Source: Candidatus Oxydemutatoraceae bacterium
GTDB lineage: Bacteria; Pseudomonadota; Gammaproteobacteria; Poriferisulfidales; Oxydemutatoraceae
Assembly (NCBI GenBank): GCA_965219575.1
Contig: OZ244779.1
Span: 1,004,769-1,068,768, forward strand
DNA length: 64,000 bases
Direction of reading: 5' to 3'
In this document: piece after piece, positions 1 to 64,000 of the stretch
Layout of the letters: the number at the start of each line of letters is the position of its first letter
How positions within the stretch are numbered: position 1 is the first letter of the stretch
Notes under the pieces: model-generated
What the model was told of the DNA's origin: nothing
The model's input: the letters and a program-made list of their open reading frames with translations, nothing else
Databases searched by the model: none
Program-made: the position numbers and the translations under genes

Positions 1-1
1 C

Positions 2-550
2 TTTATCCATAACGAGCAAGTACTATACGCCGATAATACCGACGGCATCGGCTTCGTCAAAGATTTATCGGAACACTGCGGCGTTGAACTTGCCGGCAAA
101 ACAATTTTAGTAATCGGTGCCGGCGGTGCTGCCCGAGGCATCATCGCACCCTTGTTGCAAGCGCAAGTATTAAAATTGGCTCTCACCAATCGCAGTATGG
201 AGCGTGCGCGCAAACTCGCTCGGGAATTTGAAGACATAGGCGATCTAGAACTATACACCTTTGCCGAACTACAAAACAAACACTTTGACGGCATCGTCAA
301 CGCAACTTCGGCGAGCCTCTACGACGAAATGCCGGCGATACCGCAATCCGTGCAAACACAATGGGGCTACGATTTAGTCTATCGCGCAAAGCCGACCGTG
401 TTTATGCAACGGCTCGGCGATTGGGGTGTGGACTCGGTATTCGACGGATTAGGGATGCTCGTCGCACAGGCAGCCGAATCATTTTATCTGTGGCGCGGCG
501 TTACCCCACAAATCACCCCCGTGATTACTACCCTGCGCCAACATCTATAG
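2..550 (+). CDS. aroE: shikimate dehydrogenase (5'-truncated by window edge)
   Basis: Frame +2 is open from base 2: ADNTDGIGF, GAGGAARG, IVNATS, YDLVY, DGLGMLVAQAAESF motifs. Confidence 0.95.
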   Translation, partial: FIHNEQVLYADNTDGIGFVKDLSEHCGVELAGKTILVIGAGGAARGIIAPLLQAQVLKLALTNRSMERARKLAREFEDIGDLELYTFAELQNKHFDGIVNATSASLYDEMPAIPQSVQTQWGYDLVYRAKPTVFMQRLGDWGVDSVFDGLGMLVAQAAESFYLWRGVTPQITPVITTLRQHL

Positions 551-639
551 AGACAATCATTCCCCTCCTGTGGCGGGGTGGCCTATGCATTTTGCAATGT
601 ATGCGTTAGCAGTCATGTTGAGGTTCTGAACAAAGTCAC

Positions 640-666
640 GCCGATTGACCTACTGGTTCAATCGGC
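640..666 (+). repeat. 27-bp palindromic REP-like element (family P), copy 1
   Basis: GCCGATTGA-CCTACTGGT-TCAATCGGC; at least 8 intergenic copies in window. Confidence 0.85.
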
Positions 667-826
667 GGTTCTATTCAGCCTGACGGGGTGGTTGTGGCGT
701 ATCTGCGCTAGTATAGTGCTGGTACCGATATTATCTCTTCCTTACAAATGCTATATCAGATGTCATTTTTATGGTAATTTTGACATCAAACTATACATTT
801 TTTAACTTTTGTGCTAATCTTTCGTT

Positions 827-1978
827 ATGTACAAAAGAATCTTTACCCCCTCAGACAGATCTTTCTTTGTTTTAGGACCTAGAGGAACGGGTAAATCCAC
901 TTGGCTTAAAAACCGCTATAAAAAAGCCATTTTTTATGACCTCCTCAATCCTTCTCTTTATCTAAAACTTCGTAGAAACCCGGAATTATTCCGCCAAGAG
1001 ATATCCGCTATCCCCGAAGATTCAATCGTTATAATCGACGAAGTCCAAAAACTTCCTATTCTGTTGGACGATGTTCATCATTTTCTGGCACAAAGGGACA
1101 ACAACAAACAATTCATCCTATCGGGTTCTAGTGCTAGAAAACTCAAAAAAACTTCGACTAATTTACTGGGAGGACGAGCCAGTCAAAGCTATTTTTATCC
1201 TCTGATTTATTCCGAGCATCAAATAGATAAATGGGATGATGTCCTACGATTCGGGACTCTACCCGAAAGCCTTAACCTAAAAACAGTGAAACAAAAAATA
1301 GAATTTTTAGAATCTTATTCGCTAATCTATCTGCGAGAAGAAATACAACAAGAAGCCATAGTAAAAAACGTGAGCAGTTTCTCTAATTTTTTAGACATCG
1401 CCTCCCTATGCAATGCCCAAACAATCAACATAGCTTCGTTGGCAAGAGATTCGGGTGTTGCCAGAACTACCGTTATGGGATACTTTCAAGCACTGGAAGA
1501 CACGCTCATTGGTTTTTGGCTCCCTGCATGGAGGACAAAAGCACGAGTCAAAACGGCAATTCATCCTAAATTTTTCTTTTTTGATACGGGTGTCGTCAGA
1601 GCTTTGAGAGGGCAGTTGAGAGAGCCCATACACGATTACGATAAAGGGTTTCTTTTGGAAACTTATCTGCTCCATGAACTGAAAGCATGGAATCAGATTC
1701 ATGACTGGGGTGCAAAAATCAGCTTCTGTAAAACATACCATAATTCCGAAATAGACTTTCTTGTAGAAATAAACGCGCAAAGAATCGGAATAGAACTTAA
1801 ATCTTCTAAGGTTTGGAAGAGGGAATTCGGCAAATATCTTAACAAAGTCAAAGCGCAGAAATTTATCGATAGAGCTATCGGAGTTTATTTAGGTGATAAA
1901 AATCTAAAAGCCGATTCATTAGATGTCTATACACTTAAAAATTTCTTAAAAATCTTAGAGAAAAATACACTGATCTAA
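827..1978 (+). CDS. AAA_14-type ATPase with DUF4143 and C-terminal PD-(D/E)xK-like domain
   Basis: Walker A GPRGTGKS, Walker B IIDEVQK, SGSSAR, LGGRA, KFFFFDTG, EIDFL..IELKS; AT-rich. Confidence 0.9.
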   Translation: MYKRIFTPSDRSFFVLGPRGTGKSTWLKNRYKKAIFYDLLNPSLYLKLRRNPELFRQEISAIPEDSIVIIDEVQKLPILLDDVHHFLAQRDNNKQFILSGSSARKLKKTSTNLLGGRASQSYFYPLIYSEHQIDKWDDVLRFGTLPESLNLKTVKQKIEFLESYSLIYLREEIQQEAIVKNVSSFSNFLDIASLCNAQTINIASLARDSGVARTTVMGYFQALEDTLIGFWLPAWRTKARVKTAIHPKFFFFDTGVVRALRGQLREPIHDYDKGFLLETYLLHELKAWNQIHDWGAKISFCKTYHNSEIDFLVEINAQRIGIELKSSKVWKREFGKYLNKVKAQKFIDRAIGVYLGDKNLKADSLDVYTLKNFLKILEKNTLI

Positions 1979-2193
1979 AGCATATTGGATAAAGTCTAGC
2001 TAAACGGTTTGTATTTATTACAGCTGAGTAGGCGACGAATATTTAGTATCCTTTTATGATTTCTTAAAGTTTTAACGAAGAGGCGACCAAATGGCCAAAG
2101 GCATCAGTCTTGAAAACCGAAGATCTCGCAAGCGATTTGGGAGCGAATCCGTCCCGCACTGCCAATATTGCGCAAAAGTGACAATATAGAATT

Positions 2194-2269
2194 CCATATT
2201 ATCATTTAGAGGCCAAAACGATAATATGGATATTTATATTATCATTTAAGGGCGAAAATGATAATATAA
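2194..2269. promoter_or_regulatory. two tandem 36-bp palindromes (putative operator pair), 40-bp period
   Basis: CCATATTATCATTT-N8-AAACGATAATATGG followed by TTATATTATCATTT-N8-AAATGATAATATAA. Confidence 0.5.
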
Positions 2270-2365
2270 GTTCAATTCACATATAAATGAGTAGCCTTGA
2301 CCTTGACCTTCCCCAATTTTCAGGGCTAAAACTTAAATGAGATCTTTATTAGTCGTAGGATAAGT

Positions 2366-2629
2366 TTATTTCACAAGAAATACATCTAATATTTTTTCAG
2401 CCTTTGTATCGTAATGTAGTTCAAACTGTTCTTTTTTCCCGTTCACATTTCGTTCGGTTACAAAAACTCTGTCATGAAAAGTTATCTTGTGTTCCGTGTA
2501 TGGTAACTCTTCAAATTTCAGTGACCCGGAAATTACCCAAATCCCTCTTGAGGTTTTTTCCAAAAAACTTTTTGCGATTTTTTGCAAACCTTTCTGCTCC
2601 AAGTTCATGATTGAAATATGTTGTGCCAT
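2366..2629 (-). CDS. hypothetical protein (87 aa), downstream of PLD nuclease
   Basis: ATG start 12 bp after the PLD gene stop, same strand, similar AT-rich composition. Confidence 0.7.
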   Translation of the reverse strand: MAQHISIMNLEQKGLQKIAKSFLEKTSRGIWVISGSLKFEELPYTEHKITFHDRVFVTERNVNGKKEQFELHYDTKAEKILDVFLVK

Positions 2630-2641
2630 ACTACTTAAAAA

Positions 2642-3559
2642 TTAACGACCTTGATAATTTTTGCCTTTTTCAGTCAAGGTATAGAGGCCTCTTTGGTCTT
2701 TTGAACGAATAAATAAGTGCATATTTCTAGGGCTGTTGCTTTCATCTTCGTTATAATTCAGTTCACCACGAATAGTGTTGTCTAAGGTATCCATTTTGTG
2801 AGGCAATTCTTCATCTTTTAAAATTTTTTCCACTCCCTCATAAATTTCTGACAACGGCACCCACTTTTGATCACCGGTTAATTTTTCCTTTATGACATTA
2901 ATAATTAGTGATTTAATTGTGGGAACAGTACCGGGCAAGGTCTCTTTTTTATCTTGCATTTCTTTGATAACTTTTTGCAATCCTTTATCTTTTCTTGCCT
3001 GATCTTCATTTTTAGAAAATACACGATAAATATCAGAATATCCTGTCAAATAATCCTCATCGGGAGCAAAAACTGAATCGGTAAATTTCACTGAATTATA
3101 AATTGCTTGCAGTTGAGAAAAATAAATTGGTTTTTTTTCTTTAATGATCGTATTAACTTCAAAGTTTGACATCAAACCTCCTTTTGTTAGATTTGTACTC
3201 CCGACGATTCCTGTCTTTTCTTTCTCGTTTTCAAAAAGGTAAATCTTTGGATGGAAAACAACGTCAGTTTTATTCTCATTTTTATCACCAAAGCAGTAAA
3301 AATTAATTTTGCGATATTGTTTCCTCAAATTTAAAAAATAGCTAATTGATTCCGGATCGGTTGTCTTGAAGTCAAGACCGGCAATCAACTCAATATTTCC
3401 GTCGTTGTCCAAACACTGTTTCAAGGAGTTATCAATTTCTTTTATGCCTGAATACTTTAAGAATGCTACGGCAATTTGCACGCCATTTGCATCTTGCAGT
3501 TCTTGTTTGATGATCTTTCCGATTGGGTAATCCTGATTTGAAAGAAGTTGTATAGGCAT
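2642..3559 (-). CDS. phospholipase D-family (HKD) nuclease with C-terminal winged-helix-like domain; putative restriction endonuclease
   Basis: IAVAF..SG, FHPKIYLF and IVGSTNLT..GL..N.E motifs of BfiI/NgoFVII-type PLD nucleases; C-terminal LSEIYE...TIRGELN...RGLYTLT. Confidence 0.8.
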   Translation of the reverse strand: MPIQLLSNQDYPIGKIIKQELQDANGVQIAVAFLKYSGIKEIDNSLKQCLDNDGNIELIAGLDFKTTDPESISYFLNLRKQYRKINFYCFGDKNENKTDVVFHPKIYLFENEKEKTGIVGSTNLTKGGLMSNFEVNTIIKEKKPIYFSQLQAIYNSVKFTDSVFAPDEDYLTGYSDIYRVFSKNEDQARKDKGLQKVIKEMQDKKETLPGTVPTIKSLIINVIKEKLTGDQKWVPLSEIYEGVEKILKDEELPHKMDTLDNTIRGELNYNEDESNSPRNMHLFIRSKDQRGLYTLTEKGKNYQGR

Positions 3560-3792
3560 ATATCTCTAGGGTCAAGGCTTAAGTAAGTTATCATTATAAG
3601 CCATCTCGCAGGTGAAGGGTATAGATGACGTGCCCCCATTTTAGAACAACCTGCCAAGTGGGTTTTCACACCGTCGCTCTCAAAGATGCATTGGGGATTT
3701 AACACCCCAATGCACCCATGCGGATGGATTATTATAATCTATGTACTTATTTTTTTATTGTGGAATTAGGTAAGATTACTGAAAATAGTGTC

Positions 3793-3819
3793 GCCTGTTG
3801 GCCTACCGGCTCAATCGGC
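3793..3819 (+). repeat. family P palindrome, degenerate copy
   Basis: GCCTGTTGG-CCTACCGGC-TCAATCGGC. Confidence 0.75.
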
Positions 3820-3978
3820 AGTCATTTGTCTTGTGAAAAGATCGAAAATTAAACAGTCATCGTATCATGCATAGTACGGTGACGTTTTCCTCAAATTTAG
3901 TACCAATGCTAAAGTTAGTTTTCCCGATAAACTAGAGAAGTTAAAAACATTACAGGAGAACGTAACATGAATAGAAGC

Positions 3979-4005
3979 ACTGATTGACTTACCGGCTCAA
4001 TCGGC
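3979..4005 (+). repeat. family P palindrome
   Basis: ACTGATTGA-CTTACCGGC-TCAATCGGC. Confidence 0.8.
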
Positions 4006-4087
4006 GGTTCTACTTTGCCCCCGATATGTCATAATAGCAACCTCACCGGTTTCTCATAGAGGTATCTAGTAAAAATAGTTAAAGCAA

Positions 4088-4765
4088 ATGAAGGATTTAA
4101 TTTGTCCATCCATACTATCCGCCGATTTTGCGCGATTGGGCGCGGATGTTGTCGCAGTGCTTGAGGCGGGTGCCGATATGATTCATTTTGATGTCATGGA
4201 CAACCACTATGTGCCTAATCTAACTTTCGGACCGATGGTTTGTAAGTCATTGCGTGATTACGGTATTACCGCGCCGATTGATGTGCATTTGATGGTGCAG
4301 CCGGTCGATCGGCTTATTACGGATTTTGCCGAAGCGGGTGCCGATTACATCAGTTTTCACGGCGAAGCGAGTGAGGATAGCGAGCGGAGTTTGCAGTTGA
4401 TTCGCGAGCAGGGTTGCAAGAGCGGGCTGGTGTTCAATCCCGATGTTTCGATAGACGGGCTGGAGCGAGTCATTGATCGGGTGGATATGGTTTTACTGAT
4501 GTCGGTCGTGCCGGGGCGAGCTGCCCAACAATTCATTCCTTCGACTTTGGATAAGGTCAGGCAAACGCGTGAGCTTCTGGATCGGTATGCAACATCGGTA
4601 CGGCTGGAGGTGGACGGTGGCATTAAAACGGAGAACATTGCCGAAGTGAAGGCTGCGGGTGCCGACACTTTTGTGGCCGGCTCGGCGATATTCGGTAGCG
4701 ACGATTACCGGCGCACCATTACCGAGATGCGCGACCGCATCAACAATGCCGATAAAATGCAATGA
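4088..4765 (+). CDS. rpe: ribulose-phosphate 3-epimerase
   Basis: [32 protein letters not shown]. Confidence 0.98.
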
Positions 4766-6234
4766 TTAGCCGTAGTGAATACGAGCAGCTGGCAGCGCAG
4801 GGTTACACCCATATTCCTTTGGTGCGGGAACTGCCTACGGACTTGGACACGCCGGTCGGGGTTTATCTAAAGCTGGCAAACGACCCCAATAGTTATTTGC
4901 TTGAATCTGCAAGCGAAGGGCGATACTGGGGGCGGTATTCAATCATCGGAACCCGCTGTAGTAATTATATTTGCGTGAACGATTTCACCGTTAGTTTATA
5001 CGAGGACGGTCGCCTGAGTTCCAAACAAACGGTGTCCGATCCGTTGGCGTGGATAGACGATTATCTCGCTAGTTTCAAAATTGCAAAGGTAGAGTCGTTG
5101 CCGCGTTTTTGCGGCGGCTTGGTCGGTTATTTCGGTTATGAAACGGTATGCTATATAGAGCCCAAGTTAGGGCATAACAACAAGACCGATGAACTCGGCA
5201 CGCCCGACATATTGCTATTGGTGTCTATGCAGATTGCGGTGATTGATAACCTCAGAGGCACGTTGTCGTTGATAGTCTATGCCGATGCGTCAAAGACCGA
5301 CGGCTATCAACATGCGGTAGATGCTTTGGCACAACTAGAGACTCGGTTGCACGAACCGCTTAAACATCCGCCGTCCGCAACGATTAAGGTGCCGGATAAA
5401 GATAGCTTTGCTTTCGGTTTCGAGCGAGCCGCCTATATGGATGCCGTAGAACAATGTCGCCGTTATATTATTGACGGCGAGGCGATGCAAATCGTTTTAT
5501 CGCAGCGCATGCAAGCACCTTTTGAATGTGATGCGTTCAATCTGTATCGTGCGTTAAGACGGTTGAACCCTTCGCCCTATATGTTTTATTTTGATTTTGA
5601 TGATTTCAAAATAGCGGGTTCTTCGCCGGAGATTTTAGTGCGCAAAGAGGCCGACTGCCTCACCGTGAGACCGATCGCCGGCACCCGTCGCCGAGGCGAG
5701 ACCGATGCCGAAGACTTGCGGTTGGAAAAAGAGTTGTTGTCGGATACCAAAGAGCTTGCCGAACATCTGATGTTGATAGACCTAGGGCGCAACGACATCG
5801 GGCGCGTATCAAGGGCGGGGAGTGTAAAGGTAACCGAGAAAATGTTGATAGAACGCTACTCGCATGTTATGCACATCGTCTCCAATGTCGTCGGCACAGC
5901 GAAGCAAGATATCGGTGCCATAGAAGTATTGCGGGCAACTTTCCCCGCCGGCACCGTCTCGGGTGCGCCCAAAGTGCGGGCGATGGAGATCATCGCCGAA
6001 CTGGAACCGATCAAGCGCAATATCTATTCGGGTGCGGTCGGTTATATAGGTTGGAACGGCATTATGGATACTGCGATTGCGATACGCACTGCGGTCATCA
6101 AGGAGCAGACATTATTCGTGCAGACGGGTGCCGGTTTGGTCTACGACTCCGAACCCGATAAAGAATGGATGGAGACGATGAACAAAGCGAATGTATTATT
6201 CGCTGCCGCACAAACGGCAAAAGATTTTGTTTGA
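4762..6234 (+). CDS. trpE: anthranilate synthase component I
   Basis: [50 protein letters not shown]. Confidence 0.97.
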
Positions 6235-6247
6235 GGCTGGTTGAGAG

Positions 6248-6832
6248 ATGATACTGGTTATAGACAATTACGATTCCTTCACTTATAACTTAGTGCAGTA
6301 TCTAGGGGAACTGGGTGTGGAGACTCGGGTTGTGCGCAACGATAGCATAGACACCGATGCGATCGACGACATCAAGCCGCAGCGGATTTTAATCTCTCCC
6401 GGTCCCGGCATGCCCGACTCCGCAGGTATATCGCTTGCGGTGATAGAGCGTTTTGCAGAACACATTCCTATACTCGGGGTCTGTTTAGGTCATCAAGCGA
6501 TCGGTCAGGCTTTCGGTGGCACCATAAGCCATGCGAAGCGTATCATGCACGGTAAAACCTCGCAGATTCATCATACCGGAATAGGTCTGTTCACCGGTAT
6601 AGACAGCCCTTTTCAGGCAACCCGATATCACTCGTTGGTGATTGAAGCGGAGTCTTTGCCCGAATGTTTGGAGATGAGTGCGTGGACCGAATTAGACGAT
6701 CATCAACAAGAAGAGATTATGGGGATACGGCATCGTAGTTATCCTACGGTGGGTGTGCAGTTTCATCCCGAGTCTATATTGACCGAATACGGTCACAAAT
6801 TACTGAAAAACTTTCTTGAAGATGCAATTTAA
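6248..6832 (+). CDS. trpG: anthranilate synthase component II (glutamine amidotransferase)
   Basis: [29 protein letters not shown]; operon position. Confidence 0.96.
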
Positions 6833-7850
6833 CAAGCTGATAGACAAACTTGTCGGCGGTCGTAACCTATCGCCGGAAGAAATGAGAGGTGTGATGGAGA
6901 CCTTGATGCGCGGAGAGATGGATGCCGTTCAAGCCGGTGCTTTGCTGGTTGCGCTACGCGCCAAAGGTGAGTCCGTGGAGGAACTGACGATCGCCGCCCG
7001 AACGATGCTTGACTTTGCGATAACACTGGACATTCAAGCCGACCACCTACTGGATACTTGCGGTACCGGCGGCGACGGTGCTACGACTTTTAATGTATCC
7101 ACCGGCTCGGCATTGGTTGCCGCAGCCGCCGGCGCGGTTGTAGCCAAGCACGGCAACCGTTCGGTTTCAAGCCATTGCGGTAGTGCCGATTGTCTGGAAT
7201 TGGCAGGAGTACGCATTGATTTATCCGCCGCTGCGGTGCGCGTGTGCATAGCAAAAGTCGGCATAGGTTTTTTGTTTGCCCCTAACTTTCATCCGGCGAT
7301 GCGCCATGTTGTCGGCATCCGCAAATCGCTCGGTGTGCGCACCGTGTTCAATCTTTTAGGTCCGCTAACCAATCCGGCACGCGCACCGTATCGGGTCATC
7401 GGAGTATTTGACCGTGCTTGGCTTGAGCCGATGGCACAAGCAGCGGTTGCACTAGATGTTAAGCGGGTGATGGTGGTACATTCGGAGGACGGTTTGGACG
7501 AAATAAGTCCTGCATCACCGACACATATCGTAGAAATCACCGACGGCAAAACCCGACGATACACATTGACCCCCGAAGACTTTGCTTACGACCCAGTAGC
7601 ACTATCGGCGATACAAACTACATCGCCGCAACATAGCTTAGAAATGCTCAAAGCCGCACTTGAAGGCAATACACCCGCCTCACAAGCAATTGCGATGAAT
7701 GTCGGCGCGGCACTTTATATTGCGCAACTGGCAGCCGATGTCAAAGAGGGTGCCGAGACGGCGATGCGTACGATGCGCTCAGGGCAAGCCTCGGACAAAC
7801 TACAAGCATTGATCGAAGCCAGTCGAGCAGAGGCAGCGGACGATGCCTGA
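6822..7850 (+). CDS. trpD: anthranilate phosphoribosyltransferase
   Basis: [35 protein letters not shown]; ATG at 6822 preferred over TTG 6816. Confidence 0.97.
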
Positions 7851-8655
7851 GCGGCAATCCATACTGCCTGAGATACTCGCACATAAACGACAAGAAATTG
7901 CCGAACTGCGCGAACGGCACAGCATAGACACACTCAAGGACTACGCACAAGAGCAGGGTGCGCCGCGCGGCTTTGCCCGTACATTAAAGGGACGCGTGGC
8001 AAATAAACAAACCGCAATCATCGCCGAGATTAAGCGTGCGTCTCCCAGTAAAGGCTTGCTATGCGAAGACTTCAACCCACTGGAAATTGCCCGCAACTAC
8101 ATGATGGCAGGGGCAAGCTGCTTATCCGTACTCACCGATAAAAAATTCTTTAAGGGTTCGGGACCGATACTCGATCTAGTGCGCCGTCACTGTATGCTAC
8201 CAACCCTGCAAAAAGACTTCATCATAGACGAATATCAACTATACGAAAGCCGAGCCATCGGTGCCGACTGCATCTTGCTGATTGTCTCCGCGCTGCCCGA
8301 CGACGCACAACTACATGCTCTATACGGCAAGGCACGCGAACTCGATATGGATGTGTTGGTAGAAATACACGATGTAGCCGAGCTGGAACGCGCCCTAAAA
8401 CTTGACGGCATTGAACTCATCGGCATCAACAACCGCAACCTCCGTACTTTTGAAACCAAACTGGAAACCAGTATTGCGCTTGCGTCACAAATCCCCGAAG
8501 ACAAAGTCGTGATTAGCGAGAGCGGCATCAACACCCCTGCCGACATACAAACACTCGCCGAACATCATATACACGCCTACCTGATAGGCGAAGCCCTGAT
8601 GACCGCTCCCGACCGAAGTGCCAAATTAAAAGAACTGCTTGCAGGAACAATATAA
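7843..8655 (+). CDS. trpC: indole-3-glycerol phosphate synthase
   Basis: IAEIKRASPSKG, LSVLTD, GINNRNL, SESGI. Confidence 0.97.
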   Translation: MPERQSILPEILAHKRQEIAELRERHSIDTLKDYAQEQGAPRGFARTLKGRVANKQTAIIAEIKRASPSKGLLCEDFNPLEIARNYMMAGASCLSVLTDKKFFKGSGPILDLVRRHCMLPTLQKDFIIDEYQLYESRAIGADCILLIVSALPDDAQLHALYGKARELDMDVLVEIHDVAELERALKLDGIELIGINNRNLRTFETKLETSIALASQIPEDKVVISESGINTPADIQTLAEHHIHAYLIGEALMTAPDRSAKLKELLAGTI

Positions 8656-8659
8656 AATC

Positions 8660-8686
8660 GCCGATTGAGCCGGTAGGTCAATCGGC
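8660..8686 (-). repeat. family P palindrome (reverse orientation), just after trpC stop
   Basis: GCCGATTGAGCCGGTAGGTCAATCGGC. Confidence 0.85.
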
Positions 8687-8721
8687 GTAACATTATGCAA
8701 AACCACGATGTAAAACGAAAT

Positions 8722-8861
8722 GTAGGGGCGGACTAGCATGTCCGCCCGTAACGCGTTGCGCCTGCACGATTTATACATTCATTCACCCGATTTATGGAAA
8801 CCAAAACCATACGGCGCAAGTGGTTACAGTTGCACGCTGACGGTACTTTTTCAACAAACCC
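8722..8861 (+). repeat. GTAG-type REP hairpin plus right arm of composite MITE-like repeat
   Basis: GTAGGGGCGGACTAGCATGTCCGCCC ... GAAACCAAAACCAT..GCGCAAG.GGTTAC ... ACTTTTTCAACAAACCC; homologous to 11025-11280. Confidence 0.75.
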
Positions 8862-9987
8862 AGGTGCTTAAATTTTTCAAGAACCTTTCTACATTAAGAA
8901 TTTGAATGTCTTGATAGCTATAATCTTTCGGACCGGTGTAAAGAAACAGAAGGTCGCTTTCAGGGTAATCTTTCTTAAACTCGAGTAGTCCCTTAAAATC
9001 CTTTTGGTTAATCCTTTCTCGGCATTTTACTTCGATGGCCTTAAACCCTTTCTCCCCGTAGAGAATGAAATCCACTTCTAAATGTTTCCTCGTTCTCCAG
9101 TAGAAAATTTCGTAGCCTAATTGGTGAATTTCATTGTGTGCCGAAATTTCCTGCAAAACGAGGGTTTCTAGTGCAATTCCATTTAGATAAGAACTAGAAT
9201 CTAAAACGCCTTGCGGTCGTATCGCCCTGAACACACCCACATCAAAAAAATAAAACTTCCTTTTATTCATTAGAGCCCGTTTCGCTCTTTTTGAAAAAAT
9301 GGGAAGTTCATAAGATAAAAGAGTATCCCTTAAAATGGAGAAATAATTTTCCACGACTTTTGCCGACACATGGCAATCTCTCGCGATATTGGTCATGACA
9401 AGAGGAGAACCCTGAGCAAAGCTCGCACTTTCTAAAAAGCGACTGAAAGCGGGAAGACTTCGGGTTAATCCTTCTTGTTGGATTTCCTCTTTCAAGTAGA
9501 CTTCAATATAACTTTTTAGAAAAGCCTTCGGGTTTTCCGATGAGAATACTTTAGGTATATGACCTAACTCCAGAGAAGTTTTTAAGTCAAAGTCATCTTT
9601 TAACTCTGCTACGCTAAGGGGATACATGAGGCATCTTAAAGCCCTACCGGCAAGGAGGTTAGTTTGCTCTCTCTTTAGCTTTCTTGCACTTGAGCCGGTG
9701 AGAACAAAAAGAAGTTTCCTTGTTTCTATGAGCCTATGCACTTCATCTAAAAGAGCAGGAACTTTCTGAACCTCGTCAATAACAACCCATCCCGTATAGT
9801 CGGAGGGAATTTGTTGCGATAGCCTCTCGGGAGAGGCAAGGAAGCTCTGGTACAGGGAGGACTGGAGAAGGTCAAAAAAGAGGGCTTTTTTGTAGAAAGA
9901 CCTTATAAAATGAGTTTTTCCCACGCCTCTTGGACCGAAGAGAAAAAAACTAGATTTTTTGGGAGGAGTAAATAGCCTCTTATACAT
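8851..9987 (-). CDS. AAA_14-type ATPase with DUF4143 (paralog of 827-1978)
   Basis: GPRGVGKT, VIDEVQK, TGSSAR, LAGRA, KFYFFDVG, EVDFI..IEVK. Confidence 0.9.
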   Translation of the reverse strand: MYKRLFTPPKKSSFFLFGPRGVGKTHFIRSFYKKALFFDLLQSSLYQSFLASPERLSQQIPSDYTGWVVIDEVQKVPALLDEVHRLIETRKLLFVLTGSSARKLKREQTNLLAGRALRCLMYPLSVAELKDDFDLKTSLELGHIPKVFSSENPKAFLKSYIEVYLKEEIQQEGLTRSLPAFSRFLESASFAQGSPLVMTNIARDCHVSAKVVENYFSILRDTLLSYELPIFSKRAKRALMNKRKFYFFDVGVFRAIRPQGVLDSSSYLNGIALETLVLQEISAHNEIHQLGYEIFYWRTRKHLEVDFILYGEKGFKAIEVKCRERINQKDFKGLLEFKKDYPESDLLFLYTGPKDYSYQDIQILNVERFLKNLSTWVC

Positions 9988-9988
9988 G

Positions 9989-10060
9989 GTTCTATTTTAG
10001 CGCAAAAAATAGAATAGTAAGGACACTTTTTTACTAAAAAATAGAGTTGTAAGGGCATTT
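9989..10060 (-). promoter_or_regulatory. promoter/operator region of ATPase gene: -10 box 6 nt before ATG, direct and inverted repeats
   Basis: Minus strand TAAAAT-agaacc-ATG; plus strand AAAAAATAGA.T.GTAAGG.CA.TT twice; TTCTATTTT..AAAATAGAA palindrome. Confidence 0.5.
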
Positions 10061-10170
10061 ATTTCCAAAATCCCTATAAGCCTTTGAATTTCAATGGAAA
10101 AAATCTCTCCAATATCAACGCTCAACCCAATGCTAAGAGAAGCTGCTGGAAAAGTATCCACGAGCCCTAG

Positions 10171-11026
10171 ATAGTATGGATGACCAGCTTTGCTGAAAGT
10201 TGGTTAAACTTTCATTTTAGTTCCCCTCTTGGGAGGGGTTTAATTAACCACTAAACAAAGGAGGTCATCCATGACTAGTATACTGTATGTTGGCATTGAT
10301 GTTGATGATAAGAGTTTCACTGCCACAGCCATTTCTAAACACAATAATTATCATTCCATTAAAACGCGTCCGGACTTTGCATCATTGCATAAGGCAATCA
10401 CCAAAATCGCTTTGCCGGATGAACAGATCAAAGTCTGTTATGAGGCGAGCTATTTAGGCTTTTCATTAAAGCGACAATTTGATGCTCTGGGCATTCACTG
10501 CACGCCGCACCGGTGGTTGAGTAAGCTCGCTAAGCAAGAGGCTGCCAGATAGAGTTCTGAGAGACCGAGGGAGTTGAAGCTAAAGTCAATGACAAGTTCC
10601 GAACTTAGATGCCGTCCTAGAGTGTTCGCCCATAGTAAACTGCCATGCGTGGCAAGGCAACTGACCGTAGATTAAGGGGCACAGTTCATCCAATTGACTT
10701 ATCATATGGTAATGTGAAAACAGAGTACACGAATATGAGGTTGATAATACTGACTCATTAGTTGAGTACTTTAGCGGCACTTCGTTCTGTCTCTCATCGG
10801 CATAGCATGATGCCGTTAACAAAGAGATAAAGCAGGTGCACGAAAGCCGCCACGGCAAGTGGCGCATACACATACATAAGGCATGCTTTAAGAGGGGTGG
10901 CGCATTGCTATCGCTCGCTCCTTGTTGGCATCATCTGTGCCGTCATTTAACCTTTGAGTTCTGGTGACTTTTGGGAATGTAGACTTCGGTAAAAATTTAA
11001 CTTGACAAGCTGGTCATCCATATGAG
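10171..11026 (+). mobile_element. internally deleted IS110-family (IS1111 group) element
   Basis: Perfect 16-bp subterminal inverted repeats TATGGATGACCAGCTT (10175-10190) and AAGCTGGTCATCCATA (11007-11022); internal copy GGTCATCCAT overlapping the start codon; TTGACA at 11002; long 3' non-coding end. Confidence 0.85.
10271..10552 (+). pseudogene. IS110 transposase, N-terminal DEDD (RuvC-like) fragment only
   Basis: YVGIDV..K, VCYEASYLGFSL.RQ....GI.C; 93 aa, C-terminal domain absent; AAGGAGG RBS. Confidence 0.88.
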
Positions 11027-11163
11027 GGGCTTATATGTCCGCCCGAACACGCGTCGTGTTAGCATAAATAAAATCGTACGCCATCCAATTCATGAAACCA
11101 AAACCATCCAGCGCAAGCGGTTACGGCTTTACAGAACGGCACTTAAGGGCAGACATCAGAGTT

Positions 11164-11190
11164 GCCGATTGACCTACCGGCTCAATCGGC
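11164..11190 (+). repeat. family P palindrome
   Basis: GCCGATTGACCTACCGGCTCAATCGGC. Confidence 0.85.
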
Positions 11191-11402
11191 GGCTTTATAC
11201 TGCCCCTACAGGTGGTTTGGGTAATTAGGGGGCGCAAGCGGTTGGACTTGTGCAATGCCCGCACTTTTTCAACAGCCCCACGACACAACCACCCCATAAA
11301 AAGGCTTTACATTTTGTAAACATGTTAAATCTGCATAACATCACGCCGATTGAGCCAATAGTTTAATTAGAGATGATACAATTATCTTTTTATGAGGATG
11401 CA

Positions 11403-11684
11403 ATGGACAACAAAGATTTAGAAAAGTTAGCCAAGCTGGCTCGTTTGAAAATAGCAGACGGCGAACACGAAGCGTTGGTAAATTCCCTCAACGAGATATT
11501 GGGTTTTGTGGAACGTTTGAATACCGCGGAAATAGAAGACATAGTGCCGCTTTCTCATCCCTTGGATATGCATCAAAGGTTGCGGTCGGACGAGGTCGCA
11601 GAACCCGACGAGTCCGAGCGGTTGCAAGAAATTGCACCCGATTGGCACGATAGTTTCTATACCGTTCCCAAAGTATTGGATTAG
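11403..11684 (+). CDS. gatC: Asp/Glu-tRNA amidotransferase subunit C
   Basis: [27 protein letters not shown]; ATG 11403 has a GAGGA RBS. Confidence 0.96.
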
Positions 11685-11691
11685 GATTTTA

Positions 11692-13152
11692 ATGCTGGGC
11701 TATACACTAACCGAACTTGCCCGAGGACTACGCAAGGGTGATTTTTCAAGCACCGAACTGACCCGTTTTTTTCTTGACCGCATTGAAAATCACAACGACA
11801 CCTTAAATGCGTTTATCACGGTGACCGCCGACCAAGCGTTGCAATGTGCCGAACTAGCCGATCGGCAATCGTACGACGAGCAAACCCACCCTTTACACGG
11901 CATCCCGTTTGCGCATAAAGATTTATTTTGCACTCGCGGTGTGCGTACCAGCTGTGCTTCCAGAATGCTCGATAATTTTATTGCCCCCTACGATGCAACC
12001 GTAACAACCAAATTAAAACAGCTTTGCATGCCGATGCTGGGCAAGACCAACATGGATGAATTCGCAATGGGTTCTTCGACCGAAACCGGTTTTTACGGTG
12101 CGGTGCATAATCCTTGGGACGAGGACTGCGTGCCGGGGGGTTCCTCAGGTGGATCGGCAGCGGCGGTTGCCGCCTCGTTGGCACCGTGTGCAACGGCAAC
12201 CGATACAGGAGGCTCCATCAGACAGCCGGCAGCATTTTGCGGCATCACCGGAATCAAACCCACCTACGGGCGAGTCTCGCGCTACGGCATGGTTGCTTAT
12301 GCTTCCAGTTTGGATCAAGCCGGCGTGTTGGCGCGCAGTGCCGAGGATTGTGCGTTATTGTTGCAAGCCATCGCCGGTTTTGACGAGAAAGATTCTACCA
12401 GCACTTCGCACCCGGTACCCGATTATGCACAGGCTTTGGGTGACGGACTCAAAGGTTTGCGTATCGGTGTGCCGCAGGAATATCTGTCCGAGGATTTGGC
12501 ACCGCAGATTGCCGACAATGTCGTTGAAGCGATAGCGGTATTCAAAGACCTGGGATGTGAGATTGTGGATTTGAATCTACCGGCACTGGATTATGCGGTA
12601 GCCGCCTACTATATCATTGCGCCGGCCGAATGTTCGTCTAATCTGGCGCGCTACGACGGGGTACGCTACGGCTATAGATGTAAGGACGCACACGATCTGT
12701 CGGATTTGTATACCCGTTCACGCGCCGAAGGTTTCGGAGACGAGACCAAGCGCCGTATTCTAATCGGCACCTATGTATTGTCGGCAGGTTATTACGATGC
12801 GTATTATTTGAAAGCGCAAAAGGTGCGGCGCCTAATCAGAGACGATTTTATGAACGCTTTGGAAAAAACCGATGCGTTAATCGCCCCGGTATCGCCGACC
12901 ACCGCATTTAAGATAGGAGAGAAAATCTCCGATCCGGTGACGATGTATTTATCCGACATCTATACGATTGCGGTGAACTTGGCAGGGGTGCCGGCGATTG
13001 CTTTGCCTTCCGGCTTTATCGACAATAAACCGTTGAGCGTACAATTAATAGGTAGACATTTCGACGAACTTACTTTGTTTAAGCTGGCGCATCGCTATCA
13101 ACAACAAACCGACTGGCATCGGACGATGCCCGAACACTATAAAAACGCATGA
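11692..13152 (+). CDS. gatA: Asp/Glu-tRNA amidotransferase subunit A
   Basis: [43 protein letters not shown]; ATG 11692 after gatC stop. Confidence 0.98.
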
Positions 13153-14594
13153 ATACCGATCATTGGCAAGCGACCATCGGTCTAGAAATACACATGCAGC
13201 TCAACACTCGTAGCAAGCTGTTCTCGGCTGCCGAAGTGCGTTACGGCGGCAAAGCGAATACGCGTACATGCATGATTGACGCGGCATTGCCCGGAGTATT
13301 GCCGGTTGCCAACGAGGCTGCAATAGATATGGCAATCGCTTTCGGCTTGGCGGTTGAAGGCAATATCGCTACCACCACCGTGTTTGCCCGCAAAAATTAT
13401 TTTTATCCGGATTTACCTAAGGGCTATCAGATTAGTCAATACGAAAACCCGATAGTTTCCGGGGGGCGCGTTCCGATTGAATTGGAGGACGGCAGCGTTC
13501 GCTATATCTTGTTGGAGCGCGCACATTTGGAAGAAGATGCCGGCAAGTTGATTCACGGCACCTACGGAGAACTCAGTTGTGTAGATCTAAATCGCGCCGG
13601 GACGGTCTTGATAGAAATAGTTTCAAAGCCGGTGATGACCAGTGCCGGTGAAGCGGTTGCGTATATGAAGCAAATACATGCGATAGGGTGTTACTTGGAC
13701 ATTTGCGACGGCAATATGCAGGAAGGTTCGCTGCGCTGCGATGCCAATGTGTCTATCCGAGCAAAAGGAGACGACAAACTGGGTGTTCGCACCGAGACCA
13801 AAAATCTAAACTCGTTCCGCTTTATAGAAAAAGCCATACTGTATGAGATCGATCGTCAGATCGAGGTACTGGAACACGGCGGACGGGTTGTGCAAGAAAC
13901 CCGACTATACGACCCGGCGTTGGATGAGACGCGGGTGCTACGCAGCAAAGAGGAGGCCGAAGACTATCGCTATTTTCCCGACCCCGACCTGTTGCCGCTA
14001 CGGTTGAGCGATGAACGGATTGAAGTGCTGCGCGAGCGTCTTCCGGAATTAAAACATAGCCGATGCCGAAGGTTTAGCGAAGACTACGGCTTGAGTAAAG
14101 ACGATGCCGAACAGCTGACCAAAACAAAAGCAACGGCGGATTATTTTGAACGATGTGTCGATCTATCCGCCGCCGAACCTAAATTAATTGCGAATTGGAT
14201 GACCACCCGGTTTGCCGCGCTGTTGAACCGAGATAAACTCGGTGTAGAAGACGCGCCTATAAGACCCGAGGACCTCGGCGAACTTTTAGACAACATAGCC
14301 GAGCAGAAGATATCCGCCAATAACGCAAAAGCCGTACTGGAAAAAATGTGGGCGGAAAAACGTTCTGCCGAAGATGTGATAGACGAACTGGGATTGGAAC
14401 AAATCGGCGATGACTCGCAACTCGACGACATCGTCGATGAAATACTACGGGATAATCCTGAACAAGTGCAACAATACCTCTCGGGTAAGGAGAAAGTATT
14501 TGCTTATTTTATCGGGCAAGCGATGAAAGCCAGCAAAGGGAAAGCCAACCCCGGCAAACTGTCCGAGTTATTCAAAGCGCGTCTCAAAATGTAG
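13149..14594 (+). CDS. gatB: Asp/Glu-tRNA amidotransferase subunit B
   Basis: [49 protein letters not shown]. Confidence 0.98.
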
Positions 14595-15080
14595 GGGCGG
14601 ACTGGCATGTCCGCCCTAAAGTTTAGTACTAGCACAAACCCAACCGCTTGCCACATAATTATAATAACCATTTGTAGGGACCGACCAACGTGACGTTGTT
14701 CAGACCTCGAAATTTGTAGGGGCGGACTAACATGTCCGCCCTAAAGTTTAGTACTAGCACAAACCCAACCGCTTGCCACATAATTATAATAACCATTTGT
14801 AGGGACCGACCAACGTGACGTTGTTCAGACCTCGAAATTTGTAGGGGCGGACTAACATGTCCGCCCTAAAGTTTAGTACTAGCACAAACCCAACCGCTTG
14901 CCACATAATTATAATAACCATTTGTAGGGACCGACCAACGTGACGTTGTTCAGACCTCGAAATTTGTAGGGGCGGACTAACATGTCCGCCCTAAAGTTTA
15001 GTACTAGCACAAACCCAACCGCTTGCGCCACATAATTATAATAACCATTTGTAGGGACAGAATGGTGCGCTCCTACAAAG
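14591..15080 (+). repeat. 125-bp tandem repeat, about 3.7 near-identical copies, each starting with a GTAG REP hairpin (BIME-like)
   Basis: Unit starts at 14591, 14716, 14841 and 14966 with GTAGGGGCGGACT(G/A)(G/A)CATGTCCGCCC. Confidence 0.95.
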
Positions 15081-15111
15081 GGATTTTTTAGTTACCTTGT
15101 ATAATTGCGTC

Positions 15112-18100
15112 ATGCTTTTAGTCCATAATTATGAACCGCAATCATACGAACAACAACGTCTATTGAAACAACTGCGGTTTATAGACCGCAACATCATCGG
15201 CATAGAAGTTGCCGAACTTTATTTTCTGCTGTCCAAAGACGATACTGCCGAGACCATAGATATAGCGAAGGTATACAGTCTGTTGGATATTCAAGACACA
15301 CACGGTGGGCAGGGGTGGCCGTGGCCGTCCGAGATAGATAATCTGCTTTATGTTGTTCCGCGGCAAGGAACGATTTCGTCTTGGTCCAGCAAAGCGACCG
15401 ATATTTTCAATATATGCAATATGGATTCGGTTGCTCGGGTAGAGCGCGGTTTTTGTTATCGTTTGCAGTTGGCTGCACGGAAATTTACATATAGCGATGC
15501 GATAAAAGCGCAGTTGCACGACCGTATGGTGGAGACGGTTTACTCCACTCGCAAAGAGATAGACGCTTGGTTGACCGCCGCACGATTACACGGGAATACG
15601 CTTCAAAACAAAAAGGTCGATAACCGGACAGCGGCTATTCGGCATCGTCAAACACTGGTCTCGGCACAGCGTATATCGACTTTCGTGAACGAGAACGCGA
15701 ACGGTTTAGGTTTATCGGAAGCCGAACTATCCCGATTTGCAAAATACTATATCGGGGTTGAGCGCATGCCTACCGACACCGAGTTAATGATGTACGCGCA
15801 AGTCAATTCGGAACATTGTAGACACAAGCTATTCAATGCACATTGGCTACTGGATTCAAAACTTCAAGAGCAAACATTGTTCGAGATGATAAAGAGTACT
15901 CGCCACGCGCTCGATAATGTTGTATCGGCTTACGAAGACAACGCTTCGGTCATTCGGCATGGCGCAAGTATCAATCGTTTGCAAATAGATCCGTCTCATA
16001 GGCACTATGTTTACGGCAACGAGGAACGGTTTTATTCGATCAAAGTGGAGACCCATAATCACCCGACGGCGATCTCTCCGTTTCCGGGTGCGGCAACCGG
16101 GTCGGGTGGTGAGATCAGGGATGAGAGCGCAACCGGACAGGGTGGATGTCCGCGCATGGGTTTGGTCGGTTTTAGCTTGTCAAACCTTCGTATTCCCGGT
16201 TTTGAACAACCTTGGGAAGATGCGCCGGTATATCCCGCACACATTGCGTCACCGTTGCAAATAATTAGCGAAGGTCCGCTCGGTGCCGCCCGTTTCAACA
16301 ACGAGTTCGGTCGCCCTTGCGTGTGTGGTTATTTTAGAACCTACGAGGGACAAGCCGAGACCTACAGATGGGGATATCACAAGCCGATCATGATTGCCGG
16401 CGGCTTAGGGAGTATATGCAAGGAACATATCGCCAAGCAGCATTTCGATGCCGATACACCCTTGGTTGTTTTCGGTGGTCCGGCGATGCGTATCGGCTTA
16501 GGCGGCGGGTCGGCATCTTCGGTCGGTGGCGGTAGTGCTTCGCACGAATTGGATTTTGCATCGGTGCAACGCGATAACGCCGAGATGCAACGTCGTTGTC
16601 AAGGTGTGATAGAACGGTGCATCGAAGAGTCGAATAATCCGATACACGCGATACACGATGTAGGTGCCGGCGGGCTTGCCAATGCGCTACCCGAGTTGGC
16701 ACACGGTGCGGGGAGAGGGGCGCATATAGACTTGCGTGCGATTCCGTGTGCCGACGACACCTTGTCGCCGATGGAGATTTGGTGTAACGAATCGCAGGAA
16801 CGATATGTTGCGGCAATAGATAAGCATTTGTTGGATAGGTTCAAGGCGTTTTGTGCACGTGAGCGATGCCCTATGGCGGTAGTCGGACGAGCAGTGCCGG
16901 AGCAGATTCTGGTATTGGAGGATCGCCTCTATCCCGAAGGCACCGCGCAGCGTATGCCGGTGAATATACCGATGGCGGTGTTGTTTGAAAAACCGTCCGA
17001 CGATCAACGTCCGCTAAAGCAAATAACCCGCACGCCTACGGTTCCTTGTCAATGGCAAGATATAGACCTCAACGATGCGATTGAACGAGTACTCAAAATG
17101 CCTGCGGTTGCCTCGAAGTCTTTTTTGATCACTATCGGCGACCGTAGCGTAACCGGTTTGATACATCGCGACCAGATGGTGGGGCCGTGGCAAGTACCGG
17201 TTTCCGATGTTGCGGTATCGTTGATTGATTATACCGGGAATGGCGGTGAGGCGATGGCGATGGGAGAGCGCACGCCCGTTGCGGTACTCGACGCAGCGGC
17301 ATCCGGACGGCTTGCGGTTGCCGAGGCGATATTGAATATATCGGCGGCCGACATACGCGAATTAAATCATATCTGTTTTTCGGCAAATTGGATGGCAGCG
17401 TGCGACTCGGCGGAACAAAGGTTCGATCTTTACAACACGGTGAAGGCGGTGACGGATCTGTGTAAAGCACTTCGTATCGCAGTACCGGTCGGTAAGGATT
17501 CTCTATCGATGCAAACCCGTTGGCAAGACGCAAGGCAACATTACCAAGTCAACTCGCCGGTATCGCTCATAGTCTCCGCTTTTGCACCGGTCGCATGCGT
17601 AAAAGATACTTTGACTCCACAGCTCGATACCCGATCATCGGCGAATCGCATTTTTCTGATCGATGTGTCGGGCGGGGATCATCGCTTGGGTGGTTCGTGC
17701 TTGATGCAAGCGTATAAACGGGAAGCGGAACCGCCCGATTTGGATAACCCGCAACGGCTGATCGATTTTTTTGAGTTGATGCGCGAATTGCGTGATGGCC
17801 GTACTGCCGATCGTAGAGATTGTCGCATACTGGCTTACCACGACCGTTCGGATGGTGGCTTGCTGGTTGCATTGATGGAGATGGCATTTGCGGCACATTG
17901 TGGTGTGCGTTGCGAGTTGAACGAGCAAGACGAATTGCTACCGGCATTATTCGGCGAGGCACCCGGTGTGCTGATACAGATCAGCGAAGACGGCACCGAG
18001 CAAATGTACGAACTTATAGAACGATATAAGGATACATTGAGGGTTCGCGAGATCGCTCACATTTTGGAAAAGAAGAACTTTGAAGTACACCACAAGGATC

Positions 18101-19095
18101 AATCGTGGGTTTGGGATTTGATGCATCTGAAACGATGGTGGAGCGAGACCGGCATGCATATACAAGCATTGCGCGATGATCCGCAATGTGCCGAAGAGGA
18201 AATGGATACTTTGTGCGATGCACATAATCCGGGTTTGCGCGCCGAATGGGATTTTGCTCTGCCCGATGATTCGAACTATGAGCCTACGACCTCGTTTGAT
18301 GCACAGAGTTTTGCTATCAAAGCCGAAAAACCCAAAGTCGCTATCCTCAGAGAGCAAGGTGTCAACGGTCATAAAGAGATGGCGGCAGCATTCGAGCAGG
18401 CAGGTTTTGCCGCCTACGACATACACATGAACGATTTGATCAACGGCGAGGCAGACCTGAAGTGTTTTCAAGGTTTGGCTGCCTGTGGGGGTTTCTCTTA
18501 CGGAGATGTGTTGGGGGCAGGTGCGGGTTGGGCACATTCTATATTGATGCACGACCGTAGCCGAGAAACCTTTGCAGAATTTTTCAACCGCACCGATACC
18601 TTTACATTCGGTGTTTGCAACGGCTGTCAAATGCTATCGCGTATCAAGGACATCATTCCCGGTGCCTCACATTGGCCGGTATTTGTGCGCAACCGTTCAA
18701 AGCAATTTGAAGCGCGCTTGGTAAAAGTAGAGATAACACCTTCACCGTCGGTATTGTTGGCAGAGATGGTCGGTGCCCGTTTGCCGATAGTTGTTTCTCA
18801 CGGAGAAGGCCGAGTGCTATTCACCGCCGAACAAACAGCGGAGCATGCAATTCCGTACACATGCCTGCGTTATATAGATAACTACGACCGTAGCACCGAA
18901 CATTATCCTGCCAACCCCAACGGTAGCCGACAAGGCATGACATCGTTTTGCAATACTGACGGTCGGGTAACGATTATGATGCCTCACCCCGAACGCCTAT
19001 TCAGAACCGACCAATACTCGTGGCACGATTCCGAATGGGAACACCTTGCACCGTGGTTCGGATTGTTCCGTAATGCCTATAAATTTTGTAGCTGA
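15112..19095 (+). CDS. purL: phosphoribosylformylglycinamidine synthase (large type)
   Basis: NSEHCRHK, KVETHNHPT, GAATGSGGEIRDE, HDVGAGG, GVCNGCQ, MPHPER; ATG 15112 preferred over TTG 15097. Confidence 0.98.
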   Translation: MLLVHNYEPQSYEQQRLLKQLRFIDRNIIGIEVAELYFLLSKDDTAETIDIAKVYSLLDIQDTHGGQGWPWPSEIDNLLYVVPRQGTISSWSSKATDIFNICNMDSVARVERGFCYRLQLAARKFTYSDAIKAQLHDRMVETVYSTRKEIDAWLTAARLHGNTLQNKKVDNRTAAIRHRQTLVSAQRISTFVNENANGLGLSEAELSRFAKYYIGVERMPTDTELMMYAQVNSEHCRHKLFNAHWLLDSKLQEQTLFEMIKSTRHALDNVVSAYEDNASVIRHGASINRLQIDPSHRHYVYGNEERFYSIKVETHNHPTAISPFPGAATGSGGEIRDESATGQGGCPRMGLVGFSLSNLRIPGFEQPWEDAPVYPAHIASPLQIISEGPLGAARFNNEFGRPCVCGYFRTYEGQAETYRWGYHKPIMIAGGLGSICKEHIAKQHFDADTPLVVFGGPAMRIGLGGGSASSVGGGSASHELDFASVQRDNAEMQRRCQGVIERCIEESNNPIHAIHDVGAGGLANALPELAHGAGRGAHIDLRAIPCADDTLSPMEIWCNESQERYVAAIDKHLLDRFKAFCARERCPMAVVGRAVPEQILVLEDRLYPEGTAQRMPVNIPMAVLFEKPSDDQRPLKQITRTPTVPCQWQDIDLNDAIERVLKMPAVASKSFLITIGDRSVTGLIHRDQMVGPWQVPVSDVAVSLIDYTGNGGEAMAMGERTPVAVLDAAASGRLAVAEAILNISAADIRELNHICFSANWMAACDSAEQRFDLYNTVKAVTDLCKALRIAVPVGKDSLSMQTRWQDARQHYQVNSPVSLIVSAFAPVACVKDTLTPQLDTRSSANRIFLIDVSGGDHRLGGSCLMQAYKREAEPPDLDNPQRLIDFFELMRELRDGRTADRRDCRILAYHDRSDGGLLVALMEMAFAAHCGVRCELNEQDELLPALFGEAPGVLIQISEDGTEQMYELIERYKDTLRVREIAHILEKKNFEVHHKDQSWVWDLMHLKRWWSETGMHIQALRDDPQCAEEEMDTLCDAHNPGLRAEWDFALPDDSNYEPTTSFDAQSFAIKAEKPKVAILREQGVNGHKEMAAAFEQAGFAAYDIHMNDLINGEADLKCFQGLAACGGFSYGDVLGAGAGWAHSILMHDRSRETFAEFFNRTDTFTFGVCNGCQMLSRIKDIIPGASHWPVFVRNRSKQFEARLVKVEITPSPSVLLAEMVGARLPIVVSHGEGRVLFTAEQTAEHAIPYTCLRYIDNYDRSTEHYPANPNGSRQGMTSFCNTDGRVTIMMPHPERLFRTDQYSWHDSEWEHLAPWFGLFRNAYKFCS

Positions 19096-19107
19096 TTAAC
19101 TATAGCT

Positions 19108-20205
19108 ATGTCTTGTCCTATATATATTATCCATCTGAAGCGTAATCCGGAACGGCGGCTTTATATGCAAAGACAACTGGATGCCTTCGGCTTGGATTAC
19201 AGTTTTGTAGAAGTAGATGTTTTTGATAAATACGAATTGGAATCGAAGGCATACCGCATCCGTGTTGCTAGTATGTTGGAGATTGACGAGCAGGCTTTGG
19301 AAAATAAATATGCTACGGTGATAGATGATGTGAAAAATCATCGTAGAAATAAATACCATGAATTAGCGTTACTTGCTATCGGGTTGAGTCATATAAAAGT
19401 TCATAATTTGATGATAGAAAATAATCACGCGATGGCGTGTATATTAGAAGATGATGCAAAATTATTGCCGACTTTCCCCGAGGCTCTTAAAACCGCACCC
19501 GATTTAGAGTGGGATATATTACAGTTTTGTCACGAGCCTAGTTATTTTCTCTTTGCTCCATTTTTGATCCGTCATTTTTCTAGGATAGGGTTCCTAAAAC
19601 TTCCTAATCTTCGGTTATTCTTTTCTAAGAATTATGACGATATAGATAGACGGATAATCAGAGAATATGGTTTTGCTGAGCGGAAATATTCAAAGCCGGT
19701 GACCTATATAACAAAAACCATGCAACTATATCGTAATAGGCACAAAAGCATCATCAAATCTCTAATTCCCGAAATTATTATAAGTATTTTCATTCCCGGC
19801 ATCATCAGGAAATTCTTGGTTTCTAAAAGTCATTTACTACTTATAAATAACATCAGCCATACTACCGAATTGTTAAAGCTCAATACTACAATTGAACTAG
19901 GTATGTTTCCCGAGGAACCCAATCCAACCCTTATAACCGAACATCATTGCATTGCTAAGCCTAGAGGAGCAGTTGTGTCGACTACGGCGTATTTAGTAAG
20001 ACAATCGGCTATAGCCCAATGGAAACAAGAATTACTTTCCGAGAACCCTTTAGGTGTAGATCAGATTCCTTGGCAGTTATACAAAAATGAGCAAGTAAAA
20101 CTACGCATAATTAGCCCACCTTGTGCGACGGCTACTTATGGTTATCTAAAATATACAATGCGCCGTTCGGATATTCACTTTAATGTAAATAAAACAAATT
20201 TTTAG
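19108..20205 (+). CDS. glycosyltransferase family 25, array copy 1
   Basis: IYII.L.R..ERR, LSHIK, CILEDD, WDILQF, STTAYLV. Confidence 0.88.
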   Translation: MSCPIYIIHLKRNPERRLYMQRQLDAFGLDYSFVEVDVFDKYELESKAYRIRVASMLEIDEQALENKYATVIDDVKNHRRNKYHELALLAIGLSHIKVHNLMIENNHAMACILEDDAKLLPTFPEALKTAPDLEWDILQFCHEPSYFLFAPFLIRHFSRIGFLKLPNLRLFFSKNYDDIDRRIIREYGFAERKYSKPVTYITKTMQLYRNRHKSIIKSLIPEIIISIFIPGIIRKFLVSKSHLLLINNISHTTELLKLNTTIELGMFPEEPNPTLITEHHCIAKPRGAVVSTTAYLVRQSAIAQWKQELLSENPLGVDQIPWQLYKNEQVKLRIISPPCATATYGYLKYTMRRSDIHFNVNKTNF

Positions 20206-20216
20206 GTTTAATCTAA

Positions 20217-20800
20217 TGATCTTCCTCCCAAAGTGGACAAAAAAGTTGGTGGTCAGCTTATATAATTAAGCGCACTTAAGTTAACTATATTAACCGGAGA
20301 AGATATTATGGCAAGACGAGTATACACAGAAGAGTACAAGCGAGAGGCACTCGATTTAGTGAAACTTAATGGTTCCTTAAAAGGCACGGCATGGGAATTG
20401 GGAATTGCTGATCGTACCCTGCGACGCTGGGCGCGCCAATATGAGAAACCGACATCGGCAAGTGAGTTAAAGCGTGTTGAGACTATGGAGAAAGATGAGA
20501 TTATTCGTAGCCGGGACAAAAAGATCCGAGAGCTTGAAAGGAAGGTCGAGTTTTTGACCGAAACCATGGCTTTTTTTTGCCAAGAGAGAAACAAGTGAAG
20601 TATCGGTATAGAGCGACCTCGTTATCAGGACTTGAGTTTGGAGGCAACTTGCAAGATGTTAGCAGTGAGTCGTAGTGGCTACTACAAGTGGCGTAGTCAG
20701 AAGGCCGATAAGATGGCACAGGGGCATCGGGAATGTATGCAGATTAGACGCGTATGGGAAGGCAGTGGCAAGACTTATGGTTCCCCGCGTATCTATGTGG
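20217..20800 (+). mobile_element. IS3-family remnant: left IR, orfA (20308-20598), 5' fragment of orfB
   Basis: TGATCTTCCTCCCAAAGTGGACA end; HTH_Tnp_1-like YTEEYKREA..A.ELGI..TLRRW; CKMLAVSRSGYYKW..TYGSPRI then truncation. Confidence 0.9.
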
Positions 20801-20843
20801 TTGTACGATGCCGGATACCTACTGCAACTGATTAACTATAGCT

Positions 20844-21938
20844 ATGTCCTGTCCTATATACATTATCAATCTGAGGCGTAATCCGGAGCGACGGCTTTAT
20901 ATGCAAAGACAGTTGGATGCCTTCGGCTTGGATTACAGCTTTGTAGAGGTAGATGTTTTTGATAAATACGAATTGGAATCGAAGGCATACCGCATCCGTG
21001 TTGCTAGTATGTTGGAGATTGACGAGCAGGCTTTGGAAAATAAATATGCTACGGTGATAGATGATGTGAAAAATCATCGTAGAAATAAATACCATGAATT
21101 AGCGTCACTTGCTATCGGGTTGAGTCATATAAAAGTTCACAACTTGATGATAGAAAATAATCACGCGATGGCGTGTATATTAGAAGATGATGCTAAATTA
21201 TTGCCGACTTTCCCCGAGGTTCTTAAAACCGCACCCGATTTAGAGTGGGATATATTACAGTTTTGTCACCAGCCTAGTTATTTTCTCTTTGCTCCATTTT
21301 TGATCCGTCATTTTTCTAGGATAGGGTTCCTAAAATTTCCTAATCTTCGGTTATTTTTTTCTAAGAATTATGACGATATAGATAGACGGATAATCAGAGA
21401 ATATGGTTTTGCTGAGCGGAAATATTCAAAGCCGGTGACCTATATAACAAAAACCATGCAACTATATCGTAATAGGCACAAAAGCATCATCAAATCTCTA
21501 ATTCCCGAAATTATTATAAGTATTTTCATTCCCGGCATCATCAGGAAATTCTTGTTTTCTAAAAGTCAATTACAAATAAATAATATTGGGCAGACTATCG
21601 GATTGTTAAAGCTCAATACTACAATTGAACTAGGTATGTTTCCCGAGGAACCCAATTCAACCCTTATAACCGAACATCATTGCATTGCTAAGCCTAGAAG
21701 AAAAATTGTGTCGACTACGGCGTATTTAGTAAGACAATCGGCTATAGCCCAATGGAAACAAGAATTACTTTCCGAGAACCCTTTAGGTGTAGATCAGATT
21801 CCTTGGCAGTTATACAAAAATGAGCAAGTAAAACTACGCATAATTAGCCCACCTTGTGCGACGGCTACTTATGGTTATCTAAAATATACAACGCGCTGTT
21901 CGGATATTCACTTTAATGTAAATAAAACAAATTTTTAG
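20844..21938 (+). CDS. glycosyltransferase family 25, array copy 2
   Basis: Near-identical to copy 1, intact 364 aa. Confidence 0.88.
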   Translation: MSCPIYIINLRRNPERRLYMQRQLDAFGLDYSFVEVDVFDKYELESKAYRIRVASMLEIDEQALENKYATVIDDVKNHRRNKYHELASLAIGLSHIKVHNLMIENNHAMACILEDDAKLLPTFPEVLKTAPDLEWDILQFCHQPSYFLFAPFLIRHFSRIGFLKFPNLRLFFSKNYDDIDRRIIREYGFAERKYSKPVTYITKTMQLYRNRHKSIIKSLIPEIIISIFIPGIIRKFLFSKSQLQINNIGQTIGLLKLNTTIELGMFPEEPNSTLITEHHCIAKPRRKIVSTTAYLVRQSAIAQWKQELLSENPLGVDQIPWQLYKNEQVKLRIISPPCATATYGYLKYTTRCSDIHFNVNKTNF

Positions 21939-21949
21939 GTTTAATCTAA

Positions 21950-22535
21950 TGATCTTCCTCCAAAAAGTGGACAAAAAAAGTTGGTGGTCAGCCTATATAA
22001 TTAAGCGTACTTAAGTTAACTATATTAACCGGAGAAGATATTATGGCAAGACGAGTATACACAGAAGAGTACAAGCGAGATGCACTCGATTTAATGAAGC
22101 GTAATGGTTCATTAAAAGGCACGGCAAGGGAATTGGGAATTGCTGATCGTACCCTGCGACGCTGGGCGCGCCAATATGAGAAACCGACATCGGCAAGTGA
22201 ACTAAAGCGTGTTGAGACTATGGAGAAAGATGAGATTATTCGTAGCCGGGACAAAAAGATCCGAGAGCTTGAAAGGAAGGTCGAGTTTTTGACGGAAACC
22301 ATGGCTTTTTTTGCCAAGAGAGAAACAAGTGAAGTATCGGTATAGAGCGACCCCGTTATCAGGACTTGAGTTTGGAGGCAACTTGCAAGATGTTAGCAGT
22401 GAGTCGCAGTGGCTACTACAAGTGGCGTAGTCAAAAGGCCGACAAGAGGGCACAGGCGCATCGGGAATGTCTGCAGATTAGACGCGTATGGGAAGACAGT
22501 GGCAAGACTTATGGTTCCCCGCGTATCTATGTGGT
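21950..22535 (+). mobile_element. IS3-family remnant, copy 2 (orfA 22043-22345)
   Basis: Same ends and breakpoint as copy 1; orfA reads AFFAK (7-T run). Confidence 0.9.
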
Positions 22536-22577
22536 TGTACGATGCCGGATACCTACTGCAACTGATTAACTATAGCT

Positions 22578-23675
22578 ATGTCCTGTCCTATATACATTAT
22601 CAATCTGAGGCGTAATCCGGAGCGACGGCTTTATATGCAAAGACAGCTGGATGCCTTCGGCTTGGATTACAGCTTTGTAGAGGTAGATGTTTTTGATAAA
22701 TACGAATTGGAATCGAAGGCATACCGCATCCGTGTTGCTCGCATGTTAGGGATTGACGAGCAGGCTTTGGAAAATAAATATGCTACGGTGATAGATGATG
22801 TGAAAAATCATCGTATAAATAAATATCATCGATTAGCATTACTTGCTATCGGGTTGAGTCATATAAAAGTCTATAACTTGATGAGAGAAAATAATCATGC
22901 GATGGCGTGTATATTAGAAGATGATGCCAAATTATTGCCGACTTTCCCCGAGGTGCTTAAAATCGCCCCCGATCTAGAGTGGGATATATTACAGTTTTGT
23001 CACCAGCCTAAGCGCATTTTCTTTGTTCCATTTTTGATCCGTAATTTTTGCAGAATAGATTTCCTAAAATTTAGTAATCTTCGGTTACTCTTTCCTAACA
23101 ACTATAACAAGATAGACAGACGGATAATAAGAGAATATGGTTTTGATAATCCAAAATATTCAAAGCCGGCGGCCTATATAACAAAAACCATGCAACGATA
23201 TCGTAATAGGTACAAAAGCATTACCAAACCTCTAATTCCCAAAATTATCATAAGTATTTTCATTCCCGGCATCATTAGGAAATTCTTGGTTTCTAAAAGT
23301 CGTTTACTACTTATAAAAAACATCAGTCGTACTACCGAATTGTTAAAACTCACTACTACGATTGAACTAGGTATGCTTCCCGAGGAACCCGATCCAACTC
23401 TTATAACCGAGCATCACTGCATTGCTAAGCCTAGAGGAGATGTTGTATCGACTACGGCGTATTTGGTAAGACAATCGGCTATAGCTAAATGGAAACAAGG
23501 ATTACTTTCCGAAAACCCTCTAGGTGTAGATCAGATTCCTTGGAAGTTGTACGAGAACGGGCAGGTAAAGCTACGCATAATTAGCCCGCCTTGTGCGACG
23601 GCTACTTATGGTTACCGAAAATATACAATGCGTCGCTCGGATATTCACTTTGGCATAAGTAAAACAAATTTTTAG
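22578..23675 (+). CDS. glycosyltransferase family 25, array copy 3
   Basis: Intact 365 aa, CILEDD. Confidence 0.88.
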   Translation: MSCPIYIINLRRNPERRLYMQRQLDAFGLDYSFVEVDVFDKYELESKAYRIRVARMLGIDEQALENKYATVIDDVKNHRINKYHRLALLAIGLSHIKVYNLMRENNHAMACILEDDAKLLPTFPEVLKIAPDLEWDILQFCHQPKRIFFVPFLIRNFCRIDFLKFSNLRLLFPNNYNKIDRRIIREYGFDNPKYSKPAAYITKTMQRYRNRYKSITKPLIPKIIISIFIPGIIRKFLVSKSRLLLIKNISRTTELLKLTTTIELGMLPEEPDPTLITEHHCIAKPRGDVVSTTAYLVRQSAIAKWKQGLLSENPLGVDQIPWKLYENGQVKLRIISPPCATATYGYRKYTMRRSDIHFGISKTNF

Positions 23676-23686
23676 GTTTAATCTAA

Positions 23687-24273
23687 TGATCTTCCTCCCA
23701 AAGTGGACAAAAAAGTTGGTGGTCAGCTTATATAATTAAGCGCGCTTAAGTTAACTATATTAACCGGAGAAGATATTATGGCAAGACAAGTATACACAGA
23801 AGAGTACAAGCGAAATGCACTCGATTTAGTGAGACTTAATGGTTCCTTAAAAGGCACGGCAAGGGAATTGGGCATTGATGATCGTACCCTGCGACGCTGG
23901 GCGCGCCAATATGAGAAACCGACATCGGCAGGTGAGTTAAAGCGTGTTGAGGCTATGGAGAAAGATGAGATTATTCGTAGCCAGGACAAAAAGATCCGAG
24001 AGCTTGAAAGGAAGGTCGAGTTTTTGACCGAAACCATGGCTTTTTTTTGCCAAGAGAGAAACAAGTGACGTATCGGTATATAGAGCGACCTCGTTATCAG
24101 GACTTGAGTTTGGAGGCAACTTGCAAGATGTTAGCAGTGAGTCGCAGTGGCTACTACAAGTGGCGTAGTCAAAAGGCCGACAAGAGGGCACAGGCGCATC
24201 GGGAATGTATGCGGATTAGAGACGTATGGGAAGACAGTGGCAAGACTTATGGTTCCCCGCGTATCTATGTGGT
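23687..24273 (+). mobile_element. IS3-family remnant, copy 3 (orfA 23778-24068)
   Basis: Same ends and breakpoint as copies 1 and 2. Confidence 0.9.
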
Positions 24274-24315
24274 TGTACGATGCCGGATACCTACTGCAAC
24301 TGATTAACTATAGCT

Positions 24316-25413
24316 ATGTCCTGTCCTATATATATTATCCATCTGAAGCGTAATCCGGAACGGCGGCTTTATATGCAAAGACAACTGGATGCCTTCGGCT
24401 TGGATTACAGCTTTGTAGAGGTAGATGTTTTTGATAAATACGAATTGGAATCCAAGGCGTACCGCATCCGTGTTGCTCGCATGTTGGAGATTGACGAGCA
24501 GGCTTTGGAAAATAAATATGCTACGGTGATAGATTATGTGAAAAATCATCGTAGAAATAAATACCATCGATTAGCATTACTTGCTATCGGGTTGAGTCAT
24601 ATAAAAGTCTATAACTTGATGAGAGAAAATAATCATGCGATGGCGTGTATATTAGAAGATGATGCTAAATTATTGCCGACTTTCCCCGAGGTGCTTAAAA
24701 TCGCCCCCGATCTAGAGTGGGATATATTACAGTTTTGTCACCAGCCTTGGCAATTTCGCTTTGACTCATTTTTGATCCGTAATTTTTGCAGAATAGATTT
24801 CCTAAAATTTAGTAATCTTCGGTTACTCTTTCCTAACAACTATAACAAGATAGACAGACGGATAATAAGAGAGTATGGTTTTGATAATCCGAAATATTCA
24901 AAGCCGGCGACCTATATAACAAAAACCATGCAACGATATCGTAATAGGTACAAAAGCATTACCAAACCTCTAATTCCCAAAATTATCATAAGTATTTTCA
25001 TTCCCGGCATCATTAGGAAATTCTTGGTTTCTAAAAGTCGTTTACTACTTATAAATAACATCAGCCATACTACCAAATTGTTAAAACTCAATACTATGAT
25101 TGAACTAGGTATGTTTCCCGAGGAACCCGATCCAACCCTTATAACCGAGCATCACTGCATTGCTAAGCCTAGAGAGAGAATTGGGTCGACCACGGCGTAT
25201 TTAGTAAGACAATCGGCTATAGCCGAATGGAAACAAGAATTACTCTCCGAGAACTTTCTAGGTATAGATGAGATTCCTTGGCAGTTATACAAAAATGGGC
25301 AAGCAAAACTAAGCATAATTAGCCCGCCTTGTGCGACGGCTATTTATGGTTACCTAAAATATACAATGCGTCGTCCCCAATATCACCGTAAGTTAGGTAA
25401 AACAGAGTTTTAG
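24316..25413 (+). CDS. glycosyltransferase family 25, array copy 4
   Basis: Intact 365 aa, divergent C-terminus, no IS3 downstream. Confidence 0.88.
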   Translation: MSCPIYIIHLKRNPERRLYMQRQLDAFGLDYSFVEVDVFDKYELESKAYRIRVARMLEIDEQALENKYATVIDYVKNHRRNKYHRLALLAIGLSHIKVYNLMRENNHAMACILEDDAKLLPTFPEVLKIAPDLEWDILQFCHQPWQFRFDSFLIRNFCRIDFLKFSNLRLLFPNNYNKIDRRIIREYGFDNPKYSKPATYITKTMQRYRNRYKSITKPLIPKIIISIFIPGIIRKFLVSKSRLLLINNISHTTKLLKLNTMIELGMFPEEPDPTLITEHHCIAKPRERIGSTTAYLVRQSAIAEWKQELLSENFLGIDEIPWQLYKNGQAKLSIISPPCATAIYGYLKYTMRRPQYHRKLGKTEF

Positions 25414-25451
25414 GTTTAACCTACGAGTAGTTTATAGCAATTTATGATGAA

Positions 25452-26003
25452 TCATCTCCATTTGATGGAGCAGCCGATACCGGGAATTTGGTGTTCGGGT
25501 CCACGACCGGTTTCGGCAATTAGAATCATTGCTTCCAGTAGCTCCTGTTTTAAGTCGCCGCTGCTCTTCGAGGGACCGCTTGCATCGAGCCGTCCTCTAT
25601 ATTGAAGTTCAAAATCTTTGTTATAACCGAAGAAATCGGGTGTGCAAACCGCTCCGTAGGTCTTAGCGACCGCTTGGCTTTGGTCGTATAAATAGGGGAA
25701 AGGATAGGCAAATTTTTGGGCTATTTTTTTCATATTATCAAATGAGTCTTCGCTATATTCGGCGGGATCGTTGGACATAACCGCAACCGAATTGATACCG
25801 TAATCGAGCAACTGTTTGGTTTGAATACTTAGTTTTTTTTGGATCGCTTTTACATACGGGCAGTGATTGCATATAAACATGACCAGCAAGCCGTTTGCTC
25901 CCATGCAGTCGCGTGCGTTGTATGTTTTACCGTCGGTTGCCGGCAAGCTGAAGTCGTGCATCGCTTCTCCGAAATTGCAAACCGGTGTTGTTTTTGCTAC
26001 CAT
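25452..26003 (-). CDS. thioredoxin-family (AhpC/TSA-like) protein
   Basis: MFICNHCPYV, AVCTPDFFG, YRGRLD, GCSIKW. Confidence 0.93.
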   Translation of the reverse strand: MVAKTTPVCNFGEAMHDFSLPATDGKTYNARDCMGANGLLVMFICNHCPYVKAIQKKLSIQTKQLLDYGINSVAVMSNDPAEYSEDSFDNMKKIAQKFAYPFPYLYDQSQAVAKTYGAVCTPDFFGYNKDFELQYRGRLDASGPSKSSGDLKQELLEAMILIAETGRGPEHQIPGIGCSIKWR

Positions 26004-26105
26004 AGTCGTTTATCTACTGAATGTGCTTGAATGCATGAGTATATTACCCGATTTTTTCGCATTATCAAATCTTAGAATAGAGAAATCCGGCAAAACGAGA
26101 ACTTA

Positions 26106-27239
26106 ATGACACGATTTTTTACTTCCGAATCGGTTTCCGAAGGTCACCCCGACAAGATCTGTGATCAGATATCCGACGGTATTTTGGATGCCTTGATAGC
26201 CGAAGATCGCAACAGTCGCGTCGCTTGCGAGGCGATGGTCAAGAATAACCATGTCGTTGTCGGAGGTGAGATTTCCAGCAGTGCCGATATTTGTTATGAA
26301 AGACATATTCGTAGCATTATTGCCGAAATAGGCTACGACGACCCCGGCTTGGGTTTCGATGCCGAACACTGTGGTATATCAATTTTGCTGGGTTTGCAGT
26401 CGTCCGATATCAGTCAAGGCTTAGAACGAGACGAGTCGCAAGGAGCCGGAGATCAAGGTTCGATGTTCGGTTATGCCAGCAACGAGACCGACGAATTAAT
26501 GCCCGCTCCGATTACTTATGCGCATCGCTTGCTCAAGCGACATTCCGAATTGAGACGCGCAAAGACATTACCGTGGCTGCGTCCCGACGCCAAGAGCCAA
26601 CTCAGTTTTCGCTACGAGGACGACAAACCGGTCGGCATATCGGCAATTGTTTTTTCTACCCAGCACGACGAAACGGTGTCGCTTGCCGATATCGAAGAAG
26701 CGGTGAGAGAGCAGATTATCAAAGAAGTATTACCATCGGAATGGTTGTCCGCCGATACCCGTTACCATATCAACCCGACCGGACGTTTCGTGGTCGGTGG
26801 ACCGGTCGGTGATTGCGGGCTGACCGGGCGTAAGATTATCGTCGATACCTACGGCGGCATGGCACGACACGGCGGCGGTGCTTTTTCGGGCAAGGATCCG
26901 TCCAAGGTAGATCGCTCGGCAGCTTATGCTGCGCGTTATGTTGCCAAAAATATCGTTGCAGCAGGTCTAGCCGAGCGTTGCGAGGTTCAGTTGTCTTATG
27001 CAATCGGTGTTGCCGAACCGGTTTCAATCTCGGTGAATACCTTTGCAACCGGTAATTTAGCCGATTCGGAGATCGCATCTTTGGTGAAAAAGCATTTTGA
27101 TTTACGACCTGTGGCAATCATCGAGGATTTGGATTTGTTAAACCCGATATACAAGCAGACTGCGGCATACGGACATTTCGGCAGAGACGATATAAAATTG
27201 CCGTGGGAAAGATGTGATAAGGTAGAATTGTTAAAGTGA
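26106..27239 (+). CDS. metK: methionine adenosyltransferase
   Basis: [35 protein letters not shown]. Confidence 0.99.
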
Positions 27240-27266
27240 ACATAACCGATAAAAGGAGATTTACGA

Positions 27267-28577
27267 ATGAGTGTTACAGCGAAAGAATTGGAACAAGATT
27301 ATAGAGTAGCCGATCTAAGCCTGGCCGAATGGGGGGCTAAAGAGATTGCGATCGCCGAGACCGAAATGCCGGGGTTGATAGCATTGCGAGAACAATACGC
27401 CGGGCAGCAGCCGCTTGCCGGGGCGCGTATCGCCGGTTGCTTGCACATGACCGTGCAGACTGCGGTGTTGATACAGACTTTGGTTGCATTGGGCGCATCG
27501 ATTAGATGGGCTTCGTGCAATATCTTTTCCACCCAAGACCACGCCGCTGCGGCGATGGCGGTAGCCGGCATACCGGTCTTTGCATGGAAGGGTGAGAGCG
27601 AATCCGAATATTGGTGGTGTGTAGAGCAAACGATCAGAGGCAAAGACGGTTGGACACCCAATTTATTGCTCGACGACGGCGGCGATTTAACCAAAATGAT
27701 GCACGACGAGTTTCCCGAGTTGCTCAAGGAAGTGAGAGGAGTTTCGGAGGAGACCACCACCGGTGTTAGACGACTGTACGATATGTACGATAAGGGAGAA
27801 TTAGGGACGGTTGCGTTCAATGTCAACGACTCGGTTACCAAGTCAAAGTTTGATAACATCTACGGTTGCCGAGAATCTCTGATAGACGGAATTAAGCGCG
27901 CCACCGATGTGATGATTTCCGGAAAAGTTGCGGTAGTTTGCGGCTACGGCGATGTCGGCAAAGGATCTGCGCAGGCTTTGCGTAGTCAAAGTTGCAGGGT
28001 ATGGGTGACCGAAATAGACCCGATTTGCGCACTGCAAGCGGCGATGGAAGGGTATCGGGTTGTGACGATGGAAGAGGCTGCACCGCAAGCCGATATATTC
28101 ATTACCGCAACCGGTAACTATCATGTAATCAATCACGACCACATCTCGGTAATGAGAGACCAAGCGATTGTTTGTAATATCGGTCATTTCGACGATGAGA
28201 TAGATGTGGCAAGCCTAAAAGATTATCGGTGGATCAACATCAAACCGCAGGTTGATCAAATTGAATTACCCAACGGCAGACGTATTATTCTATTGGCGGA
28301 AGGACGGTTGGTTAATTTAGGGTGTGCGACCGGGCATCCGAGTTTTGTTATGTCCAATTCGTTCACCAATCAGGTACTCGCACAAATAGAACTCTGGCAG
28401 CATAGCGAACGCTATGGTGTCGGCGTACATACGTTACCTAAAGTACTCGACGAAGAAGTTGCACGGTTGCACTTGGCTAAAGTAGGTGCGCAATTAACGA
28501 GATTGAGTCCCGAACAGGCAGGATATATCGGAGTACCTGTGGAAGGACCTTACAAACCCGAGTATTACCGTTACTAA
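27267..28577 (+). CDS. ahcY: adenosylhomocysteinase
   Basis: [46 protein letters not shown]. Confidence 0.99.
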
Positions 28578-28595
28578 AAATATCGTCGGACACCG

Positions 28596-29333
28596 ATGAG
28601 AGTGTCTAGAGTCTACTACCCGATAGAGATGAAGCCTCGGCAAAGGTTTGAGGTCGACGCTAAAGTACACCACTATCTGAATCGAGTGTTACGCCTTAAT
28701 ACCGGGGCATCGGTGCGTTTTTTTAATCATAAGGGACGCGAATTTCTATGCACACTGACAGACAAAGGTAGACAAAGTAGTACCTTTATGTGTGAAAACG
28801 AAGTTGAAGTACTCCCGGAAATCGATCCTAAAGTTAAGCTCTATTTGGCGGTTTGTAAAAACGACAGCATGGATTTTTCGGTACGGAAAGCAACCGAGTT
28901 GGGTGTGCACGAACTACAACCGCTGATTAGCGAGCGTAGTCTATCGCAAAGTGCCGCCGATAGGCGACGGTTGCACTGGCAAGGTGTTGCGGAAAGTGCC
29001 TGCGAGCAATGCGGCAGAGCGATTATTCCCCGAATAGCAGAACCTATTGCATTACGAGAAATTACGAAAATCGGAGGAGGCGATAAAGCAGTCATCTGCT
29101 GTCTCGACACCCCGATCTCAATCAAAGACCGAGCCGACAAGATTTTGACAAAGTTATTTGAGCGCAAAGCGATGCTACATTTGATGATCGGCCCGGAGGG
29201 TGATTTTAGTGCCGATGAAATTGCCCATGCGATATCACTGGGTTTTGAACCTGCCGGTTTGGGGAATTATGTGCTTCGTAGCGATACCGCCGTTGTTGCC
29301 GCACTAAGCGTCATACGCTTTTTGCGTGCATGA
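28596..29333 (+). CDS. rsmE: 16S rRNA m3U1498 methyltransferase
   Basis: HYL.RVLRL, KATELGV, ACEQCGR, IGPEGDFS, LG..VLRSDTA. Confidence 0.96.
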   Translation: MRVSRVYYPIEMKPRQRFEVDAKVHHYLNRVLRLNTGASVRFFNHKGREFLCTLTDKGRQSSTFMCENEVEVLPEIDPKVKLYLAVCKNDSMDFSVRKATELGVHELQPLISERSLSQSAADRRRLHWQGVAESACEQCGRAIIPRIAEPIALREITKIGGGDKAVICCLDTPISIKDRADKILTKLFERKAMLHLMIGPEGDFSADEIAHAISLGFEPAGLGNYVLRSDTAVVAALSVIRFLRA

Positions 29334-29398
29334 AGCTGTCGAAAAAATATTGCTAATCCACCTGTAGGAGCGAATCATTAAACCCAATGGATGAATGT

Positions 29399-29493
29399 GG
29401 GGCTGTTGAAAAAGTATCTACGAACCATAGGGGCGGACTAAAATTAAATTGCCGATTGACCTACCGGCTCAATCGGTGGCTTTATACTGCCCC
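29399..29493 (+). repeat. left arm of composite repeat, partial GTAG REP and family P palindrome (29451-29477)
   Basis: GGGGCTGTTGAAAAAGTATCTACGAACCATAGGGGCGGACT...GCCGATTGACCTACCGGCTCAATCGGTGGCTTTATACTGCCCC. Confidence 0.8.
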
Positions 29494-29514
29494 GTTAATA
29501 TCTCTGTCACCAAC

Positions 29515-30873
29515 CTATATCAAAAACACCGTCGCCAATCCCAAAAAGACTACGACACCTACAATATCGGTGATGGTCGTCAACACCACACTACTGGCAA
29601 GTGCCGGGTCTACACCGAATTTCTTCAACACAATGGGGATTATCACACCGGCACCTGCAGCGCAAATCAAGTTGACGATGATTGCTACGGCAATGATGAT
29701 ACCCACTCCGATATCGTCAACCCACAAAATCGTAATGCTAGCGACGATGATCGCCCAAATGACACCGTTCAAGGAACCCACCGACGCTTCTTTGAGCAAC
29801 AGCATGGTAGGATTGCCTTCGTTTAAACGTTTGGTTGCCAGACCGCGTATCGTAATCATCAAAGTCTGAATGCCGGCTATCCCACCCATGCTTGCAACGA
29901 CCGGTACTAGAACGGCAAGTATGATGATTTGCTGTAGGGTATCTTCAAATAGACTGATGAACCAAGCGGCGATAAACGCGGTGAGTAAATTAACCCCCAA
30001 CCAAGATGCACGTTTTCTAGCCGAACTTAAAACCGGTGCATAGAGATCTTCCTCGCCCGAAGCACCGGAAAAACCGATACGCTCTTGCCGGGGTTCTTTG
30101 CGCAGTACATCCAAGACATCGTCTACGGTGATGCGACCGACAACTTTGTTATCCGTATCTACGACCGCAGCCGATACCAAGTCTCTATCTTCGAACAACG
30201 CAACGACTTCGCTCGCCGGCATCGAGACGGGTATCGCAGTTGCTTCGGTGCTCGTCAAGTCGACAATCAGCGTATCTTTATCGCAGGTGATCAAATCGCC
30301 GATCGATACAACCCCCGAATAGCGGTTCGAATAATCGACGACGATCAAATTATCGGTATGTTGCGGTAGTGTTTTTTTCATTTTGATATAGCGTATTGCG
30401 ACATCTAAGGTGATATTAGTACGCAGCGTCAAAACATCGGGGTTCATCAATCCCCCTGCGGTATCCGCATCGTAAGACAACACCTGTTCCAAACGCCGAC
30501 GACTCTGTGAGTCCATGCCTGCCAACAACTGTCGGGTCACGGTGTCGGGCAAGGGGTCTATCAGGGCGGCAAGATCATCTATTTCCATACCTTCGGTTGC
30601 AAGTAGCAATTCGTCGTCTCGGGTCAGTTCGATCAGGTTTTCGCGTACATCCTCGCTGACTTCTAATAAGATATCGCCCTCTAAAGCGACATCGGTCAGT
30701 TTCCATACGATACGGCGCTCCGGGATAGGTAGGGCTTCCAAAAGATTGGCAATTTCACCGGCATGCAAATTGCTCAGTAATCTTTTTACTTGATCTACTT
30801 TGCCTTTTCGGAGTGTCTCGGATAGATATTCCGGAGTGTTTTGTGCTTCCATACTCGTGCCCGTTAAGAACAA
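29515..30873 (-). CDS. mgtE: magnesium transporter MgtE
   Basis: DTAGGLM, CBS pair, GRITVDDV, SMGGIAGIQT, DPALASSV.LTTITD; start may be 30852. Confidence 0.96.
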   Translation of the reverse strand: MFLTGTSMEAQNTPEYLSETLRKGKVDQVKRLLSNLHAGEIANLLEALPIPERRIVWKLTDVALEGDILLEVSEDVRENLIELTRDDELLLATEGMEIDDLAALIDPLPDTVTRQLLAGMDSQSRRRLEQVLSYDADTAGGLMNPDVLTLRTNITLDVAIRYIKMKKTLPQHTDNLIVVDYSNRYSGVVSIGDLITCDKDTLIVDLTSTEATAIPVSMPASEVVALFEDRDLVSAAVVDTDNKVVGRITVDDVLDVLRKEPRQERIGFSGASGEEDLYAPVLSSARKRASWLGVNLLTAFIAAWFISLFEDTLQQIIILAVLVPVVASMGGIAGIQTLMITIRGLATKRLNEGNPTMLLLKEASVGSLNGVIWAIIVASITILWVDDIGVGIIIAVAIIVNLICAAGAGVIIPIVLKKFGVDPALASSVVLTTITDIVGVVVFLGLATVFLI

Positions 30874-32603
30874 AATTCGGCTATGCGCGCCGGGTCGGAA
30901 TGTGTTCGCATCCGCTGATATTTACGCTGTAGACCACCGACATCGCTGTCCATAATAATTTGTTTGATTTCAAGTAAGTTATTCGGGTGTACGCTAAATT
31001 CTCTCAATCCCATCGCCAACAGCAGCGTTGTATAACGGCTATCGCCTGCCATCTCTCCGCACATTGCTACCGGCACATTCAATCGCCGCCCGGCATCCAA
31101 AACGATCGATATCAAGTTGAGCACACCGGGGTGTAGCGGATTATACAAGTAGTTGACCTCTTCGTCTATGCGATCTATCGCCAACGCGTATTGAATCAAA
31201 TCGTTCGTGCCTATGGATAGGAAATCGAGCTTACGAGCGAAGGCCTCGGCGGCGAGTGCCGCAGCCGGTACTTCTATCATCCCACCTATTTTGATGTTCT
31301 GCTTGAAACGTCTTTTTTTATCCCTCAATTGCCGTTGCGCCGATTTATAAAATGCCATAATTTGTTCCAACTCGTCGATGCTGGTTAGCATAGGAATCAA
31401 AATGCGCACTTCTCCGTAAACTGAGGCGCGCAATATCGCTCGCAACTGCTGCAAAAACAAATCGGGATTTTTCAACGAGCGACGGATCGCACGCAAACCC
31501 AAAGCCGGATTGGGTGCCATCGGTCCCTCGTAATCCGGATCGAATTCTTTTTCGGCACCCAAATCCAAGGTGCGTATCGTCACCGGCCTATCGGCGGCAA
31601 CCCGCAATATCTTTTTATAAGCGGTGAAATGTTCCTCTTCTCCCACCTCTTTATAGCGGTCTGTATAAAGAAATTCGGTGCGATACAAACCCACACCCTC
31701 GGCACCGCTATGCTTAAAAGCGCGTACCTCCTCGCTCAACTCTATATTGGTCATCAGCTTGATATCGACACCGTCGCGGCTACGGGTCGGTTTGTTCTTC
31801 AACACCGCCAGCTGCTTTTGATGCGCTTTATCGGCTTTAATTTTTTGTTGATACAACTGTATCGTTTGCTTATCGGCACCTGCGATTAGTGCACCGGTGT
31901 TCCCGTCTATGATGACGGTTTCGTTTTCGCAGAGTAGATTGCGTACATTCGCTACGGCAACGATTGCCGGTATACCCAAGCTACGCGCCAAAATCGCAGT
32001 GTGCGAGGTTGTGCCACCGTATTCGGTTACAAAACCACCTATCTTTTGATGTTCGAACATGATGGTGTCGGCGGGTGCCAAATCGTCCGAGACTATAATA
32101 TAACCTTTGAGTTGCTTCGTCTGTTTGTCACCGGTCTGCTTGCCGTCTTTGTCGACGACTTTATCCTTCTCCAGCGCGGTTTGTATCAAGCGGATGATAT
32201 GCTCTACATCGTTGCGTCTGGTCTTTAGATAACTATCTTGCATTGCGTCGAAGATTTGAACCAACTTATTCTTTTGTATATCGAGAGCCCACTCGGCATT
32301 GCATAATTGCTCTCTTATAATCTGTATCGGAGCTTGCTTCAGAGGTACATCGGCTATCATCAATAAATGCGAGTCTATGAATGTAGCGATTTCCTCGGGC
32401 GCATCACCGGGAATCAGTTTTCTAACATTCTTCAAGTGCGCCACCGCAAGTTTGTGCGCTCTATTGAAACGAGCGATTTCCGACCGTACTCGACTTTTGC
32501 TTATCTTATAATGGGTAATCTCACCTTCACCGTGCTCGAACAGATGTACCGGACCTATGCCTATGCCTTTAGACACACCGCTACCGTTCAACAACATCGC
32601 CAT
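30864..32603 (-). CDS. ptsI: PEP-protein phosphotransferase (enzyme I)
   Basis: GGTTSHTAILAR, GVGLYRTEF, IRTLDLG, SIGTNDLIQY, MCGEMAGD; ATG 32603 follows ptsH stop. Confidence 0.96.
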   Translation of the reverse strand: MAMLLNGSGVSKGIGIGPVHLFEHGEGEITHYKISKSRVRSEIARFNRAHKLAVAHLKNVRKLIPGDAPEEIATFIDSHLLMIADVPLKQAPIQIIREQLCNAEWALDIQKNKLVQIFDAMQDSYLKTRRNDVEHIIRLIQTALEKDKVVDKDGKQTGDKQTKQLKGYIIVSDDLAPADTIMFEHQKIGGFVTEYGGTTSHTAILARSLGIPAIVAVANVRNLLCENETVIIDGNTGALIAGADKQTIQLYQQKIKADKAHQKQLAVLKNKPTRSRDGVDIKLMTNIELSEEVRAFKHSGAEGVGLYRTEFLYTDRYKEVGEEEHFTAYKKILRVAADRPVTIRTLDLGAEKEFDPDYEGPMAPNPALGLRAIRRSLKNPDLFLQQLRAILRASVYGEVRILIPMLTSIDELEQIMAFYKSAQRQLRDKKRRFKQNIKIGGMIEVPAAALAAEAFARKLDFLSIGTNDLIQYALAIDRIDEEVNYLYNPLHPGVLNLISIVLDAGRRLNVPVAMCGEMAGDSRYTTLLLAMGLREFSVHPNNLLEIKQIIMDSDVGGLQRKYQRMRTHSDPARIAEFCS

Positions 32604-32605
32604 GT

Positions 32606-32875
32606 TTATTCCTCCTCCCCGAAACGGTCGTTTATAAGTTTGCAAAGCCCGTTTGCCGCTTCTTCTTCGTCCTCGCCGTTTATGGTCAGCAACAGCGGCG
32701 TGTCTTTTGCCGCAGCCAACATAATAACGCCCATGATGCTCTTGCCGTTGACCGTTTGATCGTCTTTGCTTATCTTTATATCGCTTGCGAAGCTCGACGC
32801 AAGTGAAACAAACTTCGCCGCAGCTCGGGCATGCAACCCCAGCTTATTGATAATTGTAGCCTCGAGCTTCACCAC
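32606..32875 (-). CDS. ptsH: HPr-family phosphocarrier
   Basis: NKLGLHARAAAK, NGKSIMG. Confidence 0.93.
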   Translation of the reverse strand: MVKLEATIINKLGLHARAAAKFVSLASSFASDIKISKDDQTVNGKSIMGVIMLAAAKDTPLLLTINGEDEEEAANGLCKLINDRFGEEE

Positions 32876-33255
32876 GGTCGTACCACGCTATCGCGCCCCC
32901 CTTCGTATGCTTTCCGGGCAAGTGCTTCGCCTTCCAAATAATCATAATTCAGCACTTTGAGTAACATCGCTAGATTGAGTCCGCCCACCAACCATCTATT
33001 CGCATCACCGTGAAACTGCATCGCAATATTAGAGGGCGTTGCACCGTACAAGTCGGTCAATAGCAACACACCGGAGCCTTGATCGAGTTCCGCACAATAT
33101 CGCTTTAACCCGATAACTTCGTTCTCCGGCACGCAGTCGTACGATACCGCATAAACGCTTATACGAGTAGACGAAGACGGCATCAATCTTTCGGCGGTCG
33201 CCGCAAGACTATCACCGATACCGTTATGGGTAAGCAATAAAATAGAAGTTGCCAT
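32869..33255 (-). CDS. PTS EIIA mannose-type protein
   Basis: LLLTH, LLTDLYGATPSN, GLNLAML. Confidence 0.92.
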   Translation of the reverse strand: MATSILLLTHNGIGDSLAATAERLMPSSSTRISVYAVSYDCVPENEVIGLKRYCAELDQGSGVLLLTDLYGATPSNIAMQFHGDANRWLVGGLNLAMLLKVLNYDYLEGEALARKAYEGGRDSVVRPW

Positions 33256-33288
33256 CGTCTTATTTACACCGTGCGAGTCGAGACATCG

Positions 33289-34149
33289 CTATATATCTCT
33301 ATGCTCTTTATTGATATCGTATTCGGGCTTCTCTTCGGATAACTTTAGATAGAGTTTTTCTACCATATACACCGAACGATGGCGCCCACCGGTACATCCC
33401 ACGGATACCGTAAAATAAGAACGTATGTCGGATTCGTAGTACGGTATCCATTTTTCCAAAAAAGCAAAAACATCGTCGAATAACTCTATGCTCTTGGGCG
33501 ACTTATCCAGGAAAGCTCGCACCTCCGAATCAGTGCCCAAGTGCCGTCTCAATTCGGGTATCCAATACGGATTTGCCAAACAACGCACATCAAAAATATA
33601 GTCCGAGTTTGAAGGAACACCTTTTTTGTAACCGAAAGACTTCAGTAGTATAGAGAGTGGCACTTTATTTAATTCTAGCTGCTTGGCGACGATGTCACGC
33701 AATTCGTATTGGTTCATGCTCGTGGTATCTATACAAATACCGGCGCACGAGGCAATCTTGTCGAGCAGGTTCGTCTCGGTTTTTATGCAGGCTTTCAACG
33801 GCTTGCTCTCGTATATAGACAACGGGTGCGGACGACGCGTCTCGTTATAGCGATGCTCCAATACCTCCTCGGATGCTCTTAAAAAAATGAGTTTTGTATC
33901 AAACCCGGCATTTTCCAACCGTTCCAGTATCAATTTAATATCGGTGGATTGGGTGATTAAGTTGCGGGTATCTATGCTGACTGCGATTCTATCGCCGAGT
34001 TTGATTTGCTCGGCGAGCAAGCGCTTAGTCAGTTCGTCGAGAAATTCCAAAGGCATGTTGTCTATGCAGTAAAAGTGATGGTCTTCCAGAGTCTGCAATG
34101 TCACCGACTTGCCGGCACCCGATAGACCGCCGACGATAACAAATCTCAT
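33289..34149 (-). CDS. rapZ: RNase adapter RapZ
   Basis: GLSGAGKS, ETRRPHPL, SFGYK, DVRCL.NPYW, GCTGGRHRSV. Confidence 0.97.
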   Translation of the reverse strand: MRFVIVGGLSGAGKSVTLQTLEDHHFYCIDNMPLEFLDELTKRLLAEQIKLGDRIAVSIDTRNLITQSTDIKLILERLENAGFDTKLIFLRASEEVLEHRYNETRRPHPLSIYESKPLKACIKTETNLLDKIASCAGICIDTTSMNQYELRDIVAKQLELNKVPLSILLKSFGYKKGVPSNSDYIFDVRCLANPYWIPELRRHLGTDSEVRAFLDKSPKSIELFDDVFAFLEKWIPYYESDIRSYFTVSVGCTGGRHRSVYMVEKLYLKLSEEKPEYDINKEHRDI

Positions 34150-35090
34150 CGACCGGCATCCATATAGTTTCTTTGCCGAGCGGCGATTTCCTCTTCGGCG
34201 TAGTAGCCACCGACACGAAGAATATGATTTCTTGCTGCTGCTTCAACCAACACGGCTAGGTTGCGCCCCGGCGCAACCGGCAAGGTGAAAACCGGAATCT
34301 CCAGACCGAGTACGTTCATCGTACGTTGTGCACTTTTTAGGCGGTCTTTATTGACGCTCGGGTCTTTGCCGGCAAATTTAAGATCTATAATCTGACGCAG
34401 ATATTTAGTTTCTTTGACCGCGCTGTTGCCGTACATTTGGCGAATGTTCAAAATACCCAAACCGCGCACCTCCAAAAAATCTTGGATCGTCGGCGGGGCG
34501 GTGCCTTGTACGATATCGGGTGCGATACGAGTGAACACCGGCGAATCGTCGGCTATTAGACGGTGTCCTCGGGTAATCAATTCCAATGCAAGTTCGCTCT
34601 TCCCTACCCCGCTATCGCCGCTAAGCAATACGCCGATGCTGATGACTTCCATGAATACACCGTGCATCGTTAATTTTTCGGCAAGTGTTCGAGATAAATA
34701 ATAGCGCAAATCATCGACTAAGGGTTCTCCACCCAGCGAGGAAATAAATAAGGCGATATTTCGTCTGTCTGCTAAGGCTTGTATATCCGGCATGGGTTTC
34801 TGTGCATTACTGACGAGTACCGCCAAACAAGTCTCGCTGAATAAATTATGTAATGCGTTGTCCAACACACTACCCTTCAACGACTCTAGATACGCCATCT
34901 CGGCATTATCCAATATATGTACCTGACTCGAATGTATAGGATTGAAATAACCTACGATATCAACGGGCTGATTTTCTCCGTGCTTGATGAAACGTTTATC
35001 GGCGGACCCTCGTCCTGCAACCCACTGCAGTTGTAGCTGATCCTTCAGATGGTCGAATAGTTCGCCGACCGTAGGGATATTCGCACTCAT
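34146..35090 (-). CDS. hprK: HPr(Ser) kinase/phosphorylase
   Basis: HGV, GDSGVGKSELALEL..RGHRLIADD, LEVRGLGI, PGRNLA. Confidence 0.98.
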   Translation of the reverse strand: MSANIPTVGELFDHLKDQLQLQWVAGRGSADKRFIKHGENQPVDIVGYFNPIHSSQVHILDNAEMAYLESLKGSVLDNALHNLFSETCLAVLVSNAQKPMPDIQALADRRNIALFISSLGGEPLVDDLRYYLSRTLAEKLTMHGVFMEVISIGVLLSGDSGVGKSELALELITRGHRLIADDSPVFTRIAPDIVQGTAPPTIQDFLEVRGLGILNIRQMYGNSAVKETKYLRQIIDLKFAGKDPSVNKDRLKSAQRTMNVLGLEIPVFTLPVAPGRNLAVLVEAAARNHILRVGGYYAEEEIAARQRNYMDAGR

Positions 35091-35536
35091 GAGACGGGCA
35101 TCTTGAGACGATGCAATAAATCGGATTCATTTTTTGCCGACAATAGTTCGTTCACATTAGCCGTCTCGTTAAAATGGCTTGCTAGGCTTGCCAAAATATC
35201 CAAATGCTGTTGTGTTGCATCCGACGGAAAAAGCAAAGCAAATATGAGTTTCACCGGCAACCCATCGGGTGCTTCGTAATCTACCCCTTGCGATACTCGC
35301 AATAATGCCACGATCGGATTGCTCAAACCATCGATGCGGCAATGCGGAATCGCAACTCCTTTGCCTATCGCAGTACTACCCAACTGCTCGCGCTCGAATA
35401 GACTTGCCAGTACGACATGGGGGTCTAGCGGCGTAGATTGACACACCATCTCGGACAATATCACCAAAGATTTCTTTTTGGTTGCCGAGACTATCAGTCT
35501 TATGTGTTCCGAATCTAGATAATCGCTAAAATTCAT
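35087..35536 (-). CDS. ptsN: PTS EIIA-Ntr-type protein
   Basis: ERE.LGSTAIG.GVAIPH; lies between hpf and hprK. Confidence 0.9.
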   Translation of the reverse strand: MNFSDYLDSEHIRLIVSATKKKSLVILSEMVCQSTPLDPHVVLASLFEREQLGSTAIGKGVAIPHCRIDGLSNPIVALLRVSQGVDYEAPDGLPVKLIFALLFPSDATQQHLDILASLASHFNETANVNELLSAKNESDLLHRLKMPVS

Positions 35537-35538
35537 TG

Positions 35539-35868
35539 CTATCTTTTAGCTTTGATATTATGATGCACAACTTCTTTGGAGTGGTGGTCTCTTAATTTTT
35601 CCTTATGTTTGACTATTTGACGATTGAGCTTAGGAATAAGCCTATCTATCGTCGTGTACATATCGTCGGATTTGGCACGAACAAAAAAATCGTGGTGGCT
35701 GGCATGCACGGTTATCTCCGCAATATGCAAATTTTTCTCTATCTTTAGTACGACATGTGCGGTCACCAGATGGTCGAAGTGTTTGCGTATTTTCTCTAAT
35801 TTTTCGTTGATATGCGTTTCTATAGGTTTTGTAACATCAAAACCTTGTCCGAATATTTGAATTTCCAT
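35539..35868 (-). CDS. hpf: ribosome hibernation promoting factor (RaiA/HPF)
   Basis: EKL.KI..HFD, DMY..ID.L..KL.RQ..KHKEK. Confidence 0.93.
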   Translation of the reverse strand: MEIQIFGQGFDVTKPIETHINEKLEKIRKHFDHLVTAHVVLKIEKNLHIAEITVHASHHDFFVRAKSDDMYTTIDRLIPKLNRQIVKHKEKLRDHHSKEVVHHNIKAKR

Positions 35869-35991
35869 AGATTTCTCCTTGTTTGGCTTCGTATTTTATC
35901 TAAATGCAGTAGGCTTAGTCTATAATACATCTTCCAACACGATTACGATTGATTACTTATTTTATCACTATGCCCGACCGAGGCGCACCCG

Positions 35992-36501
35992 ATGAATAAA
36001 GAAATTATAGAAAAAGCCTCGCAAATAAAACTGGTAGCCTTTGATGTAGACGGTGTATTGACCGACGGCAGACTCATATGGACCAACGAAGGCGGAGAGG
36101 CTAGAAGTTTTGATGTCAAAGACGGAACCGGCATACGCTTATTGCTCGCCCACCGCATAGAAGTTGCGGTAATCAGTGCGCGAAAATCTATCATCGTCGA
36201 AAACAGAATGAAAGATCTCGGTGTCAAGCATGTATTTCAGGGCTGTTTTGATAAAAAATCGATTCTGGATGCCCTGATCGTCATGTTGGATATCACCCTG
36301 CAGCAGGTTGCTTATACGGGCGACGATTTTATAGACTTGCCGGCGATGAACTCGGTGGGTCTTGCCTTAGCTCCTGCCGACTCGCACGAAACAGTCAGGC
36401 AACAAGCCGACTGGATCACTTCAGCGGACGGTGGACGCGGTGCTGCGCGTCAAGTCTGCGACCTTATCCTCAAAGCGCAAAGCCTCGGTCCGTATGAATA
36501 G
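35992..36501 (+). CDS. kdsC: KDO-8-phosphate phosphatase (HAD family)
   Basis: FDVDGVLTDG, FDVKDG, GDDFIDL, GGRGAAR. Confidence 0.92.
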   Translation: MNKEIIEKASQIKLVAFDVDGVLTDGRLIWTNEGGEARSFDVKDGTGIRLLLAHRIEVAVISARKSIIVENRMKDLGVKHVFQGCFDKKSILDALIVMLDITLQQVAYTGDDFIDLPAMNSVGLALAPADSHETVRQQADWITSADGGRGAARQVCDLILKAQSLGPYE

Positions 36502-36591
36502 ATGCCGACTATTAAAATAATTTTTTTATGCTATACATAGTACAATATGCGATTAAATTAAAGGCAGACCCGCGTCTGCCGATAGAGTTTC

Positions 36592-36662
36592 GGCTAGTTG
36601 GCAGAATGGTCATGCAGCGGCCTGCAAAGCCGTTTACGCCGGTTCGATTCCGGCACTAGCCT
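36592..36662 (+). tRNA. tRNA-Cys (GCA), CCA not encoded
   Basis: GGCTAGT/ACTAGCC acceptor stem, anticodon loop CTGCAAA, GGTTCGATTCC T-arm. Confidence 0.96.
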
Positions 36663-36697
36663 TTGCCGACAAAAAACACCGAAGCCCACGATTGCAT

Positions 36698-36786
36698 GCC
36701 CGGGTGGCGAAATTGGTAGACGCAAGGGACTTAAAATCCCTCGAGCAGTGATGCTCGTGCCGGTTCGACTCCGGCCCCGGGCACCA
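36698..36786 (+). tRNA. tRNA-Leu (TAA)
   Basis: GCCCGGG acceptor stem, CTTAAAA loop, long variable arm, GGTTCGACTCC, ends ACCA. Confidence 0.97.
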
Positions 36787-36820
36787 CCGAGAATACCCAC
36801 CGGATTCAGCAATACTAATT

Positions 36821-36949
36821 TCGCCTCGCCGAATATGACAAATAGCCGTATAAAGCTGTTATACACGGTGGTGTCGCAGAGGAAGATCATGTCGCCTCGT
36901 TGAATATGCCAAATAGCTGTATAAAGCTGTTATGCACGGGGGTGTCACA
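36821..36949 (-). repeat. 58-bp duplication of GT25 3' end (71-bp period) flanking an 11-bp IS3-end sequence
   Basis: 36821-36878 vs 36892-36949; GAGGAAGATCA at 36879-36889. Confidence 0.8.
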
Positions 36950-37851
36950 ATAGACAACCTGACCTCGTTGCGTTCGGCTAATGCCTTAGGAATGAAATCA
37001 ATATGTCCATGCTTATCGGTTAATGCTTCCTTTTTCCACTTTTCAGCCGTCTCTAATCTAAGCATATAACCCATACCTCCCTGACAATATTCGGGCAACT
37101 TACTCGCTATATAGTAGTTATCCGTAATGTGGTGCTTGAATGCCTTGTCGTGAGAGAAGGCAGCACCCATTTTGGATACATAATATTGCCAAAAAGCTTG
37201 TTTCTCTTGTACATTTTCAAAATTTATTACTACTCGATTTATATCAAAACTACTTTTGCGGACTATACTATACGGATATAAATGCCAATGGCGTTTAACG
37301 ATATTAAAAGCACATTGCATCGCTATCAAATGTTGCCTTAGACTCAACCGCGGCTTGTGCATATAATGTTTTATCAATTTCCGACACACGGAACGATATG
37401 ACTTATGTCTCATGATACTCACTAGAGTATTTATTAGTCTCCCGACACTATCCGAATGATTAGCGAGCATTAATATGTCCCAGGGAAATTGCTGCACATT
37501 ATTTAATATCTCGGGAAATACGGGGGATATATCGGTATCATCTTCTAATATACAGGCTAGCGGGATATTATTCTTTATCATCGAATTGTAGGCTTTAATG
37601 TGACTGAACAAAATTGCATACGGGGACCATGTAGATGACCATATAGATACATTTTTTTCTATGGCATCTTCGTTCATGCCGAATTCTCGGGCAACCTTGA
37701 GGCGGTAATCTTTAGAGAAAAAATCGCGCCCGTCAAATGCTTCTATAATTTGATATTTCAGATTCAGAGCATCGAGCTGTCTTTGTACGGATAATCTACG
37801 CTCCGGTACTCGCCTTAGACTGATTACATAAATAGGGATGTCGGTGCTCAT
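36859..37851 (-). CDS. glycosyltransferase family 25 (distant paralog of the array genes)
   Basis: IYVISLRR..ERR, AFDG, SHIK, CILEDD, WDIL, PPC..A.Y.YL.Y..RR shared with array copies. Confidence 0.88.
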   Translation of the reverse strand: MSTDIPIYVISLRRVPERRLSVQRQLDALNLKYQIIEAFDGRDFFSKDYRLKVAREFGMNEDAIEKNVSIWSSTWSPYAILFSHIKAYNSMIKNNIPLACILEDDTDISPVFPEILNNVQQFPWDILMLANHSDSVGRLINTLVSIMRHKSYRSVCRKLIKHYMHKPRLSLRQHLIAMQCAFNIVKRHWHLYPYSIVRKSSFDINRVVINFENVQEKQAFWQYYVSKMGAAFSHDKAFKHHITDNYYIASKLPEYCQGGMGYMLRLETAEKWKKEALTDKHGHIDFIPKALAERNEVRLSIVTPPCITALYSYLAYSTRRHDLPLRHHRV

Positions 37852-37908
37852 AAAAAATTAAAATTAGTAGATTGTTTTAGCAGCGACTTAAGTATGGTTT
37901 ATGATTAC

Positions 37909-38316
37909 CTAAGCAATGAGTGTGCAAACCACCGAACGTTTTTTAGCGTGGCTACGATGCTCCCACAAATAAATACCTTGCCATACACCGAGCATCAACC
38001 GTCCCGCTTGTACCGGTAGGTTTAATTCGCTCTTAGTAAGTACCGACCGTATATGCGCGGACATGTCGTCGGGACCTTCGGCGGTATGCCGATACAAAGG
38101 ATCTCCGTCAACCACCAGTCTACTCATAAAATTCTCCAAATCCGAATGAACGGTGGGATCGGCATTCTCGGTGATAACCAACGACGCACTGGTATGCCGA
38201 ACGAACAAATGACACAAGCCTTCGGCATCGGTAGGCAATAGATTCTGAACGTCGCGACTTAAGTCATATAACCCTTTGCCTTCGGTCTCGCACGATATAG
38301 TTCCTAAAAATGTCAT
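37909..38316 (-). CDS. yjbQ: YjbQ/UPF0047 family protein
   Basis: HTSASL.I.ENADP.V, H..EGPDDM.AHI, LG.WQGIYLWEHR; ATG 38316 (the longer ORF overlaps ispG). Confidence 0.93.
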   Translation of the reverse strand: MTFLGTISCETEGKGLYDLSRDVQNLLPTDAEGLCHLFVRHTSASLVITENADPTVHSDLENFMSRLVVDGDPLYRHTAEGPDDMSAHIRSVLTKSELNLPVQAGRLMLGVWQGIYLWEHRSHAKKRSVVCTLIA

Positions 38317-38374
38317 CTTATAATTGGCTGTCGTTGTATAATATCCGATACATTTTATACGAGTTGCGCTATAA

Positions 38375-39622
38375 ATGACACAAAACATAAAACTTCCCGC
38401 GATACATAGACGACGCACCGTGCCGGTGCAGGTTGCTAATATCACGATCGGTGGTACGGCACCTATCGTGGTGCAATCGATGACTGCCACCGACACCACC
38501 GACATTGAAGCAACCACTGCGGAAATTATAGAACTCGCACAGGCGGGATCGGAATTGGTGCGTATCACCGTCAATAACGAGGCGGCAGCCCGCGCAATTC
38601 CCGAAATCGTAGAAAAATTGGATGCCTCGGACAATCGTGTTCCGTTAGTAGGCGACTTCCATTACAACGGTCATAAACTAGTACGCAAATATCCCGAATG
38701 TATTGCACATCTGGACAAGCTACGCATCAACCCCGGTAATGTGGGACGCGGTGCTAAACACGACACGCAGTTTGCCGAAATGATAGAATACGCGTGTCTA
38801 CATCAAAAGCCCGTTCGCATCGGTGTGAATTGGGGAAGTTTGGATCAAGACCTGCTAAAAAGCAGACTAGACGATAATGCCAAATTACAAAACCCGCTAT
38901 CGTTGGACGAAATCACTTACAAGACGATGATCGAGTCGGCATTGCAAAGTGCCGAACGAGCCGAGAACTTAGGTTTAGCGCATAACGCAATCATCTTGTC
39001 GTGCAAACTCAGTGATTTGCAAGGTTTGGTTTGCGTGTACCGAATGCTCGCCAAACAATGCGATTATCCGCTTCATTTGGGTCTCACCGAAGCCGGTATG
39101 GGACGGCGTGGGACGGTTAACTCCAGTGCAGCGTTGGCAATCTTACTTCAGGAGGGCATCGGCGATACGATACGAGTTTCGCTCACCCCGAAACCCGGTG
39201 GCAGCCGTAGCGAAGAGGTACGCATTGCGCAAGATATTTTGCAAGCCCTCAAGTTACGCGCTTTTATCCCTTCGGTAATCGCCTGCCCCGGCTGTGGGCG
39301 CACGAGTAGCGATTATTTTCAGAAACTCGCATCCGAAATACAAAGCTACATACAGCAGAGAATGCCCGATTGGAAAACACAATACCCCGGTGCCGAAAAA
39401 ATGACCGTTGCGGTAATGGGATGCGTAGTCAACGGACCCGGGGAAAGTAAGCATGCGGATATAGGCATCAGCTTGCCGGGCAGCGGCGAACGTCCGGTAG
39501 CACCCGTTTATATAGACGGCAAACATGAACTGACTCTATCCGGCGATAGCTTGGTAGCCGACTTCAAGGCACTCATAGAAAGATATGTCGGAGAGAACCA
39601 CCGGAGCATCGGGACAAAGTAG
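38375..39622 (+). CDS. ispG: HMBPP synthase (GcpE)
   Basis: [46 protein letters not shown]. Confidence 0.98.
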
Positions 39623-39646
39623 CCCCGCCGTTTGTCGCATAGAACC

Positions 39647-39673
39647 GCCGATTGAACCGGTAGGTCAATCGGA
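39647..39673 (-). repeat. family P palindrome (reverse), after ispG
   Basis: GCCGATTGAACCGGTAGGTCAATCGGA. Confidence 0.8.
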
Positions 39674-39695
39674 CGCAATTATCCGTTGATATTCT

Positions 39696-40648
39696 CTAGG
39701 TATTCCAATCGTATCCCGAGAAAAAATCATATTTTCCAATAAGCGATGCGATGTTGCGTTTTTTGTCTTTCGTCCAGTCATAGTCCATGCGACTCTTATG
39801 AACTTCTTTATTAACTACGGAGGCGCAATCATCCAGATAATCGGGAGAGACGGGTACTTGTAAAAAATCACAAATTTTAGCTAATTGTGAACGGGGGTTC
39901 GCAACCATATCTTCATGTTTAGACATAAATACATCCTGAGGGTCGCTGTTTTTAAGAATTTCCACATTTTTCTCACAAAGATCTAAAAGTATATCTGCAC
40001 TTTGCATTGTTGCGTATTTACCGTAAATGGTTCCTTTAGTATGCCACATGTCAACACTATATCTTTGCATCGTTGCGTATATATCGTAAGGATTACGGAT
40101 TGTGAAAATAAATTTTAGGCCTATATCTCTTTCCGCTAATTTTTTTCTTAGGTCTTTTAGCATAGAAACTTTGAAATCCTCTAAGTTCCATTCAGAGTCT
40201 TTGTTTCCTATGACTTTCAACTGTTTGAAAAGGCCTTGATACTGATTGGGAACTAAAATATACCTTGCTATTCTGTTTTCATAGGGACCTTTTCTGTGTG
40301 TTATGTATGTATGTATGTATGTATGTATGTATGTATGTATGTATGTATGTATGTATGTATGTATGTATCATTATTTTTATTATGATACATATTATGAAGT
40401 GACAGCATCTTTAAATCATGCTTTAAAAGCCGATCAAATATTCTGTTTAAGTCATTTATTCCGTGCTTTTGTATGTATTGAATAGGATAAAATGCCTCAT
40501 CGGCCATAACGATATTAGGATGTGCCGTCAGCAAATAACCTAGTAATGAACCACCTGATCTAGGAAAACCGAATGTTAACGGCATTATCCGGATATGCTT
40601 ATAAGGTTGTTTGTGATTTTTAGAGATATATTTGAAGAAAGTTCTCAT
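39696..40648 (-). pseudogene. PAPS-dependent sulfotransferase, frameshifted within an SSR (candidate phase-variable gene, OFF)
   Basis: 5' ORF has GFPRSGGSLL..LLTAHPNI (5'-PSB loop); 3' frame has FIFTIRNPYD (3'-PB) and HEDMVANP..L.KIC.FL; 3' frame is open back to the repeat. Confidence 0.88.
40302..40368 (-). repeat. tetranucleotide SSR (ATAC)16 + ATA on coding strand
   Basis: 67 bp of perfect TATG repeat on the plus strand. Confidence 0.98.
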
Positions 40649-40851
40649 GCTATCGCCTCTTCGGATATGCCGGAGGACTGATAGGCTAATAGACCGTGCG
40701 GGGGGATTTCATTATGACTTCTATGTTGATTTTTTATGGTCACTCTTGTATCGTTGGATTAAGTTTTTTTGACTTTTCTAGCTTATCGGAAAAACTCATT
40801 TTAGCATTAGATACTAAATTCGGGGAGAACGTCAGGTCAATCTACGAGATT

Positions 40852-41865
40852 TTAATTCTGCGGGCTTTGGTAAGTGCCTTCGGATGCTTGGCTATTGCGA
40901 TATGCCAGTTCTCCAAATGTTTGTTGTGCTTCTGCAGTTTTGGATTCACCCCACAATTTCATCGCTTGCTGTTGCAGTCCACGACCGTACGAAAAAGTGA
41001 GCCGCCACGGCGCACCTTCGCGCAATGCAAGACGATTGATTGCATCCAAATGGGCGGTTGCTTTTTCATCGCTTTGTCCGCCGGAAAGAAACGCAATGCC
41101 GGGCACCGCTGCCGGCACGGTAGATTTCAAGCAGGCAAGAGTATGTTCGGCAACCGTATTCACATCGGCTTGATCCGGACAATCGCTTCCCGATAAAACC
41201 ATATTGGGTTTTAATACAATTCCGTTCAGCTGGACACCTTGAGTACGTAATTCACTAAACACTTCGTTTTGGGTACATTCGCTGACTTCATAGCAATCTT
41301 CTATACTGTGGTGTCCGTCCATGAGTACTTCGGGTTCGACGATAGGCACTATATTTTGTTCTTGACATAATGCCGCATAACGCGCCAGCGCATGGGCATT
41401 TGCATGGATACAAGCCGAAGACGGCATATCGCCGCCGATAGTAATGACCGCGCGCCATTTTGCGAAACGTGCGCCCATCTCGGCGTATTCTTTCAGACGC
41501 TCGCGCAACCCGTCCAAGCCTTCGGTAATCTTTTCGCCTTCGTAGCCGGCGAGTGCTTTAGCACCTTGGTCTACTTTAATTCCGGGAATAATGCCTCTAG
41601 ATTCAAGGTGTTTTGCAAAAGGGACACCATCGTCGGTTTTTTGGCGTATCGTTTCGTCGAAGAGGATAGCGGCGGATATGTATTGTTCTATGTCGGGTGT
41701 GGTGACCAAAACGCTACGATAGCTTTTGCGGTTCTCTTCGGTTGTAGGGATGCCTAGCTTTGCAAAACGTTTGTCGCAGGTAGGCTTGCTTTCGTCCATT
41801 GCCAAAATGCCTCTGGTAGGTGCGACCATAGCTTGGGCGGTTGCGTGCAGTGTTTCCGAATTCAT
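40852..41865 (-). CDS. fructose-bisphosphate aldolase class I
   Basis: GILAMDES, GIKVDQG, FAKWRAV, LARYA, PIVEPEV, LKPNMV, FLSGGQS, FSYGR. Confidence 0.97.
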   Translation of the reverse strand: MNSETLHATAQAMVAPTRGILAMDESKPTCDKRFAKLGIPTTEENRKSYRSVLVTTPDIEQYISAAILFDETIRQKTDDGVPFAKHLESRGIIPGIKVDQGAKALAGYEGEKITEGLDGLRERLKEYAEMGARFAKWRAVITIGGDMPSSACIHANAHALARYAALCQEQNIVPIVEPEVLMDGHHSIEDCYEVSECTQNEVFSELRTQGVQLNGIVLKPNMVLSGSDCPDQADVNTVAEHTLACLKSTVPAAVPGIAFLSGGQSDEKATAHLDAINRLALREGAPWRLTFSYGRGLQQQAMKLWGESKTAEAQQTFGELAYRNSQASEGTYQSPQN

Positions 41866-41981
41866 AACAGACGATTATACGAATTTGACGAAGTTTTTCA
41901 ATGTTTGTAGAACCACGAGTTAAAGTCCACCCTCAAGGGAAATGATCGGGGGCGGAATAAGGGTGTCGGCAGGAATAAAAA

Positions 41982-42194
41982 CTAAAAAAATAATTTTATC
42001 AGTATAGCGACATTCATAACGAATATTAAGCCTAACACCCAGCGCATATATTTAAGCTCCATTTCTAGCCTTGTTACATCCGCCTTCGTTGCCACGTCCT
42101 TTGAACTTGCAACATCGGCGATCGCTTCCTTTATTTCCGAATCGGTCGCATCGGGTATACGCTTAAATAAATTATATAGGGCTATTTCTGACAT
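41982..42194 (-). CDS. small coiled-coil protein with C-terminal membrane anchor (DUF1640/CCDC90-like)
   Basis: AGGAG RBS, VATKADV motif, hydrophobic tail WVLGLIFVMNVAILIKLFF. Confidence 0.7.
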   Translation of the reverse strand: MSEIALYNLFKRIPDATDSEIKEAIADVASSKDVATKADVTRLEMELKYMRWVLGLIFVMNVAILIKLFF

Positions 42195-42268
42195 CTTTGT
42201 TTACTCCTACTAAAATTCCAATTTTAGCATATTTCTCCAATTCTATCGGCTTAGCTCGAAACTTCTAG

Positions 42269-42327
42269 CATGTTGAAGTTCTGCACAGCATCACGCCGAT
42301 TGATCTATCGGCTCAATCGGCGGTTCT
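42269..42327 (+). repeat. family P palindrome (42295-42321) with its extended 5' flank; overlaps pyk stop
   Basis: CATGTTGAAGTTCTGCACAGCATCAC-GCCGATTGATCTATCGGCTCAATCGGC; flank also at 614-639 and ~11321-11344. Confidence 0.8.
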
Positions 42328-43770
42328 GCCGACACGGATGATTTTCATTGCGTTGGTGCCGCCGTGTTGTCCTTTTTTATCGCCTTTGGTGATGATGACT
42401 ACCGAGTCTTTATCGAAGCGGTGATAGGGTTTTAAGGCGTTGACGACTTCTTGATTGATGTCGCCGGAATAATCGCCTTGCAATAGTACCGGGTAGACAC
42501 CGCGATAGAGCGTTACTTTACGGCAGGTTTCTACATGGTGGGTGAGGGCATAAATCGGTATCTTAGAGACGAGGCGGGAAAGCCATTTGGTGGTAGACCC
42601 CGACTCGGTCATCGCTGCAATCGCCGAGACATTTAAGTGGTTTGCGGTGTAGATCGCCGAAAGCGCAATGGCTTGATCGAATTTATATATCTGTTGGTTC
42701 AATAGATAGTCGTTGCTGTGTTGGGTGATATCGCCTTGCTCGGCACCTTGACAAATACGGCTCATCGTTTTCACGACCAGTGCCGGATGTTTGCCGATTG
42801 CCGATTCGGCGGATAACATCAACGCATCGGAACCGTCCAAGACGGCATTTGCGACATCCGATATTTCGGCCCGGGTAGGGACACTGCTGTCGATCATCGA
42901 TTGCAACATCTCGGTCGCAGTGATGACGATGCAGTTGTGTGCGCGTGCTTTAACGATGAGTTGTTTTTGTACTGCGGTCAAAGCTGCGTCTCCGATTTCA
43001 ATGCTGAGATCGCCTCTGGCAATCATCACACCGTCTACGACTTCGAGTATGTCGTCGATACAATCGAGTGCCTCGCTGCGTTCTATTTTGGCAATCAGTG
43101 CGGCATTTCCACCCGCTCGTTGCATCAGTTTTTTTGCGTAAAGCATATCCTCGGGACTCTTGGGAAAGGAAACCGCCAGATAATCCACTCCTATCTTTGT
43201 TGCGAGTTCGATGTCCAGTTTGTCTTTATCGGTGATGGTTTGTGCCGACAAACCGCCGCCGCGCCGATTGACACCTTTATTGTTCGATAGCACGCCGCCG
43301 ATTTTAACCGTCGTTATTACTTGCCGATCCTTTATTTGTTCTACTTCCAGGGTGATGCGACCGTCGTCGAGTAGTAGTTCGTCTCCTTTTTTGACATCTT
43401 TATAGAGGTCTGCATAGCTTATGCCGACGCGACTCTCGTCGCCGGCGTTCTGTTCCAACCCAGCATCCAAAACAAAACACTGTCCCGTTTCGAGTTCTAT
43501 TCGGTCGTTGACGAAACGTTGTATTCTTATTTTAGGTCCTTGCAAATCACCGAGTATGCCGATATGGTATTTTTTTTGTGCCGCTATCTTGCGTACCAGT
43601 TGGGCGTGTCGAAGTTGCTCTTCGGCATCGCCGTGCGAGAAGTTCATTCTGACCACATCTACACCGGCGTCTATGAGTTCTTCGATTGTTTGCTCGTTGT
43701 CGGTAGCAGGACCTAAGGTCGTGATGATTTTTGTGGTTCTGGATTTTTTTGCAAGATTGATTTCGGTCAT
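42313..43770 (-). CDS. pyk: pyruvate kinase
   Basis: TKII.TLGPAT, RMNFSHG, DLQGPKIR, AKIE, MIARGDL, PTRAE.SDVANAVLDG. Confidence 0.98.
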   Translation of the reverse strand: MTEINLAKKSRTTKIITTLGPATDNEQTIEELIDAGVDVVRMNFSHGDAEEQLRHAQLVRKIAAQKKYHIGILGDLQGPKIRIQRFVNDRIELETGQCFVLDAGLEQNAGDESRVGISYADLYKDVKKGDELLLDDGRITLEVEQIKDRQVITTVKIGGVLSNNKGVNRRGGGLSAQTITDKDKLDIELATKIGVDYLAVSFPKSPEDMLYAKKLMQRAGGNAALIAKIERSEALDCIDDILEVVDGVMIARGDLSIEIGDAALTAVQKQLIVKARAHNCIVITATEMLQSMIDSSVPTRAEISDVANAVLDGSDALMLSAESAIGKHPALVVKTMSRICQGAEQGDITQHSNDYLLNQQIYKFDQAIALSAIYTANHLNVSAIAAMTESGSTTKWLSRLVSKIPIYALTHHVETCRKVTLYRGVYPVLLQGDYSGDINQEVVNALKPYHRFDKDSVVIITKGDKKGQHGGTNAMKIIRVGRTAD

Positions 43771-43786
43771 CGTTAATGCGCCGAGT

Positions 43787-43807
43787 GGGGTTGTTGAAAA
43801 AGTACCG
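43787..43807 (+). repeat. isolated end of composite MITE-like repeat between pgk and pyk
   Basis: GGGGTTGTTGAAAAAGTACCG, reverse complement of 8841-8861 with 2 mismatches. Confidence 0.6.
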
Positions 43808-43851
43808 TTGGTGCAGAAATGAGACCGTCGTGTGCCATTGATTTTTGCAAA

Positions 43852-45054
43852 CTATACATCGTTTGCCGCTTTGTGGTTCAGCATCGTCAAGGCGGGCAGT
43901 TCCTGTCCCGAGACAAGTTGCAGAAAAGCACCGCCTCCGGTAGAGATATACATATTATCTCTTTGCAGTTCAAACTTTTTTATTGCCGCAAGCGTATCTC
44001 CGCCGCCGGCGACGACATGTGCCGAGCTTTGTTTAATCGCTTGCACGAGTGCCCGAGTGCCGCCGGCAAAAGGCGCATATTCAAAGGCACCGAGCGGACC
44101 GTTCCACAGTACGCAATCGGCTTCGGCTATTGCATCGCCGTAGACGGTTTGTGTTGCCGTGCCTATATCCAGTATCATTTCGTCTGCCTGCACATTATCT
44201 ATGGTTTTGCATACGGTGTCTTGGCTTTCCGATAATTCTTTTGCGCATATCACATCGGACGGCAACAACAGCCGCTTGTGTTGCTCTTTCATTTTATACT
44301 GCAACTCGGCCCCGAAGGAGACGAGGTCTTTTTCATACAACGAGCGTCCTATATTATGTCCGGCTGCGGCAATAAAGGTATTTGCGATGCCGCCGCCTAT
44401 AATCAAGGTGTCTACATGTTCCGATAAAGCCGATAGCAGTTCTAGCTTGCCCGATACTTTAGAACCACCGACAACGGCAACGCGCTGTAGATAGAGCGGA
44501 TCGTCGGTTTCGATATTTCCTAAGGCACTGCGAATCTCGCGAACTTCTCGTGCGAACAACGAACCTGCGCAAGCGGTTTTTGCATATTTTATGGCTTTGT
44601 GCGTGGAGGCGTGGGCGCGGTGCGCACACCCGAAGGCGTTCATCACATAGATATCACAAAGATCTGCCAAGCGGCTCGCCAGTGTATCGTCGTCTTCGAT
44701 CTCACCCGATTGAAAACGAATATTTTCGTACATCACAAGTTCTCCGGGCTGCACGGTGACATCGCTCGAATAATCGGAAACTAAGGATACGGTTTTACCC
44801 AGCAACTCGGACAAGTGCGATGCCACCGGCTGCAGGGAAAATGCCCGGTTATTATCGCTTGCCTCGGGACGTCCCAAGTGCGAGATCAGCGACAATGCGG
44901 CACCTGCATCCAGAGCCATTTTTATATCGGGCAGGCAAGCACGAATTCTTTGATCGTCGCTTACCATGCCTTCGTCAACGGGAACATTCATATCGACGCG
45001 CATCATCACCCGCTTGTTTGCGAGTGCGACTTGATCCATGCGTAGAAATTCCAT
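43852..45054 (-). CDS. pgk: phosphoglycerate kinase
   Basis: RVDMNVP, SHLGRP, AFGCAHRAHAST, GGSKVS.K, WNGP.G.FE, STGGGA; ATG 45054. Confidence 0.98.
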   Translation of the reverse strand: MEFLRMDQVALANKRVMMRVDMNVPVDEGMVSDDQRIRACLPDIKMALDAGAALSLISHLGRPEASDNNRAFSLQPVASHLSELLGKTVSLVSDYSSDVTVQPGELVMYENIRFQSGEIEDDDTLASRLADLCDIYVMNAFGCAHRAHASTHKAIKYAKTACAGSLFAREVREIRSALGNIETDDPLYLQRVAVVGGSKVSGKLELLSALSEHVDTLIIGGGIANTFIAAAGHNIGRSLYEKDLVSFGAELQYKMKEQHKRLLLPSDVICAKELSESQDTVCKTIDNVQADEMILDIGTATQTVYGDAIAEADCVLWNGPLGAFEYAPFAGGTRALVQAIKQSSAHVVAGGGDTLAAIKKFELQRDNMYISTGGGAFLQLVSGQELPALTMLNHKAANDV

Positions 45055-45083
45055 ATAGGTCTGAAGGTGAATTATCGTCTCAC

Positions 45084-46109
45084 CTATTTTGCGTTCATCA
45101 ATACTTCGGACATGTCGATCATCCGACACGCATAAGCCCACTCGTTGTCGTACCACGCCGACACCTTGACCAGAGTATCCTGCATCACTTGGGTGAGGGT
45201 CGAGTCATAAACTGCCGATACCGGATTGTGGTTGAAGTCGCAAGACACCAGAGGTTCGTCGTTGTATGCGATGATACCCTTCATCGAACCCTGCGCCGCC
45301 GCAAGCACGGCATCGTTCACCGCTTGCTTGTTCGTAGGACCGGAGGCGGTAAAAGTGAAGTCGACCAGAGATACATTTAAGGTCGGAATACGCAACGCAT
45401 AACCGTGCAATTTTCCGGCTAATTCCGGTAGCACCAACCCGACCGCCTTGGCCGCACCGGTTTTGGTCGGAACGATAGAAGTCGTCGCCGATCTCGCCCG
45501 TCGCAGTTCTTTATGCGGAGAGTCAATCAATACCTGATCGTTGGTGTAGGCGTGTATCGTGGTCAATAAACCGTGTTCTATGCCGATTGCCTCGTACAAC
45601 ACTCTGGCAACCGGGGCTAAGCAGTTCGTGGTACACGAGGCATTCGAAACGATGCAATCGTCGGCTTTTAACAGCCATTCGTTGACACCGTAGACCACGG
45701 TTGCATCTACATCGTCTTGCCCGGGTGCCGATATCAATACTTTGCGCGCACCGCCGTCCAAGTGTGCCTGCGCAAGTGCCTTGCTCTTGAACTTGCCGGT
45801 ACATTCGCAAACTACATCCACACCGACTTCATGCCAAGGAATCTTGGTCGGATCGCGCTCCGAGTAGACTCTGATCAAGTCTCCGTTGATGCTCAAATGT
45901 TTATCGTCGGCGATCCGCACATCGGCGTTGAAACGGCCGTGTGTCGTGTCGTGTCGTGTCAGATACAATACGGTTTCCAGATCGGTGCTTGCATTGATTG
46001 CAGCTAAGCGAATGTTATCGGTGCGGCGATATTCGTATAAAGCCCGTACGATGCAACGCCCGATGCGCCCGTATCCGCTAATCGCGATGTTAATCATTGA
46101 TACTCCCAT
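45084..46109 (-). CDS. gap: type I glyceraldehyde-3-phosphate dehydrogenase
   Basis: GYGRIGR, SNASCTTNCLAP, HAYTNDQ, RRARSA, TGAAKAV, WYDNEW; start may be 46097. Confidence 0.93.
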   Translation of the reverse strand: MGVSMINIAISGYGRIGRCIVRALYEYRRTDNIRLAAINASTDLETVLYLTRHDTTHGRFNADVRIADDKHLSINGDLIRVYSERDPTKIPWHEVGVDVVCECTGKFKSKALAQAHLDGGARKVLISAPGQDDVDATVVYGVNEWLLKADDCIVSNASCTTNCLAPVARVLYEAIGIEHGLLTTIHAYTNDQVLIDSPHKELRRARSATTSIVPTKTGAAKAVGLVLPELAGKLHGYALRIPTLNVSLVDFTFTASGPTNKQAVNDAVLAAAQGSMKGIIAYNDEPLVSCDFNHNPVSAVYDSTLTQVMQDTLVKVSAWYDNEWAYACRMIDMSEVLMNAK

Positions 46110-48102
46110 GCTGTTGGTTGATTAAAGATTGTGCCGTTGTGTAGATATTTTCTACGCTGAAGCCGAAGTGTTCGAATAGATCTTTGCCCGGTGCCGATGC
46201 GCCGTAGGTGTCTATACCGATTATTGCGCCGTTTGTTCCTACATATCGGTACCACCAATCGCCTTTGCCGGCTTCTATCACCAATTTCGGAACCGTCGGC
46301 GGCAACACCGTTTCTCTATAGCGTTGCGGTTGGCGGTCGAAGACTTCGGCACAGGGTACCGACACCAAATTGACCCGATAATTGTCCTTGATTAGCCGCT
46401 CGCAAAGCTGTGATGCCAATGCGACTTCGGAACCTGTTGCAATAACAATCAACGCAGGCTCCGTAGTTTCGCGCAATAGATAAGCACCTTTGCATATAAG
46501 TTGTAATTGCTCGTCCGATCTATCGCAATGCGCCAAAGTTTGTCGAGACAGAACCAGTGCGCTCGGGTGGTTTTCGGCTTCTATCGCAGCTTTCCATGCG
46601 ACTGCGGTCTCTACCGAGTCGCAAGGTCTCCATACATCCAAGCCGGGCATCAAGCGTAGACTGCCCAAATGTTCTATCGGTTGATGCGTAGGGCCGTCTT
46701 CGCCCAGACCTATAGAGTCGTGGGTATAGATAAAGACGACTTTTGCTTCCATCATTGCCGAAAGGCGTAATGCATTGCGAGCGTAGTCCGAGAATACCAA
46801 AAAGGTAGCCGCAAACGGAATGAACCCGCCGTGCAGTGCGATGCCGTTGGCAATCGCCGACATCGCAAACTCGCGCACCCCGAAATAAATGTAGTTGCCG
46901 TCGTGTTGTTCGGCACCTATGGCTCGGCTCCCCTCCCACAGTGTGCCGTTCGAGCCTGCCAAATCGGCGGAGCCGCCGATTAATTCCGGCAAACATTCGC
47001 TGAACGATGCCAGTGTTCGGCAAGAGGCTTGGCGAGTTGCGAGTGCTTTCTTTTGTTTGTGATTTTGCTCGATCCACTGCGTTGCATGGTTTTGCCAATT
47101 GCTCGGCAGTTGTCCGCCTATGCGACGTTCGAATTCCTCTGCCAGTTCGGGATATTCCGACCGATACGCAGCTAATTTTTCCTGCCAATTTGACTGCTGT
47201 ATGCGACCTTTCTCTTTGGCATCCCACGCCGAGCGTATCTCGTCCGGTATTTCAAACGGTGGGTAGTGCCAATCTAATGTTGCTCGGGCTTGTGCGATTG
47301 CCTCAAAGCCCAAAGGCGTACCGTGTACCGATTCACTGCCTTGCATCGGTGAACCGTAGCCGATAATCGTTTTACAGCACAGCAGGCTGGGAGCCGGGTT
47401 TGAATGTGCGGCCTCGATCGCTTCGGCAACGGCGATGGGGTCGTGTCCGTCTATTTTGCGGATCACATGCCAGCCGTATGCCTCGAAACGCTTGGGTGTA
47501 TCGTCGCCGAACCATTTTTGTACCGGTCCGTCTATGGAGATGCCGTTATCGTCGTAAAAGACAATGAGCTTGCCGAGTTTTAAGGTTCCTGCCAGCGAGC
47601 ACGCTTCGTGCGAGATGCCTTCCATTAGGCAGCCGTCGCCGGCGAATACATAGCTGTAATGGTCGACGATATTAAAGTTGCCACGGTTAAAATGTTGTGC
47701 CAGAGTGCGTTCCGCAATCGCCATACCGACTGCGTTTGCCAGCCCCTGTCCGAGCGGTCCGGTGGTGGCTTCTACGCCTACGGTGATACCGAACTCGGGA
47801 TGTCCGGGCGTCGTTGAACCCAACTGTCTAAAGCGGGTAATGTCTGCTATGCCGAGCGGGTAGCCGCTGAGATGAAGCAATGCATAATGCAACATGCAAC
47901 CATGACCGTTCGAGAGTATAAAGCGATCTCTATCAAACCAAGTGCTATCGCCGGGGTTGTGTTTCAGATAATCGTTCCATAATACTTCGGCGATATCGGC
48001 CATGCCCATAGGCATGCCGGGGTGCCCGGAGCGCGCTTTTTGTACGGCATCCATGCTGAGCACTCTAATCGCATTGGCGAGCTGTTCACGGGGTGGCATC
48101 AC
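46090..48102 (-). CDS. tkt: transketolase
   Basis: SGHPGMPMG, LSNGHG, TTGPLGQG, GDGCLMEG, THDSIGLGEDGPTHQP. Confidence 0.98.
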   Translation of the reverse strand: MMPPREQLANAIRVLSMDAVQKARSGHPGMPMGMADIAEVLWNDYLKHNPGDSTWFDRDRFILSNGHGCMLHYALLHLSGYPLGIADITRFRQLGSTTPGHPEFGITVGVEATTGPLGQGLANAVGMAIAERTLAQHFNRGNFNIVDHYSYVFAGDGCLMEGISHEACSLAGTLKLGKLIVFYDDNGISIDGPVQKWFGDDTPKRFEAYGWHVIRKIDGHDPIAVAEAIEAAHSNPAPSLLCCKTIIGYGSPMQGSESVHGTPLGFEAIAQARATLDWHYPPFEIPDEIRSAWDAKEKGRIQQSNWQEKLAAYRSEYPELAEEFERRIGGQLPSNWQNHATQWIEQNHKQKKALATRQASCRTLASFSECLPELIGGSADLAGSNGTLWEGSRAIGAEQHDGNYIYFGVREFAMSAIANGIALHGGFIPFAATFLVFSDYARNALRLSAMMEAKVVFIYTHDSIGLGEDGPTHQPIEHLGSLRLMPGLDVWRPCDSVETAVAWKAAIEAENHPSALVLSRQTLAHCDRSDEQLQLICKGAYLLRETTEPALIVIATGSEVALASQLCERLIKDNYRVNLVSVPCAEVFDRQPQRYRETVLPPTVPKLVIEAGKGDWWYRYVGTNGAIIGIDTYGASAPGKDLFEHFGFSVENIYTTAQSLINQQHGSIND

Positions 48103-48226
48103 AAAAAGAATGTCAAATCGGTATTTTGTAAATCAAGGTGCATTTTGTGCCATAGTATACTACATAACCGCTTGAGGCTTACAGGGGCGCATACCGAAAA
48201 TTGAATAAATAATTGAGGTATGTATA

Positions 48227-51200
48227 ATGATTGAAATTATTATAAGTTTCTATATTTTTATGATTCATAAGCGTCAAATAGAAGTAGATTTTAGGGTATC
48301 TATTCTCTTACTGTGTTTAGGGTTGCTCGTTGCGCAACCGCTATTCGCACAAGCCCCTTCTTTTGAGATGGCATGTAATACCGAAGACATAGACGACAAT
48401 GACAATGGTTTGATAGAACTGTGTTATCTGGAAGATGTCGCTGCGATACAGCGTGACGGCACCGGTCTACGGCGGGGGACTGCAACACTGGCTGAAGGTT
48501 GCCCTACAAGTGGTTGCAACGGCTATGAGTTGGTCAGGAATTTAGATTTTACGACGACGCAGAGTTATATGACGGGTGTAGTCAACAGCAACTGGATACT
48601 TAACGCTGCCGATTTTATGGGTACTGCGAGACAAGGCTGGGATCCTATCGGTTCTGTTGCCAACAATGATTGTAGCGATTCGGGTAGCAGATGTTTCGCC
48701 GCTATTTTGGAAGGCAACGGCTATAGCATTTCCAATCTGCAAATCAATAGAGACGGTGCTAACGAGATCGGTCTGTTTGCCGGCAATACCGGCACCATTC
48801 GCAATCTCGGTTTGCGAGAAATAGAAGTAGAAGGTAATAATAGGGTCGGTGGGCTGGTCGGTCGCAACGAGGGTAATCTAATCAATGCCCATGTGATTGA
48901 CAGCCGTGTTGAGGGATCAGCGAACAACGCCGGTCTTTTAGTCGGCGTAAGCCGGCCGAGTGCGTTAATTATCAACAGTTATGTGCGTGGCACTGTGGAA
49001 GGTTCTCGTTGGGTCGGTGGCATCTGTGGCCTAAACTTCGGCAGAATCATCAATAGCTATGCCGAGGTCATGGCAAGTGGCGTGAGGGAAGTCGGTGGTT
49101 TAGTGGCTGAAAATCAACACGGGACTATTCGTAATAGTTATGCGATGGGTTCTGCGCATATAACCGCTAACGACAGTGAAAATCGCCGCAGCGTAGGGGG
49201 TCTGCTCGCTGTATTATGGAGAGTCAGTGACTCAAACCCTAATCCGAGCGTTACAAACAGCTATTCGACCGTCAGAGTGACAGGCAATTTAGCGCGAAAC
49301 AACGTCGGCGGTTTGATCGGCAATACAAACATATCCGACCCACTGATAACCGCTAGCTACTGGGATACCGAGACGAGTGAGCGAACAGCCTCTCCGGGAG
49401 GTGGCACACCTCAGACGACCGATGGATTGCAAATGCCGACTGCACCGGGAACAATGGCGAGCGATGTGTATTATCAATGGAGTACCGACGATTGGGATTT
49501 CGGCACCATGCAGACTTATGCTGCACTGCGCTATGCCATCGGCGACGACAACGACAACCCCGGCTGCGATGTAGAACCCGATACGCCACTGCCGCCTTGC
49601 GGTGCATTGTTATCCGGTCAAGCCGGTCGCGATCGGGGTTTGAATACCTTGTTTTTCGTAATAAACGGTGACCGGCAAGATAATACCAGAGTATTCCGAG
49701 ACCGGCCCTTTTCACCGTTGGTGTTCGACTACGATATAAAACTTCCGAGTCTCCAAACTACGATTGAACTAATACCGTATGCTGTCAACGACACTGCAAC
49801 GATTTCGGTCTTTAGCGCATCGGACCAGGACGACGACCTTTTTATGGGCAGGCGCAGTGGTCAGGAAAGCCGTCCTATCACTCTGCAAGCGAATACGAAC
49901 GAAACGATGATGGTCGAGGTAGATGGATTAACCTATAATTTTAATCTGATTAGAGGACCACAGCCTTCGGTTGAGATTGTCTCCTTCGGCACTATACCCC
50001 CGACCGGCACCGTTGACGAAGGTGACGATATTGTGTTTGAAGCGGTGTTTCGCAACGGGAGCGAGGACTATCAATATTCGTTGCAACAGGGCGGCACGGC
50101 ACTCGGTCAAGGGCAAAATAGCACTGCGACTGTCACCGTCACCATACCCGATAATTTGGTGGCAGCCGGCGAAGAAACAACGCAAACTATTTATACGATA
50201 ACGGTGGACGATAGCTTTGACATAGTTTCCAGGGAACTCATGCTAACCGTCAACAAAATCGACAACGGCGAACCGCAACTGGAATTGAGTGTCAGTCCTA
50301 CTATGTTAAGCATAACTTCTAGTGTGGACGATATCGACGGTGTCGGAACATTCAGCTATCAATGGCAGAGCCGTGACGAGGGCGATAGTGGTTGGAACAA
50401 TCTTCCTTCGGTTACTAATTCCCAGATGGTGGCGGGCAATTCTGCGAATACGATCCGCTATCGTGTCATCGTCAATCATACCGACGGGCAAGGACACGGC
50501 AAAGAATATACGATAGGTTTGTTCCCTAGGGATGTGGACGGAGACGACGACGGTTTGATAGATATTTATTATTTGGAAGACTTGAATGTAATACGCTATC
50601 AGGTCGACGGTAGCGGTTATACGATAAATCCCGAGTCGGACAATATCATTGCAGATAAAATCGTCTCGGGTTGTCCTGCGAATACATGCACCGGCTACGA
50701 GTTGTTAAGAGACTTGGATTTCACGACTGCCCGAAGCTATGTAGATGCAACCGCAGAGGTTCAAGATCAAACCACGGTACTAGACGAATGGACGGTGGAT
50801 GATCCTATGAATGACTCGGATACCGGTTGGTTGCCTTTAGCAACCGCAGATGTCCCGTTCGCGAGTCTATTCAACGGCAACAATAACAACATTTCTAATT
50901 TGCAGATAAACAGGGATACGGCTGACGACTCCGATATCGGATTGTTTGCGGTGCTGTCGCCGTCGGCAAGACTGGAGAATGTCGGCGTATTGGATGTTTC
51001 TATCGAAGGCAGAGGCTATGTAGGTGGCTTGGTTGCGCAAAACGAGGGTGTCATCGTCAATAGCTATGCGCAGGGCGAAGTTGCAGGAGCACAACATAGC
51101 GTCGGTGGCTTGGTTGCGCTCAATTCTACTGCGACCGGCGTGATTATCAACAGCTATGCAAATGTGAGGTTAATGTCCGCCGGTGCTTTATTATCGGGTG

Positions 51201-54200
51201 GTTTGGTCGGCAACAACGATGGAAAGATAAGAAACAGCTATGCTGCAGGTAATGTCGGCGGTGCTTGTGATGTCGGTGGCTTGGTTGCCGAAAACGGTAG
51301 CGAAGGTGAAATCGTCAATAGCTATGCCTCAGGTGCGGTAAACAGGTCGGGAAGCTGTGGCGATGACGGCACCCGCAACCGTGCCGGCGGTTTAGTTGCC
51401 GATAATGCAGGATTGATAAGGAATAGCTATGTGCGTGGGCCTATCTCGGCCGGTGGTGGCACGGCAGGTGGTTTGTTTGCTGTGGGGGCAACCGGCACGG
51501 TTGAGTTCAGCTATTGGGATAGTACGGTGAATAGTGATATTACCGCCGACTCTACGGCTCAGACGACCGCTGATTTGCTAAGTCTGCCGTCTGAAACGGG
51601 TATCTATACTAACTGGAATAGTGCCGACTGGGATTTCGGCACCGCAATGCAATATCCGCTGTTAAGATATACTTCGCCGACCGACATTGCTATCGCAGCG
51701 GTATGCGATGACGACCTCAACACGGCACTACCGCCTTGCGGTAGTATATTGTTGGCTCAAGGAGAGAAAGGATTGAGCAATCTATTATTCTTTACCGGCG
51801 ATGATGCCGTGGCACTCAATCGGCCTTTTTCTCTTTCGCTCCTTTCGGGCTACACGGTTAATGTAGAGGATCAAACCACAATAGAGTTATTGCCGTACGG
51901 GATCAATCCACGAGGCGAGTCTATTACAATCACCCAAAATACAACGAACACCGACTATTTTGTGGGCAAGCTTAGTGGTGAGCAGAGTATGCCGATTCCT
52001 ATTTCAAAGGGAGAGTCGGTTCTGACAATCTCCGTCGGGAATGATCCCACCGATACCAACCCGGTCACTTATAGTGTCACCGTAAATAATATGGTAAGCC
52101 CGGTACAAGTAACAGATGTAACCGGTCCCGATACGGCGGTTGAAGGTGACCCCATTAGTCTGAGTCAAACAGCTACGGGTGGCATCGGCGTAAATTATAC
52201 CTATCGATGGACTTCGGAGCCGGCAGATTTTCTAGACGGGCAAACCGTTACTAATGCGACTTTAAGTTTTAATGTACCCACCGATTTTGTGTTGGGTGAA
52301 AATACAAGTCGCAGCGTAGTCATTAAATCAATCGTCGGCGACAGTTTTTCGGAAAGTAGTGCGATTAAGACCGTGAACATCGTGAAAGACGACAATGGTA
52401 ATCCGGACTTTAGAACCGAAGTGACCGTATCGACGATAAGCATAGAGGCTGTGCCGGGAAGCGATCCCGACGGCGACGGTATGATTACCGGTGCGAGTTG
52501 GGAGCGGCGCACCGTGGATGATGTCGAATGGATGCCGATTCCCGGCCAGACATCGGCGATGTATAGCATCCCGACCGAAGACAGGGGTGACACCCGCTAT
52601 CGAGCGCAGGTGGTCTATATCGATGCCCAGGGTTATAGTCATACGAGTAGTGTCTTAGGTCCCTATAGGGCCGATATAGACGACGACGACGACGGTTTGA
52701 TAGATATCTATTACTTGGAAGATTTGGATACGGTGCGCTATCAAACCGACGGTAGCGGTTATAGAGCGAGCAATGAAGCGACTAGAAGTAGCCGAGGTTG
52801 TATGCCGGTCGACACTACGGAGACCTGTTCGGGTTATGAACTGCGTAGAGACTTGGATTTCATGACTACCCGAAGCTATTTAGTTGCGACGATGAATAGA
52901 ACGATATGGACGGTTAATAACTTTGGTACCGATGCCGATACCGGCTGGCAACCTATCGGGTCTATTGACGGCAATAGCTGTAGCAATACGAGTAGTGATT
53001 GTTTTACCGGTGTTTTCGAAGGTAACGGCTATAGCATTTCCAATCTGCGGATTAATAGAGACAGCACGACCGGTTCCTTGAGCGATAATATAGGTTTGTT
53101 TGTTGGAAATACCGGTACTATTCGCAATTTAGGGTTATCGGGAATAAAAGTACACGGTCATCGAAGGGTTAGTGGTTTGGTCGGTCTCAATGCGGGTAAT
53201 CTAATAAATGTTTATGTGGACGAAGGTGAGGTCGAAGGAAGAAATAACGGCGTGGGGCTTTTAGCCGGCAGAAGTGAGGGATTAATCATCAATAGTTATG
53301 TGCGTGGTACTGTTTTCTCGGCAGGTCGTTTTGCAGGAGGCATCTGTGGCGCAACACTCGGTAGTGGAATTTCCAATAGCTATGCAATCGTCGATGTTAC
53401 GGCAATGGGGAACATAGGCGGATTAGCAGGCGACACGCTAGGACCTATTCGCAATAGTTATGCGATGGGTTCTGTGCGTTTAACTGCAAATGCGAACAGT
53501 GGCCTAGTCGTAGGTGGTCTTGTAGGTGTAATGGCTGTCTTTAACGAGCCAAGTATTACCAACAGCTATTCGACCGTTGCGGTGACAGCTGATAATCCAA
53601 CCGGCAATATAATTAGCGGTTTAATCGGGGACAGGACAGAAGCTGTAGACGCATCGGCGATAAGCGACAGCTACTGGGATAGCAACACGAGTATGCAGAC
53701 GACCTCTATGGGAGGTGGCACCTCTAAAACAACCGTTGAATTGCAAATGCCGACTAATCGAACTGCTGAAATAGGTATCTATGCCAACTGGAATAGTGCC
53801 GATTGGGATTTCGGCACCTCGCAGACTTATGCTGCATTGCGCTATGCCATCGGCGACGATAATGCCAACCCCGGCTGCGATGCCGATCCCGATACCGCCT
53901 TGCCACAGTGTGGTGATTTATTGCCGGGTCAAATTGCAACGGTACTCCCGATAGAAATAACGAATATAACGGTTCCCGAAACGGTGAATGAAGGTGATGT
54001 CATTAATTTGAGTGCGGCGGTTATGGGTGGCAACAGCGATAGTTATAGTTATAGATGGACGTCGGAACCGGCGTCTCTACTCGCCGGCGTATCGGAGACG
54101 GACATCGCCAATCCTACTCTAAGTTTCATCGTCCCCACCGATTTTGTACTCGGCGAAGCCTCAAATCGGGATGCCGTGATCGAACTGACTGTCGGCGACG

Positions 54201-57200
54201 GTTTGATAGAGAGCACTGCGACCGGAACCGTTACGGTTGAGAAGGTCGACAACGGTAATTTGAGCTTGTCGGCGACGGTGACGACATCGACGATAAGTAT
54301 CGAGATATTGGAAAATGATCCCGACGGTGCCGGTAGCGTCGCTTATACTTGGGAGCAGCGTAGTATCGCGCGCGCCGGTTGGCAACCGATTCTCAATCCC
54401 TCTAATAGCTATACGGTGCCGGCACAAGACGCAAGTAGTTTTCGCTATCGTGTGCGACTAAGCTATACCGATGCACAAGGTTATCCTTATACCAGCGGTG
54501 TGCTGGGTCCTTTTAGAGCCGAGATAGACGACGACGACGACGGTTTGATAGATATCTACTATTTGGAGGATTTGGATGCGGTGCGTTATCAACTTGACGG
54601 CACCGGCTATACCCCAAGCACCACTACGGTCAAAATCACCCGAGGTTGCCCCTTAGCCGGCGATAATACCGAAACCTGTTCGGGATACGAGTTGCGTAGA
54701 GATTTAAGTTTCACGGCGATGCAAAGCTATGTAGATGCGACGACGAATAGAGACGAATGGACGGTTGATAATCCCATGAACGACTTGGATACCGGTTGGC
54801 CCCCTATAGGAGGCTCTTTCGGTAGTACCTTCGAAGGCAACGGCTATAGCATTTCCAATTTGCAAATCAACAGAGATACGGTTGATGACTCCGATATCGG
54901 ATTGTTTGCGGTACTGTCGTCGTCGGCGAGGATAAAGAATGTCGGCCTATTGAATGTAGCCGTTGAAGGCAGAGGCTATGTCGGTGGTTTGGTTGCGCAA
55001 AACGAGGGCGAAATCGTCAATAGCTATGTGCAAGGGGAAGTCAAGGGAGCACAGCATAGCGTAGGCGGATTGGTTGCGTTTAATTCTAGTTCTACGACCG
55101 GCGTGATTGTCAACAGCTATGCAAACGCAACGGTAATGTCTACCGGTGCGCTATTGTCGGGTGGTTTGGTCGGCAACAATCACGGCACGATAAGAAACAG
55201 CTATGCGGCAGGTCATGTGAGTGGTGTTTGTGATGTAGGGGGTTTGGTTGCCGAGAACGGTAGCGGAAGTGAAATTATCAATAGCTATGTGTCGGGTGAG
55301 ATAAGCAGATCCGGAAGCTGTATCGATGACGGCAACCGGAATCGTGTCGGTGGTTTAGTAGCCGATAATGCAGGATTGATAAGGAATAGTTATGTGCGTG
55401 GTCGTGTTAGCGGTAGCGGAGCTATAGGTGGTTTGTTTGCTGTGGGGGCGACCGGCACGGTTGAGTCCAGCTATTGGGATAGCACGGTTAATAGTGGTAT
55501 TACTATCGATACCAATGCTAGGATTAGCGCCGATTTGCAAATGCCGACTATGCCGGGGACAATACCGACCGAGATTTATTACGACTGGAGTACTGCCGAT
55601 TGGGACTTCGGCGATATGACGAGTTATCCTGCGCTGCGTTATGCCGAGGTTGACGGTGTCGATTCTTGCGATAATGATGCGAATACGGCGTTGCCGCGTT
55701 GCGCTACATTGCTATCCGATCAAGCCGGTCGCAACGAAGGTTTGAGCGCACTGTTTTTCGTGATAAACGGTGCCGAGCAGGATAATGACCGAATATTTAG
55801 AAACCAGCCTTTTTCATCGTTGTTGTTCGACTACGATGTGGTAATCCCGAATACCATGAATTTTCAATTAAGACCTTATGCTATCAATAACACTACGATG
55901 ATTTCAATCGTCAAAGAAGCAGACACGAGCATAGACTATTTTGATAGCAGGCTTAGCGGTGAATCTAGTCTTGACATCCCCGTATCGGAGGGTATAAGTG
56001 AAGTCATAAGGATTACGGTCGACGGTGTTGTTTATACTTTGAATCTAAGGGTGAGCCCCGAGAATCCGGTTAGAATTACGAGCCTCGTCGCTGATCCGGT
56101 AGCCGGTAGCATTGTGGATGAAGGGCAGTCCGTCACTTTAATGTTTGCGGTTGCCGACGGTAGTAGCGATAATTATCGTTATTCGTTGCAACAGGCGGGC
56201 AGAGTGATCGCTCGGAGTACCGATACGACTACGTTTACCGCCGTCGTGCCGACGGACTTTGTGCAAGCCGACCTGACGACACAGAGCATCGTCTATACGA
56301 TAACGGTTGACGATAGTTTTAGCACTGCGTCTGCCGAACTGATGCTAATTGCTCGAAAGATCAATAACAGCATCCCGCAACTGGAATTAAATATCGGTCC
56401 GGCACTATTGAGCATAAGCACTACTGCGGATGCGGACGGTATCGGCACATTTATGTATCAATGGGAACGACGAGATCGGGTTGATAGCGGTTGGATAGAC
56501 GATTCTACCAGCGCCAGTGCTACGGTGCCGGCTAATTCCTCCAGTGAAATTCGCTATCGCGTGACGGTGCGCCATACCGACGGACAAGGAGATAGTAATA
56601 CCTATCGGATAAACCCGTTTCCCGTTATCGTTGACGGCGACAGCGACGGTTTGATAGATCTTTATTATCTGGAAGACTTGGATACGATACGCAATTCTTC
56701 GGACGGCAGCGGTTATGATATAGACACCGAACGCGACGATATCACTATAGACAAGAATACTCTGGGTTGTCCGAACGGTGGCTGCATAGGTTACGAGTTG
56801 AGCAGAAGTTTGGATTTCGACGACGATAACAGCTATAGCTCGACAGCCAACAAAATTACATGGACGACGGGAGCGGGTTGGCAACCGATAGGAAGTATTA
56901 GTAATGATGACTGTGGTGATTCGGCTAGCGATTGTTTCAATAGTATTTTTGAGGGCAACAATAATCAGCTTTCTAATTTACGGATAAACAGAGATACGGT
57001 TGACGATGCGCATATCGGATTGTTCACCGCAGTGTCGCAAGATGCGAGAATAGAGAATGTCGGGATATTGGATGTGGCTATTGAAGGCAGGGGCTATGTA
57101 GGCGGTTTGGTTGCTAGAAACGCAGGTGTTATCGTCAATAGTTATGTGCAAGGAGGAGCAGTCACCGGAACACAACATAGCCTGGGTGGCTTGGTTGCAA

Positions 57201-60200
57201 TTAACGACAGCGGTGTTTCAACACGCGCAACGATTACCAACAGCTATGCGAGTGTGATGACAATCTCTACCGTCGTGCTATCGACAGGTGCTTTGGTCGG
57301 TCGCAATCGCGGCGTGATTAGGAATAGCTATGCGTCGGGCAATGCGAGTGGTTCTTGTGATGTAGGCGGTTTGGTTGCCGAGAACGGCAATGGAAGTGAA
57401 ATCGTCAATAGCTATGCGTCGGGTACAGTAAACAGGTCGGGAAGTTGTAGCGATGCCACCCGTGATCGTGCTGCCGGTTTAGTCGCATATAACGCAGGAT
57501 CAATAGAGAATAGTTATGTGAGCGGTCGTGTTAGCGGTAGCGGTGCGGTTGGTGGTTTGGTCGGCAATGCCGAGCCGACCGGCACGGTTACGTCCAGTTA
57601 CTGGGATAGTACGGTTAATAGTGGTATTACCGCCGATGCCGATGACGGTATTGCGACCGGCACCGCTGCGTTACAAGAGCCGACTGCACCGGGGAGCATA
57701 GCAACCCAGATTTATCACAACTGGAGTACTGCCGATTGGGATTTCGGCACTTCGCGCACTTATGCCGTGTTGCGCTATGCCGGAGGCGACGACAGCGACA
57801 ACCCGGCATGCGATCTAGATCCCGATACACCACTACCACCGTGTGGTGCTTTATTGCTTGATCAGGGCGGCGCGGATAGAAAAGGACTGGGTGGTCTATT
57901 TTTCTTTGTTGACGGCGAACCTCTGGATATGTCGCTACTGAATAAGCCTTTCTCGTTCTCGGTATTCTCCGGCTATGTTATAAATTTAGAGAATAAAGCC
58001 TTAATTGAGTTATCGCCGTACGGGCTCAATGCTCGCGGTCAGTCTATTTCAATATTCAGAATGGGAGACACACCGCGCCGCGACTACTTTGACGAAAAGC
58101 ACAGTGGCGAGTTGAGCGAACCTATTCGTATTCCGAGAGGTAGGTCGGTTCTGACAATCGTCGTCGGAGATGCGCCCGGAGATCCCGATCCGGTCACCTA
58201 TAGCTTCACCGTGAACAATGAGGTAACTACGGTAGAGATAACCGATCTAACCAGCAATGCTACTATGTTGGAAGAAGGAGAAACGATCAACATAGAAGCG
58301 ACGGTGAGTGGTGGTGCCCGACTCAATTATCGCTATCAATGGACTGCCGAGCCGGCCGAGCTATTGGGCCGTGTGTCGAACGCCGACATCACGAGTCCTA
58401 CTTTGAGTTTTAGTATTCCTCCCGATTTCGTATCACTAGAGGCGACAACCCGAAGTGCCATGATTATACTGACCGTAAGAGACAACCTGTCGGAAAGTAG
58501 AGCGACCGAAACCGTGGTCATAGAGAAGGTCGACAACGGTGCTCGACTTTTTATGACGACGGTGACAACATCGGAGATAAACATTGCGACGGTAGCAGAT
58601 GATCCCGACGGCAACGGCGACGGCACGGTGGATTATTCTTGGGAACTGCGTAGCATAGACGATGACGATTGGATGTCGACTTCGATCGTGTCCAATCGCT
58701 ATACGGTGCCGGCACAAGACGCAAGTAGTTTTCGCTATCGTGTGCGAGTAAGCTATACCGATGCGCAGGGTTATGATTTTGATCGCCTGTTCGGTCCGTA
58801 CAGAGCCGATATAGACGACGATGACGACGGTTTGATAGATATCTACTATTTGGAGGATTTGGATGCGGTGCGTTATCAAACCGACGGCAGCGGTTATACC
58901 ACAAGTACTGCTACGGTCAAAATTACTCGCGGGTGTCGGCCGATCGATAATATCGAAACCTGTTCGGGTTACGAGTTGCGTAGAGACTTGGATTTTGCAA
59001 CCACCCGAAGCTATGTGAATGCGGCAAGGCACAGAGGCGAATGGACGGTCGATAACTTTGCCACCGGTAGCGACGGCTGGCAACCGATAGGGGAAATTCC
59101 TAGTGGTCTTTTTGTAGATTGTAATGCCACCGGTAGCGATTGTTTGAATAGTATTTTTGAAGGCAACGGCTATAGTATTTCCAATTTGCAGATCAATAGA
59201 GACCTTGATGGCGTAGGTCTGTTCGCCGGGAACAACGGAACCATTAGAAATCTCGGTTTATCGGAAATAAGGATAGAAGGCGGGAATCAGGTCGGTGGCA
59301 TCGTCGCTTCCAATGACGGGATATTGATGAACAGTCATGTAGATAGCTCTGTAGCCGGAGTGGACAGGTCGGTTACAGGATCACTCAGAGTGGGTCTTTT
59401 AGCCGCTGCCAATAACGGGTTAATCATCAACAGCTATGCGCGTGGTGATGTGAGAGCTAATACTTTTGTAGGTGGCATCTGTGGCTATAGCGGAGGCGAA
59501 ATTATCAATAGCTATGCCGATGCCGAGGTGGTGGCAAATAATAGCTCTGCAGGTGGTTTAGTCGGATTGATGAGCAGAATCAACGAAATTGATGCAATCA
59601 TCACCGATAGTTATGCGACGGGTTCTGTCGGTGCGCAGGATAGCCAAGGCAGCCAGGGCGGCATTGTCGGTTTCTTAGCGCAAAATACAAATATTAGAAA
59701 CAGCTATTCAACTGCCGAGGTGACAACAATGACCGCTTCTGCAGGTGGTTTGGTCGGTACATCCAATGCGAGTGTTTTCGATAGCTATTGGGATGTCGAG
59801 ACGAGTATGCAGATGCGCTCGGCAGGCGGCACTTCTAGCACGACCGCCGAATTGCAAATGCCGACTATACCGGGGACAACGGCAACCGAAGTTTATTACA
59901 ACTGGAGTCCCGATAATTGGGATTTCGGTAATACGATGAGTTATCCTGCGCTGCGTTATACCGACGGCGGTGTCGATGCCTGCGCTGCGAATCCCGAGAC
60001 GGCGTTGCCGCGTTGCGGTGCGTTGCTACCCGAACAGAACGGGCGCGACGAAGGTTTGAGCATTTTGTTTTTCGTAATAGACGATGAGGAACAGGATAAT
60101 GCCGATATATTTGTCAACCAGCCTTTTTCATCACTGTTGTTTAACTACGATGTGACGATCCCGTATACCGAGAACTTCCGATTAAGACCGTACGCTATCA

Positions 60201-63200
60201 ATAGCACTGCGGCGATTTCAATTACCCGAGCAGGGGATACGCAAGGCATCGACTATTTCAACGATGCGAGTGGTGAGTTAAGCGATAAAATCCCGCTACG
60301 AGGAAATATGACCGAAGTCCTGACGATTACGGTAGACGGTGTCGATTATACTTTGAATATAAGGGTCGGTCCCCAGGATCCGGTCGAGATTACCGATTTC
60401 AGTAGTGTGCCCGTCGCCGGAAGTACCGTCGATGAAGGGGATTCTGTCAGCTTAAACATAGAGATTGACGGGAGTAGCGGAGACTACGATTATTTGCTAC
60501 AGCCGGGAGGCATAGAGATTAGCCGAGTAGCGACTACTGCGACTTTTAGCGTCGTCATACCCGATACTTTTGTCGAAGCCGGCTCGACGACACAAAGCAT
60601 CACCTATACGATAACGGTTGACGACGGCTTCGGCACGGCTTCTGCCGAACTGATGCTGGTCGTGCGAAAAACCGACAACGGCGAACCGCAGCTGGAATTC
60701 AATGTCGGTGCTAATTCATTAGAGATAACACCTACGGTAGCCGACATCGACGGTGTCGGCACATTTAGGTATCGATGGCAAAGTCGTGCCGAGGGTGCGA
60801 ATGATTGGACCGATATTTCTGCAACTAATCGCTATACGGTGTCGGGCACTCCCGCTAGCACGGTCCGCTATCGCGTGATAGTCAACCACACCGACGGGCA
60901 ACAACATAGCAGAGAATATATCATCGGTCCGTTTCCTATCAATGTCGACGGCGACGGCGACGGTTTGATAGATGTTTATTATCTGGAGGATTTGGATGCA
61001 ATACGCAATCGCCTGGACGGTAGCGGATACAGCGTAGATCCCGGTTCCGATAGTATTAGCGTAGATAAAATCACTCTGGGCTGCCCTTCCGATACATGCG
61101 TCGGCTACGAATTGTTAAGGGACTTGAATTTCACGACCGAGCAGAGCTATGTAGATGCGACCGCGCAAGTTCAAGGTCAAACCACGCTACTAGACGAATG
61201 GACGGTGAATGATCCTACCGATGACTCGGATAGCGGCTGGTTGCCCATAGGAAGCGGCGATACTCCGTTTGCCGCCTTATTTAGGGCCGACAATCATAAG
61301 ATTTTTAATTTGCAGATAAACAGAGATACGGTTGACGATGCGCATATCGGATTGTTCGCCGCGTTGTCGCAAAATGCGAGGATAGAGAATATCGGTCTAT
61401 TGGATGTCGCTATCGAAGGCAGGGGTCATGTAGGGAGCTTGGTTGCTCAAAACGAAGGTGTCGTCGTCAATAGTTATGTGCAGGGAGGAGAAATTACCGG
61501 CACACAACATAGCCTAGGCGGGTTGGTTGCGTCCAATTCCAGTATGACCGGCGTGGTCATCAATAGCTATGCGAGTGTGACGACGACTTCTACCGAAGTG
61601 TTCTCGCCGGGCGGTTTGGTCGGCAGCAACCGAGGCGTGATTAGAAATAGCTATGCAACGGGTGATGTCAGCGGTCCTTGCGATGTCGGTGGTTTGGTTG
61701 CCGAGAGTTTTGTCGGAAGTCAAATCGTCAATAGCTATGCGTCGGGCAATGTACACAGAGCGGGTAGCTGTATGGATGACGGAACACTGGATAGTGTGGG
61801 CAGTTTGGTGGGCTATCACCGAGGATTGATAAGGAATAGTTATGGGAGCGGTCGTGTTAGCGGTAGCGGCACGAAAGGGGGTTTAGTCGGCGATGCCGAG
61901 AACAGCACGGTTACGTTCAGCTACTGGGATGTTGAGACGAGTATGCAGATGCGCTCGGCAGGTGGCACCTCTCAAACTACTGCCGAATTGCAAATGCCGA
62001 CCGCACCGGGGAGCATAGCAAACCAGGTTTATTTCAACTGGAGTACTGCCGATTGGGATTTCGGCACTTCGCTAAACTATCCGATAATTAGATACACGAC
62101 GGCAACCGATATCCTTAGCGAACCGGCGTGCGACGACAACCTCGACACGCCACTACCGCAGTGTGGTGGTGTATTGCTCGGTCAGGGAGATATCGGGTTA
62201 AGCAGTATATTATTCTTTGCCGGCGACGATACTTTGAATGAAGCGGAACTAGATCCGCCTTTCTCTCTCTCGGTATTATCCGGCTATACGGTCAACACGG
62301 TAGACGAAGTCTTGATCCGCTTATTGCCGTACGGGATCGATGTTCTCGGTGAGACGATTGCAATATTCAAAACCGGAGACACACTGAGCGTCGACTATTT
62401 CGAGGATAGGCGCAGTGGTGAGTTGAGCGCACCGATTCCCATTTCAAGAGGGCAGTCGGTTGTGACGGTTCGAGTCGGTGACGATCCCGACACGGTGGAC
62501 TATAGCTTTATCGTGAACAACGAGGTGAGCGCGGTAGAAGTAACGGATGTCGCCGGTGATTTCACTATGCGCCGAGAGGGAGAAACCGTTAGTTTGAGTG
62601 CAACGGTGCAAGGTGGTATAAGCGATAATTATAGTTATCGCTGGACCTCGGAGCCGGCTTCTCTGTTGGCCGGCTTGTCGGAAGCGGATATCACGAGTCG
62701 TACCTTAAGTTTTAGTATTCCCCTGGATTTTGTATCCCGTGATGTATTAAGTCGGGATGCCGAAATCAAACTGACCGTCGGCGACGGTTTTTCGGTAAGT
62801 AGTGCCACCGAGACCGTGACCGTAGAGAAAGTTAACGACGGTGATCCGAACTTCACGGCGACGGTGACCGCAGCGGAGATAAGCATCGCAACGGTAGGGG
62901 ATGATCCCGACGGCATCGGTGTTACTGTTTATGCTTGGGAGCAGCGCAGTATCGCGAATGTGGTTTGGGAGCCGATTCCCGGTGTCCCTAATACATCCAA
63001 TACCTATACGGTACCACCGCAAAACGCAAGTAGTTTCCGCTATCGTGTGCGACTAAGCCACACCGACGCACAAGGCAACCCTTTTAGTCAAGTGTTAGGT
63101 CCTTTTAGAGCCGAGATAGACGACGACGACGACGGTTTGATAGATATCTACTATTTGGAGGATTTGGATGCGGTGCGTTATCAAACCGACGGCAGTGCTT

Positions 63201-64000
63201 ATACCATAAGTACTGCTACGGTCGGCATCACCCGAGGCTGCCGGTTAGCCGGCGATAATACCGAGACCTGTTCGGGTTACGAGTTGCGTAGAGATTTGGA
63301 TTTTGCAACCACCCGAAGCTATGTAGATGCGACGACGAATAGAGACGAATGGACGGTGGATGATCCCATGAATGACTCGGATAGCGGTTGGCTACCTATC
63401 GGTTCTATTGTTAGCAACGACTGTGAAGACTCGGGCAGCAATTGTTTTACTAGTACTTTTGAAGGCAACGGCTACGACATTTCCAATTTGCAAATCAACA
63501 GAGATACGGTCGACGACTCCGATATCGGATTGTTTGCAGTGCTGTCGTCGTCGGCGAGGATAGAGAATGTCGGCCTATTGAATGTAGCCGTTGAAGGCAG
63601 AGGTCATGTCGGTGGCTTGGTTGCGCAAAACGAGGGTGAAATCGTCAATAGCTATGTGCGAGGGGAAGTCAAGGGAACACAGCATAGCGTCGGCGGATTG
63701 GTTGCGTCTAATTCCAGTTCTATGACTAGCGTGATTGTCAACAGCTATGCAGACGCAACGGTAATGTCTACCGATGCGCTATTATCGGGTGGTTTGGTCG
63801 GCAACAATCACGGCAAGATTAGAAACAGCTATGCGGCGGGTAATGTGCGTGGTTCTTGTAATGTAGGAGGTTTGGTTGCCGAAAACGGAAGTGAAAGTGA
63901 AATTGTCAATAGCTATGTGTCGGGTGAGATAAGTAGATCCGGAAGCTGTAGCGATGACGGCACGCGGAATCGCGTCGGTGGTTTAGTTGTCGATAATGCA
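48227..64000 (+). CDS. giant secreted repetitive protein (GLUG beta-helix, cadherin-like/Ig-like and Asp-rich Ca-binding repeats), at least 5258 aa, 3'-truncated by window
   Basis: Frame +2 from ATG 48227 (GAGGT RBS; alternative ATG 48260), still in frame at 64000 (...RNRVGGLVVDNA); signal-peptide-like SILLLCLGLLVAQPLFA-QA; recurring VGGLV, NSY, WDFG; absent from the ORF track, consistent with no in-window stop. Confidence 0.92.
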   Translation, partial: MIEIIISFYIFMIHKRQIEVDFRVSILLLCLGLLVAQPLFAQAPSFEMACNTEDIDDNDNGLIELCYLEDVAAIQRDGTGLRRGTATLAEGCPTSGCNGYELVRNLDFTTTQSYMTGVVNSNWILNAADFMGTARQGWDPIGSVANNDCSDSGSRCFAAILEGNGYSISNLQINRDGANEIGLFAGNTGTIRNLGLREIEVEGNNRVGGLVGRNEGNLINAHVIDSRVEGSANNAGLLVGVSRPSALIINSYVRGTVEGSRWVGGICGLNFGRIINSYAEVMASGVREVGGLVAENQHGTIRNSYAMGSAHITANDSENRRSVGGLLAVLWRVSDSNPNPSVTNSYSTVRVTGNLARNNVGGLIGNTNISDPLITASYWDTETSERTASPGGGTPQTTDGLQMPTAPGTMASDVYYQWSTDDWDFGTMQTYAALRYAIGDDNDNPGCDVEPDTPLPPCGALLSGQAGRDRGLNTLFFVINGDRQDNTRVFRDRPFSPLVFDYDIKLPSLQTTIELIPYAVNDTATISVFSASDQDDDLFMGRRSGQESRPITLQANTNETMMVEVDGLTYNFNLIRGPQPSVEIVSFGTIPPTGTVDEGDDIVFEAVFRNGSEDYQYSLQQGGTALGQGQNSTATVTVTIPDNLVAAGEETTQTIYTITVDDSFDIVSRELMLTVNKIDNGEPQLELSVSPTMLSITSSVDDIDGVGTFSYQWQSRDEGDSGWNNLPSVTNSQMVAGNSANTIRYRVIVNHTDGQGHGKEYTIGLFPRDVDGDDDGLIDIYYLEDLNVIRYQVDGSGYTINPESDNIIADKIVSGCPANTCTGYELLRDLDFTTARSYVDATAEVQDQTTVLDEWTVDDPMNDSDTGWLPLATADVPFASLFNGNNNNISNLQINRDTADDSDIGLFAVLSPSARLENVGVLDVSIEGRGYVGGLVAQNEGVIVNSYAQGEVAGAQHSVGGLVALNSTATGVIINSYANVRLMSAGALLSGGLVGNNDGKIRNSYAAGNVGGACDVGGLVAENGSEGEIVNSYASGAVNRSGSCGDDGTRNRAGGLVADNAGLIRNSYVRGPISAGGGTAGGLFAVGATGTVEFSYWDSTVNSDITADSTAQTTADLLSLPSETGIYTNWNSADWDFGTAMQYPLLRYTSPTDIAIAAVCDDDLNTALPPCGSILLAQGEKGLSNLLFFTGDDAVALNRPFSLSLLSGYTVNVEDQTTIELLPYGINPRGESITITQNTTNTDYFVGKLSGEQSMPIPISKGESVLTISVGNDPTDTNPVTYSVTVNNMVSPVQVTDVTGPDTAVEGDPISLSQTATGGIGVNYTYRWTSEPADFLDGQTVTNATLSFNVPTDFVLGENTSRSVVIKSIVGDSFSESSAIKTVNIVKDDNGNPDFRTEVTVSTISIEAVPGSDPDGDGMITGASWERRTVDDVEWMPIPGQTSAMYSIPTEDRGDTRYRAQVVYIDAQGYSHTSSVLGPYRADIDDDDDGLIDIYYLEDLDTVRYQTDGSGYRASNEATRSSRGCMPVDTTETCSGYELRRDLDFMTTRSYLVATMNRTIWTVNNFGTDADTGWQPIGSIDGNSCSNTSSDCFTGVFEGNGYSISNLRINRDSTTGSLSDNIGLFVGNTGTIRNLGLSGIKVHGHRRVSGLVGLNAGNLINVYVDEGEVEGRNNGVGLLAGRSEGLIINSYVRGTVFSAGRFAGGICGATLGSGISNSYAIVDVTAMGNIGGLAGDTLGPIRNSYAMGSVRLTANANSGLVVGGLVGVMAVFNEPSITNSYSTVAVTADNPTGNIISGLIGDRTEAVDASAISDSYWDSNTSMQTTSMGGGTSKTTVELQMPTNRTAEIGIYANWNSADWDFGTSQTYAALRYAIGDDNANPGCDADPDTALPQCGDLLPGQIATVLPIEITNITVPETVNEGDVINLSAAVMGGNSDSYSYRWTSEPASLLAGVSETDIANPTLSFIVPTDFVLGEASNRDAVIELTVGDGLIESTATGTVTVEKVDNGNLSLSATVTTSTISIEILENDPDGAGSVAYTWEQRSIARAGWQPILNPSNSYTVPAQDASSFRYRVRLSYTDAQGYPYTSGVLGPFRAEIDDDDDGLIDIYYLEDLDAVRYQLDGTGYTPSTTTVKITRGCPLAGDNTETCSGYELRRDLSFTAMQSYVDATTNRDEWTVDNPMNDLDTGWPPIGGSFGSTFEGNGYSISNLQINRDTVDDSDIGLFAVLSSSARIKNVGLLNVAVEGRGYVGGLVAQNEGEIVNSYVQGEVKGAQHSVGGLVAFNSSSTTGVIVNSYANATVMSTGALLSGGLVGNNHGTIRNSYAAGHVSGVCDVGGLVAENGSGSEIINSYVSGEISRSGSCIDDGNRNRVGGLVADNAGLIRNSYVRGRVSGSGAIGGLFAVGATGTVESSYWDSTVNSGITIDTNARISADLQMPTMPGTIPTEIYYDWSTADWDFGDMTSYPALRYAEVDGVDSCDNDANTALPRCATLLSDQAGRNEGLSALFFVINGAEQDNDRIFRNQPFSSLLFDYDVVIPNTMNFQLRPYAINNTTMISIVKEADTSIDYFDSRLSGESSLDIPVSEGISEVIRITVDGVVYTLNLRVSPENPVRITSLVADPVAGSIVDEGQSVTLMFAVADGSSDNYRYSLQQAGRVIARSTDTTTFTAVVPTDFVQADLTTQSIVYTITVDDSFSTASAELMLIARKINNSIPQLELNIGPALLSISTTADADGIGTFMYQWERRDRVDSGWIDDSTSASATVPANSSSEIRYRVTVRHTDGQGDSNTYRINPFPVIVDGDSDGLIDLYYLEDLDTIRNSSDGSGYDIDTERDDITIDKNTLGCPNGGCIGYELSRSLDFDDDNSYSSTANKITWTTGAGWQPIGSISNDDCGDSASDCFNSIFEGNNNQLSNLRINRDTVDDAHIGLFTAVSQDARIENVGILDVAIEGRGYVGGLVARNAGVIVNSYVQGGAVTGTQHSLGGLVAINDSGVSTRATITNSYASVMTISTVVLSTGALVGRNRGVIRNSYASGNASGSCDVGGLVAENGNGSEIVNSYASGTVNRSGSCSDATRDRAAGLVAYNAGSIENSYVSGRVSGSGAVGGLVGNAEPTGTVTSSYWDSTVNSGITADADDGIATGTAALQEPTAPGSIATQIYHNWSTADWDFGTSRTYAVLRYAGGDDSDNPACDLDPDTPLPPCGALLLDQGGADRKGLGGLFFFVDGEPLDMSLLNKPFSFSVFSGYVINLENKALIELSPYGLNARGQSISIFRMGDTPRRDYFDEKHSGELSEPIRIPRGRSVLTIVVGDAPGDPDPVTYSFTVNNEVTTVEITDLTSNATMLEEGETINIEATVSGGARLNYRYQWTAEPAELLGRVSNADITSPTLSFSIPPDFVSLEATTRSAMIILTVRDNLSESRATETVVIEKVDNGARLFMTTVTTSEINIATVADDPDGNGDGTVDYSWELRSIDDDDWMSTSIVSNRYTVPAQDASSFRYRVRVSYTDAQGYDFDRLFGPYRADIDDDDDGLIDIYYLEDLDAVRYQTDGSGYTTSTATVKITRGCRPIDNIETCSGYELRRDLDFATTRSYVNAARHRGEWTVDNFATGSDGWQPIGEIPSGLFVDCNATGSDCLNSIFEGNGYSISNLQINRDLDGVGLFAGNNGTIRNLGLSEIRIEGGNQVGGIVASNDGILMNSHVDSSVAGVDRSVTGSLRVGLLAAANNGLIINSYARGDVRANTFVGGICGYSGGEIINSYADAEVVANNSSAGGLVGLMSRINEIDAIITDSYATGSVGAQDSQGSQGGIVGFLAQNTNIRNSYSTAEVTTMTASAGGLVGTSNASVFDSYWDVETSMQMRSAGGTSSTTAELQMPTIPGTTATEVYYNWSPDNWDFGNTMSYPALRYTDGGVDACAANPETALPRCGALLPEQNGRDEGLSILFFVIDDEEQDNADIFVNQPFSSLLFNYDVTIPYTENFRLRPYAINSTAAISITRAGDTQGIDYFNDASGELSDKIPLRGNMTEVLTITVDGVDYTLNIRVGPQDPVEITDFSSVPVAGSTVDEGDSVSLNIEIDGSSGDYDYLLQPGGIEISRVATTATFSVVIPDTFVEAGSTTQSITYTITVDDGFGTASAELMLVVRKTDNGEPQLEFNVGANSLEITPTVADIDGVGTFRYRWQSRAEGANDWTDISATNRYTVSGTPASTVRYRVIVNHTDGQQHSREYIIGPFPINVDGDGDGLIDVYYLEDLDAIRNRLDGSGYSVDPGSDSISVDKITLGCPSDTCVGYELLRDLNFTTEQSYVDATAQVQGQTTLLDEWTVNDPTDDSDSGWLPIGSGDTPFAALFRADNHKIFNLQINRDTVDDAHIGLFAALSQNARIENIGLLDVAIEGRGHVGSLVAQNEGVVVNSYVQGGEITGTQHSLGGLVASNSSMTGVVINSYASVTTTSTEVFSPGGLVGSNRGVIRNSYATGDVSGPCDVGGLVAESFVGSQIVNSYASGNVHRAGSCMDDGTLDSVGSLVGYHRGLIRNSYGSGRVSGSGTKGGLVGDAENSTVTFSYWDVETSMQMRSAGGTSQTTAELQMPTAPGSIANQVYFNWSTADWDFGTSLNYPIIRYTTATDILSEPACDDNLDTPLPQCGGVLLGQGDIGLSSILFFAGDDTLNEAELDPPFSLSVLSGYTVNTVDEVLIRLLPYGIDVLGETIAIFKTGDTLSVDYFEDRRSGELSAPIPISRGQSVVTVRVGDDPDTVDYSFIVNNEVSAVEVTDVAGDFTMRREGETVSLSATVQGGISDNYSYRWTSEPASLLAGLSEADITSRTLSFSIPLDFVSRDVLSRDAEIKLTVGDGFSVSSATETVTVEKVNDGDPNFTATVTAAEISIATVGDDPDGIGVTVYAWEQRSIANVVWEPIPGVPNTSNTYTVPPQNASSFRYRVRLSHTDAQGNPFSQVLGPFRAEIDDDDDGLIDIYYLEDLDAVRYQTDGSAYTISTATVGITRGCRLAGDNTETCSGYELRRDLDFATTRSYVDATTNRDEWTVDDPMNDSDSGWLPIGSIVSNDCEDSGSNCFTSTFEGNGYDISNLQINRDTVDDSDIGLFAVLSSSARIENVGLLNVAVEGRGHVGGLVAQNEGEIVNSYVRGEVKGTQHSVGGLVASNSSSMTSVIVNSYADATVMSTDALLSGGLVGNNHGKIRNSYAAGNVRGSCNVGGLVAENGSESEIVNSYVSGEISRSGSCSDDGTRNRVGGLVVDNA
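48386..64000 (+). repeat. at least 8 intragenic modules of ~2.1 kb
   Basis: (D/E)(I/V)DxDxDGLI(D/E)xxYLED motif at about 48386, 50531, 52673, 54521, 56627, 58808, 60941 and 63113. Confidence 0.92.

What the first reader, a model, noticed from the sequence alone, without database searches (positions are those of the whole stretch)
19092..25420. Tandem array of four intact, mosaic GT25 glycosyltransferases: candidate glycan-diversification cassette
Seen: four full-length 364-365 aa paralogs 12 bp downstream of purL, with incongruent relationships along the gene. At the 5' end copy 1=4 (IIHLKR) and 2=3 (IINLRR). In the middle 1=2 (RHFSRIGF..NYDDID) and 3=4 (RNFCRIDF..NYNKID). INNISHTT is shared by 1 and 4 only. 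The C-terminal tail is shared by 1 and 2, similar in 3 and unique in 4. All GT genes stay intact while the interleaved IS DNA is defective. Known: GT25 includes LOS beta-galactosyltransferases (Lic2A/LgtB), classic variable loci, and collagen galactosyltransferases. Inference: an accordion-like array diversified by gene conversion or unequal crossover.
Basis: partly seen in the sequence, partly recalled or inferred. Interest (0 to 1): 0.8.

Follow-up and report, generated by a model that had tools for sequence, protein, structure and literature searches.

The report
Four-copy mosaic glycosyltransferase gene array
A sponge-associated sulfur bacterium has turned one conserved sugar-transferase gene into a row of four intact, differing copies that swap segments with each other, a familiar way for bacteria to vary a surface sugar, here in an unstudied enzyme subfamily.

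Summary
Four intact GT25 genes (365/364/365/365 aa) lie head to tail from 12 bp after purL, in units of about 1,736 bp. Each unit is one gene plus a 0.61-kb IS3 remnant without the transposase catalytic domain.

All three internal junctions are identical, so I infer one founding duplication, then unequal crossover. Three related Ca. Porisulfidus genomes carry one copy at this site.

Mosaicism is real. In the window, 57 informative sites group 12|34. Six group 14|23, all within nt 18-69 (exact P 1.2e-8). A second assembly carries four copies that are block chimeras of the window's types (Rmin 14).

Divergence concentrates after the invariant E-D-D motif, mainly in a lineage-specific insertion of about 120 aa. 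Its dN/dS is 0.57-0.77, the same between orthologues, so duplication brought no extra acceleration.

There are no phase-variation repeats, no LOS gene context and no named LgtB/Lic2A match. Glycan diversification therefore remains inference.

I rate it a new variant of a known kind and moderately interesting.

The parts
15097..19095 (+). purL (large FGAR amidotransferase), the conserved upstream neighbour. Its stop codon lies inside the first bases of repeat unit 1.
   Evidence: ORF. (PF13507, PF22689, PF02769, PF18076, PF18072). (94% identity to L001, same position).
19092..25423 (+). The whole array, [GT25 + IS3 remnant] x3 + GT25. The unit is about 1,736 bp. It begins 16 nt before each ATG and ends 10 nt after each stop.
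19108..20205 (+). GT25 copy 1 (365 aa), type 12; 5' end of the 14 kind.
20216..20827 (+). IS3-family remnant 1 (612 nt): left end, orfA (20308-20598) and the first ~60 codons of orfB (20632-20835). No DDE domain and no right end.
   Evidence: PF01527. (NF033516 positions 1-77 and 102-160 of 369)..
20844..21938 (+). GT25 copy 2 (364 aa, with one in-frame 3-nt deletion), type 12; 5' end of the 23 kind.
21949..22561 (+). IS3-family remnant 2 (613 nt).
22578..23675 (+). GT25 copy 3 (365 aa), type 34; 5' end of the 23 kind.
23686..24299 (+). IS3-family remnant 3 (614 nt).
24316..25413 (+). GT25 copy 4 (365 aa), type 34; 5' end of the 14 kind. It has a private C-terminal tail and keeps the native 3' flank seen in L001.
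25452..26003 (-). Peroxiredoxin gene, the conserved downstream neighbour, followed by metK, ahcY and rsmE.
36859..37851 (-). A fifth, distant GT25 paralogue (31-32% identity). It is not part of the array but shows the family expansion in this genome.

Best explanation
The array is a lineage-specific tandem amplification of the conserved purL-adjacent GT25 glycosyltransferase gene. The organism is a sponge-associated Ca. Porisulfidus, a gammaproteobacterium used in print as the outgroup to SUP05.

Origin (shown in part, then inferred). An IS3-family element inserted 10 nt after the gene's stop. One illegitimate join then linked an internal IS position to a point within about 9-16 nt before the gene's ATG. 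The join is shown. That this created a duplicated unit later expanded to four copies by unequal homologous crossover is inferred from the three identical junctions.

Current state (shown). All four copies are kept intact by selection, with the invariant S-H and E-D-D motifs and Asp318. They differ mostly downstream of the E-D-D motif, in a lineage-specific insertion of about 120 residues and in the C-terminal tail. Gene conversion tracts of roughly 0.05-0.45 kb move blocks between copies, so related strains carry different chimeras.

Function (inferred). Each copy transfers a hexose from a nucleotide sugar to a glycan acceptor at the cytoplasmic face, most likely LPS/LOS or another surface glycan. 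Re-assorting the variable, acceptor-side blocks would give strains different sets of transferase specificities. That would vary the surface glycan seen by phages or by the sponge host.
For: Architecture:
- Four ORFs and spacings.
- Identical junctions in units 2-4.
- A truncated IS3.

Ancestral single copy:
- L001, L003 and L004 (3 of the 3 loci that contain purL) have gatB-purL-one GT25-prx-metK-ahcY-rsmE.
- In the tree, the window's four copies, the four copies of the second assembly and P0003 form one clade, sister to L001.

Selection keeps the ORFs open:
- Random substitutions at the observed numbers (37-110) give at least one stop in 83-99% of 5,000 simulations. Observed: 0 stops and one in-frame deletion.
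- The IS remnants, with only 20-25 differences, have 2-5 gap columns per pair.
- E114-D115-D116 and S94-H95 are present in 45 of 45 family members, and D318 in 44 of 45.

Recombination:
- 57/6/2 informative sites, with all six 14|23 sites at nt 18-69.
- P0125 = copy 2 (aa 1-74) / copy 3 (aa 80-218) / copy 2 (aa 222-365).
- P0126 = copy 2 with a copy-3 block at aa 145-192.
- P0130 = a copy-3 backbone with a copy-1/4 N-terminus and the copy-4-specific M261, F314 and P354.
- 371 of 1,081 site pairs fail the four-gamete test, Rmin 14.
- The copy-2 patch INNIGQTIG recurs in P0003 from another contig.

The array is reproduced in other assemblies. A 22,451-bp contig encodes four proteins that are exact substrings of copies 1-4. 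A 1,278,805-bp contig encodes four distinct variants.

Generality. L002 has an independent four-gene GT25 array that is also block-mosaic, with 60 runs against 90.5 +/- 5.6 in shuffles and 0 of 20,000 shuffles as low.

Where variation lies:
- 12 of 142 N-core columns vary, against 67 of the remaining 223 (Fisher P = 4.8e-7).
- hhalign against 26 classical GT25 proteins aligns aa 1-155 and 275-343, leaving about 120 aa as an insertion.

Precedent that small changes retune GT25 enzymes: position 151 of LpsA decides Glc versus Gal (PMC4120200, passages).

The organism has a KdsC-family gene, so it probably makes Kdo-containing LPS.
Against: - No functional link to LPS/LOS was found. The neighbours are housekeeping genes, NCBIfam gives 0 families, and the only solved relative by sequence is marginal (procollagen galactosyltransferase 1, E 0.003).
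- Whole-gene dN/dS among copies is 0.29-0.48, much like the 0.26-0.46 of comparisons involving the single-copy orthologues. The insert's 0.57-0.77 is likewise the same between orthologues. The copies may therefore just drift in a loosely constrained region.
- Only the short tail of copy 4 exceeds 1 (1.12-1.78, on 15-18 changes).
- Synonymous divergence between the two types (0.18-0.25) matches the window-to-L001 species divergence (0.13-0.33 in flanking genes). It far exceeds the 3.3-4.1% divergence of the IS remnants. A simple 'recent amplification, then in-place divergence' does not fit. Either the spacers are homogenised or divergent alleles were imported, and I could not tell which.
- The order and adjacency of the four copies on the second assembly are unknown, because only proteins were available.
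- Four-gamete counts on amino acids can be inflated by recurrent change.
Confidence: 0.6

Rival explanations
1. Neutral or dosage amplification. The array is a by-product of IS-mediated duplication, possibly selected for more enzyme. The copies are functionally redundant, and their differences reflect weak constraint on a fast-evolving insertion rather than new specificities.
For: - dN/dS by region is the same for paralogues and orthologues: insert 0.57-0.77, N-core 0.08-0.23.
- No whole-gene dN/dS exceeds 1.
- A frameshifted family member exists in L005, so copies can decay.
- Tandem amplifications are common and unstable (established knowledge, recalled).
Against: - Four ORFs stay open at dS up to 0.25.
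- Four distinct copies are kept in at least two strains.
- An independent array exists in L002.
- At least 9 GT25 genes sit on one 2.37-Mb contig, judged by equal contig length.
- Pure dosage selection would favour homogenised copies, yet the spacers are more alike (3.3-4.1%) than the genes (3.4-11.2%).
Confidence: 0.25
2. The enzymes glycosylate proteins rather than LPS/LOS. Candidate targets are a bacterial adhesin or a host protein such as collagen. The array would then diversify target recognition.
For: - The only solved relatives by sequence are the GT25 domains of procollagen galactosyltransferase 1.
- Collagen glycosylation is conserved down to sponges (PMC12987934, passages).
- The L002 array abuts type III secretion genes sctJ/K/L.
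- A giant GLUG-repeat protein is encoded in the window.
Against: - The match to the collagen enzyme is marginal (E 0.003, about 60 residues around the E-D-D motif).
- The purL-linked locus in four genomes has no secretion genes nearby.
- The type III genes in L002 are on the opposite strand.
- Bacterial GT25 proteins characterised so far act on LPS/LOS (Pfam description; PMC3244457, passages).
Confidence: 0.08
3. Assembly artefact. A metagenome assembler threaded strain variants of a one- or two-copy locus into a false four-copy array.
For: - The source is an uncultured-organism assembly (record titles of relatives).
- Copies differ by 3-11%, which is the range of strain or species variants.
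- The 22,451-bp contig with identical proteins may derive from the same reads, so it is not independent proof.
Against: - Single-copy genomes have no IS at this site. Every variant would therefore need the same truncated IS and the same junction.
- The three spacers are mutually distinct.
- A different assembly (contig of 1,278,805 bp) also holds four distinct copies.
- Mis-assembly of repeats usually collapses copies rather than adding them (recalled).
Confidence: 0.05

Closest known systems
Neisseria lgtABCDE lipooligosaccharide locus (the lgtB/lgtE paralogues)
   Same: Paralogous glycosyltransferase genes sit side by side in one locus, and locus variants differ between strains. The gonococcal locus has five ORFs, the first and second homologous to the fourth and fifth (PMC2191774, abstract start in the search listing). 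Strain 15253 keeps only lgtA and lgtE (PMC2192810, abstract). That lgtB and lgtE belong to GT25, and that recombination between the paralogues makes hybrid genes, is recalled and was not seen in any call.
   Different: - Here there are four copies of one gene, not two pairs, separated by an IS3 remnant.
- There are no homopolymer or tetranucleotide phase-variation tracts.
- There are no other LOS genes in the locus.
- The protein carries an insertion of about 120 aa that is absent from classical GT25.
- No NCBIfam model is matched.
Haemophilus influenzae LpsA / Lic2A (GT25 LPS hexosyltransferases)
   Same: Same Pfam family. Allelic changes retune specificity: position 151 of LpsA decides glucose versus galactose (PMC4120200, passages, citing Deadman et al. 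2006, which I did not read).
   Different: Those are single-copy genes that vary as alleles or by repeat-mediated on/off switching. Here the variants coexist in one genome as an array and exchange blocks. Identity to classical GT25 is low (23% over 207 aligned columns).
IS-associated tandem gene amplification by unequal crossover ('accordion' amplification)
   Same: Head-to-tail units share one novel junction. Copy number differs between relatives: 1 in L001, L003 and L004, and 4 here.
   Different: Classical amplifications are young, near-identical and unstable. These copies differ by 3.4-11.2% at the DNA level, stay intact, and are found as four distinct genes in a second assembly.
GT25 domain of human procollagen galactosyltransferase 1 (GLT25D1/ColGalT1)
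   Same: Shares the N-terminal 'INLxRxxxRR' stretch and the SH...EDD region. The solved structure places the active site in the GT25 domain, with a DxD motif and an Asp base (PMC12987934, passages).
   Different: The sequence match is marginal (E 0.003). The human enzyme is a two-domain ER protein acting on hydroxylysine. Equivalence of Asp318 here to its catalytic Asp was not tested.

Membership tests
Glycosyltransferase family 25 (Pfam PF01755) | Profile match above the curated gathering score | tested here: met
   50.1, 55.0, 51.8 and 51.0 bits against a cut-off of 24. The match covers only profile positions 3-109/121 of 199.
Glycosyltransferase family 25 (Pfam PF01755) | Invariant acidic E-D-D (DXD-type) motif after the S-H motif | tested here: met
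   E114-D115-D116 and S94-H95 are invariant in the four copies and in 45 of 45 family members. E-D-D is the only invariant stretch in 26 classical GT25 proteins.
Glycosyltransferase family 25 (Pfam PF01755) | C-terminal half of the domain with its conserved Asp (putative catalytic base) | tested here: inconclusive
   hhalign aligns aa 275-343 to the C-terminal half of classical GT25 at probability 100. D318 is present in 44 of 45 members. Its role as the base is inferred by analogy with GLT25D1 (PMC12987934, passages) and was not aligned directly.
Glycosyltransferase family 25 (Pfam PF01755) | Glycosyl transfer from a nucleotide sugar | not testable with these tools
   Needs an enzyme assay.
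LOS beta-galactosyltransferases of the LgtB/LgtE/Lic2A kind | Match to a named curated model | tested here: not met
   NCBIfam returned 0 families for copy 1 and for the fifth paralogue.
LOS beta-galactosyltransferases of the LgtB/LgtE/Lic2A kind | Location among LOS/LPS core or outer-core genes | tested here: not met
   The neighbours are gatA/gatB, purL, a peroxiredoxin gene, metK, ahcY and rsmE. The same holds in L001, L003 and L004.
Phase-variable (contingency) glycosyltransferase loci | Simple-sequence repeat in or before the ORF | tested here: not met
   no repeat of a 2-5 nt unit with 5 or more copies. The only homopolymer of 7 or more is a T7 in copy 2.
IS3-family insertion sequence (the spacer) | orfA HTH plus orfB with a DDE domain, and two inverted ends | tested here: not met
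   Only NF033516 positions 1-77 and 102-160 of 369 are present, at 34 and 37 bits against a cut-off of 160. PF01527 is present in orfA. No inverted repeats were found in 18500-26500. It is a remnant, not an element.
Tandem amplification by unequal crossover | Head-to-tail units sharing one novel junction | tested here: met
   The 70 nt before each ATG of copies 2-4 are identical. Spacings are 1736, 1734 and 1738 bp.
Gene conversion / mosaic paralogues | Spatially clustered phylogenetic incongruence | tested here: met
   (P = 1.2e-8; 0 of 20,000 permutations). (block chimeras; Rmin 14 among 8 proteins, 3 within the window).

The most novel reading that the evidence does not exclude
The long GT25 subfamily, with its hypervariable insertion of about 120 residues, is a symbiont-specific glycan bar-code system. 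Several expressed copies per genome sit in arrays that arise repeatedly. They re-assort acceptor-recognition blocks by gene conversion without any on/off switch. Each strain of this sponge symbiont would then display its own surface glycan. That glycan would decide recognition by the sponge host or by phages.
Probability: 0.2. Interest if true: 0.7.

Novelty: new variant of a known kind. Interest (0 to 1): 0.5.

Why it matters
How sponge symbionts are told apart from food bacteria, and how they escape phages, is poorly understood. Surface glycans are prime suspects.

This locus offers a concrete and tractable handle. One conserved gene has become a four-member, recombining array in one species. 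It is single-copy in three relatives and independently arrayed in a fifth genome. The variation is concentrated in one insertion of an otherwise conserved enzyme.

If the copies differ in specificity, this would be a switch-free route to glycan diversity. It would also give a marker for strain-level tracking of the symbionts.

If they do not differ, it is an ordinary IS-seeded amplification in a fast-evolving gene family.

Tried and rejected
- Tandem Repeats Finder found nothing, because its longest period is 500. The repeat finder and my own alignment were used instead.
- PDB by sequence: 0 hits for copy 1, 0 for the insert alone, and only marginal procollagen galactosyltransferase hits for the family profile.
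- Pfam on the insert (aa 143-275) and on aa 276-365 gave nothing significant. The best hit was ArsP_1, E 0.012, below its cut-off. NCBIfam gave no family.
The variable residues could therefore not be mapped on a fold, and no fold search was run.
- The protein-atlas search did not hold the sequence or a homologue.
- Positive selection: whole-gene dN/dS is 0.29-0.48. Only the 22-codon tail of copy 4 exceeds 1. Rejected as a general explanation.
- I tested whether the single L001 gene is itself a mosaic of the two array types, which would suggest a collapsed ancient array. The evidence is only weak: runs test P = 0.037 for L001, 0.083 for L003 and 0.38 for L004, uncorrected.
- Phase-variation repeats: none.
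- Promoter and terminator scans did not exceed shuffles: 25 against 20.9 +/- 4.3, and 7 against 5.6 +/- 2.4. No + strand terminator lies inside the array. This gives no evidence for separate transcription units.
- The hydrophobic stretch at aa 215-233 (Kyte-Doolittle 2.05) is partly deleted in the L001 orthologue, so I do not claim a membrane anchor.
- Literature searches found nothing on this subject:
  - 'Porisulfidus': 4 papers, none on glycosyltransferases by the passages seen.
  - 'glycosyltransferase family 25' + 'symbiont': 3 papers.
  - 'GT25' + 'sponge': 5 papers.
  - A five-term sponge-symbiont/LPS search: 325 papers, 12 listed.
  - None describes GT25 arrays in sponge symbionts, judged by titles and abstract starts only.
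- Not checked: metagenome contigs and viral contigs (closed), the DNA of the second assembly, and the rest of the source genome.

Full report
WHAT IS THERE. The window holds four same-strand ORFs at 19108-20205, 20844-21938, 22578-23675 and 24316-25413. They encode 365, 364, 365 and 365 aa. The purL ORF (15097-19095; five FGAR-amidotransferase Pfam domains) ends 12 bp before the first of them.

All four match Pfam PF01755 (GT25) at 50-55 bits, against a cut-off of 24. Protein identity to copy 1 is 95, 86 and 85%.

The repeat unit is about 1,736 bp, with start-to-start spacings of 1736, 1734 and 1738 bp. It begins 16 nt before each ATG and ends 10 nt after each stop.

Between the genes lie three spacers of 612-614 nt. 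Each is the left part of an IS3-family element:
- an orfA with PF01527;
- NF033516 profile positions 1-77 and 102-160 of 369;
- no DDE domain, no right end and no inverted repeat.

ORIGIN OF THE ARRAY. The 70 nt before the ATG of copies 2, 3 and 4 are identical. There is therefore one novel junction, from which I infer one founding duplication followed by unequal crossover.

The native 3' flank survives after copy 4 and matches the flank in L001. This places the IS insertion 10 nt after the stop.

The closest genomes in the species-representative collection are MAGs titled 'uncultured candidatus Porisulfidus sp.'. That genus is named as a known sponge symbiont (PMC12988363, abstract passage). 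It was also used as the outgroup to SUP05 (PMC9123188, figure-legend passage).

Three of the five loci fetched (L001, L003, L004) contain purL. All three show gatB-purL-one GT25-prx-metK-ahcY-rsmE. The single copy is thus the ancestral state, or at least the common one. The gene is a conserved resident of this site, not an island.

The gene is nevertheless compositionally odd. Its GC is 37-39%, against about 50% in the neighbours, and the same holds for the L001 and L003 orthologues.

IS THE MOSAIC REAL?
Within the window, 65 nucleotide sites are parsimony-informative: 57 support (1,2)(3,4), six support (1,4)(2,3) and two support (1,3)(2,4).
- The six (1,4)(2,3) sites are the first six, at nt 18-69. 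The first (1,2)(3,4) site is at nt 163.
- The exact probability of that order is 1.2e-8. A PHI-like permutation test gave 0 of 20,000 shuffles as low as observed.
- So one breakpoint is solid, and the rest of the gene fits one tree.
- INNISHTT and the tail are private changes of copies 2, 3 and 4. They are not evidence for a third tree.

The stronger evidence comes from other assemblies.
- A 22,451-bp contig encodes four proteins that are exact substrings (from Met20) of copies 2, 1, 4 and 3.
- A 1,278,805-bp contig encodes four different relatives. Painted against the window's copies at the 79 variable columns, they read as follows:

| Protein | Composition |
|---|---|
| P0125 | copy 2 (aa 1-74) / copy 3 (aa 80-218) / copy 2 (aa 222-365) |
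| P0126 | copy 2 with a copy-3 block at aa 145-192 |
| P0130 | copy-3 backbone, copy-1/4 N-terminus, copy-4-specific M261, F314 and P354 |
| P0001 | copy 1 with three changes towards the other type |

- Among these eight proteins, 371 of 1,081 pairs of informative columns fail the four-gamete test (Rmin 14; 3 for the window alone). Amino-acid homoplasy may inflate this count.
- The private patch of copy 2 (INNIGQTIG) recurs in P0003 from a third contig.

An independent array in L002, a different species and locus, has four GT25 genes. Three are 82-88% identical to each other, and the array is also block-mosaic: 60 runs against 90.5 +/- 5.6, with 0 of 20,000 shuffles as low.

SELECTION AND AGE.
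DNA differences among copies are 37/1092 (copies 1-2), 81/1095 (copies 3-4) and 106-122 per 1092-1095 between the two types. The IS remnants differ by only 20-25 per 611-612, or 3.3-4.1%.

Synonymous divergence between the types is 0.18-0.25. That is as large as copy-to-L001 (0.26-0.31) and as the flanking genes between the window and L001 (0.13-0.33).

The tree separates the four copies from L001+L003+L004 with 87% support on a short branch.

A recent amplification followed by in-place divergence therefore does not fit. Either the spacers and the 5' 160 nt are homogenised while the gene bodies are kept apart, or divergent alleles were imported. I could not decide between these. A test for L001 being a collapsed chimera was weak (P = 0.037).

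The junction before copies 2-4 reads TGCAAC-TGA. That is the purL end of L004. The window's own purL end, shared with L001, is TGTAGC-TGA. This is unexplained.

dN/dS is 0.29-0.48 among copies, and 0.26-0.46 in comparisons involving the single-copy orthologues. Neighbouring genes give 0.03-0.18.

By region, among the six copy pairs:

| Region | dN/dS |
|---|---|
| N-core (aa 1-142) | 0.08-0.17 |
| Insert (aa 143-275) | 0.57-0.77 |
| C-core (aa 276-343) | 0.12-0.54; undefined for copies 1-2, which have no synonymous change there |
| Tail (aa 344-365), pairs with copy 4 | 1.12-1.78, on few sites |

The insert value is the same in the four orthologue comparisons (0.61-0.71). In those comparisons the N-core reaches 0.23.

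The ORFs are clearly maintained. Random substitutions at the observed numbers produce a stop in 83-99% of simulations. The genes have none, and only one in-frame deletion.

THE PROTEIN. In a search of 1.84 billion representatives, 141 proteins match at E <= 1e-3 and 30 at E <= 1e-30. Only eight match in one stretch spanning at least residues 5-347. Most of the rest match best in the first 140 residues or so.

A profile comparison with 26 classical GT25 proteins, all PF01755, aligns aa 1-155 and 275-343 at probability 100. About 120 residues are left as a lineage-specific insertion.

Variable columns among the four copies:

| Region | Variable columns |
|---|---|
| N-core | 12 of 142 |
| Insert | 41 of 133 |
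| C-core | 15 of 68 |
| Tail | 11 of 22 |

N-core against the rest gives P = 4.8e-7.

S94-H95 and E114-D115-D116 are invariant in 45 of 45 family members, and D318 in 44 of 45.

By equal contig length, the source contig (2,369,097 bp) carries at least nine GT25 genes: four in the array, four more distant ones (P0051, P0080, P0097, P0118) and the one at 36859-37851. Of the 32 listed relatives with at least 66% identity, 14 share a contig length with another.

FUNCTION. Shown: a GT25-type catalytic core is preserved in all copies. Inferred: hexose transfer to a glycan acceptor, with the variable post-E-D-D half setting acceptor or linkage.

Two points support the inference.
- A single residue of the GT25 enzyme LpsA decides Glc versus Gal (PMC4120200, passages).
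- Bacterial GT25 relatives act in LPS biosynthesis (PMC3244457, passages).

Several points count against a simple LOS reading.
- No named model is matched.
- There is no LOS gene context.
- There are no phase-variation repeats.

A KdsC-family gene suggests only that the organism makes Kdo-containing LPS.

COMPARISON AND VERDICT. The nearest known system is the neisserial lgt locus, where paralogous transferase genes sit side by side and the locus differs between strains (PMC2191774, listing abstract; PMC2192810, abstract). That those paralogues belong to GT25 and recombine into hybrids is my recollection.

This locus differs in five ways:
- it is four copies of one gene;
- the array was seeded, and is spaced, by an IS3 remnant;
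- it lacks on/off repeats;
- it sits among housekeeping genes;
- it belongs to a narrow subfamily with a large variable insertion.

I rate it a new variant of a known kind. The genetic mechanism is well supported. The biological purpose is plausible but untested.

Noticed in passing
window 48227-64000 (+), runs off the window: A giant ORF of more than 5,258 aa with many GLUG motifs (PF07581, E 2e-35 and 5e-45 for its two halves). It looks like a huge surface adhesin-type protein.
   Followed up: partly
window 36859-37851 (-), with 35992-36501 (+) and 36592-36786 (+): A fifth, distant GT25 paralogue (31-32% identity to the array copies; PF01755 E 6e-18). It lies next to tRNA-Cys and tRNA-Leu and a KdsC-family Kdo-8-phosphate phosphatase.
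   Followed up: partly
L002 5060-13894: An independent tandem array of four GT25 genes (8525-9610, 10001-11089, 11181-12236, 12806-13894) sits between type III secretion genes (sctL/K/J-like, opposite strand) and hslVU. Three copies are 82-88% identical and block-mosaic.
   Followed up: partly
L004 3210-5835: A second GT25 gene (4747-5835, -; 65-70% identity) is inserted between gatB and purL, beside an IS110-family transposase (3210-4337, -). The purL neighbourhood therefore gained a GT25 twice in the genus.
   Followed up: partly
L005 10001-11085: A frameshifted member of the same subfamily (two overlapping ORFs; tblastn in two frames), next to an inverted 351-aa paralogue. Not all copies are maintained.
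   Followed up: no
window 20822-20830, 22556-22564, 24294-24302 versus 19087-19095: The bases before the shared CTGATTAAC in units 2-4 read TGCAAC. That equals the last purL codons of L004. The window's own purL and L001 read TGTAGC. This may be chance or a trace of a foreign or older allele.
   Followed up: no
window 827-1978 (+), 2642-3559 (-), 8851-9987 (-): Two AAA_14+DUF4143 ATPase genes and a PLD-like NgoFVII-type nuclease gene. The nuclease lies in a 35% GC stretch, which suggests a small mobile or defence-type insertion among trp and rpe genes.
   Followed up: no
window 19108-25413 and the orthologues in L001 and L003: The GT25 genes have GC 37-39% (GC3 33-39%), against about 50% in all neighbours. 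The same is true of the orthologues of other species, so the low GC is a long-standing property and not a sign of recent transfer.
   Followed up: yes
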